IMG/VR virus record: IMGVR_UViG_3300023278_002893
Location: 124,001 to 188,000 of that record
DNA length: 64,000 nucleotides
Direction: 5' to 3' (one strand)
Shown here: positions 1 to 64,000 of the stretch, piece after piece
How positions within the stretch are numbered: the stretch's first letter is position 1
How the letters are laid out: every line of letters begins with the position of its first letter
Program-made: the position numbers and the translations under genes
Notes under the pieces: model-generated
What the model saw: the letters and a program-made list of their open reading frames with translations, nothing else
The model's database searches: none
Told to the model about the DNA's origin: nothing

Positions 1-3000
1 CGACTCCAGCAAACGAAATTCATGAATAACTATAGAATTGGCATCCTCACCCTGACCTTGTACTGAATCCACCTCTAAAGTCCAGGTATCTGCAGTTATT
101 GGAGGATTCAACGTACCGCTGAAAGTCAACCCGACGAAATCCTCCTCGGTCAGGACAACCTGCTCGACAGAACCAGGGTTAGCTTTGAGGGTAAAAGTAG
201 CGGGCGCGTTAGTACGTAAGCCCGTGCCTACCTGCTTGGCATAGCTCTCGTCCATCTCCCATTCAAATCTGTTTACGGTTTTAGGCTCAGCAAGAGTAAC
301 AGTAAGGGTATCTGTAAATCCGGTAGCTTGCCAGAAAGTCCCATTATCGCCATCCACCATATAAGACGCCTGGTGTTCGGGGACAAAGGTTAGAGACGAT
401 GCCGTAGAACCCCAGGCATGGTTGGTCTCGATGAGTCCCTGTATATTAGCGGAAGACACGGTCTCTTCAAACAACTGAATAGACACAACACGTGTCTGGG
501 GACCACGACCAATACCAAACTGATTGGATTGTCCTACTTCATTGGGCTCATTGAGAACAGACTCATCGGGATAAACACTGTCTTCTACATAAACACGCAT
601 TCCTGAGGTCTCTATGGTATTGATAAAAATATGTGTAAAGCCAATACCCTCATTATAACTATCCACTCCTGTAAAAGACGCCTGATCGATGTCTAACCAG
701 CTGGCATCAAGTGTGGGATCTGATTCTGAATTGGTCAAAGTTTGGATCTTGAAGTCTGTGGGGTAAAATTCTGTGTCGTACCCCAATACAGTAATGGCTT
801 TAATCTCTTTGGTAATCACGTCACCTCTGTACGCGTCATGGAAAACTCTCCAAACATAGTGGGGAAATTCACTGCCCGGTACCACAAGATCAGTCAATGT
901 GTTCTTAGTAAAGACACCCCAATAATCATCTTCGGATATCTCATCGAACTTACCATCCCAAAGGAAGAAGGGGTCACCTATAGTATTGACATCAGAAGAG
1001 TTATGGCTAGCTCCATAATCCACACCCTCCAGCAGACTATAAAGATTGCCTTGAGTATTATTAAAGGTGGAGACATCCTGTAATCCTGCACGGGTAGTAC
1101 TAAACCAATTAGAGTTCTCCGTGAATATCTCTGGTTGGGCCGGAGCAAAATTAACACCAAACAAAGTACCACCCTGCGTGTTAAAGTTATACTGCTTAGG
1201 CTGGGAGGCTAAATCCGACTGCAAGAGATTACTATCACCACGTACGGCCACCCATCTAATTGCGGTAGAGGGAGTAGCAGTACCCCAATCGGAATACTCT
1301 ACATTCTCAGGGCTGCCCACTCCAATAAATGACTTATTGGAATACGTAAAATTGCTATCATCATCTACATCCCAATAGCCTTTATCGTCTGTTGCGGGTT
1401 TAGCTCCCGGTGTCAGTAAGTCTCGTCTAAGTTCGGTGGCTGCGGAAAACGTACTGAGTCTGTAGGGCCTATTTAAATCAAAGCATATTACGGGATAGTC
1501 TGAGTAATTGATGGAGGTGGTGTTTCTGTTGTCCGTAAGCACATCTCCCAAAGGATCCCAAAAATGGTTTGGTCCTTGATGGGGTATGGCTGCCTGAGTT
1601 ATCCGAGGATATATCCTCGCTTGGTATAAAATGGCCTGGGGAAAATTATCTATCTGGTAAGGAGACTTACCCTCCGTGGTGGAGCCCCCAGTACTTCCCT
1701 GGACGTTAAGCTCAAATTCGGCGGCGGCTGAAGATTCAAATCGAATCCAACGGGCAAAGGAAGAAGAACCTGCCCAATCAACTAGGTTGGGATCAGAGAC
1801 GTCATCCCCACTAAATAGCGCTGTGTTGGGCCAAGGGGTCTGATTTAGAGTTTCGGAAATTAATTCAAAAACACGGGAAGCCGTGTCGATATTAAAGTGT
1901 CTTCCCAGATCGACTGCAACATGAATGACACCACCCACTCCCCCACACTCCGCTACGCCGGGAGTATATTCCCTATCAACGGTGTTGTCTACGGGCAGTG
2001 TATTCCTCCCCACCGACTCCAACGCCATGAACATACTTGCCCGAATGCCTGTATTGGATTTAAAATCAGTGTCGATGGTGGAGTTATCTGGACAATCTAA
2101 GGCTGCACTAAATGCGGGATATCCCGAAGGCCCCAAAGGAAACAAAGAACGTTCGAAGGTATCACAGTTCCTGAGATATACAATTCTAATTCCCTCAGTA
2201 GTAACAGGCGTTAGAAATATAAAAGTGTTTATCTTGGACTTAGTACCCCCAAAAGTAGACGTAGCCAGCTGAAGCTGTTGGGGCTCGTCATCCCTTAGAA
2301 GTGCCCTAACCTGACGGACAGTCTTCCAATGGCTGTTCTCATTTACGTCGGGGGGAATACCTCCCAACTCTGCTTGTGTTTTTAGGGCCTCGATATCCCA
2401 ATAACGGGGATAGTGATCTGCAGAAGTACAATCAAGCGTAGAGTCTCTAAAATCAGTATGTGCTATTCTAATACCGCCAATTACTTTCTCACCGCCCCAC
2501 TGCATTCCCAAAATACCAGGATTGGTGGCGGTCATACGGGAAAATGACTGAACCCCACTATTTCTATCCTGATTGAACGCATTAGTAAATCCAAGACTCT
2601 GGGACCCATCGGGGGTATCTATGTCTAATTGACGGGCAGGTTGGTACCAATGACTACTTCCTGTAACAGTAGTTAGCAGTCCAGTATCTACCGGAACATA
2701 CTGAGCGTCAGTAAAATCTTTCACGCCCGTGAGATAACTCTTATACCAGTTGGCGATCGTAACCGCAGGTGCATTAAGAACCGCCCCATACGCATCCATA
2801 TGCCATATCTCTCGTCCAAGCGTGGCGGAAGTATCGGCACCGGTTTTATCCACCTCAATGAGCATTCTTACGAAACGGGTACCAGATTTCAATAGTGTCT
2901 GTCCATTGAAAGTGATGTTACCTGTGCTTGCATCAGCAAGTCCGGTGGACTCCCTGCCCGCAAATATAGAAAGCTGATTGCTCCCATAATCACCCACTAC

Positions 3001-6000
3001 GTGTCCGGGATCTTCCAGGACTCCCGACAAGGTAGGACTACCTAAAAGGCGGAAGCGGGGAGCGCCGCCGGTTCCATAATCCGCATAACGAAAAGACCAC
3101 TCCAAGGTCGCAGCGCCCTGATCCAGACTAGCAGCATACTCAGTGAGATCTGTCGTCTGTGATAAATCAAAAGTAACCTGAGTAAATTGCCCCTCGTGAG
3201 AAGGATCCTCCAGATCGATGTTAAAACCAAAAGAGCGACTACCTCCCTGAATAGCTCCCGAACTATACTCAGAGAAATCAGCGACCCTTGGAATCTGGAA
3301 AGGCAAAGATCCGGAATTAACAACTACAAGATCCCACCCAGTGAGATCTCCCGTCTCAAAGGCACCATTAGTAGCGAGATTACCTGTCTTAAAGGACTCC
3401 GTACCGCTCACTAAACTAATCAAACCATACGCCTGCGCACTCAACGTAACGCTAGACTCCTCCTTCAAAACCTTATCCTCTGTGAAATCGATTCGGGCAG
3501 GAGGGCCAATTTGAGGGCTTTGTATGTCTGCCAAAGAGTTCAACTGATTGAAGTAGAGAAGCTGCCTGGCAGATTCGATATCCTCAGGAACATCTACTAT
3601 TAGATCCGCCTTCTGCCCTAAGGTATTTATCACCTTGAGGGGCACACTGGCTCCTACAGAACCGACCCTAGCATCTGTCAGATGTATCGAATTCTCTATT
3701 CTACCTTCCTCTCCAAAACAAACCTGGTCTTCTTCGAAGCGCACCTTAACATCGCTGATGGATGTTTGGAGAGTGGGTCTGATAATTAAACGGATGAATT
3801 GAGGAGAATTGCCTACCTTAAACTCAGCCTCCTTCTCATTAGCATTTAACAATTCTCCGGATGAGAAAAGCTGTCCATCTTCGGAAAAGAATATCTGAAC
3901 ATTATCCGCCAAGGACTCATCAGATTGAGAAACACCATAGATTTCCATCTCAGAAATCTTAGTACTCCAATGTAGATCACTCTGCCACCTAATGGCAGTA
4001 GTTCGGACAGGATCAAAGACCCATTCAAATCGATTCCACTGCATGTTGGAAAATGCAGACTGCTCTCGAAAATTAATGCCTCCCAGCTCCGCAACACTCT
4101 TAACGTAATCTACACCCTGAACAGGATTGATAGTACCATCCGCAGCAATGACGTCCAACCTGGAAGGATTGGAAAGTAACAAATCCATTCCTATGTCTTT
4201 GAGGGTAGAACCTGGTGGATAGTTTATAATCTTCTGCTGATCTATCTTGACATGTTGGATAGAATCCTCAGGTATAACAGAGAACCCCGACTTAGAACCA
4301 TCCCCACCTTTCCCCCCATCCGAAGGTGCGTAGTCTAACTGCCAGGCACGTTGGTTCTTTTTATCCTTGAAATACATCACAATCTTACCAACAGACTTAC
4401 TAGGACGAGGAGTCTGGCTACTAAAAAAACAATCTATACCCACAGCATCTCTTTCAAAATCATAGGAATCCGGAGACTGATTTACAAACTCGAAGGTCTC
4501 AAAGAATTCCCCATCCCCATTGGTGTAGAAATAGGTAGCGCCGGCAGAGGTGGCTCCCCCCGCACCAGTAGGTCCTGGATCTCCAAATGCAGACACCCCA
4601 TTCTCCGCCAAACGAACACCATCGTTGAGTGCCTGTATATTGAAGCTCTCGTTCTGGCGCTCAACACAAACTCGGGTATCGGGGGCGGGGTTATAGCAGA
4701 TGGTATGGGAACCACTAACATCAGATTGATAAACAGCGGAGGTGGCTATTCCTAGGTTGTATTCTAGATTAGTCTGATCTTCTTCACCAGTAATAAACAA
4801 CTTGTCGATATTCAAACGTCTCTGCAAATCAATATCAATGACTGCTCGATTTTTAGTTTGAAGACCGTGCGCATAAACAGAAATCCCCGTCTCACCCGCA
4901 CCTTCAGGAGAGGGCGGGGTAAATGTACCAACAGCATCTCCAGAAACTTGGTAATATAAAGCATCTGGTTTTAGAGTAGTCCCCGCACCTGCGTGGAGAT
5001 CCGTATTGTAAATTCCGAGGAGATCGCCTCGGCGAACAAAGATTTCGGAAGTAGTCACATCCGCAACGAAAACGGACGGAGCGGGACTCCCCACTAGACC
5101 CCCGTTAGGATCATCTGTAAAGTCCTTCAGACCAATAACCCCCTCGGAGACTAACGTAAGTTTGCCATCCAAAGAGGGTCGAAATATTTTCCACTTACTG
5201 GAACCGCCAGTGTCGGGAGAACCATTCATGAATATACGATCCACCTGACCCTCATCACTGAAGGGATGGTTTAGATCTATAAAAGTGAGTCCTACACCTG
5301 GGAAAAATCCATCCTGTTCAAACTTAGCACCCTGAAGTCCTGTGTTTCTTCCCTCAAAAACAGGCTCCTGGGTGATCTTCTGATTCACTACATCGAAATG
5401 GACGTTACCTCCCTGGACAATATATTGTTGGGGAGCCAAACTAAATGCTGGAAGAGAATCATCATTGTCAAACAGTGCTAGAATCTCTAACGTCAGGGGC
5501 CTATATGCAGACAGGGGGACATAACTAGAAGACGGGTCGGTGCCTGTTCCCGTAGTACCTACAAAAAGTCCAGCCGCTGTTGTGAGCCCCAAAACAAACG
5601 CTGCAGAATTAGAGCCATATTCTATAGTGGCTGAGGAATCAGACGCTCTAGTTCCAGATTCGATTCTAAGAAGTTGAGAATCTGTAAGGAATGCTTCAGC
5701 CCTAGGATATCCCCCGATAGCAACCTTACCTAACTGCAAAGAGATGTCGCGAGCAATGAGGAAAGCCGTAGATTCTTGAGGAGTTAGAGTTATCTGAACA
5801 TCACCGTATCCATCTAAATTAACAATTAGCTTATCGTTGACGTCCTTCTCGATAAGCACGGAACCTAGTATGGGACTACCTCCCTGAACAAAACCAGCAG
5901 ACCCGGCGTCTTCAGAGTCGAAAGAGAATTCGAAAGCGTTAGTTCCTATTTCAAAAAAGCCCAAAAAGAATTCATCATTAAACGCGCCGTCTTCACAGGG

Positions 6001-6459
6001 ATGAAAACGTACTCTAGTAATCTCACCTATCCAATCGAAACTCTCACCCATATTGATCTCGTAAAGATGCCACTTACCATCTGCATTGATGTCGAAGGTG
6101 AGGGATTTAGTCTCATTGAATATTGGATCGGATGAGGTAACCCACGCTATCTTACCAAAAGATGTCGGTGCTGTGCTGAGAGGACTCTGGTCGTATTTCA
6201 TTCGGAAAAAGACACGATCATTTACTAACGCATCGACTGCCGCAAAATCACTAGACGGGCCAATGTATCCACCAGATTCAGATCTCTTTGTACCGAATAG
6301 GAAACCTCCCCACGCACCGATGACATCCAATTCAAAAAAGGTATTCCAGCCTTTCAGGTCTCGGTTTTCATCCCAGACTACCTGATACTGAGTCGAGTCC
6401 GACTTAAGCGGCGCGACCGAATGTCGCACACGTGCTTCGGAGAGAATAGAATATACCAT
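1..6459 (-). CDS. Giant virion/tail-tip protein (>2153 aa, runs off left edge) with discoidin (F5/8 type C)-like and other beta-sandwich domains
   Basis: ATG at 6459 overlaps the upstream stop (TAATG). Reads MVYSILSEARVRHSVAPLKSD... and the left end reads ...ASYMVDGDNGTFWQATGFTDTLTVTLLEPKTVNRFEW...IVIHEFRLLES (discoidin-like). Absent from the ORF track, consistent with no stop inside the window. Confidence 0.85.
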   Translation of the reverse strand, partial: MVYSILSEARVRHSVAPLKSDSTQYQVVWDENRDLKGWNTFFELDVIGAWGGFLFGTKRSESGGYIGPSSDFAAVDALVNDRVFFRMKYDQSPLSTAPTSFGKIAWVTSSDPIFNETKSLTFDINADGKWHLYEINMGESFDWIGEITRVRFHPCEDGAFNDEFFLGFFEIGTNAFEFSFDSEDAGSAGFVQGGSPILGSVLIEKDVNDKLIVNLDGYGDVQITLTPQESTAFLIARDISLQLGKVAIGGYPRAEAFLTDSQLLRIESGTRASDSSATIEYGSNSAAFVLGLTTAAGLFVGTTGTGTDPSSSYVPLSAYRPLTLEILALFDNDDSLPAFSLAPQQYIVQGGNVHFDVVNQKITQEPVFEGRNTGLQGAKFEQDGFFPGVGLTFIDLNHPFSDEGQVDRIFMNGSPDTGGSSKWKIFRPSLDGKLTLVSEGVIGLKDFTDDPNGGLVGSPAPSVFVADVTTSEIFVRRGDLLGIYNTDLHAGAGTTLKPDALYYQVSGDAVGTFTPPSPEGAGETGISVYAHGLQTKNRAVIDIDLQRRLNIDKLFITGEEDQTNLEYNLGIATSAVYQSDVSGSHTICYNPAPDTRVCVERQNESFNIQALNDGVRLAENGVSAFGDPGPTGAGGATSAGATYFYTNGDGEFFETFEFVNQSPDSYDFERDAVGIDCFFSSQTPRPSKSVGKIVMYFKDKKNQRAWQLDYAPSDGGKGGDGSKSGFSVIPEDSIQHVKIDQQKIINYPPGSTLKDIGMDLLLSNPSRLDVIAADGTINPVQGVDYVKSVAELGGINFREQSAFSNMQWNRFEWVFDPVRTTAIRWQSDLHWSTKISEMEIYGVSQSDESLADNVQIFFSEDGQLFSSGELLNANEKEAEFKVGNSPQFIRLIIRPTLQTSISDVKVRFEEDQVCFGEEGRIENSIHLTDARVGSVGASVPLKVINTLGQKADLIVDVPEDIESARQLLYFNQLNSLADIQSPQIGPPARIDFTEDKVLKEESSVTLSAQAYGLISLVSGTESFKTGNLATNGAFETGDLTGWDLVVVNSGSLPFQIPRVADFSEYSSGAIQGGSRSFGFNIDLEDPSHEGQFTQVTFDLSQTTDLTEYAASLDQGAATLEWSFRYADYGTGGAPRFRLLGSPTLSGVLEDPGHVVGDYGSNQLSIFAGRESTGLADASTGNITFNGQTLLKSGTRFVRMLIEVDKTGADTSATLGREIWHMDAYGAVLNAPAVTIANWYKSYLTGVKDFTDAQYVPVDTGLLTTVTGSSHWYQPARQLDIDTPDGSQSLGFTNAFNQDRNSGVQSFSRMTATNPGILGMQWGGEKVIGGIRIAHTDFRDSTLDCTSADHYPRYWDIEALKTQAELGGIPPDVNENSHWKTVRQVRALLRDDEPQQLQLATSTFGGTKSKINTFIFLTPVTTEGIRIVYLRNCDTFERSLFPLGPSGYPAFSAALDCPDNSTIDTDFKSNTGIRASMFMALESVGRNTLPVDNTVDREYTPGVAECGGVGGVIHVAVDLGRHFNIDTASRVFELISETLNQTPWPNTALFSGDDVSDPNLVDWAGSSSFARWIRFESSAAAEFELNVQGSTGGSTTEGKSPYQIDNFPQAILYQARIYPRITQAAIPHQGPNHFWDPLGDVLTDNRNTTSINYSDYPVICFDLNRPYRLSTFSAATELRRDLLTPGAKPATDDKGYWDVDDDSNFTYSNKSFIGVGSPENVEYSDWGTATPSTAIRWVAVRGDSNLLQSDLASQPKQYNFNTQGGTLFGVNFAPAQPEIFTENSNWFSTTRAGLQDVSTFNNTQGNLYSLLEGVDYGASHNSSDVNTIGDPFFLWDGKFDEISEDDYWGVFTKNTLTDLVVPGSEFPHYVWRVFHDAYRGDVITKEIKAITVLGYDTEFYPTDFKIQTLTNSESDPTLDASWLDIDQASFTGVDSYNEGIGFTHIFINTIETSGMRVYVEDSVYPDESVLNEPNEVGQSNQFGIGRGPQTRVVSIQLFEETVSSANIQGLIETNHAWGSTASSLTFVPEHQASYMVDGDNGTFWQATGFTDTLTVTLAEPKTVNRFEWEMDESYAKQVGTGLRTNAPATFTLKANPGSVEQVVLTEEDFVGLTFSGTLNPPITADTWTLEVDSVQGQGEDANSIVIHEFRLLES

Positions 6460-6833
6460 TATTTTTTCGTATATATCCTGTCTAAACGTTTAGATGTTTG
6501 TTTCCTAAGAGCAGTAGGATCGGGTTCTGAAATGATACGGCCCATCTCATCAAAATCTATATAATCCAACTTGTCAAAATACTCTCTTAGCCTCTCAGAT
6601 TGTTCGCTAAAATGCGCCCTTACTTTTTTCTCTATGTTACGGAAAGTGAGACGCTCAAAAGTACCACACCTATAGCAAGCGTAGACTAGGTAATCCCAGA
6701 CTATAGTAGCTTGATTTATGAAATTATCCTTGTCTCGACGACCATCCTTATGATATTCCCGAATCGTGGCGCCGTGATCGACGTCTAAACTATCCCCACA
6801 CTTATCACACCTTACAAAATCTAAATAAGGCAT
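6459..6833 (-). CDS. Small Zn-ribbon protein (CxxC...CxxC), function unknown
   Basis: RCDKCG and ACYRCG; SD AGGAGG upstream; coupled to the downstream gene. Confidence 0.75.
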   Translation of the reverse strand: MPYLDFVRCDKCGDSLDVDHGATIREYHKDGRRDKDNFINQATIVWDYLVYACYRCGTFERLTFRNIEKKVRAHFSEQSERLREYFDKLDYIDFDEMGRIISEPDPTALRKQTSKRLDRIYTKK

Positions 6834-6844
6834 TGCTCCTCCTA

Positions 6845-9800
6845 TTATGTTAGTAGTGTGTCTGAAGTATATCCAGTCAAGATTAAGTTGCCCGCTTTAT
6901 CCCTTCGCATCCCACTGGCGTTAAGAACCTCAGCCGAGATTGGATCTCCATTTTGGTCGAAAAGCTCCCTCTCCCGCATCTGTCTAACGTCGGGAGTTGC
7001 TTGGGCCGAGGGCAATACGGAAGACGCCCCTCCCTGACCCGAAGAGAAGTCAGACCAAAACCCTGTCGTTTCTATCGGATCAAGGTCGTCGTGTAAATGT
7101 GCATACTTATACTCTACCAATTGGGAATGTCCGCACCCATCGCAGCATTCATTATAATTCTCATTTAGATCATGAAGCCAGGCGTGTCCGGGCGGGTGGA
7201 AGACACTTCTGGACGGCACCTCCCCATAAAGAGACACATCAGTCTCATAGGTGGTAACATCCTCGATGTTATTAACAGTCACTGATACCGTGGTTGTCCA
7301 CGAAGGCAAACTACCTCCCAGAAAAGTTAGCCATCTCTGCTCGTCTAAAGGGGTGAAACTGACAAAGTCAAACCTGTAAGGAGACGACATTAGATTCCTG
7401 GCTTTCCCATATTCCGCAGCTTGTAAATTCTCCAGCGTGGTCACATCCCCTCCTATAGTAGGCTGACCTCCCCCCTGACCGGTAGAAGATTCATTCGTTA
7501 TCTTCGCGGACCACGCATACGCACGGTGCCTATTACCTCCCCGATCGGGGGCGGTGGAGGTGGATCTCCAGTACGCAGTACAGCTATCCATTCCCGCGAG
7601 GTTTTCTTCTGGATTTTTACCGGGCGGAGAAAAACTATTAGTATAATACCTACGCTCAGGTATAAATATAGTCTCCGTTAGAGACGTATTGGATGTAAGA
7701 ATATCAGAAGTAAACTGTATGGAATGAATACCCATGGAAAGTGTATTGCTTCTTCTACCAAAGACAAGATGAAATTCTTGATAAAATTTATCCCAAAACA
7801 CCACATCAGTGAGATTAGGAACGATAGTGATGGAAAACAAAACCTCACCTGCCTGGATGTCGGCAGAATTAAAACTACCGGGGACGGAGGTGTCGATGGA
7901 AACGGTTTCGGACTGGCCAAGGAGTCTTCCACTCCGTGTTGTAACAAAATCACCTGTTCTGGCTGCGGTAGGAATACCATATAGAAAGAATTTGGGAACC
8001 TCCATTCCCTTTCCAGCTAAGAAATGTACGGTAACAGATTTGACAGCGACAAAGGTATCGAATGTCCAATCCAAAGTTATGGTCTCCGACTGTCCTTGGG
8101 ACTCCTTATCTTCACTTACAGGCACCCCACCCAGCAGTTTAGGATCATCATCTTTAAGCGGGCCGGGAACCAAAATACCAATACTATTATCAGATAGAAC
8201 CTTGGCAGCTTCAGTAGGTGACGGCCAGAACGCAGTAACTAAGGTACGATCTAATCGAACAGCTCCTGTCTGTGGTCTTCTCCGGAGCACCCCACCCCCA
8301 TTACTCTTCAAAGCTATATAATCCTGTGCCCTATTTTCCTGACCCGAAAAAATACCATCTATTGCCAAGTTAGAACCAATACCGTGAGGTACCCTACTCC
8401 AGGTGTATTCTATATCGGTGAAAGTGGTAAGTGCGGGGTCTACATTGATCGTTAAAGGTAGAAATGTAGAACTAAGTCTAAAGTGAATCTGCTCCAGGAA
8501 ATAATTACACATACAGCAGGGGTCTGAAAGATCCGTGCGGGTGATGTCTGTGGGAAATGCAGGCCCCATTTCATCACTAACATAAAGAGCCACAAAATCT
8601 CCAGGGGCGAGCGAATCTCCGTGTATAAAAATAGCAGGGAGTTCATTGCCTGACGTATCATCCTTATTACCCTCACAACTACACAGATTGGCCAGTTGAA
8701 GGTTACTGGACGCCCTGGACTCACAGGGCAGGGCATCGTCTCCTAGTACCTGGGAGGTGTCATATACCGTACCGGGCATTAACGCGGGTCCAAATTGTCT
8801 GTTGATAAAATCTATAAGTATCTCACGCGGCGGACCCGTACCTAACCGCATCTCCGCATTCTGCGAGATTGTACCATCTTTATTATACGAAGGCGCTGTA
8901 TATGCCACTACGTACTCACCCTCAGCAGGCCTCAACCTAACTTCCATACGACGGTTATCTAGAAAATAATCGGGCGGTAGAAAAGACATCCCGATCAACG
9001 CATCGGAACCCGACTGAGCTCTCTTAATGGGCTTGTCCTGTTCTCGCCAAGCCCATGAGGTAGTAATTGCCCCCACAGGCACTGGGGCTCCGGGCGCAAT
9101 TCCCTGGGCTTCAGGCTCAATTCCTAACAAAGCATCTGGTAGGAATGTAGGATAATAAGGAACATAAGGATAATCAATTCCGCCGGCAGGCCTATTAGTA
9201 ATCAAAGACGTGTGTGTATAGCGATCACTAGATTCATTAGGAGTATCCTCCGAAAGACCCCCCAACGGACAAGAGGTGGCTACTAGTCGAAGAGTAGCAG
9301 GCTCAAGCGACTCACCAAATAAACCCGCACCCGCGCCCATATCTTCACGTTCTGGAAACACGGGCATCCAACGAAAAGCTACCGATTCGGGACTAGGTGA
9401 ATAATCACCTCTCTTTGTAGCAACCTCACACATGAGCATGTTGCGCCCAAAGTTTCCAAATGGAGGAAATGCCCATCCCATAACATCAAACCAGAAGGTG
9501 TCTACCTCCCCCCTCTTACGAGCATATCCCGAAAAGGAAGCCCCTCCTACCAAAACTGTATTACCATAGGTATATCCAGAAAGACACGCACGAAGGGTGG
9601 GATGAATATCTAGAATACGAGCAGTGACTTCATCATACGCGTGGTGTGTCTCCGACGATTGTTCCGCAAGAGGTCCCTGGACCCCCGCACCTGCCGAGAA
9701 AGTACCCGCACCAAATTCTCCGCTTGTTGCCCCCGAATTTGAGGTCGTTATGTTAATCAATTCAGTAGTGTCTGTCTGAGCCTTACCCATCATTGTCTTA

Positions 9801-12800
9801 TTGTACCGAGGTTTTTCACAGGTAATATATGGATACCACAAAGTTCCACGTTTTAACTGCCAGACCGACTCTGGAGGGTGTGTAAACGCAATATCAACGC
9901 CCGCCAACGATTGGCCCGCTGAGGGGTAAAATGCCTTTTGAGAAACAGGATCACCGGGGTCGGATCCTCCGATATTGCCCACCACTTCAAACTCTTTACG
10001 GGTCTTTGCCAGTCTAAGAACCTCATGATCCCCACAATTGGGAATATTAGTACACGGTCCGCTTCCTACCAAATTTTTAGCCCTGTGTCCCAGGGTCAGG
10101 TCACTGGAGTCTATGGTCGCGCGTAGATCACTTTCCTTACGTCCATTTGATCCCCCCGTAGCTAGGAACAGGTCGGGTATAAGTCCATAAGTGGAACAAG
10201 TACTGCTCCAGGCATAGAAGATCTCCACATTTATACACGCTAGATTATAATAGGTCACCAGAAAACGTACATTTTTCTTACCAATAGGCCTATCTGTAGA
10301 ATCTTTGAATACAAAAACATAATCTTGTTGGTCTTGTGTGATTGCAACGGGGCGATTACCCCCCGCCACCAACCCCGTGTCCGAAAACGTAACATCGTGA
10401 TTGTGCGTTCTAAGACGATCACCATAAAAGTTATTACTAACAACCTCTCCCGCACCTTCCGGCTCGGTGGCCACCTCGCCAGCACCCTCTTTTTTGTGCG
10501 TTTGAGACCTAAGATAAGTATACGTAATAGTTAGAGTATCTTGGCTGGGGTCGGGTCGTCCAAATAAATTCTCATCGCCGGGGGCCGGACCATAAATACC
10601 ATAGTTAGCGGGGAGGCCGACTCCATCTTCGTTTCGATAGAGAAGAACCATATCCTTATCTTCACCACCAATGTTAAGGACAACACTTTCCGGAGCCCAC
10701 GGAGCAACAATACTACCAGTAGCACCGTTGTTTACTAGAACAGGGGAGAGTGCCTGAAACTCACCTCTCTGATTAGGTAAAGGCATAACCCTATTGACTT
10801 CCGGATCTGCTATCTCAGCCATGATAATACCACAATCATTGATCAAATACCAATTATCTATCGTCTCCTCTGCTCGGTATTGCACAACTCTGTAAGATAC
10901 ATTAGTAATAAAAGCAGAAGCATCAGACTCGGTAACGAATGCCGTGTTATCGCCACTTACAGAATCCTCAGGAACTAGGTCACTACCCGCATTTAAAGTG
11001 CTAAATCTAAGATTTCTGTCTTTGAAACGCCAAGCATAATAACCATGATCTATAAAGACAGGCTCCTCTCCCAACACCTGATGCATGGAAGCAACTATTC
11101 TGGCATTTGCGACCTGATTTCGAATCGCTATACCCAACTTAGTATCATTGGTTCCCAAGTCGTTGATCGTAAAATCCCGAGAAGTAAAAGAGTCCTGACC
11201 AACTACTGCGTGAAGCACGCGGTAATCTACCTCCACACTATCAAATATGAAGGTACCAGGTCCTGTAAATATGAATACGAATATCTTGTTTATTTCATTA
11301 TGCACCAGATCTACCTGATTTATAGAATCCCAAAAACCTGTCCTACTAGAAGAAACTTTATCAAATCCTAAAACGGCAGCAGATTGATTGGTTGCTTTCT
11401 CAGATTCTAAATTGATGAATATCTGAAGAAGCTGCTCAGGCGCAATCCCGTTAAAATCGCTGGCTGCTCCAGGAAGACCTACGGCAATTTCAAACAAATC
11501 CTTACTATCGTAAAACTCATGATACCTTGCACGCTCTCTAAGCGCAGTATCATTGACAATATAGATAACCTGCTCGGGGGACGCCGAACCAAATAAAGAA
11601 ATTCTATTGGTGAATTCCGGAGTCCATGCTCTATAAACGAAAGGAGCATTTAGATTGTTAGGAGGATGTGCTATTCTAAGACGGGTATTAGCAGGCACAT
11701 CGAACGAACCAATTTTACTAGCATAAGTGGTACTCCTATCCAAATCCAGAGTCTCAGAACCTGGCTGTATTCTACTGGTAGCCTTCTCAAACGCCAGTGA
11801 CTCAAAGTTGCTTATGGACACTTTCTCCACAAGCATAGTCTCCCAGTTCTCCTCATCTAAGGTGTCTGGATTATCTGGCGGAGCTTCCTCATTAGTAGGC
11901 TCGCGCGCGAACATTGTTTTCGGCCGATATAATATCATATCAGCTACGTCGGGGACACCGCCCGCGTCTACAAAATCTTTCAGGGCCCAAATAAAGGAGG
12001 TAGTAAATCTCTCCCTAAACTCCTCCTCGGGGTCACTGTAGCGCGTCCAATCATCAGAAAAATACCTAAGCTCCTGGATGGCCTCCGCAGTAACCTTCTG
12101 ACCTATCTCCAACTTATCCGTAGTAGCAAATTCCCACGTAGGTCCTGTATAGAATTTACAATCCGAACGCATACCATTACAGGGGAGAGAACCATCAATT
12201 GGGGAGTTCCATGCCTGAGCGGGGTTTCCATCAGTAAATGCTAAATTACATTTGGTAGAGCCCCCGCGTCCTGCGAATCGGAGCGACTGAGACAGGGCGC
12301 GGATCTGGCGGGATTGCCCCGCTGCGGTCTCCGCCGCAGGCTCACCACCGCAATTCACATTAGCCACGTCGAGCTGGTCGGCAACGTCATCCAGAGCGTC
12401 CGCACACGCCGCTGCTGAACTATTTACTGCATCTTGGGTGGTAGCTACGATTAGATCCTGGGCTTCGTCAAAAGCGATTACAGACGCTGCTGTAGCATCC
12501 ACCTTGGCGGTTGCGATTACATTCACTGCCTCGCCGGCAGCCACGGTCCTATCAAATGCTTCTTGTTTCTGCTCGGCGGTAGCGCTGGATGTTCTTATAT
12601 TGTTAAAGTAATCGGCCTCCGCATTGGCATTTTGCTGGGCCTGAAAACCACAATAATTTATAGCGTCCAGCGCGCGTGTGAGTGCCGCGCCTACTCCATT
12701 AGCAATGATTTTGGCCTGAGCATTAACCGTCTCAGAGTTCTCTGTAGATTTGAAAACAACACCCTCTCCGGGCGTTACAAGTCCTGTACGTGGTTCCAAA

Positions 12801-13471
12801 TAGAAAGAAGGCGCATCCGACCACCCCGCAACAACAACCGTGCCTACGGGGAAGAAAGAACCACCTTCTGGATTTGTATCTGGATTCCCCACATCGTCTG
12901 GGAAAACATCATTTTTAATACGGATACCTTTCACGGTCGTGACTTTACCGTCCGCATCTGTTAGTTCGATTGTATCAGGCCCGTCAATAATTGTAGTAAG
13001 GAGAAATTGGGTAGAGGATCCATTACCCTCACTCCACCTGCAACACTTAGCAATCTCGGCCTGGATGTTACGAATTATTATATGGAAAGGTAGCTGCGTC
13101 TGATCTATACCCGTCACAGCCAGCCCACCAGCTCGAATTTGGGGAGACCTCAGATCCTCATCAGAGAAGCCCTTAGAGAACTCTCGAAAAAAGTCCATAG
13201 GCGGAGAATGACTGATCCCCATGCGCGCGCCTTCCCCATACCTATACTTAGTACAGGGCAGACATTTCCCCTCCCCATTACATCTACCGTCGTTAAAACA
13301 ACTAATATCCAACGGGCTGAAATAATGATTAGCAATACACCTACCAGAGGTATCCTGAGAAATCAAAGGGGTGAAACTTTCATCTGGATTAGTTTCCTGT
13401 GTAGTGCTCCAATAAGCACAAACGGGTATCTTTTCACCATCATAAGATGTACCGGTCAAAAATTTAACCAC
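6845..13471 (-). CDS. 2208-aa virion structural (tail tip/baseplate-like) protein with Cys clusters and an Ala-rich helical segment
   Basis: Long ORF, GTG start with purine-rich SD; Cys clusters at N-terminus, ~aa 410-440, ~aa 1580-1660 and C-terminus; location in tail module. Confidence 0.75.
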   Translation of the reverse strand: MVKFLTGTSYDGEKIPVCAYWSTTQETNPDESFTPLISQDTSGRCIANHYFSPLDISCFNDGRCNGEGKCLPCTKYRYGEGARMGISHSPPMDFFREFSKGFSDEDLRSPQIRAGGLAVTGIDQTQLPFHIIIRNIQAEIAKCCRWSEGNGSSTQFLLTTIIDGPDTIELTDADGKVTTVKGIRIKNDVFPDDVGNPDTNPEGGSFFPVGTVVVAGWSDAPSFYLEPRTGLVTPGEGVVFKSTENSETVNAQAKIIANGVGAALTRALDAINYCGFQAQQNANAEADYFNNIRTSSATAEQKQEAFDRTVAAGEAVNVIATAKVDATAASVIAFDEAQDLIVATTQDAVNSSAAACADALDDVADQLDVANVNCGGEPAAETAAGQSRQIRALSQSLRFAGRGGSTKCNLAFTDGNPAQAWNSPIDGSLPCNGMRSDCKFYTGPTWEFATTDKLEIGQKVTAEAIQELRYFSDDWTRYSDPEEEFRERFTTSFIWALKDFVDAGGVPDVADMILYRPKTMFAREPTNEEAPPDNPDTLDEENWETMLVEKVSISNFESLAFEKATSRIQPGSETLDLDRSTTYASKIGSFDVPANTRLRIAHPPNNLNAPFVYRAWTPEFTNRISLFGSASPEQVIYIVNDTALRERARYHEFYDSKDLFEIAVGLPGAASDFNGIAPEQLLQIFINLESEKATNQSAAVLGFDKVSSSRTGFWDSINQVDLVHNEINKIFVFIFTGPGTFIFDSVEVDYRVLHAVVGQDSFTSRDFTINDLGTNDTKLGIAIRNQVANARIVASMHQVLGEEPVFIDHGYYAWRFKDRNLRFSTLNAGSDLVPEDSVSGDNTAFVTESDASAFITNVSYRVVQYRAEETIDNWYLINDCGIIMAEIADPEVNRVMPLPNQRGEFQALSPVLVNNGATGSIVAPWAPESVVLNIGGEDKDMVLLYRNEDGVGLPANYGIYGPAPGDENLFGRPDPSQDTLTITYTYLRSQTHKKEGAGEVATEPEGAGEVVSNNFYGDRLRTHNHDVTFSDTGLVAGGNRPVAITQDQQDYVFVFKDSTDRPIGKKNVRFLVTYYNLACINVEIFYAWSSTCSTYGLIPDLFLATGGSNGRKESDLRATIDSSDLTLGHRAKNLVGSGPCTNIPNCGDHEVLRLAKTRKEFEVVGNIGGSDPGDPVSQKAFYPSAGQSLAGVDIAFTHPPESVWQLKRGTLWYPYITCEKPRYNKTMMGKAQTDTTELINITTSNSGATSGEFGAGTFSAGAGVQGPLAEQSSETHHAYDEVTARILDIHPTLRACLSGYTYGNTVLVGGASFSGYARKRGEVDTFWFDVMGWAFPPFGNFGRNMLMCEVATKRGDYSPSPESVAFRWMPVFPEREDMGAGAGLFGESLEPATLRLVATSCPLGGLSEDTPNESSDRYTHTSLITNRPAGGIDYPYVPYYPTFLPDALLGIEPEAQGIAPGAPVPVGAITTSWAWREQDKPIKRAQSGSDALIGMSFLPPDYFLDNRRMEVRLRPAEGEYVVAYTAPSYNKDGTISQNAEMRLGTGPPREILIDFINRQFGPALMPGTVYDTSQVLGDDALPCESRASSNLQLANLCSCEGNKDDTSGNELPAIFIHGDSLAPGDFVALYVSDEMGPAFPTDITRTDLSDPCCMCNYFLEQIHFRLSSTFLPLTINVDPALTTFTDIEYTWSRVPHGIGSNLAIDGIFSGQENRAQDYIALKSNGGGVLRRRPQTGAVRLDRTLVTAFWPSPTEAAKVLSDNSIGILVPGPLKDDDPKLLGGVPVSEDKESQGQSETITLDWTFDTFVAVKSVTVHFLAGKGMEVPKFFLYGIPTAARTGDFVTTRSGRLLGQSETVSIDTSVPGSFNSADIQAGEVLFSITIVPNLTDVVFWDKFYQEFHLVFGRRSNTLSMGIHSIQFTSDILTSNTSLTETIFIPERRYYTNSFSPPGKNPEENLAGMDSCTAYWRSTSTAPDRGGNRHRAYAWSAKITNESSTGQGGGQPTIGGDVTTLENLQAAEYGKARNLMSSPYRFDFVSFTPLDEQRWLTFLGGSLPSWTTTVSVTVNNIEDVTTYETDVSLYGEVPSRSVFHPPGHAWLHDLNENYNECCDGCGHSQLVEYKYAHLHDDLDPIETTGFWSDFSSGQGGASSVLPSAQATPDVRQMRERELFDQNGDPISAEVLNASGMRRDKAGNLILTGYTSDTLLT

Positions 13472-13491
13472 CTGTCACCTTCTCCTTTTCC

Positions 13492-13839
13492 TTAGTTAAA
13501 CGGTTCTAGGTCATAGTTCATTTGGCCTGTAGCCTCATCGACACGTATAATAACCTTACACTTCTCCTCCATATCATAATATCCAATGGTACGGGAGTGA
13601 ATCCCTTGCGAGGTCCCTCCCGTACTAACATCCACATATCCTTTTTTCTTTGGTACGATGTAGTGCTCTTTGTCGCAAAGATCCCAGATACGATCTTCCC
13701 ATTTCAAAATCATCCGTTGGATGTTCTTCTTCTTGGGAACTTTTATCCACTGCATCTGGTCTTCGGTTATCACAGTGCCGTCATGAAACTGGACTATCCA
13801 TCCACGCTTCATACGGACATCAACATCCCCGACCCTCAT
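13492..13839 (-). CDS. Hypothetical protein (115 aa)
   Basis: SD GGAG before ATG; packs between the HEPN gene and the 2208-aa gene. Confidence 0.7.
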   Translation of the reverse strand: MRVGDVDVRMKRGWIVQFHDGTVITEDQMQWIKVPKKKNIQRMILKWEDRIWDLCDKEHYIVPKKKGYVDVSTGGTSQGIHSRTIGYYDMEEKCKVIIRVDEATGQMNYDLEPFN

Positions 13840-13849
13840 AATATAACTC

Positions 13850-14218
13850 CTAATACTTTGATTTTAACATACCACACAGGCGCCTATGTAATTTCCGGGA
13901 CGACTCAAAGGATGTATCGGTATGTTTATATTCTGGATCATATCTGATCTGCTCACTCAAACCCTTCAGCCGTTTATAGTCAGGAATAAATTTTGAACAC
14001 TTACTCCTATATCCAAGCTCCGGACAATTACTTAATGATTCTCGCCGGGCATCGTGGTTCCCGGAACGAGGCAATCCTTTATGTTCCACCAGATAACCCT
14101 CTAACAAAAGAACAACTGATTGATAAAACCAAAAAATAGCTTCGTCTTTGTCGCCCCTGACTATAGCACGGTTTGCTTTTTCTTCATGTACCACAGAACG
14201 TTCTTTGTAAATACTCAC
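13850..14218 (-). CDS. HEPN-domain protein (putative toxin of an MNT-HEPN pair)
   Basis: 122 aa, helical; AIFWFYQSVVLLLEGYL, RSGNHD and EQIRYD match the HEPN pattern (A.F..yQa.E..lka.l / H / RY); lies directly downstream of an MNT-like gene. Confidence 0.65.
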   Translation of the reverse strand: MSIYKERSVVHEEKANRAIVRGDKDEAIFWFYQSVVLLLEGYLVEHKGLPRSGNHDARRESLSNCPELGYRSKCSKFIPDYKRLKGLSEQIRYDPEYKHTDTSFESSRKLHRRLCGMLKSKY

Positions 14219-14230
14219 AAAAATTCCCCA

Positions 14231-14548
14231 CTATCGCACAAAATAACTGTTAAAATAATCTGCTGGAGACTCGCTATAATCTCTGCCCTGGTGCGCCCAT
14301 GACACGACACAACCTTTAGGATATTTCTGGCGAATACTATATTCAAATTCTTCTAACTGCTCGTACGCTTCCTCTGTGTGTTCTTGAATCCACACAAACA
14401 AATCTAATCTGTCCCCGCTCCCTACTTTACCAAAAACCGCATCAATACAATACAAGCGCTTTACCAAATCTTTGATAGATTCGCGCAGACCTCCAGTGTC
14501 CTCTCTTTGCATAGACATGGCACCTCCCGACCTCTCCATTTGTTCCAT
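14231..14548 (-). CDS. Minimal nucleotidyltransferase (MNT)-fold-like protein, putative antitoxin
   Basis: 105 aa; IDAVFGKVGSGDRLDLFVWI followed by an acidic helix and a strand resembles the MNT fold, but the canonical GSx10DxD is degenerate; adjacent to HEPN. Confidence 0.5.
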   Translation of the reverse strand: MEQMERSGGAMSMQREDTGGLRESIKDLVKRLYCIDAVFGKVGSGDRLDLFVWIQEHTEEAYEQLEEFEYSIRQKYPKGCVVSWAHQGRDYSESPADYFNSYFVR

Positions 14549-14562
14549 CTCTTTGATCCTTT

Positions 14563-15339
14563 CTATCCTATTATAACCTTACCAGATGTGTCTATAATAC
14601 CCAATCGTATTAGATCATCGCGGTAAAGAACTATCAAATTATCTATCTGTGCTTTTATTGAATTAAGTTTGGACCTACCTTCCTCATCACAGAATCCTTT
14701 AATCTCCACAAGACAGGGGATCTTGGATAGGAACCCCTGGGGTAGATAAAAATCTGAGACATAGGTTCTGGTTTTACCATTGTGTATGTATTTAAATCTA
14801 TACTTCTCATACTCCCAAACAATTCCTAGGGAATCTAAATAAACCGCAAAACCATATTCCCATTTGGAACGGAAAACCTCACCTTTATAATCCACCCTTG
14901 TTCCGTAGGGATTGCGGCTGGAAACAGATAGGTTCTTTTTACCGTTGAAAACCACATCCGACATGAGATTTTTTGTTTCTTCCGAATGACCTACACCGTA
15001 AATAGGATTCAATTCTTTGATCCGAGCTTCGGATTTAGTACGTAAAGGTATGCCAAACTCTCTCATCTTCTTGGTCACTGTGTTTTTATGCGCCCCTAGT
15101 ATTTTACCAATCTCCACAGGGTGCATCTTCTTATCCCAGTACATTTCTTTGAGTACGTGTTTATCAATATGAACCTCTTTGCGGGCATTACAGCCCCGCA
15201 TTTTGACTCCTGCGGACGCTAGTCGCGTCTGTACGAGACTTACTGAGCACCCCAGCTGCTCTGCTACCTCTTTTCCAAGAAGGCCGCCCTCATACAATCC
15301 TATGATATCTTCTGTATTGATATCTTTTCTTTGAACCAT
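14563..15339 (-). CDS. PD-(D/E)XK homing-type endonuclease with two HTH repeats and a NUMOD3-like motif
   Basis: HTH repeats (EVAEQLGCSVSLVQTRL; EIGKILGAHKNTVTKKM), HSEETKNLMS, and C-terminal FRSKWE...WEYE...YVSDFYLP...LVEIKGF. Confidence 0.8.
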   Translation of the reverse strand: MVQRKDINTEDIIGLYEGGLLGKEVAEQLGCSVSLVQTRLASAGVKMRGCNARKEVHIDKHVLKEMYWDKKMHPVEIGKILGAHKNTVTKKMREFGIPLRTKSEARIKELNPIYGVGHSEETKNLMSDVVFNGKKNLSVSSRNPYGTRVDYKGEVFRSKWEYGFAVYLDSLGIVWEYEKYRFKYIHNGKTRTYVSDFYLPQGFLSKIPCLVEIKGFCDEEGRSKLNSIKAQIDNLIVLYRDDLIRLGIIDTSGKVIIG

Positions 15340-15381
15340 CTAACCCCTCCTCCAAAGAATCTTCCGATCCTCCGTTGAAGA

Positions 15382-15410
15382 ATAATAGGATATCAAATAG
15401 AGTTTGTCAA
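15382..15410 (-). promoter_or_regulatory. Sigma70-type promoter (TTGACA-17 nt-TATTAT) for the nuclease-MNT-HEPN cassette
   Basis: Minus strand TTGACA (15410-15405), 17-nt spacer aactctatttgatatcc, TATTAT (15387-15382), then GGAGGAGG SD. Confidence 0.8.
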
Positions 15411-15448
15411 GTATAGAATGTTCTAAATACTCTAAGTAGTTGATTTAT

Positions 15449-17083
15449 CTAAGAAAAGTCAAAGAACATTCTGTAATTTATAGTGCTATTAGCACCTGTC
15501 TCATCCGCTCCCAATCTAATACCCAACCAGATAATATCGCTCACCAAAGCACCTTGGTAATTACCAATTGCTTCAGCATTATCAGCGGAACTCACCACTG
15601 CAAGATCTGCCTTAGTGGCAAACAAATTGTTCGGAGAAGTATCACTATCAATATCTGTTGCTAGAATGTTTCCGAGGCCATCCCCATCAACAGAGAACTC
15701 TACCTGGTCGTTGGCAGTGGCACCAGAACCTGCTGCGGAATTACCAGCACCTGCATTTCCGAAATAGAACTGAGTGTCGTTATTTCCCTGATCGTGATGT
15801 TGGAAAGTACCGTCACTCTGGAGACTGAACTTAACAGTAGACATGGAGACTGCTCCACCTATAATCTCAAACCAAACAGCATTTACAGGGCTGTTGGTAG
15901 ATACGGTAACATTACCGAAGTTCAACTGAGTGACCGGTTCGGTAAGGGGCTGAGGACCTCGACAAATCACCGAGATCATCTCTCCCGCTGCGTGAGTACC
16001 AGTAGCTTCGAAGCCCATGGTAACTCCCCGAGTACCAACCTGATTAGGAACAACATCAGTAGTCTTAGCGGCGATACCCTTGGCTTTGGAGGAGTCCCCT
16101 AACCACGAATCCCAAATATACTTAGAGGATCCCGGAGAAGTACTTGCAATCGCGGCTCCCGAAGCAACAACATCGTACGAATCGCTACTTCCAAATACTG
16201 CGTCTGCCCATTTAACACGGGCTCCTAGAAGTCCCAAATCATACCAAGAATCTGCATATAGAAGCTCCACCGGCCCGCCATTGTCTGACACGGGGCTGGC
16301 AGTCCAACTCATCTGGGGAACATTCAAAGAACCCGCTCCCATAGAAGAACCATTAGTAGTGTCGATTGTGATTGTATAGGTAGTATCGGTTTGGCTAGTA
16401 TGGTGATAAAGACCACCTGTTGTAAGATTACTTACATTGTAAGTTGGAGAACCAACGGCGGTAGCGTCCATGATCACTTCATTATCAGAAAGTTCTAAGG
16501 TGTAGTAATCATCAAATTGGCCACCATAAGATCCCGAAACTGTGGAATCTCCGGTAAAAGAACTGGCTGCGAAAAGGGTTGCGAAATCCGCGCCGGCGGA
16601 ATCGGTAGGAGCATCAAATCCCAAAGTGGCTCGTGCATCTCTGGAACCTAATGGAGTAAATACAGGCTCGTTGCTACCTGAATTACTTCCCAACTTACCT
16701 GTGTATATGATGAAATTATTGGTAGTGTTGGTACCTACAGGAACAAGTCCTTGACTACCATTTCGCCAATTACATTGGGCGAACTTCCAACTGTCATTAG
16801 ACGGCTGGGCCTCATGGAGACGAAATTCAATATCCCTCGCTACAAAACGAGGATCTAAATCAACTCCTGAGGTAAGAGTGATGGTGGAAGTACTACCTCC
16901 ATTTATAGCGATCTGCAACTGATCATTGGAGTTGGTGGTGATTGTAAACGTATCAACACCCGCACCGAGATTGGAACCACGACTAAAACCTCGGGATCCC
17001 TTAGACGCTTCGTCATCAGAAGTACCTGTGGCGAATGTCTGTGCAGTCACTGAAAATTCTACGAATCTGCTTACAGCAACCAT
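15449..17083 (-). CDS. Virion structural protein (544 aa, S/T/G-rich beta protein)
   Basis: SD AGGAGG; shares an N-terminal module with the 318-aa (27540) and giant (1..6459) proteins. Confidence 0.75.
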   Translation of the reverse strand: MVAVSRFVEFSVTAQTFATGTSDDEASKGSRGFSRGSNLGAGVDTFTITTNSNDQLQIAINGGSTSTITLTSGVDLDPRFVARDIEFRLHEAQPSNDSWKFAQCNWRNGSQGLVPVGTNTTNNFIIYTGKLGSNSGSNEPVFTPLGSRDARATLGFDAPTDSAGADFATLFAASSFTGDSTVSGSYGGQFDDYYTLELSDNEVIMDATAVGSPTYNVSNLTTGGLYHHTSQTDTTYTITIDTTNGSSMGAGSLNVPQMSWTASPVSDNGGPVELLYADSWYDLGLLGARVKWADAVFGSSDSYDVVASGAAIASTSPGSSKYIWDSWLGDSSKAKGIAAKTTDVVPNQVGTRGVTMGFEATGTHAAGEMISVICRGPQPLTEPVTQLNFGNVTVSTNSPVNAVWFEIIGGAVSMSTVKFSLQSDGTFQHHDQGNNDTQFYFGNAGAGNSAAGSGATANDQVEFSVDGDGLGNILATDIDSDTSPNNLFATKADLAVVSSADNAEAIGNYQGALVSDIIWLGIRLGADETGANSTINYRMFFDFS

Positions 17084-17103
17084 ATTGGCTGACCTCCTTA
17101 AAT

Positions 17104-20100
17104 TTACTTATCTTGTATGATAAATGTATGTGTAAAGCTGAGTCTATTACCTTCATTGTCGAAGACTTCAACTTCTATGTCTATAGTCTTGCCGTACTCA
17201 AAGTGTGTGCTCTGTGGATCTAGACTTGCGGGGAGATCCGCAATCTGGATATTGGATATGATAGATGCACCGAGATCCACATGTTGTAGACTCTCGGTGA
17301 GGAAATCATAGAATAAACTTGCCTCATTGAACTTCTTTCCGAAGTTCTTAACTTCAGACAAAACCTGAATGTTTGAGATGAATGGGAACACTTCCTCCGC
17401 GCCAGATCCCGTTCCTGTTGATCTGTTAGGCCAATCAACATCGTATCCTGCGTGTAGTAAGAAAGTCTGTTCCTTGATTACGGGGAATGGGCCTGGGAAA
17501 TTATTCTCCGCATGAACAAATACAGAAACATCGAGGCGGTCCGTCATGACATTTTCGGAGGGGACGCTGTAAATCACCCTGTCTGGACCTAAACCGCTCG
17601 TAGTAATAACTAATCCTGAGGGAACTACCCCATCAACCAAGAAATCAGTACCACTAGTACTAACTCCATAAACAAGATCTTCAACGGCGACGGAAATTTC
17701 AGTACCCGTAGTAACCAAGATAGAAGAGCCCTGGTCGATAAAGAAATCGGTGATGGAGAGGGTGTCTGCAGGAGTTATTGTAAATTCATAATCTGTGCTT
17801 GTGGAATTACCCACGTTATCCGAAGCCTCTATGGTACCAGTCACCGTCTCGCCGAAAGTGAAAGGAGCGGCTGTGGTATATACGTAATCAAAGCCCCTGC
17901 CCGCATTAACTACCTTGCTAAATGAACCCGCTGTCGCTGCATCATTGACTATCTTCACCGAACCATTGATAAGGAGTCTAACAGAAACTGGATCCACACC
18001 CGAGGCATCGTCGGTAAGATTCCAGGACAGGGTCGTGTCTGGGGAAACCTGCGTGTCCAGATCCTCAGGATAAACAAGAGACAAGACCGGGGGATCGCCG
18101 TCGGCGGCTCCAGATATAGTAGCACTCAAAACACCCGATCCCAGGACGGAAAACTGGTATGTAGTAATGGACTGATTACTTACAGGGTCTGCAAGATCGG
18201 TCAGCTCACCACTAACCGTGACAATGGACTGCTGGGGATAATCCTCATTACGTGTAAAGTCATATTGAATATCCCGTGGAGAAATAACAGTCCTATCACC
18301 TGAAGGCCACGTGGTACTAGTCTGCACCGTACTTGCATTTACTATCTGGACATCATCCACCCAAACATCTACATTGGATGTATCCAGACTAGAGTGCGTA
18401 TCCTTGACATGGAAACTGAGAACGCCATCAGGAACATTATAGGTAGTTCCGGACACAGGCGCTGTCTCGTCAAAGAAAGGCGGAGTCTGGTCAATAGAAT
18501 TCACTTCATCGAAATTAGTAATCGTGAATGGAATTCCACTGGTTACTGGAGCATTAGTATTGACATGTGCAAAACTACTGGTCTGTAGTAAATGACTTGG
18601 GTCAATCGACACAGTAAGCGCAAACGCATCCACGACTGACGTAACGTCAAGGAAGTCCGAAGAAACTATGTGCCAAATATCTACATTGTTGAATGTAAAA
18701 AAAGAATTCTCCGTATCCTGCTTCAGGTCACGGGTGTATGCGGTTATTACATCTGCCGTACTACTAAGTCCTATACTCGCGGCAGGCCCCAGTGTTGTAA
18801 ATCCTGAAGGATCTACAGGAGCACCTCCCGATCCATTATAGGTATATTGTAGATGATAAACATCTTCCCCATCATTACTGAAAACTAGGTTAGTGGAGTA
18901 TTGCCTATCCCCCGAAAGGAAACTTGGCATATGGTGCCAAAAGAACACATCTAGAATTGTAGATTCATAGTTTTGGGGCAAGACCACAGTCTGTCTAATA
19001 TATTGCGATACGGTATCATCTGTATCAGGAGCAGCAACGTATGCAAAATAACTTCCCTCTTGGGGAAGTATCCCATCAGGGACAGACGCGAATGGAATAT
19101 CAGTACTAGTAGTTACCACGTCTGTCAAAGTACCTGTACTTACTACCCACCCAGTAAAGTCACCAAGCTCAAAGCCTCCATTGATAACCTGATCGGAGGG
19201 AGCGAATGTGGCGTCTGCTATCTCCGGCCCCTTGACAGCGGTCAATGGCGCTGTACGTTCAGTAGATCTCCAATTCTCAAAAGTGCTGAGAAACGCATGA
19301 CTGGATAGGTAGAAGGGTGTTACATCATGACGATCCCGTTCGGTATTGGGGTCTAATTCCGTTGGGGTAAAGAAGAAAGGAGACCTGTCAAAATCTCTTT
19401 CGTAGGTTTCCAAAGTACCGATAACAGCAGAGAAGTTTCTTGAGCGCTGCTGCGACACAGTACTAATTGCATGTAGTGGTTCAGAGATACTTGTGGGAAA
19501 CAACTCTAGTTGAGGCTGCCCGGTAGTAATAACAAACCAATCCCAAAGAGTGTCGAATGTGGTCGGGAAGAGGGTATCTTCCATATCTGTAACTATCCAC
19601 AACCTAATCTGGGTATATGAAAATGTAGATGCAACATCGGTAAGGAGAAGCCTAGTAAAGGTTTGGAACTCGTCCGCACCGATCTGGGTAAGCCCAACTA
19701 CCTTGTTGATGGTGGGAAATCCTGGCGGTCGTTTGGGAAGCTCACCCTCTGTAAAGTTATAGGCTATGGTATAAAAAGTAAGACCCGTATTGATAAACTC
19801 CACGGCCACCATGCCGTGCCTAGCTGCGGGACTACCAAAAAATGCAAAAGCGCTGTCAGATGCCACTGAAAACTGGAGGATGCCTAGTAACGAAGTGTGA
19901 GAAAACTCTTCAATGGTCTGAGACAGAGCTAGTGTTCCCGTCTCCCCATCCTTAAACATATGGAGCATGCGCTCACCATTAGGAACTGCAAGATCGGCCG
20001 GATCGCCATTGTCAAAACCCACCCCTTTGGGGAACTCAGAAACAACATTCACACCGTGTCTTTGTCCAGAAACTGTTGCATCTACGTGAAGCGTCCATCG

Positions 20101-20436
20101 GGAAGAGCCGCTCTCGAAACTCGGGTTCTGGACAACATTACTATAAACCAAAGGAACAAGTTGATTTTCGGAACCCTCAAGTTTGGCAACAATAATATCA
20201 CCCTTGTTACCTGCCCCCTGGAACGCATGGAATGGCTCAGCGGTGGTATTGATATCGCCGGACTGAAGACCATCATTCTCTACAGTAAAACCCGTATAAG
20301 GCGTGGTGTGGGTGGCTCCGGTAACTATACCCGACTGATTCTGATCGTTGGACGCTACGATACCAGAGCCAGCTACAACCGTTGTAGTCTGTGTTACGAC
20401 AACTGGGGGAAAATCAAAGCCGGGAATGGAGGGCAA
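17104..20436 (-). CDS. Tail fibre/adhesin-like protein (1110 aa): two CBM4/9-like domains plus Ig-like repeats
   Basis: VVQNPSFESGSSRW and VINGGFELGDFTGW (CBM-like starts); repeats D..PP....P...LSF...D..SG.D...V...I.G. Confidence 0.7.
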   Translation of the reverse strand: MPSIPGFDFPPVVVTQTTTVVAGSGIVASNDQNQSGIVTGATHTTPYTGFTVENDGLQSGDINTTAEPFHAFQGAGNKGDIIVAKLEGSENQLVPLVYSNVVQNPSFESGSSRWTLHVDATVSGQRHGVNVVSEFPKGVGFDNGDPADLAVPNGERMLHMFKDGETGTLALSQTIEEFSHTSLLGILQFSVASDSAFAFFGSPAARHGMVAVEFINTGLTFYTIAYNFTEGELPKRPPGFPTINKVVGLTQIGADEFQTFTRLLLTDVASTFSYTQIRLWIVTDMEDTLFPTTFDTLWDWFVITTGQPQLELFPTSISEPLHAISTVSQQRSRNFSAVIGTLETYERDFDRSPFFFTPTELDPNTERDRHDVTPFYLSSHAFLSTFENWRSTERTAPLTAVKGPEIADATFAPSDQVINGGFELGDFTGWVVSTGTLTDVVTTSTDIPFASVPDGILPQEGSYFAYVAAPDTDDTVSQYIRQTVVLPQNYESTILDVFFWHHMPSFLSGDRQYSTNLVFSNDGEDVYHLQYTYNGSGGAPVDPSGFTTLGPAASIGLSSTADVITAYTRDLKQDTENSFFTFNNVDIWHIVSSDFLDVTSVVDAFALTVSIDPSHLLQTSSFAHVNTNAPVTSGIPFTITNFDEVNSIDQTPPFFDETAPVSGTTYNVPDGVLSFHVKDTHSSLDTSNVDVWVDDVQIVNASTVQTSTTWPSGDRTVISPRDIQYDFTRNEDYPQQSIVTVSGELTDLADPVSNQSITTYQFSVLGSGVLSATISGAADGDPPVLSLVYPEDLDTQVSPDTTLSWNLTDDASGVDPVSVRLLINGSVKIVNDAATAGSFSKVVNAGRGFDYVYTTAAPFTFGETVTGTIEASDNVGNSTSTDYEFTITPADTLSITDFFIDQGSSILVTTGTEISVAVEDLVYGVSTSGTDFLVDGVVPSGLVITTSGLGPDRVIYSVPSENVMTDRLDVSVFVHAENNFPGPFPVIKEQTFLLHAGYDVDWPNRSTGTGSGAEEVFPFISNIQVLSEVKNFGKKFNEASLFYDFLTESLQHVDLGASIISNIQIADLPASLDPQSTHFEYGKTIDIEVEVFDNEGNRLSFTHTFIIQDK

Positions 20437-20448
20437 GTTAGTCCCTCC

Positions 20449-22875
20449 TTATGTTTCCGTAACCGTGGCGGTGACGGTCGAGACGCCAACAGTGGCACCG
20501 ACTGTGAATTGTGTGGTTGCGCGTCCTCCTGATATGGTAGTGTCTGTAGAAGGAGTAACCGCACCGTCTCCTGCAGTAACCTGGAAAGTGACATCCTTTC
20601 CATCCAAAGCCTCACCCCAAGCATTAATGACGTCCGCATTTACCAGCGTGCTCTGCGCAGTGCCAGCTGGAAGGGTAGTGTCGTCAGCATTCACTGCCAT
20701 GAACGCAGAGATTCTATCATCAAAATTAAATGCTCTAAGATTGGTACCGTTATCGACGTAATACAGAGTATCAAAATCATTCTGGTCGTAGAACGTAGTA
20801 TATGTGTTGGTCGAGTAATCAGAGATGTCTAGAAGAATCTCTTTATCGTCCGTCGTATTTAACAAAGTATCGTTATTTATAGTCTTGGTGTGGAGAATAT
20901 CTAAACCAGATTCATACTCAAGGTAAGTCAAGAAAGGAGCGCCCCCGATGCTGGAGGTCTTAGTCCACGCAAAACTACTAGTACCGTCCTGAGGTATCTG
21001 ATCTATTGTCGGAGAAATTACAGAGTTAGTACCAGATTCCGTAGAAAGAGCTACGTTATTAGCATACTTATAAAGAGTGCTATTGACCTTGATATAAACA
21101 AAACCTCCTCCTAATCCAGAGGCAGTGGTTGCTATCTGTACTCTCCCGTCCAGGAAGTCATTGTAGGTTTTACTCGGATCCCCAATAACATCAAATGACT
21201 CAATTAGGGGAACGCCCAGAACATCACCTTCACCATCTGTCTTCTCAACTGTCAATACAGCGATCTGAGGGAAAGTTTCAGTACCACTTACTACAAAATC
21301 ATCCGCCTCTAACGTAATGGGACCATCGGCGTAACCGAAGATCTCTATGTTACACGCGTCTGTTACCACTGTAGGAGGTGAGCCTGGGCCTACCACCCCC
21401 TGCAACCCACTCCATGTAGTAGATATTCTCTCAATACCGATATCACCTACGGCCGGGGGCTCCTTGTGCCCGCTAGCAGTTACCAAATCAAAAGTAAATT
21501 GCTCGCCTGAATTAGGAGTAGAGGTAGTAGCAATTAGAAACTCTATAGGAGTATTAGGATCAACACCCTCATCGTAAAGAACACCGGTCTGTGCGTCTGT
21601 CAGAGCGCCTGTTAAAGTTCCAGAAACTTGCCAAGCAGAACCGGAAAACGCAACAGTAAATGCATCAGTACCTATCTGAGTATTGTGCCACAGAGGACGT
21701 CCTTCTCTCAAATCACCAGAAGAACTGTTATCCGTCAGATTAGACATATAAGAAGCGAAGTACACGCCTGTGGTGGTGGGTGAAGTTTCTATACCTACCC
21801 CCTCACTCATGATTGTATTGTTATCCGAATCAAGAGCGCGGATAGCAAACCATCTTTTCTTATTTGTGAGCGAGACAGGATTGACATTAATCTCTGCTCT
21901 AAAATCTCCAGCCATTGTATAGGTAGTTTCTAACTGTCCGTTCCCAACAGATACATTATGTGATATTAATTCAGATCCCTGATCTCTTAGGAACTGAGGG
22001 TTTGCTGTACTCTCAACCCAACGTGCGGGGTTGAAATTATTAGATCCTGCGGCGGAGCCGGCCTCGGCATCAGAGAAATCATCACCCAAATTAGTTTCCG
22101 TAGATCCCACATTATCTTCGTTGAATCGGATAGTATAAAATCTATCATTGGGAGTATCAAAACATGCGTCTAGAATATTAGACTTTTCAAACTCAAATGC
22201 ACCAGCGGCTGCACCGTCGGTGTCAAAAAAGGAAAGAACGGACACAAACGGTTGAAGCTCATCCTCACTATTAGTAATAACCTTGTCCTTCAGTGCCACT
22301 TCAGAAACGAATGCGAATGCGGCAGAATCATCATGCAGGATTCTCCAGTAGGGCATTCCGTTTCCTGTCGCATTGATGGGGGGTGCGCTGAAATCGAGGA
22401 GGTATCGAAACTGATTACCTGCAGGAGTAGATATGACAGCCTCTCCGACTGTTGAGATAGTTGCTATGAAGTTGGTGGCGACGAATTCTGAATCTAGATT
22501 ATTCAAACTTGTAGACACATGCCATTTACCAGTAGTCGTGTCTATAGCTGCGGTGGAAAATATTATTATCTGGGTAGTGGATACCAATCGGCCGCCAAAA
22601 TATACAATCATCATATCCGCAGGGGAAATCGGACCGATAGTAGTATAAAGACCATCACGCCAACCCGGGACCTCTACTTGAGTATCAGGAGTCGAGGTCG
22701 CTGCGCCGAAAACGGCAGTAGCTTGAGGATTTTGGAGAACTAGCCTTACAAATTGAGTACCATTATGTAGAGATCGATCGACATCGTCTATACTAGACAC
22801 CACAGTATCACTGTAGTAACTCTCCATATTCTTAGTTGTATCGGTAGAACCTAGCCTACCTTGTTGAACAGTCAC
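20449..22875 (-). CDS. Virion protein (808 aa) with C-terminal Big-1 (invasin/intimin-type) Ig-like domain
   Basis: C-terminal TLPAGTAQSTLVNADVINAWGEALDGKDVTFQVTAGDG...GRATTQFTVG...TVTAT. Confidence 0.7.
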   Translation of the reverse strand: MTVQQGRLGSTDTTKNMESYYSDTVVSSIDDVDRSLHNGTQFVRLVLQNPQATAVFGAATSTPDTQVEVPGWRDGLYTTIGPISPADMMIVYFGGRLVSTTQIIIFSTAAIDTTTGKWHVSTSLNNLDSEFVATNFIATISTVGEAVISTPAGNQFRYLLDFSAPPINATGNGMPYWRILHDDSAAFAFVSEVALKDKVITNSEDELQPFVSVLSFFDTDGAAAGAFEFEKSNILDACFDTPNDRFYTIRFNEDNVGSTETNLGDDFSDAEAGSAAGSNNFNPARWVESTANPQFLRDQGSELISHNVSVGNGQLETTYTMAGDFRAEINVNPVSLTNKKRWFAIRALDSDNNTIMSEGVGIETSPTTTGVYFASYMSNLTDNSSSGDLREGRPLWHNTQIGTDAFTVAFSGSAWQVSGTLTGALTDAQTGVLYDEGVDPNTPIEFLIATTSTPNSGEQFTFDLVTASGHKEPPAVGDIGIERISTTWSGLQGVVGPGSPPTVVTDACNIEIFGYADGPITLEADDFVVSGTETFPQIAVLTVEKTDGEGDVLGVPLIESFDVIGDPSKTYNDFLDGRVQIATTASGLGGGFVYIKVNSTLYKYANNVALSTESGTNSVISPTIDQIPQDGTSSFAWTKTSSIGGAPFLTYLEYESGLDILHTKTINNDTLLNTTDDKEILLDISDYSTNTYTTFYDQNDFDTLYYVDNGTNLRAFNFDDRISAFMAVNADDTTLPAGTAQSTLVNADVINAWGEALDGKDVTFQVTAGDGAVTPSTDTTISGGRATTQFTVGATVGVSTVTATVTET

Positions 22876-22888
22876 AGGGCCTTCCTCC

Positions 22889-24217
22889 TTACGTAGTCCT
22901 TAGTATTCTGGGACGTACAAATACCTTACGAAGCTTGTTATCCACTCTTACTTCTAGGGTAGAGATATCCACACCGTGTTCTACCCCATATACCTCAAAA
23001 GAGAGTCCGGTTCTGTTATCAACAAAAGAATCACAAGGACCGGGCTCCATGTTTATGTATATGGGCTCATTACTTTCCTCCACATCAAACGCACAGACGA
23101 AGAGCGATCGGTTCTGGAGTTCGGAAAGATCCCTTGCCTCCATGGAAAGGGTCACATTAGAATCATAATTCCAAGGAGCATCGGGGTGTGTATAAGTTAC
23201 ATGGTATCCAGTAGCGGTAGCGCCTATTGGGACTCCAGAGACAGTAGCAAAGTCCTGGATAGTTATTGCGTCTAAGGTCACACCACTGCAGACAGTGATT
23301 CCCTCCACCGACAGCCTAATAGAATCCGGATCTACTCCCTCCCCGAAATCTAAAACATCGAAGGAAACAGGAGCAACTACGGATGCTCCCGATGATCCAC
23401 ATGAAGGGAGAATATTTCTGTAAAAGGGGGGTCGTACATCTGGAACCGTCTGCCATTCACAATGAATGAAGAAGGTATTTTCCGGCTCGGCGGTGTCGTC
23501 TATGGTAAGTTCTACCACCACCGTGGAGTCGTATAAGAAATTACTAGGGGGATCATAGAACAACTGGAGACCGTTAGGAATACTAGAAATAACGAACGTA
23601 GGACTATCCTGAACCTCGACCCCCTGCACTTTAAATATAAGAGTATCGGCATCTAAAGGCGACCCGAAGTCGCGAATTCTCCAAAGAATGTTAGTATTTA
23701 CTGCATTTTTTACACTCAAGCAGGGGGGAAATACCAACTCCAAAAAATCAAACTGGGTGATCTGAAACGAATTGCTAATCTCGGGCTCTTGTTGAATCGG
23801 CCTGCTTAAGGTACTACCAGCAGTAGTAATACCAAACTGCTCTAAAGGCTGACCATCGTCCTCAAACCCCAGCTGCTGGACAGGGGTTTCGGGCTTGGTA
23901 TCGTGGGTAGAATTAGGATGATTAGCAGTAACTAGAAGATGTTGCTGAATGGCGTGATCGTTCTCAGGATCAGGGAAACCGGCTGCAAATACTAAATCAC
24001 CCAACTGCCGGATCGGCTTAGAATAAGATCCCGTCGGATTGTTGTGCCCGTCGGGCCGAGTACGTACAGTAAGACGCTGTTCAATGGGTTCAGACTGGGT
24101 ATTTAATTTGAGAGAGGTCTGAGTTATAGGCCTACTAACATCAGGCGTTATACCTCCAGGATTAGTGGTCAGATCACCTTTCTGAACGCTGATCGCTTCT
24201 AGTACTTGAGAGCCCAT
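22889..24217 (-). CDS. Virion protein (442 aa) with Ig-like repeats
   Basis: Repeats VSFDVLDFGEGVDPDSIRLSVEG / LSFEVYGVEHGVDISTLEVRVDN, related to those in the 1110-aa protein. Confidence 0.7.
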   Translation of the reverse strand: MGSQVLEAISVQKGDLTTNPGGITPDVSRPITQTSLKLNTQSEPIEQRLTVRTRPDGHNNPTGSYSKPIRQLGDLVFAAGFPDPENDHAIQQHLLVTANHPNSTHDTKPETPVQQLGFEDDGQPLEQFGITTAGSTLSRPIQQEPEISNSFQITQFDFLELVFPPCLSVKNAVNTNILWRIRDFGSPLDADTLIFKVQGVEVQDSPTFVISSIPNGLQLFYDPPSNFLYDSTVVVELTIDDTAEPENTFFIHCEWQTVPDVRPPFYRNILPSCGSSGASVVAPVSFDVLDFGEGVDPDSIRLSVEGITVCSGVTLDAITIQDFATVSGVPIGATATGYHVTYTHPDAPWNYDSNVTLSMEARDLSELQNRSLFVCAFDVEESNEPIYINMEPGPCDSFVDNRTGLSFEVYGVEHGVDISTLEVRVDNKLRKVFVRPRILRTT

Positions 24218-25551
24218 TAGGGCAGAACCTGCGCTTTGACATCCATCAGTAAGTCTATGGCAGTCACACTAGGAGTGAATTCTGAACTTGCTCTTCCCAA
24301 AATGTCCGTACCGCTAATTGCAGGATCCATAGTACCTGGGATACCGGCGGCTCCTGCATTATTAACTGTAGTCGTGAATTGAATATCCTTTCCCAGAACT
24401 GGGAAATTATACTGGTCTCTAACTTCTGCGGTCACCGTAAATTTACGAGACTTAGGAGATGATAGAGAGATTGCAAACCTGGTGGGAGAAAAGTTCAGGG
24501 CAATAGATTTTATAAAAGAGAGATTGGTCTCCGTCTGGAAGTTATAATCCGGCGCTCGATTTATTGTAGTATAGGTTCCAGTAGGTATATCCTCAGTCGT
24601 CTCTTTCTGCTGCAACTTGTAATAGAGATTATTATCCAAATCAGAAATGAGATCAAATGCCTCTATCAAGTTAGCTCTATCCGCCGCCATCAAGTTGATT
24701 GTGATGGAAGACTCTATAGCCCAAACAGGGGCGCCCAAATTAACGGTCAGCAACATCGGGCCTCTAATAAAAGAAAGACGGGTCTGATCAAAGTCTGCCG
24801 CCACCACCGCGTTATACTTTCTACCAGTAGTAGTAGTTAGGGGCGACTTGCTGGGATATTCAAAACTACTTAGAGACCCCTCATCATCCTCACCTCTCCC
24901 AGAAAAGGAATGATCATTGAAGACCCAAATCTTCTTGGTCACACTTACAGGATCGGAGTTATTGTAGTTGCTGGCCAACCCTCCCTGTTTTAGGAACAAA
25001 ACAGTATTGTTTAGCTGATTGAGTCCTCCAACAATGAGACTCTCCTCTTGTCCCTCAGACCCTGCAAAAGTACTGGGGCCCAGATATAACTCATCTCCCA
25101 ATGCAATTTCAGAGATGTCATTAAGCTGTATGGAGGAACTGCCTTGGGTTGTAGAACCTACAAGCTGTCTGTGATAGTGTTCTATCGCAAACGCTCTAGA
25201 CTCATATACCGTATTTGGCTGATTGAGTAGGGTCAATTCATCTTGCCAACGCAGCTCGGAAGGAGATGCGGTGGGGAACAAATTGGTCTTGTGGGGAAAA
25301 AGTCTCCACTTCTTAATCACTATGCCTAAATCAGAAGGTAATTCTTCCAAAGTCCAAAAGAAAGTACCGTCGTAATGCAACTCAATGACCGGATTTCTTA
25401 GCTGAGAAAGGGTAATGGGAAAAGTATCTACCACATCTCCATCAGCTTCCACTTGGAACAATGCATCTACACTCTTGTTTATCGTGTAGAAAAAACCGGT
25501 CAGCGGGCCGAATGAAAAATTACCATCATTGATGCTTATGTTATCTGGCAT
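24217..25551 (-). CDS. Virion protein (444 aa), paralog of 25566..26912, C-terminal Big-1-like domain
   Basis: YDGTFFWTLE, LYLGPS, IWVFNDH, YKLQQK and VTAEVRDQY align with the neighbouring gene. Confidence 0.75.
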   Translation of the reverse strand: MPDNISINDGNFSFGPLTGFFYTINKSVDALFQVEADGDVVDTFPITLSQLRNPVIELHYDGTFFWTLEELPSDLGIVIKKWRLFPHKTNLFPTASPSELRWQDELTLLNQPNTVYESRAFAIEHYHRQLVGSTTQGSSSIQLNDISEIALGDELYLGPSTFAGSEGQEESLIVGGLNQLNNTVLFLKQGGLASNYNNSDPVSVTKKIWVFNDHSFSGRGEDDEGSLSSFEYPSKSPLTTTTGRKYNAVVAADFDQTRLSFIRGPMLLTVNLGAPVWAIESSITINLMAADRANLIEAFDLISDLDNNLYYKLQQKETTEDIPTGTYTTINRAPDYNFQTETNLSFIKSIALNFSPTRFAISLSSPKSRKFTVTAEVRDQYNFPVLGKDIQFTTTVNNAGAAGIPGTMDPAISGTDILGRASSEFTPSVTAIDLLMDVKAQVLP

Positions 25552-25565
25552 GGAGTCCCCGCCCC

Positions 25566-26912
25566 CTAAATGCTAACCACCGCAGATATAGTAACCAGTC
25601 CCGCAGTATCACCTGCGGTATAAGTCACGGTCGCCTGACCGTTCGAGTCTAGGGAAATAGAACCAGTCTCTGAAAGACCAGAACCAGTACCACCCCCACT
25701 GGTCTGGAAAACAATAGTAGCTGCTGGTGTTTGTAGGTAAGGAAGTGCGTACTGATCGGTAACCGTAGCGGTAATGACCGAAGTAGAAATTTGATCCGCA
25801 GCCAAAATAGCAGGGGCCGAAGACAAAGCAATTGCGGTTGGGAAGGGCTTGAATGTGGCTAACTGGTAGTTGTAGGTAGATTCAGTAGATTCAGTACCAT
25901 CAATGTTAAACTTCTGTTGAAGTCTGAACAGAGTATCTTTTTCCAATGCGAAATCAAAAACGGTATATACTGTATTAGAATCCGGGCTTAGATTATTCTG
26001 AATAGCAGATAATTCCGTAATAAGTTGAGGGTCTAACGCATCTATGAAAAGGAGATTGTTGGTACGTATGAAAATAATATAACTACGCTTATTGAATTGA
26101 GACAACGACCCGTCAAATACTCCTCCCGAAGGATTACTAGGAGTAACACCCGCTTCGATAAGATCAACGAAAGTAGCAGCATCCACATCCTTATAAGCAC
26201 CCCCTGAGGTTCTGGACAGAACAGTACCCTGTTGGATACTAATCTTATACAACGCCCCTGCATCCTGAGACTTCAAGTAATGCTGATTAAATACCCAGAG
26301 ATTCTTACTAAATACTACCGTATCGCCCGCATTAAACCCTACGGTTTTGTCCGCAGAGAGCGTAACGACCTTAGTGGCAGGATTAGTTGAGGAAACAGTA
26401 ACTCTAAGAGACTGCCCTGTGAAATCAGTAGGAGATGTCTTAGTACTAGGCCCAATGAACATAGTGGTTCCTGCGGTCAGTAATCCAAATATATTGGAAT
26501 CTACAGAGTTATCGAAACTAACCGTTATAGTATCAGTATTCTCAGCACCGCCTGCAAGCACTGTACCTGTGTACATCTCCAGTGAAAATGCATTAGCTTC
26601 GAAATCATCAGTGGCATTGGACGCAAAACTATATGATTGCTGCAATACCATAACAAAGTTGGAAATAACCCACCTCTTGATGATAAAACCATCAGACGCC
26701 GTAGCAGACAGATGCTCCATAGTCCACCAGCTTTCCCCATCGTATGTCATATCAATCACTTCTCGGGAAATAGATGTGTCCAGAGGATAAGCGAAAGCCA
26801 ACGTACCATCATCCGTCTTCTGGATCATGGTATCCGTGGCCTGATCGAAGCTGTAAAAATAACCATCTACGCGAGTGACGTTGCCGTTAAGTAGGCGAAC
26901 ATTCTGAATCAT
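25566..26912 (-). CDS. Virion protein (448 aa), paralog of 24217..25551, C-terminal Big-1-like domain
   Basis: YDGESWWTME, MFIGPS, LWVFNQH, FRLQQK, ITATVTDQY, GQATVTYTAG. Confidence 0.75.
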   Translation of the reverse strand: MIQNVRLLNGNVTRVDGYFYSFDQATDTMIQKTDDGTLAFAYPLDTSISREVIDMTYDGESWWTMEHLSATASDGFIIKRWVISNFVMVLQQSYSFASNATDDFEANAFSLEMYTGTVLAGGAENTDTITVSFDNSVDSNIFGLLTAGTTMFIGPSTKTSPTDFTGQSLRVTVSSTNPATKVVTLSADKTVGFNAGDTVVFSKNLWVFNQHYLKSQDAGALYKISIQQGTVLSRTSGGAYKDVDAATFVDLIEAGVTPSNPSGGVFDGSLSQFNKRSYIIFIRTNNLLFIDALDPQLITELSAIQNNLSPDSNTVYTVFDFALEKDTLFRLQQKFNIDGTESTESTYNYQLATFKPFPTAIALSSAPAILAADQISTSVITATVTDQYALPYLQTPAATIVFQTSGGGTGSGLSETGSISLDSNGQATVTYTAGDTAGLVTISAVVSI

Positions 26913-26921
26913 GTATCTCTC

Positions 26922-27536
26922 CTAGTTATAGGATCTTTTGGGCCTGTATATTATCTGAAAATCAAACACATTTCCTCTAAACTCCACGGACTCTCCTGAC
27001 TGCGCCACGCCACTTGTGATTATAGGAAAACCATTCAACGTCATCTGAAGTGTGGATAAATCTAAACCTGAGGAAGGCAAAGGCTCGGTAATGCGATAAA
27101 TAACATTAGACTGGATATGTACATCCGTGTTAGCGTCTAACGCGGGCTCTGCACTTTCGAGTTGGGGAGGTTTGTTATCGGGGAGTAAAGCAGTCCAAGC
27201 CACTCTATCACCAATTCTTCCCATAGCTGCCTGTATTTCTTCGTGGAATGTTTCTTCTGAAATAAGATTAACGAACTCCGGCGGGATAGGTTGTCCTGTA
27301 TCCTTATCCAACTCATCTCGAGGAGGGGCTACCATCAACAACCATATGGAATCACCTTCCGGATCTGTTAGATTAGGAAATTCAATCCCGGACGCGGTCA
27401 CCCCTGAAATAGTGGGGACCTGATCAGGCCTAACCGGGTTCTTAAAGGATTTTACAGGGTCTAGCTGGAGAGATACTGTAAGAGGAACAATTTTATCATC
27501 GGGAGCCCTACTATTTCGAAGATAAAATACGACCAT
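26922..27536 (-). CDS. Virion protein (204 aa) with one Ig-like repeat
   Basis: DNKPPQL...SGLDLSTLQMTLNG matches the repeat in the 442- and 1110-aa proteins. Confidence 0.7.
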   Translation of the reverse strand: MVVFYLRNSRAPDDKIVPLTVSLQLDPVKSFKNPVRPDQVPTISGVTASGIEFPNLTDPEGDSIWLLMVAPPRDELDKDTGQPIPPEFVNLISEETFHEEIQAAMGRIGDRVAWTALLPDNKPPQLESAEPALDANTDVHIQSNVIYRITEPLPSSGLDLSTLQMTLNGFPIITSGVAQSGESVEFRGNVFDFQIIYRPKRSYN

Positions 27537-27539
27537 TAA

Positions 27540-28496
27540 TTACGCCGAGAAGTCTATTTGATTTACGATGCTGTCGATCTGGAATCTGTAAAGCGCATCC
27601 AGTGTAGTAATAGCAGATACAGGAGATGCTGTTTCAATCTCGTGATACTTTCGTACCTGAGAACCTCCACTATAGGTCGTTGACAGTCCGGTAGTTATTC
27701 CTGAAGTCGTTACAAATCTAATCTCGGACGCACTCAGCCCTCCGGTCACTCCCGCACCAGAAATGAGAACTATCTGGGAATTAACAGTGTCTCTGACCTC
27801 AAGCGCAGATCCTGCTGAGAAGCCCGCAGTGCTTACAACTTCTAGAAGATCTCCAGAAGAGTAGTCTGATGCTAAAGTGGTCTGGGCGATCTGACGAGCA
27901 GCAAGCAGCTCGCTGGAAACAAACAGGTGGAGTCCCAAAGTCTCTCTAATGTCAGTTCCTGAATCAGGAACATCGATTGCAACAGAACTCCTACCCGAGC
28001 CCGTGAATTTCTCAGTCACTGTTCCAGACTCAATGCTGAATACACCATTAAGGAAACGTACCTGCGCATTGAGATAAGAAAGATTTCCTATCTTTGCGCC
28101 GCCGGCACCGATATCAGCCTCTAATCGAAGTTTATCTTCTATGTCCTGCGCAACGTCGGCCGGGAGAAGATTTGTCCCCACCTCTAGAGTGATATCCACT
28201 CCGGATCCGATTGCTTCGTCGAGCGCGACCTTTAAACCACTAGACGCTCCGATATCTATTAGTGCGGTTGTGGGTGCCGTACCTCGCAAAAATCCTCTTA
28301 CCATTTCGTTCTTGAATATGTTTTGGATTGCTCCCCCACCAGACGCGGTTGCAGTCGTGGTTGAAGAAGTAACCCAGATTTCGTCACCTTCCGGATTGCC
28401 ACCATTAGGAACTACTTGCGCGATATCTAATGTGATGGTCTTTGCTGTTCCGCCCGGGAAATTTACTATATCCTTCACTGTAACATTGATTGCCAT
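27540..28496 (-). CDS. Virion structural protein (318 aa)
   Basis: SD AGGAGG; contains the shared ...ITL....L.P..VA.DIE..L module. Confidence 0.7.
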   Translation of the reverse strand: MAINVTVKDIVNFPGGTAKTITLDIAQVVPNGGNPEGDEIWVTSSTTTATASGGGAIQNIFKNEMVRGFLRGTAPTTALIDIGASSGLKVALDEAIGSGVDITLEVGTNLLPADVAQDIEDKLRLEADIGAGGAKIGNLSYLNAQVRFLNGVFSIESGTVTEKFTGSGRSSVAIDVPDSGTDIRETLGLHLFVSSELLAARQIAQTTLASDYSSGDLLEVVSTAGFSAGSALEVRDTVNSQIVLISGAGVTGGLSASEIRFVTTSGITTGLSTTYSGGSQVRKYHEIETASPVSAITTLDALYRFQIDSIVNQIDFSA

Positions 28497-29093
28497 TTAA
28501 ATCTCCTCCTTTTCTGCTAGGAATTCCTCAACAGTTTTTGTATGTTTTCTTAGATTACAAAAGGGACAGGACAAACATAGGTTTTTGTCATCATGAAGTC
28601 CTCCCCGGGAAACGGGAACCATGTACTCTAAATGCCATTTATCTAGTTTCTCCTGGCAATAGTAACACATACCATCCTGTTCTTTAGATAATTTTTCAAT
28701 TATGTCTGGGGAAACCACACCCATCTGATCTTTTAGACTTACATAGTATTTATGCTTGTATAGTCTACGTTTATCAGGATTACTATCCCACCATTCTCTG
28801 TGCTTCTTAGATATTTCAGTCTTGTTAAGTTGATACCATTCGGAAAGATATTTCTTTCTACGGTATCTGTTTTCTTCTTCCCAAGCGGCGCGATATTCCT
28901 TAAATCTTTCTCCATTTTCCTTAAGCCATTCTCGTGATTTTCTGTCCTTGTGTTCTTTATTTCTAATATACCAATTTTTAGAAGATTTAGAAATACAATA
29001 CTTACAATAACTGGTAAGACCATCTTTGTTACGAGAACATTTACTAAACTCATAGTCTCTTTTATCTTCTTTACATTTTCTACAATTCTTCAT
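28497..29093 (-). CDS. HNH homing endonuclease (198 aa), predicted catalytic His replaced by Tyr
   Basis: Likely start ATG 29093 (ATGA overlap with upstream stop); N-terminal CRKC..CKYC Zn finger; CYYC...WHLEYMVPVSRGGLHDDKNLCLSCPFCNLRKH; AT-rich. Confidence 0.85.
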   Translation of the reverse strand: MKNCRKCKEDKRDYEFSKCSRNKDGLTSYCKYCISKSSKNWYIRNKEHKDRKSREWLKENGERFKEYRAAWEEENRYRRKKYLSEWYQLNKTEISKKHREWWDSNPDKRRLYKHKYYVSLKDQMGVVSPDIIEKLSKEQDGMCYYCQEKLDKWHLEYMVPVSRGGLHDDKNLCLSCPFCNLRKHTKTVEEFLAEKEEI

Positions 29094-29497
29094 ATCTGAT
29101 AATACCTTGTGCCCGAAACTATTGTTCTGCCTTGCTCTAAAGCCTCCACCGTCCCAGAAACTGCAGGATCGGAATCGGCACACGCTGTGGAACCTGGAGT
29201 AGGTACAAACCGCCTCCCATGTTGTGTAACTTCTGTCGTTGCGGTACCTATGTAATAAGGGCACCCGTTGTCTGCACAAACCCATCCCAGATAACCTCCT
29301 CCTAGGGAATAGGTGTGCATGCGGCCGCTGGTCTCATGATGATGTACCTTCTCGCCGCCCGGCACTTCAGCATTCTGATTATAGTCTGTTATCTGTGTCG
29401 AGTATGGACAGTATCGCCAAGTCTTAGCACCTCTAACTTTACTTCCCGAAACTACCGGACCCGGCTCAAATATACCCCCCGATGGTAGAATTGTCAT
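29090..29497 (-). CDS. Hypothetical Cys/His-containing protein (135 aa)
   Basis: RYCPY, HHHE, WVCADNGCPYY; abuts neighbours. Confidence 0.65.
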   Translation of the reverse strand: MTILPSGGIFEPGPVVSGSKVRGAKTWRYCPYSTQITDYNQNAEVPGGEKVHHHETSGRMHTYSLGGGYLGWVCADNGCPYYIGTATTEVTQHGRRFVPTPGSTACADSDPAVSGTVEALEQGRTIVSGTRYYQI

Positions 29498-29911
29498 CTA
29501 GTACTTCCTCTCCCCTTCCTTCTTATGGACTTCACTCCAGTAAACTAAAAGGTATGGATGCTTAGATTCTTCATGCTCTTTGCAATCAATCAGGATCCAA
29601 TCATCATTCTCTAGTCTTTCTAAAACATTTACGTACTTACCTTGTACCCACACCTCTTTCAAAAAAACTTTGTCATCCCTGTAATTTACCCCTTTCCACT
29701 TCAGAACAGCCTGGTAATAGTCATCCATTGCCGCCAAAATAACGTGCTGCTTAGTCATATCCAACATAAGCTGATCGTCGTCATTGATCTGGGCGGCATC
29801 ACTAAGAACAGGTCCTGTAAAATAAGCACCCTTGAGTACTGCCTTGTCGTCCTGGGGATACTCTACCGAATCCCAGTGTAGTTCCAAACGATATTTCTTC
29901 AAAACATCCAT
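29498..29911 (-). CDS. Hypothetical protein (137 aa) with an internal repeat
   Basis: YRLELHWDSVEYPQDDKAVLK resembles YQAVLKWKGVNYRDDKVFLK; SD GGAG. Confidence 0.7.
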   Translation of the reverse strand: MDVLKKYRLELHWDSVEYPQDDKAVLKGAYFTGPVLSDAAQINDDDQLMLDMTKQHVILAAMDDYYQAVLKWKGVNYRDDKVFLKEVWVQGKYVNVLERLENDDWILIDCKEHEESKHPYLLVYWSEVHKKEGERKY

Positions 29912-29924
29912 ACTAAAACTCCGA

Positions 29925-30614
29925 TTAAAAGAAGATCAACTGGTGGGGAATGCTGGCGGAAGAAGTTCCTCGCTTTCCGTCCTCCTTACCCACACCGCCA
30001 CCAATCTGGGTAGCCTTACCAAAATCCTGGTCGTCGTCCTGACCTAAACCAGGAGAACCTGCACTCACGTTTATGTTCCTTCCCGTGGCATCAACTAATC
30101 CTGGGGTACCTGTTGTACTATCTACCAGAACCAGACCATCGTTAGAAACAATATCCGTTCCTGTAATTCTATTACCTTCAGAGAATCCCTGAATGTAAGC
30201 AATGTTACCCGTAAAGCCTGCAATCTGAGGCTTACCCGACAAGCTCCAACTCTCCTGTCCATATCCCTGGAAATCCTTTGAGTAGGAGAATCCAGTGATA
30301 AACAGCGCATTACTTCCTGTACGTGTAATGGGAACGACTGAACCCGTGCAGGGGGCGGGAGTTATTGTGACATCCATCTTAGCAGTTGAATCTGCACAAG
30401 AGGTAGAGGGTGTAAGGGTAACAGGAGTCGAAGCTCCACCATAGCTAGAAATGCTGGAACTTTCCTGGGTAGTGACATTAGTGTCGAAAGCGTCGAAGCT
30501 CCCCAACTGAAACAAGCGTTCTACCTGAGGGGCTATGGTGAAACTAACAGACACAAATCCACTAGATATTTTATCAGATGTAACTGTGGTTCCCGCGCCG
30601 ATTATAACCGCCAT
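29925..30614 (-). CDS. Tail tube-like / distal tail protein (229 aa)
   Basis: SVSFTIAPQVERLFQLGSFDAFD resembles the tube motif of the major tail protein (FNTEDIFELGQ; LTREPLFELSH). Confidence 0.55.
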   Translation of the reverse strand: MAVIIGAGTTVTSDKISSGFVSVSFTIAPQVERLFQLGSFDAFDTNVTTQESSSISSYGGASTPVTLTPSTSCADSTAKMDVTITPAPCTGSVVPITRTGSNALFITGFSYSKDFQGYGQESWSLSGKPQIAGFTGNIAYIQGFSEGNRITGTDIVSNDGLVLVDSTTGTPGLVDATGRNINVSAGSPGLGQDDDQDFGKATQIGGGVGKEDGKRGTSSASIPHQLIFF

Positions 30615-30827
30615 CTATTCCTGTTCCTCCTTTTTGGGCTTGGGGTTCCCACAAATGGAACAAGGATCACCCATGGTCAGCGCATCGCAGGAAGTACATT
30701 TACCAATCTTACCAACAATCTCATCCGCCTTTGCGCGCTGGGCTGAAGAAAGATACGCATACTTCTGATAATATCCCGCAGCGCCGTCTTTATTCACCCT
30801 ATTGTCTGGTCTTCCGCAGCAGCCCAT
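30615..30827 (-). CDS. Small Zn-finger protein (70 aa, MGCCG start)
   Basis: SD AGGAG precedes ATG 30827; CTSC...CSIC. Confidence 0.65.
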   Translation of the reverse strand: MGCCGRPDNRVNKDGAAGYYQKYAYLSSAQRAKADEIVGKIGKCTSCDALTMGDPCSICGNPKPKKEEQE

Positions 30828-30838
30828 ATTATATCTCC

Positions 30839-31129
30839 TTAGGGGGTAGTTCCGCGAGGACAATCATCCGCGCAACCCGTCGCTATTAGTGTTATTTTAT
30901 GTTCAAATACCGTAGGGATTGACGCTGGAATTACTCCAGAACCTACCTCTGTAATATATCCTTTGAAATCCACGCCGCCAAAAGTTAATTCCGTGTAGTT
31001 GCGAGGGGGAGTGACCCCAGGCACCTGTTCTGTAGATACCACCGTAAAAGAAACTGTGGCTAATCCATTAGCCTGATACGTAATTGAAATCGTGGGACAA
31101 TCTATAAACTCGAAAACCTCCGTAGCCAT
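30839..31129 (-). CDS. Small tail-tip beta protein (96 aa)
   Basis: beta-strand pattern LTFGGVDFKGYITEV; TAATG coupling. Confidence 0.6.
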   Translation of the reverse strand: MATEVFEFIDCPTISITYQANGLATVSFTVVSTEQVPGVTPPRNYTELTFGGVDFKGYITEVGSGVIPASIPTVFEHKITLIATGCADDCPRGTTP

Positions 31130-31923
31130 TAGAGTGCCTTCTTCCGTAACCTAGCTGCCGCAGAGTTTATTCGTAGGCAACTACGACACTGTCTTTGATT
31201 GGCTTTACCTGGAGGTACATACGTATTTTCCTTGCTCATCTTATGTCCATGTTTGCAAGTTTCACGAAGTATTCCTCTTTTTACTCTCTCCTGTGCGGAC
31301 CTGGACATTTTTAACAGAGTCTCCTCACTATAAGTTCTACCCAACATAGATTGTCGTATCTTATCTCTGATCTTCGTGGAAACTTGATGTCCTTTAGAAG
31401 ACTCACTCATTTTTTGCTTACTCTTTTCTGCGTGTTTACGCCCCAACCAAAACTGTCTCATCTTCTCTATAGCAGCGGGCGACATCTTCTTACCTAAATT
31501 AATCCGCCTTAGTTTTTCTTTGGTTTCTTCAGAAGTTTTCCTACCTAAATTTACCTGACGCATATACTCTATTTGTTCTGGTGTTCTTTTTCTTCCTTTG
31601 TGGGCCATACCTATTTTTATTTTAGTCTCTTCGGCACAAGGTCCCCCACCCTCACCTCCTTCTTTTATATTATATCCAAGAGGCGTGCGAGAAGAAAGAA
31701 TTTTAATCCAATATTTCTCCTTTTCATCCATTTCCTTTTGACTAAAACATCTATCTATAACAGAGAAACTAAAATTAAACTGCCCGTGTTTGTTTATAGA
31801 ATTTTGCAGAGCTGTACATCCACATTTACCTCGACGGTGGGCAAGTTCCCGCTTACGTAAATTACGAGCCTGTCCTACATACACTTTATCATTAATTTCA
31901 TTCTTCATTAAATAAATAAACAT
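31129..31923 (-). CDS. GIY-YIG homing endonuclease with NUMOD3 repeats and C-terminal Zn motif
   Basis: FIYLMKN...VYVGQA..LRKR..H, EKYWI, GYNI; repeats EETKIKIG / SEETKEKLR / SEETLLKMS; CKHGH...RQCRSC. Confidence 0.9.
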   Translation of the reverse strand: MFIYLMKNEINDKVYVGQARNLRKRELAHRRGKCGCTALQNSINKHGQFNFSFSVIDRCFSQKEMDEKEKYWIKILSSRTPLGYNIKEGGEGGGPCAEETKIKIGMAHKGRKRTPEQIEYMRQVNLGRKTSEETKEKLRRINLGKKMSPAAIEKMRQFWLGRKHAEKSKQKMSESSKGHQVSTKIRDKIRQSMLGRTYSEETLLKMSRSAQERVKRGILRETCKHGHKMSKENTYVPPGKANQRQCRSCLRINSAAARLRKKAL

Positions 31924-31925
31924 AA

Positions 31926-32264
31926 TTAAATCAAAGACGCTCCCGGTACATCATCCTCGTTAATAATTACTCTATCGTAAGTCTCGGTGGCGGTAAAGAC
32001 AATGCCTCCAGTGTCTGGATCCAGAAATCTTTGAGCAGAATAACTCGCAGAGACATAGTTTCCTCCCAGGCCAATCATATCCGTAGAACACAGGAGCTGA
32101 GCCTTATCCTCACAGGTATCTGTAATAATCGACTCCGCTTTGAAGGTTTGCAGAACGAAACCTGAAATAGTCCCAGGAGTAGATGCTATGGAGGCACCGC
32201 AAGTATCAGACCGCGCCTGGGGACCGCTAGATCGCAATTTATAAGAGGTACTCCGCGTGACCAT
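31926..32264 (-). CDS. Hypothetical tail-tip protein (112 aa)
   Basis: TAATG coupling to the upstream gene; context. Confidence 0.6.
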   Translation of the reverse strand: MVTRSTSYKLRSSGPQARSDTCGASIASTPGTISGFVLQTFKAESIITDTCEDKAQLLCSTDMIGLGGNYVSASYSAQRFLDPDTGGIVFTATETYDRVIINEDDVPGASLI

Positions 32265-32905
32265 TATAGAAGATCTCCTTCACATGAGGGAATTGAGTAT
32301 TGAAAAGTATAACTATTAGTCGCGGCGGAAGGGGTAGTAACGGAGATGTTGAAACCAGTAAGTTTCACATCCAATCCCAAGATATTGAAATCCAGAGTAT
32401 CCGCATCTGTAGTGTCGAATGTGAAGGGAGGTCCAGTCCAGATGAGATCTGAACCTAGGAACTTCTCAGTATCCACTACCCTGCTGGAAGGCCCCGACTG
32501 GGCATTAGCATTCACCGTACGGAAAGAACAAAACTCATCCAAGAGCGTAATCCCGTCTATAGGGTCTCCCTCCCTAGATGCCTCTCCTGTTTTGGTTCTA
32601 ATTATGCGGGTGATGTTATTTTCACAGTCGAAACGGTTCTGGGTGGGGAGGCTGACGCTCGCCTGAGAGGGACAGGATGTCCCCAGGAGCTTGTTTGTGG
32701 AACCTTGGAGGAAAGCATACGCGTTTATACTCATCGTCCCTGTGGAGGGACCCTTGAGACGCTTACGGACATCGGTAAATACATTTGGAGCAGCATCGCA
32801 TTGGCTCAGAATGTCAAGAAACTCTGAGGAACCAGTGAGACTGACAGAAACGATCCCGGTAAATCCTACCTCAAAAAGTCCCGCGACGACACATTCGCAA
32901 GCCAT
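32264..32905 (-). CDS. Tail-tip protein, possibly tube/Dit-like fold (213 aa)
   Basis: SD AGGAGG; IVSVSLTG...GTMSINAY...LTGFNISV...SYTF beta pattern. Confidence 0.55.
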   Translation of the reverse strand: MACECVVAGLFEVGFTGIVSVSLTGSSEFLDILSQCDAAPNVFTDVRKRLKGPSTGTMSINAYAFLQGSTNKLLGTSCPSQASVSLPTQNRFDCENNITRIIRTKTGEASREGDPIDGITLLDEFCSFRTVNANAQSGPSSRVVDTEKFLGSDLIWTGPPFTFDTTDADTLDFNILGLDVKLTGFNISVTTPSAATNSYTFQYSIPSCEGDLL

Positions 32906-32955
32906 GTATAATTTTTATCCTCCTAATTATACGCTATTGTCATTATAAATGCAAC

Positions 32956-33861
32956 CTACTCAGACCCATAAACCCCAAAGGCTGGCCCGCCTTGACCCAA
33001 GCTACTATGGTCATGAATCGGTGTACCAACCGCAGTAGCGGTACCTGCATTACCTGCACTGTTATCCGTAAAAGTAATGACATTCTCTCCGAGGGCTATG
33101 TGGGTGTAGATTGCGGTTCCGTCTTGTCGATCAATAATAGTACCAATTGTTGGGTCTGAGACCGTCCAGGAATCCCCCGCCGCGTAAGTGGCATTCACGA
33201 CCAGGAATCTAACAGAACTACCTACCGGGATTGCGATTGCTGCCGGGCGGATTCCTAAAACATTAGCGGTGCTTCCGCCAATATCTCTCTCGTCTTCCAC
33301 CTCTTCTGGAAGTTTGGCATTTCTAAGAGGTGCCCAATGAGGTCTCTCCGTACTAACCAACTTGGAATTCTCTCTGAGGTCGGTGTCGGAGGCATGAACG
33401 GTGGCAGAACCACCCTGCCCTCCAATTTTCTTGTCATAAGAAATACCCTTCTGAGGCTTCTTGGTGACCTGGGTGATTGCCGCAAACGTCTGGGCGGCTC
33501 TAGTTCTTTGCCGGCGCGAAATATTCTTACCCTCTAATTCCTGAAACTTGTCTGCGCCTGAGAGATTAACAACAAAGGACGAAGCCTTCTCAAATGCAGG
33601 ATTGACTGTTACCGATCTTACAGATCCAGTAAATATAGTTTGTTCATTTCCTTCGGTCCCGGCTCTTATTACTACCTGTTCTCCAGTAGCAAATTTCTGA
33701 GTCAGGGGCACTTCTACAGACACACTGAATGTAGATGCCAACTGAGATCGGGAACGGGTCACGTTGAAGGATTTTATATCCGGCGTAACAAAAGTTTTAT
33801 CACCAATTGTAATTTCCGCCCGGATCTTTTCAATTGTAATGTTTGCGCAGGACGGAGACAT
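32956..33861 (-). CDS. Baseplate hub/Tal-like protein with Ig-like domain and terminal HxH motif (301 aa)
   Basis: IKSFNVTRSRSQLASTFSVSV...IFTGSVRSV...LSGADKF (hub-like); WTVSDPTIGTI (Big-2-like); PIHDHS. Confidence 0.55.
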   Translation of the reverse strand: MSPSCANITIEKIRAEITIGDKTFVTPDIKSFNVTRSRSQLASTFSVSVEVPLTQKFATGEQVVIRAGTEGNEQTIFTGSVRSVTVNPAFEKASSFVVNLSGADKFQELEGKNISRRQRTRAAQTFAAITQVTKKPQKGISYDKKIGGQGGSATVHASDTDLRENSKLVSTERPHWAPLRNAKLPEEVEDERDIGGSTANVLGIRPAAIAIPVGSSVRFLVVNATYAAGDSWTVSDPTIGTIIDRQDGTAIYTHIALGENVITFTDNSAGNAGTATAVGTPIHDHSSLGQGGPAFGVYGSE

Positions 33862-34136
33862 TAAACCTCCCCCGAAACCATAGCTAGGTACTTATCGCTA
33901 AATACATACTCGCATTTCTTTGTTTTACCATGACATTTATTACATAACGTAATTACATTACTCTCTTCCATTATACCATCCTTCAAATAATCAGATCTTT
34001 TTCTAATCTCTATTCCATATCTCTTTAGCCAAGTTCTGACTGTGGGTGCCGAACAACCTGCCTCTTTGGCAATAGCGTAAGAACTCAAACCACACTCCAC
34101 GTATTTAGTGTGTAGCCAGGTTTCATCTTTATACAT
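33861..34136 (-). pseudogene. Internally deleted HTH-HNH homing endonuclease remnant (91 aa)
   Basis: N-terminal HTH (AIAKEAGCSAPTVRTWLKRYGIEIR) joined directly to the C-terminal half of an HNH (ESNVITLCNKCHGK); the first CxxC and catalytic His are absent. Confidence 0.65.
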
Positions 34137-34138
34137 GG

Positions 34139-36349
34139 TTATATCTTCTCCACTGGGTGATTGAATATCCTAACCTGACATTTATCTCCCACCGAGATAT
34201 CTTCCAGAACAAAACTTAGAGCAACTAACTCGTCTCCTCCCTGCACCCTAACTACATAAGACGCACCGTCGCCTCTGTCCTGAACAATTATACCTTCCTT
34301 GGTAACTTCCTCGGTCTGGAGCTGGTATGTAGAACTATTGAAACTACCCGCAGTCAAATACTTAGGACCCGTAGTCACGTTGATCAGATACTGACTAGCG
34401 TCTGCATATGAATAGTTGATCTCATTTATGATGGAAGTATTACCATTGGAATCAGTAAATACATCTCCTAAACGCGGAGTCGAATCAGGACCAAGAACCA
34501 CCGATGTGGATGTAACTACTTCATTTTGCTGCGCTAGAAAATTCTGGGCCATTTCCAAACACTCAATATCGTCAAGAAAGGGAAGTGTGATATCAATGGT
34601 ACTTCCATTAGTATTGTCTTGTAAAATAGACATCTCACTCTCATCAAAGTCCTGAGTAGTGGAGGGGTCATTGTCTCTAATACCGTCGGTCTGGTCTATA
34701 ATACCAAAAGCATTTAAGGTTTTACCCCCACCCCCTGTAGATTCATCTATACTCTGCAAAGAACTAGTAGATGCGTACGCTATGGGGGGTGGAAAATCTA
34801 CCAAAACGATGGGAGTGTAGGTTATACTAATACTGGCAGCGACACCCATCGCAGCACCTCGGGGGTCAAATATATCGATGCTGGGACGTCGTCGTTCAAC
34901 AACAATACACATCTCGCCGCTAGCAACCTTATAACCAAGCGCGTCTCCAATAGAACAAATATAATCTCTAAACTGATTAGTAGATACAGTAAAGGTATTA
35001 GGTGTATCTTTAGTGGCCTCTCGGTATTCGAAACCGGCGGGTGGGGATGTGAAAGGATCATAAAATCTACAAATAGTTGATGCATACTCACTGTCTATGA
35101 TACTAAATAGATCTATCTCTAGGTTTTCGTCAGCGTCTTGGGTCCATGTCCAGTTGCGACCATGCTGAAGACTTATCAATTCCTTGTGAGGATTAAGAAT
35201 AGTTTTAGCAAATCCCGAGAAACCCCCTCCTCCTCCAAATTCTTGAAGCTGAAATACTTTCTGGCCAGAAAATACAATATCCGTGATCGAAAGAAAATCA
35301 GATTCCAACTGGCCAAACTTATTCAACCTCTTAAAACGATCTGCACCTATTGTGATTCGAGAACCCACTAAGGTCGTATTGGTTACAGTACATTCGCCTG
35401 TCTGCTCATTAACAGTGGTTATTGTGGCGGGAACTCCCGCTCCAAAACTACCGCCCGCGGATGCGCCCAATGCACGGCCCGCACCCAATTGCTGACTTAC
35501 ATCCTGAGCGCCTCTAAAGTTAGGTAAAATTATACTACCATCTATCTTACTAACTTTAAAAAGTTCGGAATCAAAACGGATATATTCTTTCGTTGAATCT
35601 CCAAAAGATATTCTAAGACCGGGAACAGACTCACTGTCCGCGGACACATCGAAATCTATAATGTAACCTAATAAACTCTCAAACGCGCCTATCTCATAAG
35701 AGTTAATAATGTCATCGTTGTAAGCCTGATCCAGTGCGGGGTCATCATAGGAAATAGTTGCATATTTTGCATTATGATCCTGCTCACAGGTATCGACAGC
35801 ACAGTCGTCGTAAGCCATAAATTCTTTATTCTTAAGTCCGTCAAAGGATTCTCGGAGCTCACGCGTGATAGGAGGATCATACCCCCTAACGATAACCAAA
35901 CTTGCTTCATTGGTAACCTGGCCAGTGGGAATACAATACCGGACATCTAAATTACTTGCGGTAGCAGACCCTACTATATAGAAACGGGCGATACCATCTG
36001 CGTCTATTTCTACCTCGGCAAAACCGCCCAAACCCGAGCGGCCCGATCCCTGCGGCGCGGAGTTCAAAAGCTCAGTAGATAATGCCAAACGTAACATCCC
36101 CGTAGCGTCTTGGTTACGGATGTCATATCCAGGCAGTGTCCCTCCCATCACAGGCTGGCTGAAAGGAATATTGTAGGTCTCTAATACCAATTGAGAAACA
36201 GGACGAGTGGGATCGGGATCTAATACCGAGTTTTGAGGAACAGTATTGCCGATGACCACACTTTGGTAATCCGGATTGTCATTTGGTATGATCGTATCTA
36301 CCGCAGTTCCGGGATTAACTCCAAAGCCTGGGAAGTTAATAGCTGCCAT
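34139..36349 (-). CDS. Tail-tip hub/spike-like protein (736 aa) with C-terminal OB-fold-like segment
   Basis: Immediately downstream of the tape measure gene; PRLGDVF...IINEINYSY...INVTTG (hub end) then EGIIVQD...YVVRV...ISVGDKCQV. Confidence 0.6.
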   Translation of the reverse strand: MAAINFPGFGVNPGTAVDTIIPNDNPDYQSVVIGNTVPQNSVLDPDPTRPVSQLVLETYNIPFSQPVMGGTLPGYDIRNQDATGMLRLALSTELLNSAPQGSGRSGLGGFAEVEIDADGIARFYIVGSATASNLDVRYCIPTGQVTNEASLVIVRGYDPPITRELRESFDGLKNKEFMAYDDCAVDTCEQDHNAKYATISYDDPALDQAYNDDIINSYEIGAFESLLGYIIDFDVSADSESVPGLRISFGDSTKEYIRFDSELFKVSKIDGSIILPNFRGAQDVSQQLGAGRALGASAGGSFGAGVPATITTVNEQTGECTVTNTTLVGSRITIGADRFKRLNKFGQLESDFLSITDIVFSGQKVFQLQEFGGGGGFSGFAKTILNPHKELISLQHGRNWTWTQDADENLEIDLFSIIDSEYASTICRFYDPFTSPPAGFEYREATKDTPNTFTVSTNQFRDYICSIGDALGYKVASGEMCIVVERRRPSIDIFDPRGAAMGVAASISITYTPIVLVDFPPPIAYASTSSLQSIDESTGGGGKTLNAFGIIDQTDGIRDNDPSTTQDFDESEMSILQDNTNGSTIDITLPFLDDIECLEMAQNFLAQQNEVVTSTSVVLGPDSTPRLGDVFTDSNGNTSIINEINYSYADASQYLINVTTGPKYLTAGSFNSSTYQLQTEEVTKEGIIVQDRGDGASYVVRVQGGDELVALSFVLEDISVGDKCQVRIFNHPVEKI

Positions 36350-36364
36350 TCAAGTCTCCTTTTC

Positions 36365-39300
36365 CTAGTTTCCTCTGCCTGCCTGTGCGAGGGAGAGAGC
36401 CTGTGATGCCTGGGTAAGTGCAGTAGATGCTCTCTGACCGATCTCGCCCAGAAGCTGTTTATCTGACTTACGTGCGGTTTCTGCTGTTGTAATCTCTGTG
36501 TTAATCTGTCGGACTTCGGCCTCAATACCTTGCTTATTGTCCCCGACGGCAGTCGAGAGGTCGGTGATCTGCTCGGCAAGGACAGAGACATTTTCAGTTG
36601 CCGCGGTGGCTACGGTTGTAGCGGTAGCTGCGGCAGATGTCGCGGATGATGATGCCTCCGTGGCAAGAGTGGCGCTCTCGCTGGCAGCCTGGGAGGTCGT
36701 AGTTGCGAGTTCTATTGTCGTACTGAACGTAGAAACCTCGAGCGTGAGAGCGTCTAGATTACTAGTCGTAAGGGTTTGTTTTGATTCCAGTGTGGATACG
36801 TCCTCCTCCAAAGCTAGAATTGATTCATTGAGTGGTCCAGAAGTATCGGTCAGCCCCTCGACCGCATCCACCCTAACACCCAAAGCGGTAATGTCAGCCC
36901 CCGCAGCTCCTGTCGCAGCCTCAGTGGCAGCTACAGCCAGTTCATCGATGTTAGAAACTGTAACTGCAGGCTCGCCATCAATGGTGACTGTGAGGGTCTC
37001 ACCCAAAGCTTCGGTAATATCAGAACCTATGGATGCGATATCGGAACTGAAGGATTCAGGAAGGGTCACGCCCTGGCTTGCCAACCCACCTATAACCTCA
37101 TTGAGCGACGCTATGGAGTCATTCAGAGCACTTAGTGCCTCCGAGGAACCCCCATCGCCCGTACCACCCCTAGTAACTCTGTCTGCTGGATCATCTCTAG
37201 TACCCGGCGCAGAGCCATCTTCCTTTCTAATAACATTGGAGGGACTAGCAGCGTCATCACCAAACCTGGCGCTAGCATTCGCCTCAGCAGCCAGGTTATT
37301 ATTCGTAAGTCCTACCATGGGATTTATTCGGCGCATGCCTGCATTTAGATTTACGGTGCCGGTTCCTGCAAGCTCTGTGCTGGAGAGAACACCACTTTCC
37401 CTGCCTCGATAAACATGCTCGCCGCTATCGATACCCTTTTGAATAATCCTCATGGCACTTATCTGCTTTTCACCGGCAGTTAGTTCGGATCCGCGATCTG
37501 CTGCCTTTAACTGACCTGTGTAAGTACTTTCGCCAGGCCTGCCACCAGCGAGCTGTGCAAATGTTCCAGCGGTTGGGGGTTTTGTGCCGAAACCGCCCTG
37601 CATAGATAATCCTAAAGTCGGTCCAGTAGATTTGGTACCAGGACCTGCTACCATAGCCGCCAACTCTTGCTCATTCCACTTGTTTTTGATAGTCTCAGGA
37701 CCTGAGGTTGCAACTCCTCCGGGCGCGGGAATCGCGGACGCGCCCATTCTTATACCGGAGGTGGGATCCGCAGCCTTGTTAGTTAGCGTCTCAAGTGCGG
37801 ATAATTGTTCTCTTTGTAATCCCACAGAGGTGGTTAGGATTGCATTCGTAGGGATCATCCCAGTAGCCATATCCTCTACTCCCGCCTGGCGCGCTGCCTT
37901 CTTTGACAGGTCTTGCGCTTCTTGAGTAATGGAACCTGCAAACTTGGAGAGACCTTCCAGAGAAGGAAGTCCCTTGAAGAAAAGTTTATCATCGCGACCC
38001 TTCTTCGTCGCCTGTTCGGAGGTTGCCAATTCCTCACCAAGGATATCAAAATACTTCTGAGCTTTAGCCTTCAAGTCATCACTCTGTCCCGGATCAAACA
38101 TTACATCTGCAAGGGTTGATCGGACACGCTCCGCTTTCTGTTGCTGACTTCGTAGAGCCGTAGTTTCTATGCTCTGCTTCTGCTGAATGACAGCTTCCTT
38201 CTCATCAAAGTCAACGTCTTTCAGTGCTTGCTTCTTGGCGCGCATATCGGCCAACGTCGTTCGTCCACCACTACCAAATTGTTTCTCTATATCTCGTCTC
38301 TTGTTTTCGAAAGAAGTTCGGAAACCAGCTTGACCCACTCGGGCCATTGGACCATCCAAATCAGAATCTATCTTATTAATGATTTGAGAATCTGCTTTTT
38401 CGAAATCCCTAACCATGTCATTTAGAGTGGTAGCGAAGTTTATAGCAGCGTCCGCCAATCTAATAGCGGGAATATCTGCCTGCAACTTATTATTGCTGTC
38501 CTCTAGGGCCTTGATAGCCTTAGCTTGAGCTTCAAGATGGGATGCCCGTACTGAGTTCTCCCACTGAATGGACTTGGCCTTCGCCGCGTCAAGATCCTTG
38601 GAAGCCTTTAGCTGCTTCGCTGCTTTGGCCTTCGACATATCTTGGGGGCTGGATGATTTAATCATCTCCGTGGTAAGACCGGAGGCGGCCTTGCCATCAT
38701 TCTCGAAGACCTCCGCCATTCTGTCCGCTAGATTTGACTGTAAATCCTTCTGACTCCAGAACTGCTGGGTAGGTTGACCATCGGCGGTGTCGGACAGAGG
38801 TACGTCTATCATTCCTCTACCCTCAAACTGCTGCATACCATTCATAAGTGCTACTATATTCTTCATCTGGGGATGGGAAGGAGCGTTAGCACCCGCTCTT
38901 AAATTACCATCGGCATCTGGAATTATGTTAAGAACCTTCTTGAAGACATCGTTCATCGCGCCGCCCCCAAGTACTTCTCCAAACGCGCTGGTCTTCTCTT
39001 TAAAGGACTTCTTGGACATAACGGAGGCAAAGGCTTCGGCCCTATCACCTTCCGGCAAGGACTGGATGTAGGTAAGTTCGTGCAGGGCTTCGAGCATGGA
39101 GTTTTGGACACTCAGCTGGCGACCCCCAATATCGGTAAAGTCGTCAGCTAATTTATTCATACCCCTAATCATCTCAAGTTGGCCTGCTGAGGTTTTCTCT
39201 CCAGAGCCAGCTAGACGCTTCTTTTGCTCGGAGGTCATGGAGTCCCCGGCTTTGGCCATGTCCGTAACTGAAGTTTCGAAGTCAGACATCTGCTTCTCTA

Positions 39301-42300
39301 TCTTATTGAGTGTGTCCAGATCTCGATTTCTTTTATCTGAGGTTCCTGCAGTCCCTCGAAGAAGTTTAGCAAACTCAGGCACTGCGACAGCTAGCTTCTC
39401 CAAACCACTGAGTTCTTTAAAGGACTTGCCGAGATCTATGCTGGGGACAGCGCCCATACCCTTCATCGCGCCGCCAGAGCCTGTTATAAATTTGTTCTTG
39501 TTAGCTTCGGCCCGTTCGTAGTCGGCAGCGGCCGTAGCTGCGTCTTTTAAGGTAATGTTAAGCTTCTCTTGCATCTTCTGGTAATTACCCAGAACAGAGA
39601 GGAAGAAACCCTCCTTCTGTAGTGTCGTTGCAAGCTGCAGAACTTCCTGAGTAACTACCTTTAGTGCCTTCCCGGAAGATGCTTGTCTCTTGTAAGTACC
39701 CTCAACATCCGTAAGTAGGTCTTCTCCGTACTCCTTGGTGAGGGCATTGAATTCGGACTGAATGTCTGCCAACCTCTGCATGTCCTCTGGAAGAGAACGC
39801 ATTACTCTCTGCTCCACAGACAGTTCTTTCTCACTGGCGGGTCCCAAGTTAGGCATCCCTCCCGTAGGAATACGAACTCCCGCCATAGCACCCGAGTACT
39901 GCATGGTCATAATCTTCTTAGTGTGTGCCTCAGCGGCATCCACTTCCTTCTTGGTCCAGGTCATGAAGTGGTGTGCGACATCTGCCTTTTCCAACTCCTT
40001 GACGACACCCTCCAATTCGGTGCCCATAACACTGGAGAGAGCCCCGGTGCTGGTTCTAAATTGCCAAATAGCCTTCTCGGTGCCTTCTTCAAGCGAGGAG
40101 AAAAGTGTCGTGACTCCTCCCGTTTTCAGGTCTGCAGCTGCTTGGGAAATAACGGCCATCTGACCCGCCTTAACTGGTGCTCCAGCACTGCCCGTTACCG
40201 CGCCTGAGCCGCTTGTAGCACCTATTCCTCTAGACAGGAATGCATTTGCTATAAGTCCAGAAGACTGAGTGTTCTGATAATCCAGAACCCCACCCAGGCC
40301 GGACTGCTTACCCATGAACTGGGTCATTACTGAACTACCAGTTGCCCCTCGACCGAAGGCACCCGCTTCCGCGGCATCGTTAATTTGACTTTGGAGTTGT
40401 GGGGTAATACTCCCCATAGCACTTTCCAAATCACCGAACTCAGGAATAGATTCAAAAACCCGTTTCATCTCATTGGCGGTGGCCAGAACTGCCTCGCGCT
40501 CAGCGCCTTCCTGCGCCACCAATTCATTCATTCTGGACTGGTTAACAAGGCTGTACTCACCAGACTTAGCCTGTTCGTTCATTATCTTCGAAAGTTTTTG
40601 AATTTCCTTTCTTGTGTCACGAAGCTTACCCATACCGCTTTGATCTTCGTTCGCGCCAGCCATGCCTCCAGTTGCGAAATTTGCAAACTTAGCGAAGCCC
40701 TGCTTCATGTTATCCAGTATTCCCTCCGCAGTGGTTAGCTCCTCTGCGAATTTAGATATAACATCTACCTTGAAGGCAGTGGTTATAGCGTTCTGGGCAT
40801 CTAATGCTGATACAGTAAGGGATTTGAAATTAGAATCTATTCCCAGAATGTAGTCGCCAGAATCTGAAATACCCTGGACCTTGGTAGGGTCTAGTGAAGC
40901 CATGCTATTACCTATGTCAGCCATCATGTTGTTGTACGTCTGGGCCGCGGTGGCGGCTCCCTTGAAGCGACCTTCACCTAATGCTGTACTCATAGCGGCA
41001 TCGTCCGCCATGGCTTCCTGAGCTTTCCCTACCTTAATAAAGGACAAAGCTAAACGATCAGCATTAACAGATTGGCTTCTTAGAGTCGACGCGGCGTCCT
41101 CGCTCCTCCCCATAACCTCCTCTACGGACTGCTCGTAATCTTTGGCTGATTGGGAGGCTTTCTGGTATGCCATATATGCACCGCCAAGAGCGGCGACAAC
41201 GGTCAGGATCGCGGCGGCGCCGACTGAGGTAACCATTGCGGCGCTGAAACCTTTCTGAGCGACGGTAGCGCCTAAGAATCCCTTTTCAGCCAACTTTGTT
41301 ACAAGCGACGTTCCGAGAAGACTATTCCCCAAACCATCAACTGCTCTTCTGGTGAGATGGGCAGTACTAGCGAATTTAGTCATCTCCTCAGTGCGGCCAG
41401 TCCCAGCACCTGCGGCGTCCCAGCCAGTCTTAGCGCTTGATTTGATTCCCGAGAGCAACTTAAAGGTACTGCTTCTACCCCCGCCAGTAGTACTCACCTC
41501 GTTACCTGAGAAAACATCCATAGTATCTGCGATCAGGTCAGCAGCCTTGTGGAAAGCCAATCCCATCGCAACAGCACCCATGGTGCTCTTCATAATCATG
41601 GGGTGTAGATCACCGACGAGTCCAACTAGTTTGGAGACACTCTGAATTGCACCAGTTGCCAATCCGAGACCGGTCTTACCAAACTCTAGTACAAGACCCT
41701 TAACACTTTCCTTGAGAACCGTAACATTCTTGGTGAATGTTTGCATCGCCAATCGGTTCTTTCTCATAGCAAAGCCCTGCGAGTTAGCAGCGTCAGCGCT
41801 AGCAAGCAAGGCTTCGTCGAAGTTATTCATCAAGACGATGAATGAGTTATAGTGTCTAATACCCGCCATTGCTTGAGCTAGATTGACTTGCTGTGCGCGA
41901 GTCATTCCGTCCCAAGAACCGGCTAATTCCTTGAGTATGCCCATAGCGGGTTTGAAATCACCGCCCACCTCCATACTACCAACGCCCATCTTGCCAAGTT
42001 CCTTCTGCGCAGTAGGCCGTCTCATCGCGCGGAACATGAACTTGGTGCTGGTTGCAACTTCCTTACCAGATTGTCGAGTTACAGCACCAATTGCAGTAAC
42101 CACTCCCATGAAGTCTTCAAAACCCACACCCGCCACTTGGGCGGCAGCACCGGAACGCTTAACCGCGTCTGCTAGATCCTTAGCTGTAATAGCGTGCCTG
42201 GCTGCAACAGCTGCCCAGGCATCAACAAACTCAGCCGACCCTGACACAGAGTCCCCGAAAACTTTATGAGCTGCTGTGAGAGCTTCCGTAGCTTCTACGG

Positions 42301-45300
42301 AAGTCAGAGTGGTAACATTAACAGCGAGCATGGTAGCGCGTGTGCGCTCCATGATCTTATTCATCTTCAAACCCTGCTGACCATAGACAACCATACCGTC
42401 TAATACATCTTCAATGCCAATTCCAAACTCGGATGCAAAATCAGATGCGGAATCCTGCATACGTTCGAAGTTGGTAACCGAGGTGTCCATCACCTTCTTC
42501 AACGCAGTGACCTTAGTCTCAACTTCGGTAATAACAGTGACCATTTGTCGAAAAGCTCTGATAGTACCATAAACGATACCGGTAGCAAATCCCCACTGAA
42601 CCACTCTTCTCAGAGAGTTTCTCATATGTCCAGTAAATTCTTTAGCGGCACTACCTGCGTTAGTAAGAGACACTACGTACTCATCACCGAACCTACGAGC
42701 AGACATTGTCAGTTTTTCAAGAACCGTGTTGCTCTCCTGATCTACAATCGGAAAGGACCCCTCTTTGGAAATTCTATTACCACCAATAGGCTTGAATCCC
42801 TGCTTGTGCATGGCGGTTAGCTGCTTTCCCCACTGCTCAGCTTGCGCTTCAATGTCTCTTCTCTGCTTATCATAAGACGCCTTCAGATCCATCCCGCCTG
42901 TTGCAGCAGCTTGAATGGGGCGGGAATCAGCAGCAGCGCGTGCGTGCTCTTCCGTAGTTCTGGGAACGGTACCTAACTTCTCATATGCTTTGTGTGCCTT
43001 ATTTGCCATGTCGGCCATTGCTTTGAGAATGTTTACTTGTTCGGAGTCGGGGCCACTGATTGTACCCATGAGAGATGACATTGCTTTTAGAATCGAGGAA
43101 ACCTTACCTAAGTTCTCTACAAGTGTCTCGGGGGACTGAGCAAGTTCATCCCAAATCTGAGTCCAAACCTTGGTCTTACTAATGCCAGCCTCAATCTGAT
43201 CCTTGGCGCTCATCAAGGTTTCACCCAGGCCTCCAAATTTTTCTTTGCTCTCACCACGACCCGCACTCTGCTTGATGATATCAGACCATGCAGATTTTCC
43301 AGGCTGAATTCGTAATTCGTCCGCGGCGGTGGGGAGCATTGCGCCAGAACGGCCCATAGCAATACCTGTCTGTTTGAATGTACCAGGTAGTTTAGTCTGC
43401 CCTAAAACCGCATACATTTGCTGAATAGTGTTGTTGAAGTGCTCTAGTAGCTCGGCGAATTCGGGGGTATCTGCCGCTCCTGAATCCCGAACCTGCTTTA
43501 TCATCTCTTGAAGACCCTTACCTTTGTTGATATACATCTGAAGCTCGGCAGCTTGGAATTCCTGCATCGCCGAGAGATACGCCTCGTTTCCCCGACGACC
43601 ACCACCACCTGCATCTTCGCCGACATCCTTCAATCCTTTCTTATATCCGAAAGCGGTTTCCTGGTAAATCTTCTTCATGTCTGCCATTCGGGCAGGATCT
43701 ACCCCACCCTCCTGTCCCATCTCACTGAGCATCAATCGCATAGACTCGGCGGGGACTTCCATTCCCGAAATGTTCTCGCCGGGGAATGAGATAGGACCCG
43801 CAGTGCGGGTACGTCCACCTTTTCGCTCACCGGCGACCAGCTTGAGATTATTACGTGCCTCCTTCAATGCCTGGTCAAATAATATCAACTCATCACTGAG
43901 CTTCCTATTGAGTTCTGCTCCGGGGTATCCTCCGGCAGAACGTATTTTATCCTGCGCCTCACCCCGGACCGTCTGTCCGTGGGTTTTAGTCACAGATGCT
44001 ATCATACCGCCAGCCTGTTTAAGAATATTTCCAGAAATACCACCAACCGCCTCATCTAATTCAGAAAACATCTTCATTAGAGCTTTTTGTACTTCGTCGG
44101 GGATGTCTCCGAAGATCTCCATCCACTTGGATGGGTTAGTAAGATGGGCTAGCAGCTCTTCAGCGACCATCTCGAAGTATTTCGTACCCTGTGCCTGTAT
44201 GGCTTCATCCGCAGTTTTACCTGCAAACTCTTTCAAATTACCTATACCAGAAACCTCAGCACCGCCACCACTCTCCCTTCGGATCTTACTCAACAGCTTT
44301 AATTTATCAGCGTTACGCCCTACCATTGTTAGTTGATTTGCCGCCTTTAGTATTAACGGCGCCGCCTGGCCTATAGCGGTACCACCATCGACGAGGGAGG
44401 CAGATATCTCATTGATACCAGATCTAACAGTCTTAGCACTCTTATGTATATTCTCATGAGCCAGTGTAGCACCCATATTGGATATAGCTTGGGTAACGAA
44501 CTCTATACCTTTAGCAGTGGTCGGAATTTCCCCAGCGTCTATACGCCCAAGCATCTTCAGAGCCATTTCCAGAGGCTTCATTCGGGAGGTTGCGCCGACG
44601 CTGATCTTTCCCTCGCCGGGGGCAGTTCCTGGTTTCTCACGATAAACACCCGCAACCTTCTTAGGATCTAAACCACTAGCAATAAAAAGCTCGTCGCTAA
44701 CTACACCGTACATTTGCTTGATATTAGCAATCCATGCAGAAAGTTTATCTACTATCTCTTTACCCACAGCAATAGGTTTACCCGGATCTTCTTCCAGATC
44801 CACCCCACCCTTCAGCGCCTGGGCGGTGTCGCTAAACAGCGTGTTGAGAATCTTAGAAGCGCGATCCTCCAGAGGCAGCCCCTCCATCTCTCGGGTGCCC
44901 TTCCTTCTAGACAATGCATAGGATTCAGGAATAATCTCACGAGGATCTAATCCCTCTATCTTGCCTTGATTCTGGGCAGTTTTGGTAGTTCTTTGTCTGA
45001 CGTACTCTGCAGCCGATGACGGGCTAGCGCCTTTATCTATCATGGCCTGGCGGGCATTCTCCTCCAGCATTTCCTGCATGCGTTTGAGCTGACCTCTAAG
45101 ATCCATCTTATCCAACAACTGCTGAATGACCTTCTCGTAATTACCCTTGTCTAATCCTTGACCCTCTTTGAGAACTCCCTCCTCAAGAGCCGTCTGTGTA
45201 AGTGCGGCTGGATCCTGAGACCTAAGCATGGGCTCCATCTCGGCAAACATTTGCTTATTATAACGTCCCATTTTACCAAAAGTATCACCACCCCCAGCAT

Positions 45301-48300
45301 CCATTCCTGCTATGATCCTAGCCATTCCGGAGGGTCCGGATGACAATGACTTTACAAGATCTTGTGGTCCCGCCATGTTGCCCGAACCGCTCTTAGCAGC
45401 TAAAGACTCATTAATGTTCATCATAATGTAATCGGAAGCTGTTGCAAATGCGTCTCCCGACATCTTAGCACCACCTACAACTGCGTTATAGAAAATGTTG
45501 AACACGTCCGAAAGAAGTCCTACAGAAAGCTTACCGCCGGTAAGTGCCAAGGTCTGCTCTCTTTCCGTTTCTGCGCTATCAGGCATGGCCACTGCGGCTT
45601 TATATGCATCCGGGCGCTTGGCGATTGCGCCGAATGCCTCGTTAGCGCCTTCCAAGCTAGAATAATCTTGATCTGCAGTTTCTATACTACCTATAATATT
45701 ACGCATAGCGGACTGCATGGAGAAACCGGTCTGTAAATAAATCTCCTTAGCTGTCTTCATGGCGTGTGCTGACTCTATCGTCATTGCCCCAAACAGCTTA
45801 GTGGCGTCACCGTCGAAGTCTAGGTTCATGGTTGCCGAATGAAAAGCATTAGTAAATTCATAAATAGCGCGGTTGGCTATTCCAAGATTCTTCCTAGCTT
45901 TGTCTGCGGCAGGACCCAGTCCGTTATTGGCTTTTATAACCTTCATAGAAGATGCCCGTAGGTCCTCAAAAGGTTTTTTTACCTTCTGAGCATCTTCGGT
46001 AGAGGACATTGCGAAGGTACCCGGAACACCCATCTTACCTTCAGGTAGTCGCCCCGTCTTATCCTCCATTATTTTAACAATCTGCTGGCTCGCGCCTCCT
46101 GTAACAGGATCGCGAAGATGCATACCTCTTTCCATAACCTTGTCAAGATCCTTCCCGCTTAGCTTCTGTCCCATAGCCTTAGCTTGTTTCTTAGCCAGAG
46201 ACCGCATCGTTGCGTAGTCTTTCTTGCTGAGAAGAATACCGTCTCGGGGGAGGACGTCCTTAGTCACCTGGAGAGACTTCATTCTATCCAGAGCCTCAAG
46301 CGCATCACTCGTATCCGCACCTGCCTTTCCTAAAGCCTTAAGATGTCTTTCCGCTCTCTTTATCTCGGAAGACATATCTACTGCATACTCAATAGCTTTA
46401 GAGTACTGCGCGTTGGCGAGACCCGAGCCACGAGTCTGTGCTACCTTTCGAGACTCTTCAAATGCAGGAGTTCCTGAGGTTCTACCGAATCCCTGAGAGG
46501 TGACCTCTTGTAGGAGCTGTCCTTTTACCTGATCCTGTCTTTCCCATTGTTTTTCCGTAAAAGCAGGGTCTTCGGCAGAAGCTGTGCCTACACGCTTAAG
46601 TGCGGCTTCTACAAGATCTAAACTCTTAAACAAACCACCTGTGCTTGCTATTGATCCGGTTTTTTTATTCTCCGCCCTGAAACCAAGCACGTCGCGCATT
46701 CTATTAATCTGTGCAACATCTCCCTTACCCCCACCCACATAATCTTCAGCGGACTGTCGATTAGTTTCTATCCTACCACCACGTCCAAAGTATTGTATAC
46801 CAGATTTCATCCCAAGACCTTTCATAGCCTTAACGAGAGGCATAAAAGTGTTCTTGAACTCCTTAACCATAGACTTGCCTTCGTCTGTATCCGGTCCCGC
46901 TTTCTTAATATCAGATATCTGCTGGTTCATTCTCTTAGTGAGGAATTCTGCAGATTCCCTATGCGCAGCCTCACTGTCTCTGGGAGTCAATTCTCCCCGG
47001 CCGCCTTTAATGTTCATGCTCTGCTGTCTAAGTTTTTCCAAAAGCCTGGTCAGTTTACTGGGATCCGCCAAACCTTCTTCGGTAGTACGCACATCCCGCT
47101 GGCCTACAGCCTTTCCCATTCCGGGGATAAAGAGCTCCTCTTGCCCTCCCCCTTTTTTAGGAAGCATCATACTAAAAGCCTGCTTCTGAAACTCAGGATC
47201 TGCTAGAGTACCTTTCATCATATCAGGTTCGGCGAATCCTCCCGGCATTGGTGAAAAATCTTCAGGTTTCATCTTCTTCAGGTTAGAAACGACGCTGGCA
47301 CCAGCGCCGCTCATACTAAGAAGCATCTTGCGATAATCATCCTGCGCGGAGATTACATGTTTACTACTTTTGTTCTGGGCTGCCATTGCAAAGGATAGGG
47401 TTTCCGCTCTCTGCTCAAGAGCTTTCATTGCCACGGGGTCTATGAATCTATCACGCTCGATTGACTCTCCGGTCTGACCTTCCTTCTCGATTCGATTCCA
47501 CGCTAACCTACCTGTAAGTACCTTACCGATTCCACCCGCAGCCAGAGCACCTGAAGTTTTCTCGAATGCTGATTCGGGGTCAAGTCCTAACTCCTTACCC
47601 ACCGCGCGGGCGGCGGGTGCCATCTCCAACCCGGGAGTTGCTTTCATAGCACCGGTTATCTTATCAAATATTGTTTGCGCAGCTACCTTACCTCCAGAAG
47701 CCATGCTGGTAGAAATCATTGCGATGATGTCTTGTAGGTCAGCACGTCTAATGAAACCTTCTGCGCTGGTAATTACGTCAGTGTCTTTACCTGCGCCGAA
47801 CTTTGCCATAGACTCGTCAGATACAACCTTAGCAATACTTTTACTTCCTGCAAAAGTTGAGAACTTAGAACCGGTAGTCGCTGCATTGAATTCATCGAAG
47901 ACGATCTCGAACATCTTCCTACCATTTCTAAAGACCTGCTTTAATTCCTTGATCTCCGCATAAGACCCCTTAAGGTTAAACTCAATGTCTTTACCCGCAG
48001 CATCTATGCCTAATTTCTGACCCTTCTGTAATCCCATTCCTACGACTAGGTCTTCCGAAAGATTTGAAACCGTTTCTTTATCTTCCTTGTACATACCCGC
48101 ACGTTTAGCTGCGGAAGCTCTCATCAAGATCTGATCTTCGTGAAGCTCCGGTATGTGTTTTTGAGACACTGCTGCAGTTTTAAAATTCAATGACGACGCA
48201 GAAATCTGACCCTGCTTCAATAGCTGCTTCATTAGAGGGGACACAATGTCAGGCATCTCACCGCCTTCCACCTTAGCAAATCCCTTCATAAAGTTAGTAC

Positions 48301-50029
48301 GCATCTGCTTACTAAACCCAGCACCACCTGCCAAGAGTTCGGCTACGGGCCTGGTCTGGACTTTACCTTGGACAGCCCCTCCCTCCGACAGACCACCAAG
48401 AGACTTAGCCATGTCAGCTGCGGCCTCCTCGGTGAGTCCAATCATGGAAACCACGTCGGCACCTGCGGCAACAAACTTACCGGAAGCGCGTGTCATGTCG
48501 TGGAGAATAGCAGCTATCTCACCGAGCTTACCAGCATCGGTGTCATGTTTCATTATCTTCTCGGTCTGTTTCTTGGAGGGGGTCCATTGAAGTTGGGACT
48601 CTCCCCCCTTTATAAACTGACCCATAGATTGATGTTTCTCATATCTAGACGCATCCCCGCCAATTCTCTTTCTAATCATCGAACGCGTCATCTGAACAGC
48701 AGTTTCTTGGGACCTGCCTGCTCTTCTGGCAATTACTTTAAGTTCACCCTCAACACCCTCCAGGGCGTGAGTAATACTATCAAGCCTTGTTACGTTGTTT
48801 CCCTGAATCTTAAGAACACTACCTATTATCTTCTCTGAACCCGCACCTGTCTTAATGGTAGGGACGGAACCAGGAGCCACGCGTACATCCCCAGGAGAGG
48901 GCAACCCCAGAGCAGCCTGAAGATTTTTACCTTTGAAACTAGGTAAAGCTGTTTCTATATCCTTACCTAAACGAACAAGAGCTTTGGATACCGTCTTAGC
49001 AGTCTGTTCTGCCTGTGCTTGGTAGTCAACTCGACCCTGCGTCCCACGGGGAGGTGAAGTTCTAGCCTCCTCCCTCTTAACGGTAGCCTGCTTAGTTCCC
49101 CTGCTGTCTATTTTAGGAACACCAGTAACAGACCGGGTCTGGGGAGTAACCAAACTACTATCTCTCCGGCCTCCCGTTTCACTACGAGTAGTTCTATCTC
49201 TTTGGATATTTCTGTTGGTGGCGCCCGCAGCGGGTTGGTTTTTGATAGTCTGTCTGGGGTCTCTCTGCGCTTTTCCAGCTCCAGAACCAACAATGCCGCC
49301 AGTCAGCGCGGCTCCCTGCTTATTTATCTTAGAGATAAATCGGGATCGCGCTGCGGCGGCAGTTCTTTCAGCGGCGGTCGAAGCTTCAATCGCCTTTATA
49401 TTATCTAAAGTAGCTTTTCTTTTGCGCTCCTCCAGTCTTACATTCTGCTCCAGGATACGACTAACTTTAGCCTGGGCACGTTGTAATTTCCTGGAAGTCT
49501 CAGTAGATTTATCACCTGCTTTTATTTCACGCGCAAGAGACTGGGCCCTCTTCTCAGCGGCTACGGCTGCTTTCTCGATACGCGCAACCCGTCCTGCTAA
49601 ACCTGATTCTATTTTACCTAGAGTCTTGTCACTCTTAGAAGAGGACGCCTGTGCGGCAGTTCCAGCGCGCGATGGTGTAGATTTTACAGGTGTGGAAACT
49701 TGTGTCTTAGACTGGCGCTGCGACTTATTAAGTGCAGCAGTTAGAGAAGATAAAGCAGATGTCATTTCTTTGGTAGACGCTTCAAAGCTCTTGAATTCAG
49801 ACCTAAGTACTTTACGTACATCCTTGGCAAAGTCTGCGCCCTTGACGCCTGTAGCCCCAGCTGCAGCTTTAACTGATCCAGAACTAGGACCGATAGCTCC
49901 AAGATTAACACCTTTAAGTGCGTTCTGGGTAGCGGACTTAACGGCTTTCTTTATTTGACCTTCTAGACCTTTGATACTAGTCTGATCAAGTTCTAGATCT
50001 ATACCAATCTTAAACTTTTCTTCTACCAA
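36365..50029 (-). CDS. Tape measure protein (4554 aa) fused to an N-terminal two-barrel RNA polymerase domain and a zincin-like metallopeptidase motif
   Basis: TTG start with GGAGG SD; follows the tail chaperones; TP901-type core from ~aa 2470 (RRVVQWG...ASEFG...AITAKDLADAVKRSGAAA...GKEVATSTK); RNAP motifs HEDQILM, GSKFSTFAGSKS, LRDP, NLDFDGD; HENIH...EELLAH. Confidence 0.88.
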   Translation of the reverse strand: MVEEKFKIGIDLELDQTSIKGLEGQIKKAVKSATQNALKGVNLGAIGPSSGSVKAAAGATGVKGADFAKDVRKVLRSEFKSFEASTKEMTSALSSLTAALNKSQRQSKTQVSTPVKSTPSRAGTAAQASSSKSDKTLGKIESGLAGRVARIEKAAVAAEKRAQSLAREIKAGDKSTETSRKLQRAQAKVSRILEQNVRLEERKRKATLDNIKAIEASTAAERTAAAARSRFISKINKQGAALTGGIVGSGAGKAQRDPRQTIKNQPAAGATNRNIQRDRTTRSETGGRRDSSLVTPQTRSVTGVPKIDSRGTKQATVKREEARTSPPRGTQGRVDYQAQAEQTAKTVSKALVRLGKDIETALPSFKGKNLQAALGLPSPGDVRVAPGSVPTIKTGAGSEKIIGSVLKIQGNNVTRLDSITHALEGVEGELKVIARRAGRSQETAVQMTRSMIRKRIGGDASRYEKHQSMGQFIKGGESQLQWTPSKKQTEKIMKHDTDAGKLGEIAAILHDMTRASGKFVAAGADVVSMIGLTEEAAADMAKSLGGLSEGGAVQGKVQTRPVAELLAGGAGFSKQMRTNFMKGFAKVEGGEMPDIVSPLMKQLLKQGQISASSLNFKTAAVSQKHIPELHEDQILMRASAAKRAGMYKEDKETVSNLSEDLVVGMGLQKGQKLGIDAAGKDIEFNLKGSYAEIKELKQVFRNGRKMFEIVFDEFNAATTGSKFSTFAGSKSIAKVVSDESMAKFGAGKDTDVITSAEGFIRRADLQDIIAMISTSMASGGKVAAQTIFDKITGAMKATPGLEMAPAARAVGKELGLDPESAFEKTSGALAAGGIGKVLTGRLAWNRIEKEGQTGESIERDRFIDPVAMKALEQRAETLSFAMAAQNKSSKHVISAQDDYRKMLLSMSGAGASVVSNLKKMKPEDFSPMPGGFAEPDMMKGTLADPEFQKQAFSMMLPKKGGGQEELFIPGMGKAVGQRDVRTTEEGLADPSKLTRLLEKLRQQSMNIKGGRGELTPRDSEAAHRESAEFLTKRMNQQISDIKKAGPDTDEGKSMVKEFKNTFMPLVKAMKGLGMKSGIQYFGRGGRIETNRQSAEDYVGGGKGDVAQINRMRDVLGFRAENKKTGSIASTGGLFKSLDLVEAALKRVGTASAEDPAFTEKQWERQDQVKGQLLQEVTSQGFGRTSGTPAFEESRKVAQTRGSGLANAQYSKAIEYAVDMSSEIKRAERHLKALGKAGADTSDALEALDRMKSLQVTKDVLPRDGILLSKKDYATMRSLAKKQAKAMGQKLSGKDLDKVMERGMHLRDPVTGGASQQIVKIMEDKTGRLPEGKMGVPGTFAMSSTEDAQKVKKPFEDLRASSMKVIKANNGLGPAADKARKNLGIANRAIYEFTNAFHSATMNLDFDGDATKLFGAMTIESAHAMKTAKEIYLQTGFSMQSAMRNIIGSIETADQDYSSLEGANEAFGAIAKRPDAYKAAVAMPDSAETEREQTLALTGGKLSVGLLSDVFNIFYNAVVGGAKMSGDAFATASDYIMMNINESLAAKSGSGNMAGPQDLVKSLSSGPSGMARIIAGMDAGGGDTFGKMGRYNKQMFAEMEPMLRSQDPAALTQTALEEGVLKEGQGLDKGNYEKVIQQLLDKMDLRGQLKRMQEMLEENARQAMIDKGASPSSAAEYVRQRTTKTAQNQGKIEGLDPREIIPESYALSRRKGTREMEGLPLEDRASKILNTLFSDTAQALKGGVDLEEDPGKPIAVGKEIVDKLSAWIANIKQMYGVVSDELFIASGLDPKKVAGVYREKPGTAPGEGKISVGATSRMKPLEMALKMLGRIDAGEIPTTAKGIEFVTQAISNMGATLAHENIHKSAKTVRSGINEISASLVDGGTAIGQAAPLILKAANQLTMVGRNADKLKLLSKIRRESGGGAEVSGIGNLKEFAGKTADEAIQAQGTKYFEMVAEELLAHLTNPSKWMEIFGDIPDEVQKALMKMFSELDEAVGGISGNILKQAGGMIASVTKTHGQTVRGEAQDKIRSAGGYPGAELNRKLSDELILFDQALKEARNNLKLVAGERKGGRTRTAGPISFPGENISGMEVPAESMRLMLSEMGQEGGVDPARMADMKKIYQETAFGYKKGLKDVGEDAGGGGRRGNEAYLSAMQEFQAAELQMYINKGKGLQEMIKQVRDSGAADTPEFAELLEHFNNTIQQMYAVLGQTKLPGTFKQTGIAMGRSGAMLPTAADELRIQPGKSAWSDIIKQSAGRGESKEKFGGLGETLMSAKDQIEAGISKTKVWTQIWDELAQSPETLVENLGKVSSILKAMSSLMGTISGPDSEQVNILKAMADMANKAHKAYEKLGTVPRTTEEHARAAADSRPIQAAATGGMDLKASYDKQRRDIEAQAEQWGKQLTAMHKQGFKPIGGNRISKEGSFPIVDQESNTVLEKLTMSARRFGDEYVVSLTNAGSAAKEFTGHMRNSLRRVVQWGFATGIVYGTIRAFRQMVTVITEVETKVTALKKVMDTSVTNFERMQDSASDFASEFGIGIEDVLDGMVVYGQQGLKMNKIMERTRATMLAVNVTTLTSVEATEALTAAHKVFGDSVSGSAEFVDAWAAVAARHAITAKDLADAVKRSGAAAQVAGVGFEDFMGVVTAIGAVTRQSGKEVATSTKFMFRAMRRPTAQKELGKMGVGSMEVGGDFKPAMGILKELAGSWDGMTRAQQVNLAQAMAGIRHYNSFIVLMNNFDEALLASADAANSQGFAMRKNRLAMQTFTKNVTVLKESVKGLVLEFGKTGLGLATGAIQSVSKLVGLVGDLHPMIMKSTMGAVAMGLAFHKAADLIADTMDVFSGNEVSTTGGGRSSTFKLLSGIKSSAKTGWDAAGAGTGRTEEMTKFASTAHLTRRAVDGLGNSLLGTSLVTKLAEKGFLGATVAQKGFSAAMVTSVGAAAILTVVAALGGAYMAYQKASQSAKDYEQSVEEVMGRSEDAASTLRSQSVNADRLALSFIKVGKAQEAMADDAAMSTALGEGRFKGAATAAQTYNNMMADIGNSMASLDPTKVQGISDSGDYILGIDSNFKSLTVSALDAQNAITTAFKVDVISKFAEELTTAEGILDNMKQGFAKFANFATGGMAGANEDQSGMGKLRDTRKEIQKLSKIMNEQAKSGEYSLVNQSRMNELVAQEGAEREAVLATANEMKRVFESIPEFGDLESAMGSITPQLQSQINDAAEAGAFGRGATGSSVMTQFMGKQSGLGGVLDYQNTQSSGLIANAFLSRGIGATSGSGAVTGSAGAPVKAGQMAVISQAAADLKTGGVTTLFSSLEEGTEKAIWQFRTSTGALSSVMGTELEGVVKELEKADVAHHFMTWTKKEVDAAEAHTKKIMTMQYSGAMAGVRIPTGGMPNLGPASEKELSVEQRVMRSLPEDMQRLADIQSEFNALTKEYGEDLLTDVEGTYKRQASSGKALKVVTQEVLQLATTLQKEGFFLSVLGNYQKMQEKLNITLKDAATAAADYERAEANKNKFITGSGGAMKGMGAVPSIDLGKSFKELSGLEKLAVAVPEFAKLLRGTAGTSDKRNRDLDTLNKIEKQMSDFETSVTDMAKAGDSMTSEQKKRLAGSGEKTSAGQLEMIRGMNKLADDFTDIGGRQLSVQNSMLEALHELTYIQSLPEGDRAEAFASVMSKKSFKEKTSAFGEVLGGGAMNDVFKKVLNIIPDADGNLRAGANAPSHPQMKNIVALMNGMQQFEGRGMIDVPLSDTADGQPTQQFWSQKDLQSNLADRMAEVFENDGKAASGLTTEMIKSSSPQDMSKAKAAKQLKASKDLDAAKAKSIQWENSVRASHLEAQAKAIKALEDSNNKLQADIPAIRLADAAINFATTLNDMVRDFEKADSQIINKIDSDLDGPMARVGQAGFRTSFENKRRDIEKQFGSGGRTTLADMRAKKQALKDVDFDEKEAVIQQKQSIETTALRSQQQKAERVRSTLADVMFDPGQSDDLKAKAQKYFDILGEELATSEQATKKGRDDKLFFKGLPSLEGLSKFAGSITQEAQDLSKKAARQAGVEDMATGMIPTNAILTTSVGLQREQLSALETLTNKAADPTSGIRMGASAIPAPGGVATSGPETIKNKWNEQELAAMVAGPGTKSTGPTLGLSMQGGFGTKPPTAGTFAQLAGGRPGESTYTGQLKAADRGSELTAGEKQISAMRIIQKGIDSGEHVYRGRESGVLSSTELAGTGTVNLNAGMRRINPMVGLTNNNLAAEANASARFGDDAASPSNVIRKEDGSAPGTRDDPADRVTRGGTGDGGSSEALSALNDSIASLNEVIGGLASQGVTLPESFSSDIASIGSDITEALGETLTVTIDGEPAVTVSNIDELAVAATEAATGAAGADITALGVRVDAVEGLTDTSGPLNESILALEEDVSTLESKQTLTTSNLDALTLEVSTFSTTIELATTTSQAASESATLATEASSSATSAAATATTVATAATENVSVLAEQITDLSTAVGDNKQGIEAEVRQINTEITTAETARKSDKQLLGEIGQRASTALTQASQALSLAQAGRGN

Positions 50030-50056
50030 TTGTCCGTGTCCTCCACCGTTAGATTA

Positions 50057-51145
50057 TCATCTAGAGCCGCCCCTCATGGCAGACTTAGACTTAGCCCTTG
50101 AGCGTCTGTTCCTAGAACGACGACTATTAGGGTTAATAACTTCCACCTCTGAGGTTCCTTCAGCGATCTTTAGTCTTTCTTCACTATACGCTAATTTCAT
50201 ATACTCAGGATGGGATGGTGTGATAATCAACTCCTCGCCTCTCTCCCATGCGTTTAACTTACCGCCCTTATTGCCTCCTCGACCTGCTGCCTTTCCTTCT
50301 GTCTTTTCCTGTTCTCTATTCTTAAAGTAATCACCCATGTACTCATCAAGCTTCTCGTCATCTTCTATTATTTCTTGAGAAGGCTGATCGTCTGGGAGCA
50401 TCTCATAAATGGACTGGTAATAATTACTCCAATATAAGAGAGACATTTGATCGGGGGTCAGGTCCAACAATCCATCTTGGAATAACTGCTGACCCATCTT
50501 AGTAGCTGCAGTGTATCTTATACGCCACAGACTATGACGCGCTAAAAAGCGAATGGATTTGGAGGGCAACCCCACGTTAAATTTAGTAAAGTTTTCAAAA
50601 AGAGAAGCTCTCAAATCATGTCGAGTCTCGTCTTCAAATTCCTTAAAAGTATCCCAAAAACGTTCTCCAGTTACTGCGTAAGTGGAAGCCCAGGTCAAGA
50701 ATATAAAAGACTCCTCGTCCGCCTTCCTCTCCTGCGAAAGATAAAGAATATTATGAACCTTATTCTGAAGCGGCGCTGCTTGATCTTGGAGGCGCTCTAT
50801 GTTTTCCTGGATCTGATCTTTACGGGCATCAATTGATGTCATCTCCAGAACAGACGTCTGGGCCTCGATCTTCTCCTGTATCTCTTTCAGCGTATCCTTA
50901 TCTTCTTGAGTAGTTACCTTTTCAGACAACCCCTCTGCTTCTTCGAGAGTGGGAAGACCTTCCTCCTGCGCTGTGAGCAAAGCCTTGTCTCTCATATAGC
51001 GACTGAGAAGTAAATCTTGCGCTTTAGGAAAACAAAATATTATAAATTCTACTCCTCCAATGTAGTCTAGACGGGTAAGACGTTTGTTGGAAATTATAGA
51101 ATCAAGCAAAGCCTCTATTTCCTGAAAAGGAAGCTCCTCAATCAT
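50057..51145 (-). CDS. Tail assembly chaperone-like protein (GT-like), paralog of the upstream gene with a C-terminal extension
   Basis: Lies between the tail tube and tape measure genes; N-terminal ~190 aa align with 51148..52020. Confidence 0.6.
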   Translation of the reverse strand: MIEELPFQEIEALLDSIISNKRLTRLDYIGGVEFIIFCFPKAQDLLLSRYMRDKALLTAQEEGLPTLEEAEGLSEKVTTQEDKDTLKEIQEKIEAQTSVLEMTSIDARKDQIQENIERLQDQAAPLQNKVHNILYLSQERKADEESFIFLTWASTYAVTGERFWDTFKEFEDETRHDLRASLFENFTKFNVGLPSKSIRFLARHSLWRIRYTAATKMGQQLFQDGLLDLTPDQMSLLYWSNYYQSIYEMLPDDQPSQEIIEDDEKLDEYMGDYFKNREQEKTEGKAAGRGGNKGGKLNAWERGEELIITPSHPEYMKLAYSEERLKIAEGTSEVEVINPNSRRSRNRRSRAKSKSAMRGGSR

Positions 51146-51147
51146 TA

Positions 51148-52020
51148 TTAAGCCTTGGGAGTTTCCTCAGGAGCGGGCTCTTCCTTCTTCTTTCGAGGAC
51201 GTCCTCGCTTCTTAGGTGCCGGCTTCACAGCAGCGGCTTTCTTCTTAGGAGCTTTCTTCTTCTTTGGTTTCGCATCTACTGCGTCCAAAGATAGCTCCTC
51301 AGAAGTATCTTCCTCCACGTCAGCGTCAGCATCAGGATTTTCCTCTTCTGCTTCTGCTCTTGCAGTGTCAATGGCACGGGTTAGTCTATCCTGTGCTATG
51401 TCTCTAAGAGCAGACTGCTCAGGGGTATTCTCTAGGAAATTACTTTCTAATCCCTGAATCCAAAGCATGACTTCGAATCTGGACTTTACGGAAAGTGCGG
51501 AGTTCTCTTCATTCTGGTAAGAATCAAAGTCTTCCCAAAGAACAGAACCATCCTTCTCCTGGACAATACGGGATGTTAGATACTCGTTACGGGCGTCGTC
51601 TGCCAGATTCTCACAGGTGTTTCCCATAGGACCATTCACCTGCTGGTTAAGAGAAAACAACTCGTCGCGCAATCTAGCTATCTCAAGTGCTAGTCCCTCA
51701 CGTTCTAGTTCGGGGGCGGTATCACTAACGTTTTCTAGTTTAAATAGTTCGGAAGCTAGTCCGATCCTGGTACTCTCCACCTTCATCGCGTAGTCCTCGG
51801 AAAGAATACCCTTCTCTCTTAGAACATCCACCATCTGTGCTTGGGTAAGAAACCCATCTACGATGGCTTGGTTATAAATCTTAGAGTATTGCCAGTCTGC
51901 CTTTCGAACATCAGCAGCGCTTGGCTGTGCGATGAAGAAAGAAACATCTTCACCCTCCACGGGTGCGGTAAATTCACGTCTAGAATCCAGAACGTCTTTA
52001 ACGTTTTTGGCAGTTGCCAT
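51148..52020 (-). CDS. Tail assembly chaperone-like protein (G-like) with acidic stretch and K-rich/AT-hook tail
   Basis: Position; helical acidic body; C-terminal PKKKKAPKKKAAAVKPAPKKRGRPRKKK. Confidence 0.6.
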   Translation of the reverse strand: MATAKNVKDVLDSRREFTAPVEGEDVSFFIAQPSAADVRKADWQYSKIYNQAIVDGFLTQAQMVDVLREKGILSEDYAMKVESTRIGLASELFKLENVSDTAPELEREGLALEIARLRDELFSLNQQVNGPMGNTCENLADDARNEYLTSRIVQEKDGSVLWEDFDSYQNEENSALSVKSRFEVMLWIQGLESNFLENTPEQSALRDIAQDRLTRAIDTARAEAEEENPDADADVEEDTSEELSLDAVDAKPKKKKAPKKKAAAVKPAPKKRGRPRKKKEEPAPEETPKA

Positions 52021-52039
52021 TTTATATTCTCCTTTTCCT

Positions 52040-52330
52040 TTAAGCCTTCCTATTTGAACCTATTACGGGACGCTGGATTTCAATAACGTCCTCATTAGTA
52101 GGAACAAATAGTACCCGGTAATACATGTCAAGGTTTTTCTTAACGTCACGCACCGCGTTATTTGCAGATCTAAGTACCTTAGATCGGACAATCTTATAAC
52201 GTTCAGGATCTCCAATTGCTACTTCAACAATGTTGAGGATCTCGTCGGCGCTTCCCAGAACATTAACCTCTACCTCTTTCTTTAGTTTGTCTCTGGACCT
52301 CTCCAGAACTACATCTTCCTGTGAATTCAT
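52040..52330 (-). CDS. Hypothetical protein (96 aa)
   Basis: SD AGGAG; helical. Confidence 0.7.
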   Translation of the reverse strand: MNSQEDVVLERSRDKLKKEVEVNVLGSADEILNIVEVAIGDPERYKIVRSKVLRSANNAVRDVKKNLDMYYRVLFVPTNEDVIEIQRPVIGSNRKA

Positions 52331-52363
52331 TAGGTAGCATCTCCTTCCCTTTTAATCCTATTC

Positions 52364-52418
52364 CTCCGGAAAGATCCGGAAGTCTGGTTACTGCCCTAGG
52401 ATATACCCAGAACAGTAA
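52364..52418 (-). terminator. Tandem hairpins after the major tail gene (terminator or mRNA-stabilising)
   Basis: ttactgttctggg-tatat-cctagggcagtaa (13-bp stem with G-U pairs) followed by ttccgga-tctt-tccggag; no clear U-tract. Confidence 0.5.
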
Positions 52419-52430
52419 TTAAGAATTGCC

Positions 52431-54311
52431 TTACGAAATTCGAGGTGCGTTCGGATTAATTTCGAATCCGGGGTCGGCGACGAGGTCACCAACATCAACT
52501 TCACCAAGAATGGCGAATACTCGATTGGTGCCTCGGAAACCGTAGGTCTGACTTGCATTCTCTCCAAGGGAGAGATTGAATGCTTCGTCAGTGATTCGAA
52601 GATCCTTAGCAAGGACCGTCTTCAACGGTCGCTCACGATGTGTGTTAGTCTTAGAAGGTACTGCGGGGATTTCCGTCGGCGAACCGGACGGATCACCATC
52701 AGGGTCTTCCGCGAGTCCATCATAATAATTGTATCGCGTTCCTCTCTGATAGTACTCATCTCCTACCATCTCACGAGTAACAACACGTCGTTCAGACCCA
52801 ACACCACCAGCTTCCTCATCAGTCTGCTGGTAAATAAGTACTGCGAGATCAAGTCGCTGGTTAGCAGTCATGAAGTCAAAGATGGAAATTTCGTCGGTGG
52901 TTAGAGCGGTAAAGCCTGCCTTCTTAGAAGCAAAGGTGGCATACTCAGTAAGATCACCAGCGGTGGTTTCCATCGTTACAGTAAATGGAATTGGGAATGT
53001 TAGGGATCGATCATAAGGCCTTAGATGCGAGAGTTCGAAAAGAGGCTCACGAGTGAGATCTGCAGCAATAGTCACAGATTGTACTCGAAGAGCAATCTCG
53101 CCATCGAGATCAAAACCAGGGCCTAGAACATCTTTATCAATGAGGTAAATCTCAACTTGACCCTGTCGGACCGCTCCGACGTCCTCTGGCTTAGCAGCGG
53201 GGTCAATTTCGATCGGTGAGAAATATTCAGCATCACGTCGCGTAGCCATGTTGGAAGCAGCTGCAGTACTATTTCTAGCGGTCTGCGTAGTTCCATCCAA
53301 CTGACTGAAGGTGCTTGCAAAAGCGTTTGCGGCGTAAATTACGAACAGGATATCACCAGCGGACTTTACGTCTCCGTTCAAAAAAGCAACGTTAGATGAA
53401 AGATCGGTGGGATCAAATAACTCATTCGTAGAACTGTCATATACATATTTACCCGCCGTTGCTGCTGCTCCCGCCTCTACTGGAACTTCGAAAGAAGTCA
53501 AAGTAGAGTTGTTGAAGTAGCGAACAGACGGAGTACCAAAGGAATCGAATCTTAAGAATGACAACTGACCAGTAGAGCGGGTCGAAACCAACTCGGGGAC
53601 GGTTGCGTTCTCATCGAGTCCAATGAACACGGACGCCGAGGCCTTATCGACCTTGAGTCCCGTTCCGCCAGTAACACCACTGTTGGCGTCGGTCTCACCA
53701 GCGGCATCTGCATACACAAATTCCTCATTTGAAACAAATTTACCATCATTGACAAACCAGAACTTAGAGTCTGTCTCTGCGCCGAAGTTCTCGGCAGCAT
53801 TTGCCCCAGCTGAATATGTCCATTCAATAGAATTGATGAACACACGAGGCAGGTACATCGTCTGATCAATTGCATCATTCGAAGTACCAAGAGAGCACTC
53901 GCTCTGGATTGGTGCCCAAATCTCAACAGCCGAACCTGTCTCGCAGCCGGAAAGACCAAAATCGGTCAGGGCAATACCATGATAATAAGCAATTTCTACT
54001 GCAGCGTCTCCAATACCACTTACAACGGTCAAGTGACCAGAAGCGGTAGTGGCACCTTTGTTAACAACACCGTCGAACTCAAGGTTCGCTAGGTGATAAA
54101 GATTAGACACTGAACCGAACTCGTCGGTCTCGAGGGTGACTGCGACAGTCGGGGAATCATCCACGACGTCGATGACTTTAAGCTGACCCAACTCGAAGAT
54201 ATCTTCAGTGTTGAAGGTCGTAGTAGAGCCAAAAGTCATCACCCGATACAGTACATTACCATTTGCCCATACCGAATTACTTGGATATATAATTCGATTT
54301 CGTCTTGCCAT
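52431..54311 (-). CDS. Major tail tube protein (626 aa) with two tandem tube-like domains
   Basis: Between the tail terminator and chaperones; strong SD; duplicated motif RVMTFGSTTTFNTEDIFELGQL / RVQSVTIAADLTREPLFELSHL. Confidence 0.75.
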   Translation of the reverse strand: MARRNRIIYPSNSVWANGNVLYRVMTFGSTTTFNTEDIFELGQLKVIDVVDDSPTVAVTLETDEFGSVSNLYHLANLEFDGVVNKGATTASGHLTVVSGIGDAAVEIAYYHGIALTDFGLSGCETGSAVEIWAPIQSECSLGTSNDAIDQTMYLPRVFINSIEWTYSAGANAAENFGAETDSKFWFVNDGKFVSNEEFVYADAAGETDANSGVTGGTGLKVDKASASVFIGLDENATVPELVSTRSTGQLSFLRFDSFGTPSVRYFNNSTLTSFEVPVEAGAAATAGKYVYDSSTNELFDPTDLSSNVAFLNGDVKSAGDILFVIYAANAFASTFSQLDGTTQTARNSTAAASNMATRRDAEYFSPIEIDPAAKPEDVGAVRQGQVEIYLIDKDVLGPGFDLDGEIALRVQSVTIAADLTREPLFELSHLRPYDRSLTFPIPFTVTMETTAGDLTEYATFASKKAGFTALTTDEISIFDFMTANQRLDLAVLIYQQTDEEAGGVGSERRVVTREMVGDEYYQRGTRYNYYDGLAEDPDGDPSGSPTEIPAVPSKTNTHRERPLKTVLAKDLRITDEAFNLSLGENASQTYGFRGTNRVFAILGEVDVGDLVADPGFEINPNAPRIS

Positions 54312-54372
54312 ATCAGGTCTTCCTCCTTTTACGAGAATTTATTTGCCACATCATTGGGGGTAAAGTGTGACA

Positions 54373-54438
54373 CCACTAAAGTGAGGCTACTTTGGTGGAA
54401 TAAAAAAGGCCTATACCATACCTGGACGCTTCTGCGTC
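54373..54438 (-). promoter_or_regulatory. Structured leader of the major tail gene (two hairpins)
   Basis: ggacgc-agaa-gcgtcc and ccaccaaagt-agcctc-actttagtgg. Confidence 0.4.
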
Positions 54439-54446
54439 CGTATTTG

Positions 54447-55286
54447 CTACAGAGAGTTGAAATCCAAACCCATTCTGTAAGATTCTGCCATGAAAGTTAC
54501 CTTAGAACGCCATTGATTAAGATCACTCCATTCCTGCCTAAAACTAATAGGCTCCGCTCTTACATTTCTGAAATGAAAAAGAGCATCATCGTTTCCATTG
54601 ACCTGGAGAACATCTCCGGCCCAACCAGTATTATAAGTACCATCATAGTTGAGAGGCTCACCCTCTCTAAAGTCCATAACGGTTAAGTGTCTATTATACA
54701 AAGCATCATAAATAAACTCAGTAAGATCATCCCGTTCAGAGCTGGAGGTAGCAAAGACATGGATGATCATGTTTCTGCGCGAGATTCTACCAGGCCCGAT
54801 CTGATAAGGATCTTTCTGGTATGCACCCATCTCCACCGCCACAATTGGACCATCTGGAGGATTAGTGCCAGGCCATCCATCAATTACAGATACGTAGTTT
54901 TGACTAAAATCAACCAGGGTAGGAACTCCGTCCGGAGTAGTAGTACCCCCACTGGCGACGAGTGCACCGTCAAGATAATTTATTGTGTAGTAGGAGCTGT
55001 CTATCACCCCTCCCACTTCGTTATATACAGTTACTCTGGTGGTTTGTTCGGTATTGGGAATCCCTGTCGTACAGAGAGAGTCCTGACCGTAAGCGTCAAA
55101 ATAAACCCAACCCCGACCCTCGTCTAGAAAATTAGGGAGCCAGGTTATTGCTGCTTCAAACCGTGTCTTATCTGCGTTGTAGCTGAGGGGCGCATTAACA
55201 ATGTTCTCTACCCACTTCATGGGGAGAAGAACACCCTTCAACCAGTGCTGCAACGACTGGTCTTCCATGCGGGCTAGAGTTACCAT
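54447..55286 (-). CDS. Tail terminator/completion protein (279 aa)
   Basis: Directly upstream of the tube gene; PIVAVE...YQIG...IIHVFATSSSERDDLTEFIYDAL is typical of terminator folds. Confidence 0.65.
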   Translation of the reverse strand: MVTLARMEDQSLQHWLKGVLLPMKWVENIVNAPLSYNADKTRFEAAITWLPNFLDEGRGWVYFDAYGQDSLCTTGIPNTEQTTRVTVYNEVGGVIDSSYYTINYLDGALVASGGTTTPDGVPTLVDFSQNYVSVIDGWPGTNPPDGPIVAVEMGAYQKDPYQIGPGRISRRNMIIHVFATSSSERDDLTEFIYDALYNRHLTVMDFREGEPLNYDGTYNTGWAGDVLQVNGNDDALFHFRNVRAEPISFRQEWSDLNQWRSKVTFMAESYRMGLDFNSL

Positions 55287-55939
55287 TATAAACGCTTTCC
55301 CTCCCTTGCGGATTTGATTGCTTTAGTAATGAATGGTTTTAATTTAAATTCATTAATCGCCTCGGTAAAAATATCCAAAGGAGAAAGTCCAGAAAAGGGA
55401 TGCCTGACGGAAGCAAATGAGGTGAATTTACTCCACCCCTCCCTATCGAACTCATCACGGCTAATCATAAACCCTTCCTGGAATCTACCAGGAGTAGGAG
55501 GGGAACCTCCCTTCTGGGCGTAAAGTTCAGGAGTAATAAAAGCCCACTCTCCCAACAATCCCTCTATATAGAACACCACCCAGTCGAGCGGATTAAAACT
55601 TTTAGGATCCCAATTACCATCCTCCGAATAACCTAAAAACTCCTTTTCTCCTAAACGAACTATAAGTCCTCGATCAGTAACCAGCAAGTTGTGTTCCAGG
55701 TCTTGCTCAAGTTTTGTCTTAAATTCTGTTCTCCAATAAGCGGGGTTAGTAGGATCTTCAGGCATACCCGACATTCTAGAAGAAAGATCATCATACCCAT
55801 CCATAATCATGTCAATTAGATGAGGCATAGCCTCCGTTCTAATAACCGTGACTACATTATGGTGGATGAGCTCCTGCCTCTTCTTGAGGATTCTACTTAA
55901 TCCAGACGTATCTATATTTAGATTTGCCTTAAACCCCAC
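55286..55939 (-). CDS. Neck/tail completion protein (217 aa)
   Basis: Gene order; C-terminal VRHPFSG...FTEAI. Confidence 0.5.
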   Translation of the reverse strand: MGFKANLNIDTSGLSRILKKRQELIHHNVVTVIRTEAMPHLIDMIMDGYDDLSSRMSGMPEDPTNPAYWRTEFKTKLEQDLEHNLLVTDRGLIVRLGEKEFLGYSEDGNWDPKSFNPLDWVVFYIEGLLGEWAFITPELYAQKGGSPPTPGRFQEGFMISRDEFDREGWSKFTSFASVRHPFSGLSPLDIFTEAINEFKLKPFITKAIKSAREGKRL

Positions 55940-56619
55940 TATCTGCCTCCCAGACGGCCCCGCTGGTCAAGAATATCAGAGGCATTCTTGATTCTCTTTC
56001 TAGGATCATCATCTCTACTTAGTTTGTCACCACTTCCATAATTACCACTGGTACGCTGACCCTCATCTACTGTTTGCATCAGCGTCTCACACACAGCGTC
56101 CTCACCACCAAGTCCTCTAAGGAAAGGGGGCTTAAACTTGGCGAGCTTTACGTTGGTGTTTATAAAAAATATTTCATTGTTCAGAAGCAGCTCGTAGTTA
56201 CAAGGGAGCGTCTTGATGATTACCAGACTAACTCCCTCCTTACCAGCAGCTTCACTTTGAAAAGAACCCCTTCTTCCCGTCTCAGAGAAGAAATTAACCA
56301 TTGACTTGATGCAAATCTCCTTGTTAGTAAAGATCTGACCCTCTCCGATACATACCGGGCATCTCCCCTCTGTAAAACTGATAGGACTCAGGAGTCTAGA
56401 ATCACTGGTACCTGCGAAGATGGTCGTGGGGGTAACGAATGTAGAATCAAAAACATTAGAAGAGTTCTTGTTGATGGAATCCCAAATACAGTTGGGGCAA
56501 TCCACGAACATAGGACTCTCCTGGACTACAACCAGATCCTGAGATAGGTCAGTTACCAGCTGCTGAACCTTCCTCTTATAATCCTTCTTCATCTTGCTAG
56601 TTACTAGTTTTCTCGGCAT
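55939..56619 (-). CDS. Head closure/stopper-like protein with Zn-binding CxxC pairs (226 aa)
   Basis: DCPNC...RCPVCIGEG; gene order. Confidence 0.55.
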   Translation of the reverse strand: MPRKLVTSKMKKDYKRKVQQLVTDLSQDLVVVQESPMFVDCPNCIWDSINKNSSNVFDSTFVTPTTIFAGTSDSRLLSPISFTEGRCPVCIGEGQIFTNKEICIKSMVNFFSETGRRGSFQSEAAGKEGVSLVIIKTLPCNYELLLNNEIFFINTNVKLAKFKPPFLRGLGGEDAVCETLMQTVDEGQRTSGNYGSGDKLSRDDDPRKRIKNASDILDQRGRLGGR

Positions 56620-57575
56620 TAGTCTATCCTAACGCCAGTAATATTGTATGAAGATGCATATCTAGCACACTCAACCAGGTAGTCTATCTTTCTCTTAAGA
56701 TCAGATAAATCCTCCGTTCGAGATCTAATCATCGCACTATTGTCGTAGGTGGTATCCCCATCAACGATCTTGAATGCTCCCTGTGAGACTTCTCTAATTT
56801 CCCCCTCAAGTAGAAGGATGGCTGCTTGCATGATTCTCATCTCAGTGGTTATTTGCGTCGCGGTGAGCCCACAACTGACTAGCAGATTCGCCGAGCGGTC
56901 ATACGCCAGTAGGATCTCACGGTCAGAGAACCTGAAGTGATTATAATAAACGTCTAGAGACCCTGTAATGCACGGGCTAGTGCCACTAAAAGACAAAAAG
57001 CGGTAACCAATAACCTGAGGGTCAGCGATATCGGTCTTTTCAATACCATTGAGAAGTACCTTTTGAGGCCAAGCCTTCCACTCATTCATCTCCCAAGTAC
57101 ATCCATTGGGATCGATCTGGGTGGCACAGGCGGCATTTGATTGTACATCAGAGGAGTCGTAAATGTCTCTCTCGATCAGACCACTGTCGCCTAGGGTAAG
57201 ACGCAAAGACTCCACGATCTCCCTGTCATCGTCACTGAGGGCGATCTCCGGGGGATATGTAGCGGTAGTAGTAGGTACGGTGTATTCGGAAAAGATCCCA
57301 GTCTCCTGGGCCACTTCTGAGAATACACTGGAGATCAGGGTGCTGGTATTGTAATACTGCGCCTTGTAATACAGTGCCGGCGTACTAGTCAAATCGCAAT
57401 AGACAACAGAAGAAGAGACAGCCACCTCAGCGAGGAGACTGTAAGGTCCATTCACATCGGTAGCTCTAAATATTCGCACCACATCGAAAAGAGTCCCCAC
57501 TGCGGTAACGGAAGTCGCGGTTATTGTTAAAGTACCATTAACTATACTATCAATAACTGGCTTGAGTACTGACAT
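56619..57575 (-). CDS. Head-tail adaptor-like protein with N-terminal Fn3-like domain (318 aa)
   Basis: IFRATDVNGPYSLL...YYKAQYY (Fn3-like); LRLTLGD...FSDREI...QAAILLL...KIVDGDTTYD (adaptor-like). Confidence 0.6.
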   Translation of the reverse strand: MSVLKPVIDSIVNGTLTITATSVTAVGTLFDVVRIFRATDVNGPYSLLAEVAVSSSVVYCDLTSTPALYYKAQYYNTSTLISSVFSEVAQETGIFSEYTVPTTTATYPPEIALSDDDREIVESLRLTLGDSGLIERDIYDSSDVQSNAACATQIDPNGCTWEMNEWKAWPQKVLLNGIEKTDIADPQVIGYRFLSFSGTSPCITGSLDVYYNHFRFSDREILLAYDRSANLLVSCGLTATQITTEMRIMQAAILLLEGEIREVSQGAFKIVDGDTTYDNSAMIRSRTEDLSDLKRKIDYLVECARYASSYNITGVRID

Positions 57576-57612
57576 GTGTTAGGACTCCTCCTTCTTATTA
57601 GTGACGCACACT

Positions 57613-58143
57613 CTAATAAACTTCCTCCAGTCTTTTCATAACGAGGCGTCTATGTTCTTCTTTATTAGAAAAATGATTAGTCATGCTCAATGCTCTCTTC
57701 AAGATCTTACGGTCATTTGTATTATTGATTAGCGACTTGGCGTCTTCGATACTCGATTCAACTATTAGGCCTGACGTTACCTTTGCTCTCTCGTTTGCAT
57801 CCTTAGTTCGAGTAAATTTCTTTCCGGCCCCTTTCCCAGGTGTTACCTTCTTACGAACTTTAGGTACAGAAACTACTACTTCTGGTTCCCCCTTCTTGAC
57901 TTCTACTGCAGTCTCTCTATCTTCCTTGAAAAAAGGAACTCCTTCTTCTTTGTAAAAATTCCACCCATCGGCGGAGAAGTAGTTTTCCTTCAACCACTTG
58001 GCAAAAGCGACCCCCTTTTTCAAACCGCTACGCTCACCAACAGTTAGATACGCGTTATCTAGTGAGAGGATGCCGTTTATTGGTAAGGGCCTCTGTAGTT
58101 TAAAAATAGATCTATTTGTCTCGTTCTTAACAAAACCTTTCAT
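57613..58143 (-). CDS. Hypothetical protein (176 aa)
   Basis: SD AGGAG; basic. Confidence 0.7.
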   Translation of the reverse strand: MKGFVKNETNRSIFKLQRPLPINGILSLDNAYLTVGERSGLKKGVAFAKWLKENYFSADGWNFYKEEGVPFFKEDRETAVEVKKGEPEVVVSVPKVRKKVTPGKGAGKKFTRTKDANERAKVTSGLIVESSIEDAKSLINNTNDRKILKRALSMTNHFSNKEEHRRLVMKRLEEVY

Positions 58144-58153
58144 AAAATACTCC

Positions 58154-58498
58154 TTAATCCTTTATAATATTAACATACCTCTGGTCATAATATTTATCCG
58201 TCCATTTATCAACGATGTTGTGGATAACATTAGATAGTCTTTGGACTATGAACAAAGTAAAGAATAGATCCAAGTAACCGTTACCGGACATGGGCACAAC
58301 AGGTCTCGCTACGCAAACCACTACGGCTGCAACCCAAAAAGAAAAACAATAACCACAACTGAGTAATTCCCCAAACCAACTACCCCATTTAGAAACTACA
58401 GCGCGAAGGGGTTTAAAGAGAACAGATTTAATTACTAGTTCCGTTAGCGCCTCAGTAATGAAAGCTGCTGCTAAAATATGTAAAAATATAAGACCCAT
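58154..58498 (-). CDS. DUF1360-like small membrane protein
   Basis: Hydrophobic helices and GELLSCGYCFSFWVA (LxCxxCxxxW signature). Confidence 0.7.
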   Translation of the reverse strand: MGLIFLHILAAAFITEALTELVIKSVLFKPLRAVVSKWGSWFGELLSCGYCFSFWVAAVVVCVARPVVPMSGNGYLDLFFTLFIVQRLSNVIHNIVDKWTDKYYDQRYVNIIKD

Positions 58499-58507
58499 GT
58501 AATTCTC

Positions 58508-58810
58508 CTATTCGTATATAATAGTAACGTCTATGTCCGCACTTAAAACCAACGTTAATCCGTTGTTTAGTGGGATGTCGAAACCAATACTCTTCTTGAA
58601 AGCATTTCCTGTGCCGATGGTGGATTGATAAACAATATCGCCCGAGGCGGCGCCGTTATTATACACTGTAATAGTGCTGCTGTTGGGATTAGAATTAATC
58701 GAAATCTGGTGGAGCCATGCCTTAGCGCCCGTCTCGCGCAGTACGGTGGTGGACGCGAGGTCAACTCGGAACCATTTTCTAGCATCTCTGTAGTGGACAG
58801 TATTTGTCAT
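58508..58810 (-). CDS. Small beta-sandwich virion protein, paralog 3 of 3
   Basis: AWLHQISIN...TVYNNGAASGD...FDIPLNNGLTLVLS..IDVTIIYE. Confidence 0.75.
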   Translation of the reverse strand: MTNTVHYRDARKWFRVDLASTTVLRETGAKAWLHQISINSNPNSSTITVYNNGAASGDIVYQSTIGTGNAFKKSIGFDIPLNNGLTLVLSADIDVTIIYE

Positions 58811-58819
58811 TTGTACCTC

Positions 58820-59122
58820 CTACTCATATATAACGGTTAAATCTAACCCACCGCTACCAACTACAGTAAGACCCTTATCAAGTAATACATTAAAGTCAAA
58901 CACACGTGATTGGTTAGAGGCGAACCCGACATTAAGCACTGAGACGGGATCAGATGACTCTCCGGAACTATTATAAATCACAACCGTGGCCGGGTCGAAG
59001 GCCGTGTTAATTATAATTCTGTGCAGCCGTGCTGAATTACCATCACCCCTAATAACAGTGGTCCCTGCGGTACTAATACGTATCCATTTTCTATTTTCTC
59101 TATTAGGTTCTTCCATCCTCAA
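58820..59122 (-). CDS. Small beta-sandwich virion protein, paralog 2 of 3
   Basis: ARLHRIIIN...VIYNSSGESSD...FNVLLDKGLTVVGS..LDLTVIYE. Confidence 0.75.
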   Translation of the reverse strand: MRMEEPNRENRKWIRISTAGTTVIRGDGNSARLHRIIINTAFDPATVVIYNSSGESSDPVSVLNVGFASNQSRVFDFNVLLDKGLTVVGSGGLDLTVIYE

Positions 59123-59127
59123 ACTCC

Positions 59128-59424
59128 CTACTCGTATACCACTGTTAGGTTCATCGGGGCACTCAAGACAATGGTTAGTCCGCTATCTAATCTAACATCA
59201 AACAGAAACGGGTTCCTAAGAGCGGCTGTATCCGTTAAAGTAATTAACGCAAAGACATCACCAGACGCTGCTCCATTATTATAAATTGTAACAGTTCCGG
59301 GTGCGGGATCACCTGGTATAATGGAATGAAGCCATGCAGTATTACCAGTGGCTCTTAGTATATTAGTACCTGAGGTCAATCGTGCCCATTTCCTACCTTC
59401 CCTGTAGAGTGGATTATCTGTCAT
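59128..59424 (-). CDS. Small beta-sandwich virion protein, paralog 1 of 3
   Basis: AWLHSIIPG...TIYNNGAASGD...FDVRLDSGLTIVLS..MNLTVVYE. Confidence 0.75.
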   Translation of the reverse strand: MTDNPLYREGRKWARLTSGTNILRATGNTAWLHSIIPGDPAPGTVTIYNNGAASGDVFALITLTDTAALRNPFLFDVRLDSGLTIVLSAPMNLTVVYE

Positions 59425-59441
59425 TTATCTTTTCCTTGTTG

Positions 59442-59954
59442 TTAAATTTCAGACATAAATTCTTCTGCGGTCTTAGTGTGTTTCCTAAGATTACAACTAG
59501 GACACGCAAGGCATAAATTAGACCAAGTGTGCTTACCTCCCCTAGAAAGGGGCAGTTTGTGATCTAAATGAGAATTTTCTTCAATAGAAACACTGCAATA
59601 AAAACACATCTTATCTTGTACACACGAGAGTAGTTCTATCATGCCACTAAAAATAAATCCTAAATTATTATCCTTAAGTGCTCGTCTTTTTTGGGCATAT
59701 TCTCTAAATTTAAGTTTATTAGATTTCTGATATTCAGATTGTTTTGATGGATATTTATCCCTATAAGATTCACTATATTCTCTGTGCATTATTTTCTTTC
59801 TCTCTATGTTGCACTTATAATACTTATTATTTCTAAGTTTATCTATCTCCGATACACACTCTTTACACTGAGATTTAAATCCATTTTTAGAAGAACTATT
59901 TTTATAGAATTCATTCTTTCTCTTTAGCACCTTGCATGTACTACATATTTTCAT
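59442..59954 (-). CDS. HNH homing endonuclease (170 aa), intact motif
   Basis: CSTC..CKEC; CFYC...SHLDHKLPLSRGGKHTWSNLCLACPSCNLRKH; AT-rich; same family as 28497..29093. Confidence 0.9.
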   Translation of the reverse strand: MKICSTCKVLKRKNEFYKNSSSKNGFKSQCKECVSEIDKLRNNKYYKCNIERKKIMHREYSESYRDKYPSKQSEYQKSNKLKFREYAQKRRALKDNNLGFIFSGMIELLSCVQDKMCFYCSVSIEENSHLDHKLPLSRGGKHTWSNLCLACPSCNLRKHTKTAEEFMSEI

Positions 59955-59960
59955 AAATAC

Positions 59961-60078
59961 CTCTTGTAGCTAGAACGTAGGGACAGTTAGCGGGGAGACT
60001 AACCTTTTTTAGATGCCTAGGCTATAGGAACCCACGCTCTAGCTTTTAATATTATGGGACCTAAAAAACCTACAAGAG
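59961..60078 (-). promoter_or_regulatory. Structured 5' leader of the HNH gene, predicted to sequester its RBS
   Basis: ctcttgtag pairs with ctacaagag (overlapping the AAGAGG SD); inner stem ctagagcgtggg/cctacgttctag encloses two hairpins. Confidence 0.55.
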
Positions 60079-60125
60079 CATTGTTTATCTAATCCCTACC
60101 TACCGCGGGTCCCCTTATTACTTGC

Positions 60126-60168
60126 TCCCAAAAGGAGAAAGACGCTTACGCGCCTCCCCCCTAAGGGA
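60126..60168 (-). terminator. Intrinsic terminator/stabilising hairpin after the major capsid gene
   Basis: ggggggaggcgc-GTAA-gcgtctttctcc followed by tttt; GNRA tetraloop. Confidence 0.7.
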
Positions 60169-60180
60169 TTAACGCGATGA

Positions 60181-61248
60181 TTAACTTCGGTCAATAACAC
60201 CAAGCTGGGTCATTCGAGAGTCGAGAAGGGCGAACCCTACCTCTTCCCATCCGAAGAATCCCTGCTTCTGCTGTCGAAGCAAGCTCGGGTCATCGTGCGC
60301 CTCGAACTCCTTTCGTACAGGCATAACAAGCGAATCATTAACGGAGAGATCAAATCCATAGACCTGGGTCTCACCTGCAGTGGTAACGTTTCCGTTAGCA
60401 TCCACGGTGTTAATGTTCGTTGGGGTGTAATCATTGAAGTCGCCGGAACCATCTACCTGGAAGATACCATAAGAAGCGCCGTTCTGGTTGATGTTGAATC
60501 GACCAGTAGCACCAAGCTGGAATACCTCATGTAGATTTACGTTCCAGATTCGACCCATACCAGCAGCCGTGAAAATCTCTCGGCGGGTGATCGGATCAAC
60601 CTGAGTATCGGTCCACTCACGAATGTCAGCGGCGTCCTCAGGGGAAATGTATAGGTCAGTAAGGGAGCGTCGAACTCTCTTCATTCCTACCATCATCAGG
60701 TTCAGGAGCTCCTTCGAGAGGAACTTCTCACCGGTAGATCCGGAGGGAACCTGGAAAACAGGAGCATTGCGAGCGCCAAGGAGACCCTGGCCTGCGAAGT
60801 CAGTAGTAGCACCGGGGACAATTACTCGCCATCCGGACTCCTCTTCGTAGTCTGCAATAGATCGTGCTGCGTTTCGAGCTGCTCGCTCGGGGATATCAAT
60901 GCGTGAGTCGCGTGCGTAGGTTACCTTCCAATCCGCAGATACTGCGATGGAGAAAGTAGGTACGTACACTTCCTCACCAACACCCTCAACGAAGTTCTGT
61001 GCGATATATCCGAGTCCCGGAAGTACGAATACCGGAACGTCGAAGTCGTCAGCAACTGGATATACAGCCTGTGCGCCTGGCGCCAATCGCTCAACAGCAA
61101 AGAGCTGTCGCATGATGGACGCGTCTCGAATCTCCTGGAGAATCGGGACAGTAAGAGCCTGCGCAAAGGCTTTGTATGCTTCAACACCCTCGGGAGTGTC
61201 GATAGCTGCAGTTGCTTGGAACATTTCCTGTAGCTTTGTTCTATCCAT
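60181..61248 (-). CDS. Major capsid protein (HK97-fold expected, 355 aa)
   Basis: Follows scaffold and decoration genes; AFAQALTVPILQEIRDASIMRQLFAVE, LYISPEDAADIREW, GFFGWEEVGFALLD; downstream terminator. Confidence 0.85.
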   Translation of the reverse strand: MDRTKLQEMFQATAAIDTPEGVEAYKAFAQALTVPILQEIRDASIMRQLFAVERLAPGAQAVYPVADDFDVPVFVLPGLGYIAQNFVEGVGEEVYVPTFSIAVSADWKVTYARDSRIDIPERAARNAARSIADYEEESGWRVIVPGATTDFAGQGLLGARNAPVFQVPSGSTGEKFLSKELLNLMMVGMKRVRRSLTDLYISPEDAADIREWTDTQVDPITRREIFTAAGMGRIWNVNLHEVFQLGATGRFNINQNGASYGIFQVDGSGDFNDYTPTNINTVDANGNVTTAGETQVYGFDLSVNDSLVMPVRKEFEAHDDPSLLRQQKQGFFGWEEVGFALLDSRMTQLGVIDRS

Positions 61249-61267
61249 GATAGAAACCTCCTTTGGG

Positions 61268-61774
61268 TTAGATTAGTAGTTTAATCCTGAGAGACGATCC
61301 TGCCGCTACAGCAGTCGCATCCAGGGTATTTTGGGCAACAGCAACAACGTTCTGCGTGGCAATGTTAATGCCATTCTTTGAATCAAAATCGACGGCGTCG
61401 CCATCGTCGGCAGGAATAACCCTACCAGCCTCGGTAACACCTAAAAGGTCACCGAACGCGTAAGTTGCTGATGTATCATAAAAAGTAGTATCATACAGAC
61501 CAAGGTGAGCGACGGCAACCGGATCACCGGTAAACGCGTCAGAACTGCCCAGATCACCAGGGAGTCGAAAACCCGTGGGGTGAGCCGAAGACTCAGCCTT
61601 CACGTTCTGCATGAGGAAACCATAAGGGTACGTATCGCTACCACTAACCACCATTACTTTTTCACTGGCGGATAGGGAAACAACAGCACCTGCGGTCGCA
61701 GTAGCATTTCCATTGGTCGAGTCGTGCACCAGGAACTGGTTCTGCGAAACTGGGTCGCGTGGAATGAATACCAT
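61268..61774 (-). CDS. Capsid decoration/cement protein (168 aa)
   Basis: Immediately upstream of MCP; AGAVVSL...PYGFLMQNV...GLYDTTFYD...YAFGDLL. Confidence 0.65.
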   Translation of the reverse strand: MVFIPRDPVSQNQFLVHDSTNGNATATAGAVVSLSASEKVMVVSGSDTYPYGFLMQNVKAESSAHPTGFRLPGDLGSSDAFTGDPVAVAHLGLYDTTFYDTSATYAFGDLLGVTEAGRVIPADDGDAVDFDSKNGINIATQNVVAVAQNTLDATAVAAGSSLRIKLLI

Positions 61775-61788
61775 GTTTCATTTCCTCC

Positions 61789-62670
61789 TTATTCGGATTT
61801 ATTTTCGTTACGCGCTGCGTAACGATCCTCCCATGCTTGGGCAAGCTCATTCTTTAATGTGGGGTTAGCCACAATTTCCTGATCCACAGACTTGGCAATT
61901 GCTTCGCCGAGAGAAAGCTTCTTAGAAGCAACTTCCTTAAGAGGCGCCTCTTCCTTCACAACTGCCTCTTCGGCATCAGCGTTCGCTTCCTCAGCAACTT
62001 CAGAAGCTGACGGGACTCGCCGCTCTCGGGTGACTTGCGCCATCTTCTGAGCAACATCGCGTACCATAGATACACACTTTTCGTCTTTCGGATCACAACC
62101 AAGGCTTTCTGCGATAGAAGCAACTTCCTTCTCATCGAGTTCTGCCTCGGTATCTTCTCCTGCTTCTTCGGAAGAGGATGCGTACTTAGTCTTAAGAGCC
62201 ACAAGTTCACTCTTGTACGCTTCAAAAGATTCGTCATCAAAACTTCGAACCTTAGCATACTGACGCTCGGCCTCGTCACCCTCAAGGGCAACACCTGCGT
62301 CTTCCAGGTCGGACATACGTCCGGCGGCAGTTTCCTCACGAGCGAGCGTCTCCAAAGCGGCCTCGGCCACCTCGGCTCGGCGAGATAGTGTTTCAATCTG
62401 CGCCTCAAGTTCAACGGTTCTCTCATTAGCTGCAACCTCTGCCTCAGATGGGGCAGTGGTGTCCAGCTGCGCAAGAGCTTCCTCGTACTCGGCAATCTTA
62501 GCGTCCTTCGCCTCAAGGGCCGCTCGTAGCTTCGCAAAAGTATCTCGTGCTTCAGTGAGAGCTTCCTCGGCTGCGGTTCGTGCGTGTGCCTCTTCGCGAG
62601 AAGATAGCACCTCATCGACCTTAGCCTGGACAGCATTGTTGAACTCTTCAGGAGTCATTTCCTTTGTCAT
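61789..62670 (-). CDS. Capsid scaffolding protein (293 aa)
   Basis: Acidic Ala/Glu-rich coiled coil upstream of decoration and MCP genes; strong SD. Confidence 0.7.
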   Translation of the reverse strand: MTKEMTPEEFNNAVQAKVDEVLSSREEAHARTAAEEALTEARDTFAKLRAALEAKDAKIAEYEEALAQLDTTAPSEAEVAANERTVELEAQIETLSRRAEVAEAALETLAREETAAGRMSDLEDAGVALEGDEAERQYAKVRSFDDESFEAYKSELVALKTKYASSSEEAGEDTEAELDEKEVASIAESLGCDPKDEKCVSMVRDVAQKMAQVTRERRVPSASEVAEEANADAEEAVVKEEAPLKEVASKKLSLGEAIAKSVDQEIVANPTLKNELAQAWEDRYAARNENKSE

Positions 62671-62926
62671 GGTCGCTCTTCCTCCTTTAATAGAGTTTAT
62701 ATTGGCTTTGAAGTTTCGTCCCCCAACGTAACTTGTTATCTGCCGTGGCGTGCGCTTTGTGTCACGCTTCCTCTCATCTACTCCGTATCCTATTCCTTGG
62801 TTTTAATCCAGTAAACCAATTACTTAATACCTAATACCTAGTGTCTTCGAAGACAATCTAGAAACCGTGTCAAACACGGCCTTGTGGTAACAGAGGCGCA
62901 CCCCTGTTACCGAATACTTGTGGTAA

Positions 62927-63451
62927 TTAACTAGGTAAATCCATTCCCAATAACTTAATAGAAATACTATCAGCGCTGGTTCCTGAAGAGAGAACTGTAG
63001 TAGTACTTCCAAACTTGAAACTGATCGATACAATATTGTTTGTTGCGTCAGTATAAGCCTGGTTAAGAATCAAAGTAGAATCTGCCACATTATTACCATC
63101 GGTTCCACAGGCCACAAACTGTCCCCTGTAGGTCTTTTTAGCACCCGCAGAGCCGACCGACTCAAGGCCACCCGAAAAGTCCACCGCACTACCATCAACA
63201 GGCAACTCCACACAATTAATACCATCAAAATCAGAGGTGCTGTCCATAAGTCTGTAATTAGATTTAGTGTCGTCTAGATTATACTGAGCGATGATAGAAC
63301 CTCTACCGGAACCCTCGGTTGCAATCTTCACTTCCTTACCCTTGACAACAAGTTTAAGCATGTCGTGGGCAGTGTATCCCGAAACCGTAACTTCGTTCGT
63401 CGAGGTCAAAGATCCCTCTGTACTAGCTAGAACTTCCCATTCTCCTACCAT
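62927..63451 (-). CDS. Hypothetical, probably virion-associated beta protein (174 aa)
   Basis: SD AGGAGG; WEVLAS...TVSG...ITSI-like (IVSISF) pattern. Confidence 0.65.
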   Translation of the reverse strand: MVGEWEVLASTEGSLTSTNEVTVSGYTAHDMLKLVVKGKEVKIATEGSGRGSIIAQYNLDDTKSNYRLMDSTSDFDGINCVELPVDGSAVDFSGGLESVGSAGAKKTYRGQFVACGTDGNNVADSTLILNQAYTDATNNIVSISFKFGSTTTVLSSGTSADSISIKLLGMDLPS

Positions 63452-63596
63452 ACGTAATACCTCCTTTTAGTTTATTTTTTATTAAATAAACAAAGAAAGT
63501 AAAACGGCCCCTATAGGGTGGGGCCCGGCCCTAATAAATATTACGACGCTCATAACTTCAAAGTGTGGTTATTTGAACTATTTAATAACTAAATGG

Positions 63597-63797
63597 TTAA
63601 GGTAACAGAACCGCTATACCACTAGTAACCACATCTACATACACACCACCAACAGGTACACCACTCGCAGTAGCATCGAGAGGACCATTAGCAGTTAAAA
63701 GACCGTTAAATGCAAGTGCTAATCCAAGTTTACCATCATCTCGGTACAGCTGTCCCACAGGGGTTACTGTAACGTTCTGCTGATCTGGCTTTGCCAT
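63597..63797 (-). CDS. Small hypothetical virion protein (66 aa)
   Basis: SD AGGAGG; ATASGVPVGGVYVD motif. Confidence 0.6.
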   Translation of the reverse strand: MAKPDQQNVTVTPVGQLYRDDGKLGLALAFNGLLTANGPLDATASGVPVGGVYVDVVTSGIAVLLP

Positions 63798-63809
63798 AAC
63801 CTTCCTCCT

Positions 63810-64000
63810 TTATTCAGACTTTCTTGTAAAAATCAGCTGATCTTTTGTTATTTTAAATTCACCAATACTCGCTACAGCCTTCGATAAGAAGACAATAGTA
63901 TCTTGCCTATTAAGAAGCTCAACGGCTTGCTCAACGGCACGTTCCCGATCATCGCCGGCATCCACTATAGTAGGGCCAGATCCGACGAGTAAAAGAAAAC
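63810..64000 (-). CDS. 3' end of a gene entering from the right edge
   Basis: Open frame ...FLLLVGSGPTIVDAGDDRERAVEQAVELLNRQDTIVFLSKAVASIGEFKITKDQLIFTRKSE* ending next to the SD of the 66-aa gene. Confidence 0.6.
   Translation of the reverse strand, partial: FLLLVGSGPTIVDAGDDRERAVEQAVELLNRQDTIVFLSKAVASIGEFKITKDQLIFTRKSE

Follow-up and report, generated by a model that had tools for sequence, protein, structure and literature searches.

Why should a phage carry an RNA polymerase, a candidate metallopeptidase motif and a tail tape measure within a single polypeptide, and what might the middle part do for its two neighbours? The question is raised by a giant gene with a TTG start at positions 36365-50029 on the minus strand of the window (the 64,000-nucleotide stretch of DNA analysed here), which comes from a 298 kb record of an uncultured phage with a genome of about 300 kb. 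According to the ORF list and the translation, the reading frame is uninterrupted over 4,554 aa, and the closest relative (P0002) has an identical start site (MVEENFKIG). A major head protein is encoded upstream of the giant gene (window 60181-61248), placing it in a structural gene block, and relatives of the protein in public sources bear only the label 'TP901 family phage tail tape measure protein'. Neither a near-identical DNA search nor tblastn gave any match among 50,697 GenBank phages. The encoded protein is a tape measure of the virion that bears an RNA polymerase at its N-terminus and an HExxH domain in its centre.

The polymerase part was recognized by comparison with the second polymerase of the genome, a protein of 1,054 aa (G000:C1:26734-29898) for which Pfam Rpb2_6 and Rpb1_2 score above their cut-offs and whose PDB matches are bacterial beta subunits. 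In hhalign, the 29-sequence family alignment of the giant protein matched this polymerase at 97.6% probability (E 3e-12, 312 columns), aa 615-959 being paired with residues 267-608 of the second polymerase. The paired segment (window 47153-48187, minus strand) corresponds to the half of a two-barrel RNA polymerase that resembles a beta subunit and includes TGSKFSTFAGSKS (aa 719-731, minus strand), which aligned to the HGNKG region of the second polymerase. DFDGD, presumed to bind the catalytic metal in the beta-prime-like barrel, is located at aa 1404-1408 (45806-45820, minus strand) in the context NLDFDGD, and NLD[FYH]DGD was found in every family member extending into the polymerase region. 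Searches of this region against PDB sequences with phmmer and profiles returned coiled-coil noise only. Judged from its sequence, the stretch formed by the first ~1,750 residues is a single-chain two-barrel RNA polymerase, paralogous to the 1,054-aa polymerase of the same phage.

The tape-measure core (aa 2438-2973; 41111-42718, minus strand) is defined by Pfam PhageMin_Tail (aa 2525-2723; 88.9 bits, cut-off 33.2) and PHROG 4211 (E 3e-79), contains a hydrophobic segment at aa ~2927-2955 and is, in the conservation profile, the best-conserved region of the whole protein. It is followed by a long C-terminal tape-measure extension with a Ser/Thr/Ala-rich tail (aa 2974-4554; 36368-41110, minus strand), which was delimited by translation and conservation profile and in which we found neither a Pfam match nor a lytic domain; Pfam revealed no lytic domain in the remainder of the protein either. 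A preliminary description of this locus, made from the DNA alone, had placed a zincin motif between an RNA polymerase region and a tape-measure core, and both neighbours are now established, the former by the hhalign match and the latter by the PhageMin_Tail score.

The domain in between (aa ~1751-2000; 44030-44779, minus strand) was delimited by an AF2 model, by alignments A1 and A3 and by an alignment of 28 sequences. It carries H-E-N-I-H at aa 1858-1862 (44444-44458, minus strand), comprising two histidines that are putative zinc ligands and a glutamate that is the putative catalytic base. The motif had been read at this very place before, and it is real, present in one copy and conserved in 28 of 28 sequences. 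Against 0.0175 occurrences of HExxH expected by chance in 4,554 aa, one is observed, in a protein with a low histidine content (0.75%). An exhaustive HMMER and word search retrieved 12 proteins, in each of which HExxH is invariant and the sole HExxH. Scans that took the polymerase motif NLDFDGD, and not HExxH, as their seed brought further homologues, and every locus so retrieved possesses HExxH if its frame extends far enough. Across the ~315-aa domain, the 28 distinct homologues (19-53% identity) have only five invariant positions, G1833, H1858, E1859, H1862 and E1958, whereas few parts of the protein are otherwise less conserved than this domain; the conservation of HExxH and a later Glu, which the preliminary description had proposed as a check, thus accounts for four of the five. 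E1958, in E-L-L-A (44156-44158, minus strand) on a predicted helix, is the putative third zinc ligand. A third Glu ligand on a downstream helix had been proposed within EELLAH (aa 1957-1962 in the translation), and an acidic residue is indeed found there, but it is E1958 that is invariant (28/28), not the E1957 originally named, a position at which 4/28 have N, T, Q or K. Both G1794 and A1961 are kept in 26/28. In zincins, the glutamate of HExxH acts as the catalytic base and not as a metal ligand, and for this reason the invariance of E1859 argues for catalysis over mere metal binding.

The arrangement is as constant as the motif. From DFDGD to HExxH, homologues have 437-509 aa, and from HExxH to the tape-measure core 609-711 aa; among them we found no free-standing or shuffled version of the HExxH domain and none with the polymerase, HExxH and tape-measure parts in separate genes. 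Two sequences considered as natural gene splits were rejected: the start of P0004 follows a scaffold gap of N's, and P0008 is truncated by the end of its contig. One relative has a helix-hairpin-helix DNA-binding motif as an insertion in the variable loop of the HExxH domain.

The confident AF2 model of aa 1740-2060 (mean pLDDT 81.6, pTM 0.77) predicts, in this order, an N-terminal helix, three short strands (aa 1774-1777, 1794-1797 and 1808-1812 by DSSP), a helix, the HExxH helix, a variable helical insert and the E1958 helix. The second predicted strand, GVYR (aa 1794-1797; 44639-44650, minus strand), coincides with the strand that had been proposed upstream of the motif as KVAGVY (aa 1791-1796). 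HExxH lies at the very end of a predicted helix (aa 1839-1864, pLDDT >90) and E1958 in another (aa 1940-1962), and, judged by sequence and secondary structure, H1858, H1862 and E1958 fit the ligand pattern of gluzincins, as putative ligands. The additional helix (aa 1813-1831) that separates the third strand from the HExxH helix and the position of the motif at a helix end are, in the model, departures from the textbook zincin layout, and the modelled fold is mostly a helical bundle.

Fold comparisons with this model gave zincins weakly, and in predicted-structure libraries. Among solved structures (Foldseek PDB, VIA-align wide and a second look), no zincin matched significantly and the best matches were generic helical bundles. 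Among the closest ESM Atlas shapes are M48, M78 ImmA/IrrE, DA1-like, Zincin_1 and DUF1570 (TM by query 0.23-0.30, TM by hit up to 0.53), the M78 match covering 126 aligned residues of a 148-aa hit at a TM by hit of 0.53. In the AFDB clusters, the top match was IrrE N-terminal-like (E 0.059) and three M48 clusters were among the top 18, with HtpX at rank 29 in a predicted-structure library; throughout the predicted-structure libraries, zincin matches remained at E of at least about 0.06 and TM by query of at most 0.3. AFDB Swiss-Prot and BFVD gave no significant match, the highest-probability (non-significant) BFVD matches being large polyvalent proteins. No peptidase family of Pfam or PHROG reached its threshold for the HExxH domain or for the whole protein (P0001). 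The only recurrent Pfam family, Tox-MPTase2, appeared in 5 of 27 members, always below threshold (E at least 0.051; the four listed members score 11.7-13.7 bits, cut-off 25) and restricted to the surroundings of the motif. PF01435 had no match anywhere in the genome, searches of the domain against PDB sequences (phmmer and profiles) returned coiled-coil noise only, and the language-model features of the segment were nearest to tape-measure clusters, below a reliable score, a lead at most. The structure prediction that the preliminary description had called for thus reproduces the layout of a zincin, but brings no match to a solved one and only weak matches to zincin families; with a fitting topology and weak library matches, a zincin fold is weakly suggested by the model.

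The best, though weak, shape matches, M48 (HtpX, BepA, LoiP, Ste24) and M78 (ImmA/IrrE), are peptidases that combine HExxH with a Glu ligand located on a helix further downstream, an arrangement that the present domain putatively shares, with an extra helix before the HExxH helix. In the M48 peptidases of E. coli, E-x-x-A-D follows HExxH at 59-83 aa, whereas here E-x-x-A is 100 aa downstream and the Asp is absent; hhalign against the E. coli M48 trio gave a probability of 0.5% (motif only), and the M48 and M78 family HMMs did not match the domain.

Two other kinds of phage have a similar domain attached to, or encoded beside, a virion polymerase. In phage N4, the C1 subdomain of the virion RNA polymerase (aa ~2124-2375) is an HExxH peptidase-like domain (Iyer et al. 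2017, PMC5512222; PMC13434306), and the zincin-like core of polyvalent proteins consists of an N-terminal helix, a three-stranded sheet, the HExxH helix and a Glu helix (Iyer et al. 2017, PMC5512222), with which the AF2 topology agrees. As in N4, whose virion polymerase is ejected, the HExxH domain is fused C-terminally to the polymerase, but the N4 polymerase is T7-like rather than two-barrel and N4 has no tape measure. In phi14:2, a crAss-like phage, a zincin-like protein ('gp65' of Drobysheva et al., GenBank Phi14:2_gp076) has its gene directly downstream of that for the virion polymerase; both proteins are packaged, in some phages they are fused into one polyprotein, and activation of the polymerase or digestion of peptidoglycan have been proposed as roles of gp65 (Drobysheva et al.). 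phi14:2 thus resembles our phage in that an HExxH domain comes directly after a two-barrel virion polymerase, but its zincin resides in a separate gene, with HEIMH 245 aa into that next protein, and a tape measure is missing. The earlier remarks on zincin-like domains in crAss-like virion proteins and in phage polyvalent proteins therefore agree with the literature (Drobysheva et al.; Iyer et al. 2017, PMC5512222). Profile-profile comparison by hhalign gave probabilities of 2% against N4 C1 and 0.25% against the phi14:2 zincin (motif only in both), whereas N4 C1 and the crAss zincin, as a control, matched each other at 85% (E 6e-6), with shallow template alignments of 9 and 4 sequences. By this measure of similarity, the domain would not belong to the N4/crAss clade of polyvalent zincins.

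The fusion of polymerase and tape measure has its counterpart in gp96 of the Thermus phage P23-45, a virion RNA polymerase fused to a tape measure (Chaban et al. 2024, PMC10770324); the polymerase remains part of full-size, uncleaved gp96 in the virion and is ejected into the cell to start transcription (PMC10770324). Both gp96 (5,002 aa) and the present protein (4,554 aa) are giant tape measures with an N-terminal two-barrel polymerase containing DFDGD, and both phages encode a separate two-barrel polymerase that is a paralogue of the fused one (gp64 in P23-45, the 1,054-aa protein here). However, gp96 lacks any HExxH; its metallopeptidase is an M23 domain far downstream (about aa 3161-3251), of a type described as characteristic of many tape measures (PMC10770324), and the P23-45 genome has 84 kb as opposed to the 298 kb of our record. 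BLASTP against gp96 found nothing but the motif, hhalign of the full-length family against gp96 (a single-sequence template) reached a probability of at most 0.4%, and no entry on a tape measure or an HExxH in jumbo phages is contained in the P23-45 paper's supplementary tables (PMC10770324).

We consider it likely that the HExxH domain accompanies the polymerase as a functional zinc metallopeptidase; for the complete reading, in which the giant protein itself is its most likely substrate, we would put the probability at roughly 0.4. The polymerase would presumably be ejected into the cell to start transcription, like that of P23-45 gp96, and directly after it, at a fixed distance, would come an alpha/beta domain of ~250 aa with a gluzincin-type active site, in which H1858 and H1862 bind zinc, E1859 serves as catalytic base and E1958, on a later helix, as third ligand. 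This domain might cut the giant protein in cis or between copies, either after ejection, when the cut would free or activate the polymerase from a tape measure embedded in the membrane, or during tail assembly, as a trimming step. The release of the polymerase by its own neighbour, already suggested in the preliminary description, is something that we purely infer, and a processing role has against it that no homologue has split parts and that P23-45 gp96 is uncleaved in virions. A more specific version, in which the domain is inactive while stretched in the tail tube and in the cytoplasm folds, binds zinc and cuts the link between polymerase and tape measure as a metal-gated switch, seems to us rather unlikely.

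The conservation and fold evidence would apply equally to an active metallopeptidase that serves as an effector and cuts host proteins (e.g., defence or transcription factors) after ejection, and Iyer et al. (2017, PMC5512222) list attack on host proteins among the roles of the zincin-like domains that ejected polyvalent proteins carry. The weak similarity to Tox-MPTase2, a toxin-type peptidase family, also points in this direction, as does P23-45, whose fused polymerase is packaged without being cut off (PMC10770324). No target can be proposed, however, and effector domains are highly mobile among architectures (Iyer et al. 2017, PMC5512222), whereas this one keeps a fixed spacing to both neighbouring modules and has no free-standing or shuffled versions; we regard such a role as unlikely.

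Slightly less probable still is a metal site that is no peptidase at all, being structural or regulatory at the junction of polymerase and tape measure, or part of another hydrolase or an oxygenase. It would accommodate the mostly helical fold without a significant match to a solved zincin, the tape-measure-like language-model features and the occurrence of HExxH in non-protease enzymes (PMC13434306), and the helix-hairpin-helix insert of one relative hints at a nucleic-acid context; yet a pure metal site could dispense with E1859, which is invariant, the full gluzincin pattern is there (an M48-like E-x-x-A on a subsequent helix, a three-stranded sheet before the motif), and three independent libraries gave zincins as their weak matches.

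A cell-wall peptidase, easing the passage of the tape measure through the peptidoglycan as the lytic domains of many tape measures do, could be imagined by analogy with the M23 metallopeptidase of P23-45 gp96 (about aa 3161-3251), the more so as Pfam found no other lytic domain in the 4,554 aa and the crAss authors name peptidoglycan digestion as a possible role of gp65 (Drobysheva et al.). The present domain lies between the polymerase and the tape-measure core with its hydrophobic segment, not distally like the M23 domain, and resembles neither M23 nor other wall-hydrolase families. To our knowledge, HExxH gluzincins are not the usual wall peptidases of phages, and we find this role quite improbable. 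Finally, a chance motif without function, conceivable for so short a pattern in so long a protein, is refuted by the conservation data: 0.0175 occurrences are expected, and 28 sequences at about 20% identity all have the motif at a fixed place, accompanied by a Glu that never varies.

The preliminary description knew of no characterised arrangement of RNA polymerase, zincin and tape measure, and we too did not find the three-part set in the literature searched, although the fusion of polymerase and tape measure on its own has been published (P23-45; PMC10770324), as has the association of polymerase and zincin (N4, crAss-like phages); what is new is the combination of the three. It shows that the polymerase-tape-measure fusion recurs beyond one Thermus phage, without detectable sequence similarity, in uncultured phages of ~300 kb, and that three unrelated kinds of polymerase-injecting phages (N4-like, crAss-like and tape-measure-fused) carry HExxH attached to or beside the polymerase. 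The present family is a very clean case, with a fixed arrangement and, in about 28 divergent sequences, four putative catalytic residues and one glycine as the only invariant positions, and this makes point-mutant tests straightforward to design. If the metal-gated release switch were true, the ejected polymerase would at first be tethered at the DNA entry pore and later be freed, and the HExxH domains that accompany the virion polymerases of N4 and crAss could in principle share the mechanism.

The window spans bases 124001-188000 of an IMG/VR virus record (297,725 bp; rated complete by CheckV), and its giant ORF (window 36365-50029, minus strand, TTG start) encodes a protein of 4,554 aa that combines a tape-measure protein, an N-terminal polymerase homologue and, between them, a strictly conserved HExxH...E site. 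The strings quoted in the preliminary description were all found: KVAGVY at aa 1791-1796, HENIH at aa 1858-1862 (window 44458-44444) and EELLAH at aa 1957-1962. With histidine at only 0.75% of its residues, the protein has exactly one HExxH against a chance expectation of about 0.0175; a chance motif is excluded.

Nothing similar to the giant protein was found among GenBank phages (DNA and tblastn searches of 50,697 phages). Searched exhaustively by HMMER with aa 1740-2060, a set of 1.84 billion representative proteins returned ten relatives, the query itself excluded, and a word-based search added one more (overall identity 63%). Most relatives are 4,000-5,400 aa long, public sources name them 'TP901 family phage tail tape measure protein' and nothing else, and each contains a single HExxH at the equivalent place. 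To avoid circularity, a second scan of viral and metagenome contigs was seeded on the polymerase region (NLDFDGD and one other pattern), yielding 27 loci. Wherever the frame ran at least about 500 aa beyond the polymerase metal-binding motif DFDGD (aa 1404-1408), one HExxH was present 437-509 aa after it, and the loci lacking HExxH were truncated by contig ends. Spacing is conserved on the other side as well (609-711 aa to the tape-measure core, aa 2438-2973), and N- and C-terminal lengths vary among relatives. Across 28 aligned, distinct sequences of the domain, which share 19-53% identity with that of the window, only G1833, H1858, E1859, H1862 and E1958 are invariant, with G1794, G1807, L1827 and A1961 nearly so; HExxH plus one downstream Glu is thus retained in 28/28. 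Four of these sequences have N, T, Q or K in place of E1957, originally proposed as the third ligand, so that E1958 is the conserved candidate ligand. Because conservation elsewhere in the domain is among the lowest in the giant protein (conservation profile), the invariance of H1858, E1859, H1862 and E1958 is strong evidence of function.

For aa 1740-2060, AF2 gave a confident model from 12 sequences (pLDDT 81.6, pTM 0.77), in which a long N-terminal helix is followed by three short strands (aa 1774-1777, 1794-1797 and 1808-1812), one helix, another with HExxH at its end, a variable helical insert and the E1958 helix; the KVAGVY strand noticed earlier is the second of these strands. Save one extra helix, the modelled topology fits the zincin-like core of ejected polyvalent proteins, which comprises an N-terminal helix, a three-stranded sheet, the HExxH helix and a Glu helix (Iyer et al. 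2017, PMC5512222). Among solved structures (Foldseek PDB, VIA-align) the model matched generic helical bundles only. Matches in predicted-structure libraries were weak and consistently zincin-type: M48, M78 (126 residues aligned, 148-aa target, TM by hit 0.53), DA1-like, Zincin_1 and DUF1570 in ESM-Atlas; an IrrE-like protein on top (E 0.059) and three M48 clusters among AFDB clusters; HtpX at rank 29 among Swiss-Prot predicted structures; and large polyvalent proteins in the rows of highest probability in BFVD. Tox-MPTase2 was the only recurrent Pfam family (5/27 members), always sub-threshold and around the motif only, and hhalign against the N4 C1 subdomain, the crAss zincin and M48 gave motif-level similarity only. 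In E. coli M48, E-x-x-A-D lies 59-83 aa past HExxH, whereas E-x-x-A lies 100 aa past it here. Language-model features of the domain resemble tape-measure proteins, a lead only. We consider the domain to be divergent gluzincin-like with a probability of about 0.7, and it is assignable to no named peptidase family. In one relative (P0004, L006:513-12038), ~65 aa are inserted in the variable loop between the HExxH and Glu helices and include a helix-hairpin-helix DNA-binding motif (Pfam HHH_5, E 3e-9), a sequence feature which hints that the domain works near nucleic acid. Outside the window, two small ORFs of 215 and 123 aa (C1:7341-7988, plus strand; C1:235983-236354, minus strand) show HExxH in zincin-like contexts (LDHEVAHG, LSHELAHL) and may be small metallopeptidases, SprT-like or of another kind.

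The tape-measure flank claimed for the domain is borne out by PhageMin_Tail (Pfam; aa 2525-2723, 88.9 bits, cut-off 33.2) and PHROG 4211 (E 3e-79), and on these family matches the identity of the core is certain. Downstream of the giant gene, in the same strand block, two more giant ORFs probably encode proteins of the tail fibres or baseplate: window 1-6459 (minus strand, >2,153 aa, continuing past the window edge; a weak F5/8 type C match lies close to its C-terminus) and 6845-13471 (minus strand, 2,208 aa, without family match). Two tail-region proteins (20449-22875 and 25566-26912, minus strand) have C-terminal Ig-like domains, Big_1 (below threshold) and Invasin_D3 (33.2 bits, cut-off 33), respectively; a major head protein lies at 60181-61248 (PHROG 2522), and for most of the remaining structural genes no family matched. 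The sole match among 185,579 species genomes (L007/L041), the 49.6-kb contig WJJK01000045.1, is binned in a Candidatus Altiarchaeales MAG; it looks phage-like, with a structural gene block and an adjoining gene with weak Hint/intein signals, and is either in the wrong bin or a pointer to the host.

The polymerase part was not recognised by Pfam or PDB sequence searches. NLDFDGD is kept throughout the relatives except for NLDYDGD (L028) and NLDHDGD (L026, the 104-kb contig SDBV01000079.1), the latter with an unusual His at the second position of the metal motif; HExxH and the Glu are kept in both. The genome encodes a second, single-chain two-barrel RNA polymerase of 1,054 aa (L039, G000:C1:26734-29898, plus strand, outside the window) with the motifs HGNKG and SMNLDFDGD, in which Pfam Rpb2_6 and Rpb1_2 exceed the cut-off and which matches bacterial beta subunits. 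With a 29-sequence alignment of aa 602-1751 as hhalign query, aa 615-959 aligned to residues 267-608 of this polymerase (probability 97.6%, E 3e-12, 312 columns), and the DFDGD segment followed in collinear order (E 3.8e-4); together with the conserved NLDFDGD, this upholds the polymerase flank and indicates that the two are paralogues. The polymerase and HExxH regions recur as a 100% identical copy (L002/L012) in IMGVR_UViG_3300023278_003531 (196,567 bp), a second IMG/VR contig that is probably a shorter assembly of the same phage.

The pair of polymerases mirrors that of Thermus phage P23-45, in which the tape-measure-fused polymerase gp96 is a paralogue of the non-virion polymerase gp64 and is contained in virions within full-size gp96 (Chaban et al., PMC10770324). 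Fusion and two-polymerase scheme are thus established, in a different lineage without the HExxH domain: direct inspection of gp96 found no HExxH, its 'metallopeptidase' being Pfam M23 (~aa 3161-3251), and no similarity to the present family was detectable by BLASTP or hhalign. The link of virion polymerases to zincins, stated in the preliminary description for crAss-like phages, is established there: the gene of the zincin-like protein follows that of the polymerase immediately downstream, some phages have both proteins in one chain, and polymerase activation or peptidoglycan digestion by the zincin was suggested (Drobysheva et al.). In phi14:2, a protein of 2,180 aa has DFDID at residue 1361, and its downstream neighbour has HEIMH at residue 245. 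N4 is another case: aa ~2130-2448 of its virion polymerase form the zincin, known as the C1 subdomain, whose structure has since been solved (PMC5512222; PMC13434306). In a control hhalign, N4 aa ~2118-2377 (L040) and phi14:2 gp076 aa ~115-434 (L011) aligned with 85% probability (E 6e-6, 156 columns); by this profile similarity the two zincins appear related, despite unrelated polymerase types. The literature searched did not describe a single chain combining a polymerase, an HExxH domain and a tape measure.

The HExxH...E site would bind zinc and cleave peptide bonds, and its substrate may, with lower confidence, be the giant protein itself. Cutting it would either release or activate the polymerase once ejected, or trim the protein in the course of assembly. 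Three points speak for a role in cis or on the protein itself: the position between both modules is fixed in every member, no free-standing or shuffled copy of the domain occurs among the homologues found, and parallel proposals exist for N4 and crAss-like phages. Against it count that no natural gene split between the modules occurs among the homologues, that no cleavage site is identifiable in the giant protein and, by analogy, the precedent of the uncleaved P23-45 fusion. Less likely rivals are a host-directed effector protease, which the fixed position disfavours, a wall peptidase, in line with the digestion suggested for the crAss zincin, and a non-proteolytic metal site. In zincins the Glu of HExxH acts as catalytic base, not as a metal ligand, so that the invariant E1859 points to catalysis and away from the last of these. 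The original observation was confirmed, with E1958 for E1957, and its interpretation is supported in part.

The giant protein family is a second lineage of tape-measure-fused virion polymerases, unrelated in sequence to that of P23-45, in uncultured phages of ~300 kb. What is new here is that a tape-measure-fused polymerase also bears a polymerase-associated HExxH domain, a feature known otherwise from N4-like and crAss-like phages.

What the first reader, a model, noticed from the sequence alone, without database searches (positions are those of the whole stretch)
45700..48300. Single-chain two-barrel RNA polymerase embedded in the N-terminal half of the tape measure protein
Seen in sequence, in the correct order: (1) beta-like H-E631-D632-QILM, compare GYNxEDxI; (2) G-S-K722-FSTFAGS-K730-SIAKVVSDESM...DVITSAEGFIRR, compare beta GDKxxxRHGNKG...DMP...DxxxNPxGxxSR, with the same K-x7-K spacing; (3) beta'-like L-R1306-D-P, compare NRxP; (4) N1402-LDFDGD at 45826-45806, compare NADFDGD, with all three metal-binding Asp present. 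A TP901-type tape measure core starts ~aa 2470 of the same ORF. Established: these motifs define two-barrel RNAPs, crAss-like phages carry single-chain virion RNAPs, and a tape-measure-fused virion RNAP is known from Thermus phage P23-45, so the concept has precedent. Inference: this phage packs an RNAP in its tail and injects it ahead of the DNA to transcribe early genes. It may represent a different lineage, and automated annotation would probably label it only 'tape measure'.
Basis: partly seen in the sequence, partly recalled or inferred. Interest (0 to 1): 0.92.

Follow-up and report, generated by a model that had tools for sequence, protein, structure and literature searches.

The report
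RNA polymerase built into phage tape measure
An uncultured ~298-kb phage carries a cellular-type RNA polymerase module inside the front part of its 4,554-residue tail tape measure protein, plus a free-standing sister polymerase elsewhere in its genome. This is the layout known so far only from Thermus phage P23-45, and I found no sequence link between the two cases.

Summary
One uninterrupted ORF (window 36365-50029, minus strand, 4,554 aa) holds all four motif groups at the stated positions. It also holds a TP901-type tape measure core (Pfam PF10145, E 5e-25).

- **Conservation.** In 22-26 relatives down to about 24% identity, E631/D632, G720/K722/G728/K730, R762, R1306/P1308/T1310/G1311/S1314 and N1402/D1404/D1406/G1407/D1408 are invariant.
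- **Structure.** An AlphaFold2 model of aa 520-1700 (pLDDT 83.7, pTM 0.74) matches second-largest RNAP subunits (Foldseek E 4e-9, 371 hits). The beta'-like half modelled alone gives only beta' chains as top hits, but at weak E-values (0.02-0.15).
- **Sister gene.** The same 297,725-bp contig encodes a stand-alone 1,054-aa single-chain RNAP. It passes both Pfam RNAP thresholds and is the module's nearest non-tape-measure relative (hhalign 98.4%, E 1e-14).
- **Relation to P23-45.** No sequence similarity to gp96 or gp64 was detectable, so this looks like a second lineage of tape-measure-fused virion RNAP.

Catalysis, packaging and injection are inferred, not shown. Two further features are conserved across the family: an invariant HExxH...E signature after the polymerase, and a total lack of cysteine.

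Verdict: real, interpretation supported, a new variant of a known kind.

The parts
36365..50029 (-). Giant tape measure gene, 4,554 aa, TTG start, no internal stop. The whole architecture (basic N-terminus, RNAP module, HExxH region, TMP core, long C-terminal tape) is conserved in about 20 clusters of 3,841-5,420 aa.
48470..50029 (-). N-terminal region, aa 1-520. It is strongly basic (net about +44) and rich in Ala/Ser/Lys, and the model has low confidence where it overlaps this region. Conserved from residue 1 in close relatives.
44930..48352 (-). RNAP-like module, aa about 560-1700. Confidently folded in the AlphaFold2 model (pLDDT 83.7, pTM 0.74).
46550..48352 (-). Beta-like (second-largest-subunit-like) half, aa about 560-1160. 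Aligns to the stand-alone RNAP family and matches Rpb2/beta chains structurally.
48134..48139 (-). E631-D632, the beta 'ED' motif within P-E-x-x-E-D-Q. Invariant in 23 of 23 sequences.
47840..47872 (-). G720-x-K722-x5-G728-x-K730, the two active-site lysines of the beta barrel. All four are invariant. hhalign places them on E. coli beta GDKMAGRHGNKG.
47744..47746 (-). R762, end of EGFIRR. Invariant in 24 of 24 sequences. Corresponds to the Arg of the beta '...SR' segment in the hhalign register.
44930..46432 (-). Beta'-like half, aa about 1200-1700. Holds the catalytic loop, then a 33-residue helix and helical bundles. Modelled alone it reaches pLDDT 71.6. The 50 best PDB matches are all RNAP beta' chains, but at E 0.02-0.15.
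46088..46114 (-). R1306-x-P1308-x-T1310-G1311-x-x-S1314, counterpart of beta' NRxPxLH. Invariant in 24 of 24 sequences. A helical hairpin of about 55 residues lies between it and the catalytic loop, so the spacing is 98 aa, against about 38 aa in the stand-alone paralogue.
45806..45826 (-). N1402-L-D1404-F-D1406-G-D1408, the metal-binding loop of the beta' barrel. N, the three D and G are invariant in 22 of 22 sequences.
45476..45574 (-). Candidate bridge helix, aa 1486-1518 (model helix 967-999). Carries conserved K1500, G1504, D1508 and N1511. The assignment is inferred from position and length only.
44444..44458 (-). H1858-E-x-x-H1862, a zincin-type signature. Present exactly once in each of 22 family members. 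Function untested.
44156..44161 (-). E1957-E1958, about 95 aa after HExxH. E1958 is invariant. Candidate third zinc ligand (gluzincin-like), inferred.
41111..42718 (-). Tape measure core, aa 2438-2973 (PHROG 4211). Pfam PF10145 PhageMin_Tail covers aa 2525-2723 (window 41861-42457).
41162..41251 (-). The only strongly hydrophobic segment, aa 2927-2956. Candidate membrane-inserting helix of the tape.
36365..37279 (-). C-terminal acidic region, aa 4251-4554 (net about -30), rich in Ala/Thr/Ser.
52431..54311 (-). 626-aa gene upstream of the tape measure. Tail-tube-like by language-model and structure neighbours (Phage_tube_2, Phi812 tube, Phage_tail_2). This is a lead, not a test.
50057..52020 (-). 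Two genes (290 and 362 aa) between the tube gene and the tape measure, in the position of tail assembly chaperones. Inferred from gene order only; no family hit.
60181..61248 (-). Major head protein (PHROG 2522, E 1e-12). It shows that the tape measure lies in a head-tail structural module on the same strand.

Best explanation
The N-terminal third of this phage's tape measure protein (aa about 560-1700) is a single-chain two-barrel DNA-dependent RNA polymerase. The beta-like barrel comes first and the beta'-like barrel second.

**Shown**
- It is a homologue of cellular-type RNAP catalytic subunits.
- It keeps every catalytic signature under strong conservation.
- It is covalently part of a bona fide tape measure protein.
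- The same genome holds a free-standing paralogue.

**Inferred, by analogy with Thermus phage P23-45 gp96/gp64 (PMC10770324)**
- The tape measure, with the polymerase at its head-proximal N-terminus, is stored in the tail tube in an extended or unfolded state. The protein has no cysteine at all, whereas its free-standing paralogue has 14.
- On infection it is ejected ahead of the DNA, the polymerase refolds at the cytoplasmic end of the channel, and it transcribes the first-entering genes without the host enzyme.
- One product of that first wave would be the stand-alone polymerase, which then takes over.
- The invariant HExxH...E region just after the polymerase may be a zinc peptidase that processes the tape or the cell wall. 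This is speculative.
For: - **Motifs and position:**
- **Invariance:** the ED pair, both Lys, R762, RxPxTG and NxDFDGD are invariant across homologues at 24-68% identity.
- **Whole-module fold:** the AlphaFold2 model has pLDDT 83.7 and pTM 0.74. Foldseek against PDB gives 371 hits at E<=1e-3. The top 50 are all second-largest subunits of Pol I/II/III, archaeal, vaccinia and ASFV RNAPs, at E 4e-9 to 4.5e-8, probability 1.00 and 360-413 aligned columns. BFVD gives viral RNAP beta subunits at E about 1e-9.
- **Beta' half alone:** all 50 best PDB hits are RNAP beta' chains.
- **Profile search:** the module profile, run against 1.84 billion proteins, finds as its only non-tape-measure relatives about 1,000-aa proteins. 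Those proteins pass Pfam RNA_pol_Rpb2_6 and hit bacterial beta in PDB.
- **Profile-profile comparison:** hhalign of the module against that family gives 98.8%, E 6e-17 over 395 columns, and 81.8%, E 1e-5 around DFDGD.
- **Same-genome paralogue:** L015:4797-7961 passes both Pfam RNAP domains (28.4 bits against a cutoff of 23.4, and 27.4 against 25.3). It aligns to the module at 98.4%, E 1e-14.
- **Co-occurrence:** a second contig of about 296 kb also carries both genes.
- **Tape measure identity and gene order:**
- **Fusion is real:** it is conserved in about 20 clusters from independent samples.
- **Cysteine:** none in 4,554 aa, against 0.67% in neighbouring structural proteins (P about 5e-14) and 14 in the paralogue.
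Against: - There is no biochemical or virion-proteome evidence, and the phage is uncultured.
- The module itself passes no Pfam RNAP threshold. The best result is a sub-threshold Rpb1_2 hit in 4 of 27 members.
- Profile searches against PDB sequences return only designed helical repeats.
- The beta'-like half gives only marginal Foldseek E-values (0.02-0.15) with poor superposition. When modelled alone, its catalytic loop has pLDDT below 50.
- I could not measure whether the three Asp and the two Lys face one another in the model.
- TM-scores to RNAP subunits are low (about 0.2) because only part of each chain aligns.
- No promoter-like repeated motif was found.
- How a module of about 130 kDa fits in a tail tube is unexplained here, as it is for P23-45.
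Confidence: 0.75

Rival explanations
1. The module is an exapted, catalytically dead RNAP relic. It would serve as a structural plug, a DNA-end binding domain or a channel component of the tape measure, not as a polymerase.
For: - The module is very divergent and passes no Pfam threshold.
- It carries a helical-hairpin insertion of about 55 residues inside the beta' barrel.
- The phage already owns a more canonical stand-alone RNAP.
Against: - Every residue needed for catalysis is invariant over sequences that have diverged to about 24% identity: three Asp, the preceding Asn, both Lys, the ED pair and RxP. A structural relic would not hold these fixed.
- The only experimentally studied analogue, gp96, is active (PMC10770324).
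Confidence: 0.08
2. It is an active two-barrel polymerase with a different job. It could be an RNA-dependent RNA polymerase like QDE-1, a primer-synthesising enzyme for replication, or a DNA-pulling motor whose transcripts do not matter.
For: - The two-barrel superfamily includes RNA-dependent and DNA-synthesising members (PMC10770324, sections 11-12).
- Nothing here identifies the template or the product.
Against: - The best structural matches are DNA-dependent RNAP second-largest subunits. QDE-1, crAss gp66 and PolD are not among the top 50.
- The nearest sequence relatives pass the Pfam Rpb2_6 and Rpb1_2 models.
- The motif set (NxDFDGD, GxKx5GxKG, RxPxT) is the cellular DNA-dependent type.
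Confidence: 0.08
3. The fusion or the motifs are artefacts. Either these are chance motif matches in a long low-complexity helical protein, or an assembly chimera joins an RNAP gene to a tape measure gene.
For: - Tape measure proteins are long and compositionally biased.
- One relative (L030) appears split into two ORFs.
- A language-model search sees only 'tape measure' features.
Against: - The motif is expected 0.02 times per window.
- The motifs are invariant and the fold is confident.
- The same continuous architecture occurs in about 20 clusters from different samples and sources.
- The L030 split is a scaffold N-gap with duplicated flanks, not a real break.
Confidence: 0.01

Closest known systems
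Thermus phage P23-45 gp96, a tape-measure-fused virion RNAP, with its non-virion partner gp64 (PMC10770324; PDB 8H2N, 8H2M, 8F72)
   Same: - A giant tape measure protein (5,002 vs 4,554 aa) with a single-chain two-barrel RNAP in its N-terminal part, preceded by a dispensable or disordered N-terminus.
- A DFDGD catalytic loop.
- A second, free-standing RNAP elsewhere in the genome that is the fused module's closest relative.
- No cysteine in the tape measure.
- Automated annotation names it only as a tape measure protein.
   Different: - No detectable sequence similarity to gp96 or gp64 (phmmer against PDB; hhalign). No P23-45 structure is among the 50 best Foldseek hits.
- The module here is larger (about 1,150 aa vs about 800) and lies further in (DFDGD at 1404 vs 779).
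- It keeps the full cellular-type motif set (N before DFDGD, GxKx5GxKG, ED).
- It has an HExxH signature, whereas the P23-45 GenBank record and paper describe only an unspecified metallopeptidase domain.
- The host genome is about 298 kb against 84 kb.
- The environment looks marine and mesophilic, on weak evidence, rather than a hot spring.
Multisubunit cellular and viral RNAP catalytic subunits: beta/Rpb2 and beta'/Rpb1 (Pfam PF00562, PF00623)
   Same: - The best structural matches of the module are Rpb2-type chains, and all top hits of the second half are beta' chains.
- Motifs are in the same order and register as E. coli beta K1065/K1073 and beta' NADFDGD.
   Different: - Both halves lie in one polypeptide, in beta-then-beta' order.
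- Most accessory domains are missing.
- No Pfam threshold is passed.
- The module is fused to a virion structural protein.
Unnamed stand-alone single-chain RNAPs of about 1,000 aa from uncultured phages (P0037, P0038, P0041, P0042; L015:4797-7961 in this same phage)
   Same: - Nearest relatives by profile search.
- Nearly identical motif wording: PExFEDQIL, GxKxxNxHGNKG, MNLDFDGD.
- They co-occur with the fused form in two contigs of about 296-298 kb.
   Different: - They are free-standing and contain 12-19 Cys each. P0042 is the exception, with none.
- They pass the Pfam RNAP thresholds.
- They lack the helical insertion before DFDGD.
- They lie in a replication/modification gene neighbourhood (helicase, COOH-NH2 ligase).
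- They have no match in 50,697 GenBank phage records.
crAss-like phage phi14:2 gp66 and N4 gp50 virion RNAPs
   Same: Polymerases packaged in the virion as part of very large proteins and delivered with the DNA for early transcription (as discussed in PMC10770324).
   Different: - gp66 is a capsid/cargo protein of a podovirus-like phage and belongs to the QDE-1-like clade. It is not among the top 50 structural hits.
- N4 gp50 is a T7-like single-subunit enzyme, not a two-barrel one.
- Neither is fused to a tape measure protein.

Membership tests
Two-barrel (double-psi beta-barrel) RNAP superfamily | Beta'-type catalytic loop (N)xDxDGD with three metal-binding Asp | tested here: met
   N1402-L-D-F-D-G-D1408. 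N, the three D and G are invariant in 22 of 22 homologues. hhalign places it on E. coli beta' NADFDGD.
Two-barrel (double-psi beta-barrel) RNAP superfamily | Beta-type barrel with two conserved Lys (GxKx5GxKG) and the upstream ED pair | tested here: met
   E631/D632 in 23 of 23, G720/K722 in 23 of 23, G728/K730 in 24 of 24. The register matches E. coli beta GDKMAGRHGNKG.
Two-barrel (double-psi beta-barrel) RNAP superfamily | Fold of the second-largest-subunit catalytic region | tested here: met
   Model pLDDT 83.7, pTM 0.74. Foldseek E 4e-9, probability 1.00, 360-413 columns to Rpb2/beta-type chains, with 371 PDB hits at E<=1e-3. BFVD viral RNAP beta subunits at E about 1e-9.
Two-barrel (double-psi beta-barrel) RNAP superfamily | Fold of the largest-subunit (beta') barrel | tested here: inconclusive
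   The half-model has pLDDT 71.6, and its catalytic loop is below 50. All 50 best PDB hits are RNAP beta' chains, but at E 0.02-0.15. One local match has probability 0.99 over 186 columns.
Two-barrel (double-psi beta-barrel) RNAP superfamily | The two barrels face each other and form one active site | not testable with these tools
   Model coordinates are not exposed. Only pTM 0.74 for the whole module argues for a single packed body.
Two-barrel (double-psi beta-barrel) RNAP superfamily | Significant sequence-profile match to curated RNAP models (Pfam PF00562 / PF00623) | tested here: not met
   The module matches no RNAP family at threshold, with sub-threshold Rpb1_2 in 4 of 27 members. The link is met only transitively. 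The stand-alone paralogue passes both models, and the module aligns to it at hhalign 98.4%, E 1e-14.
Two-barrel (double-psi beta-barrel) RNAP superfamily | Template-dependent RNA synthesis | not testable with these tools
   Needs biochemistry.
P23-45 gp96-type tape-measure-fused virion RNAP (Oshimavirus lineage) | RNAP module in the N-terminal part of a giant tape measure protein | tested here: met
   Module at aa 560-1700, upstream of the PF10145 core at aa 2525-2723, in one ORF.
P23-45 gp96-type tape-measure-fused virion RNAP (Oshimavirus lineage) | Sequence homology to gp96 | tested here: not met
   phmmer against PDB sequences (the paper deposited gp96 as 8H2M and 8H2N) found nothing. hhalign of the 5- and 27-sequence profiles against gp96 residues 1-1200 gave probability 0.2-0.3%. 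tblastn against all GenBank phages gave no match.
P23-45 gp96-type tape-measure-fused virion RNAP (Oshimavirus lineage) | A paralogous non-virion RNAP in the same genome | tested here: met
   L015:4797-7961 lies on the same contig. The same pairing occurs on contig 3300022719_000329. The partner shows no similarity to gp64.
P23-45 gp96-type tape-measure-fused virion RNAP (Oshimavirus lineage) | Presence in virions and transcription of pre-early genes | not testable with these tools
   The phage is uncultured and no usable sequencing run was found.
TP901-family tail tape measure protein (PF10145) | PhageMin_Tail domain above the Pfam threshold, in a tail gene cluster | tested here: met
   88.9 bits against a cutoff of 33.2. 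PHROG 4211 E 2.9e-79. Head protein and tube-like gene lie upstream on the same strand.
Zincin (HExxH) metallopeptidase, for the region after the polymerase | HExxH plus a downstream third ligand, and a zincin fold | tested here: inconclusive
   H1858, E1859, H1862 and E1958 are invariant in 22 of 22.
crAss gp66 / QDE-1 clade of single-chain two-barrel polymerases | Closest structural similarity to gp66 (6VR4) or QDE-1 (2J7N) | tested here: not met
   Neither is among the 50 best PDB matches, which are all Rpb2-type subunits. Ranks below 50 were not visible.

The most novel reading that the evidence does not exclude
A lineage of uncultured, probably marine, phages of about 296-298 kb with very long tails arrived independently at the two-polymerase infection programme of P23-45. 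In this reading, a cellular-type single-chain RNAP was duplicated. One copy was fused to the head-proximal end of the tape measure, purged of all cysteines and given a helical insertion, so that it can travel unfolded through the tail and refold in the host. A conserved HExxH...E zinc peptidase next to it cuts the polymerase free of the tape, or opens the wall, after ejection. If so, tape-measure delivery of a transcription machine would be a recurrent solution rather than a Thermus-phage oddity.
Probability: 0.3. Interest if true: 0.8.

Novelty: new variant of a known kind. Interest (0 to 1): 0.62.

Why it matters
In the paper library I searched, P23-45 and its close Thermus-phage relatives are the only described case of an RNA polymerase carried on a tape measure protein.

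This finding adds a second, sequence-unrelated family of about 20 clusters at 50% identity. It occurs in jumbo-sized genomes and again has a free-standing sister polymerase.

- The fusion therefore looks like a repeatable strategy for host-independent early transcription in long-tailed phages.
- It gives an independent system for asking how a polymerase of about 130 kDa is stored in, and released from, a tail tube. The complete absence of cysteine and the adjacent HExxH region are concrete handles for that question.
- It adds a compact, cellular-type single-chain RNAP pair for evolutionary and biotechnological study.
- It shows that 'tape measure protein' annotations can hide enzymes that current domain libraries miss.

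Tried and rejected
- **Direct sequence routes to known RNAPs failed.**
  - Pfam and PHROGs on the whole ORF returned only the tape measure core.
  - phmmer and a 27-sequence profile against PDB sequences returned nothing, or designed helical repeats.
  - megablast and tblastn against 50,697 GenBank phages gave no match.
  - hhalign against single E. coli beta and beta' put the motifs in the right register but was not significant.
- **ESM Atlas searches were uninformative.** The module scored as 'tape measure' at low recognition, and the HExxH region gave nothing.
- **No link to P23-45.** hhalign against gp96 and gp64 found nothing.
- **The 2,208-aa neighbour is not a second RNAP.** The gene at 6845-13471 has no DxDxD and no family hit, and is Cys-rich, so it is probably a tail or baseplate protein.
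- **No second RNAP inside the 64-kb window.** A six-frame HMM search found none. The partner gene lies elsewhere on the contig.
- **An apparent natural split is an artefact.** The beta-like and beta'-like halves look separate in a relative (L030), but the break is a scaffold N-gap.
- **Promoter and motif hunt found nothing above background**, both around the stand-alone RNAP and upstream of the tail genes.
- **No tRNAs in the window**.
- **Sequencing runs.** None was listed for the RNAP region. Only weak partial holders (share <=0.14) were listed for the capsid gene, so I did not use read laying.
The 22-sequence half-alignment worked.
Full report
**1. What is in the sequence**

The flagged interval lies inside one uninterrupted minus-strand ORF, window 36365-50029. 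It has a TTG start and encodes 4,554 aa. The DFDGD loop is encoded at 45826-45806 as claimed. A tape measure core follows: Pfam PF10145 at aa 2525-2723 (88.9 bits against a cutoff of 33.2) and PHROG 4211 'tail length tape measure protein' at aa 2438-2973 (E 2.9e-79).

The gene sits in a same-strand structural module. Upstream are a major head protein (PHROG 2522), a 626-aa tail-tube-like gene (language-model and structure neighbours only) and two small genes in the chaperone position. Large unannotated tail-end proteins lie downstream. No sheath-sized gene precedes the tube gene, so a long non-contractile tail is plausible but not shown.

A D[FYW]DGD match is expected 0.02 times per shuffled window.

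**2. Conservation**

- A word-indexed search found four full-length relatives (45-66% identity, 4,448-5,420 aa). All carry PF10145, and JGI names two of them only 'TP901 family phage tail tape measure protein'.
- A profile of aa 520-1700, searched against 1.84 billion representative proteins, found 40 hits. These include about 20 further giant proteins (3,841-5,285 aa) from independent clusters at 50% identity.
- Local phmmer shows these share the whole architecture.
- In the 27-sequence alignment A2 (24-68% identity to the query), the following are invariant: E631, D632, G720, K722, G728, K730, R762, R1306, P1308, T1310, G1311, S1314, N1402, D1404, D1406, G1407 and D1408.

**3. Fold**

AlphaFold2 on A2 gave a confident model of aa 520-1700: mean pLDDT 83.7, pTM 0.74, with only the first 41 residues disordered.

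- Foldseek against PDB returned 371 hits at E<=1e-3. The best 50 are all second-largest subunits of Pol I, II, III and IV, archaeal, vaccinia and ASFV RNAPs, at E 4e-9 to 4.5e-8, probability 1.00 and 360-413 aligned columns.
- Against BFVD the best hits are viral RNAP beta subunits (E about 1e-9). There is also a 1,161-column match to a fragment of a 'Minor tail protein' of an uncultured siphovirus.
- Low TM-scores (about 0.2) reflect partial coverage of large chains.
- Only 50 rows are shown, so I modelled the beta'-like half separately (aa 1170-1700, pLDDT 71.6). Its 50 best PDB hits are all RNAP beta' chains, but at E 0.02-0.15. One local match has probability 0.99 over 186 columns.

The first barrel is therefore well supported structurally. 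The second is supported by invariant motifs plus a consistent but weak fold signal.

In the secondary structure, the RxPxTG strand and the DFDGD loop are separated by a helical hairpin of about 55 residues. A 33-residue helix with conserved K1500, G1504, D1508 and N1511 follows the catalytic loop, where a bridge helix would be. That assignment is inference.

**4. Sequence link to recognised RNAPs**

The module itself passes no curated RNAP model and finds no RNAP in PDB by sequence.

The only non-tape-measure hits of its profile are proteins of about 1,000 aa (P0037, P0038, P0041, P0042) with DGTKxxNxHGNKG and LDFDGD. These pass Pfam RNA_pol_Rpb2_6 and hit bacterial beta in PDB.

hhalign of the module against this family gives 98.8%, E 6e-17 over 395 columns for the first half, and 81.8%, E 1e-5 around DFDGD. 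A profile of the stand-alone family hits the window ORF reciprocally (E 2e-15 within the window).

**5. A partner polymerase in the same genome**

Scanning IMG/VR with the stand-alone family returned a locus on the window's own contig (IMGVR_UViG_3300023278_002893, 297,725 bp). By my arithmetic the window is contig 124,001-188,000, and the partner gene lies at about 26.7-29.9 kb.

- Its 1,054-aa product passes both Pfam catalytic-domain thresholds: Rpb2_6 at 28.4 against 23.4, and Rpb1_2 at 27.4 against 25.3.
- It aligns to the tape-measure module at 98.4%, E 1e-14, over 385 columns.
- Its motif wording is nearly the same.
- A second contig of 295,848 bp also has both genes, and a third sample has both on separate contigs.
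- The partner lies beside a ResIII/DEAD helicase and a phiEco32-type COOH-NH2 ligase. The same neighbourhood occurs around P0037.

**6. Comparison with the known case**

Chaban et al. 2024 (PMC10770324) showed that P23-45 gp96, a 5,002-aa tape measure protein, carries an active two-barrel RNAP (core 327-1124, DFDGD 779-783). It transcribes pre-early genes, including that of the paralogous non-virion RNAP gp64.

The present phage has the same logic. However, I found no sequence similarity to gp96 or gp64, and no P23-45 structure is among the top 50 structural hits. Both RNAPs here are also absent from 50,697 GenBank phage records.

The motif set here is the cellular type. The paper places gp96 and gp64 in the other major clade, with crAss gp66 and QDE-1. 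I did not test clade placement formally. Four library searches found no other described tape-measure-RNAP fusion.

**7. Mechanism**

- **Shown:** homology, conserved catalytic residues, covalent fusion to a tape measure protein, and a co-resident paralogue.
- **Inferred:** the protein is packed in the tail, ejected before the DNA, and its polymerase starts host-independent transcription, probably including the partner polymerase gene.

Supporting circumstantial facts:
- There is no cysteine in 4,554 aa, against 0.67% in neighbouring structural proteins (P about 5e-14) and 14 Cys in the partner.
- 21 of the 22 family members that carry the HExxH motif, the more distant P0033, and P23-45 gp96 all lack cysteine too.
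- The N-terminal 500 residues are strongly basic.
- There is a single hydrophobic helix at aa 2927-2956.

**8. Unexplained extra**

About 160 residues after the module, every one of the 22 family members has exactly one HExxH (aa 1858-1862 here) and an invariant Glu about 95 residues later. This looks like a zincin signature.

**9. Verdict**

It is not a member of the gp96 sequence family, but it works, as far as can be inferred, like it: a new variant of a known kind. Biochemistry and virion proteomics are needed for the functional claims.

Noticed in passing
L015:4797-7961 (+), i.e. IMGVR_UViG_3300023278_002893 at about 26.7-29.9 kb, outside the window: The same phage genome encodes a stand-alone 1,054-aa single-chain RNAP. 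It passes both Pfam RNAP catalytic-domain thresholds and is the fused module's nearest relative. It is flanked by a ResIII/DEAD helicase and a phiEco32-type COOH-NH2 ligase.
   Followed up: yes
window 44444-44458 and 44156-44161 (minus strand; aa 1858-1862 and 1957-1958): An invariant HExxH plus a downstream invariant Glu occur once per protein in all 22 family members. This may be a zinc metallopeptidase next to the polymerase. No family or structure match was found.
   Followed up: partly
window 36365-50029 (minus strand): There are no cysteines in 4,554 residues, and none in 21 of the 22 HExxH-bearing family members, in the more distant P0033, or in P23-45 gp96. Neighbouring proteins and the stand-alone RNAP do contain Cys. 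This suggests selection linked to passage through the tail or periplasm.
   Followed up: partly
window 59442-59954 (minus strand): A 170-aa HNH / endonuclease VII-type gene (PHROG 1035, E 7e-30) lies just downstream of the major head gene, in the lowest-GC stretch of the window (0.39 at 58-60 kb). It is probably a homing endonuclease insertion.
   Followed up: no
window 6845-13471 (minus strand): A 2,208-aa ORF with 33 Cys, no family hit and no DxDxD. It lies at the distal end of the tail gene block and is likely a fibre or baseplate protein, not a polymerase.
   Followed up: partly
L030:3814-8001 (ENA scaffold of a relative): The relative's giant gene is called as two ORFs (1,389 and 4,119 aa), split between the two RNAP halves. 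The break is a run of N with duplicated flanking sequence, so it is an assembly artefact and not a natural beta/beta' split.
   Followed up: yes
L001 vs L002 (IMGVR_UViG_3300023278_003531, 196,567 bp, and _002893, 297,725 bp): Two contigs from the same sample carry a 100% identical RNAP module region. This may be an assembly duplicate or two closely related genomes.
   Followed up: no
BFVD hit A0A8S5SD80_1: A fragment of a 'Minor tail protein' from an uncultured Siphoviridae sp. aligns structurally over 1,161 columns (TMq 0.36, E 1.3e-8). This hints at further tape-measure-fused RNAP modules in other uncultured phages.
   Followed up: no
P0035 / P0044: A remote profile hit with LDFDGD lies at about aa 2040 of a 3,068-aa partial protein. 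Its cluster mate has 7,416 aa and is labelled '3'-5' exonuclease' in a Methanogenium MAG. This is another giant protein with an embedded RNAP-like loop.
   Followed up: no
window 60181-61248: Sampled words of the capsid gene occur only weakly (share <=0.14) in public runs. Those runs are mostly marine and marine-sediment metagenomes, a weak hint at habitat.
   Followed up: partly
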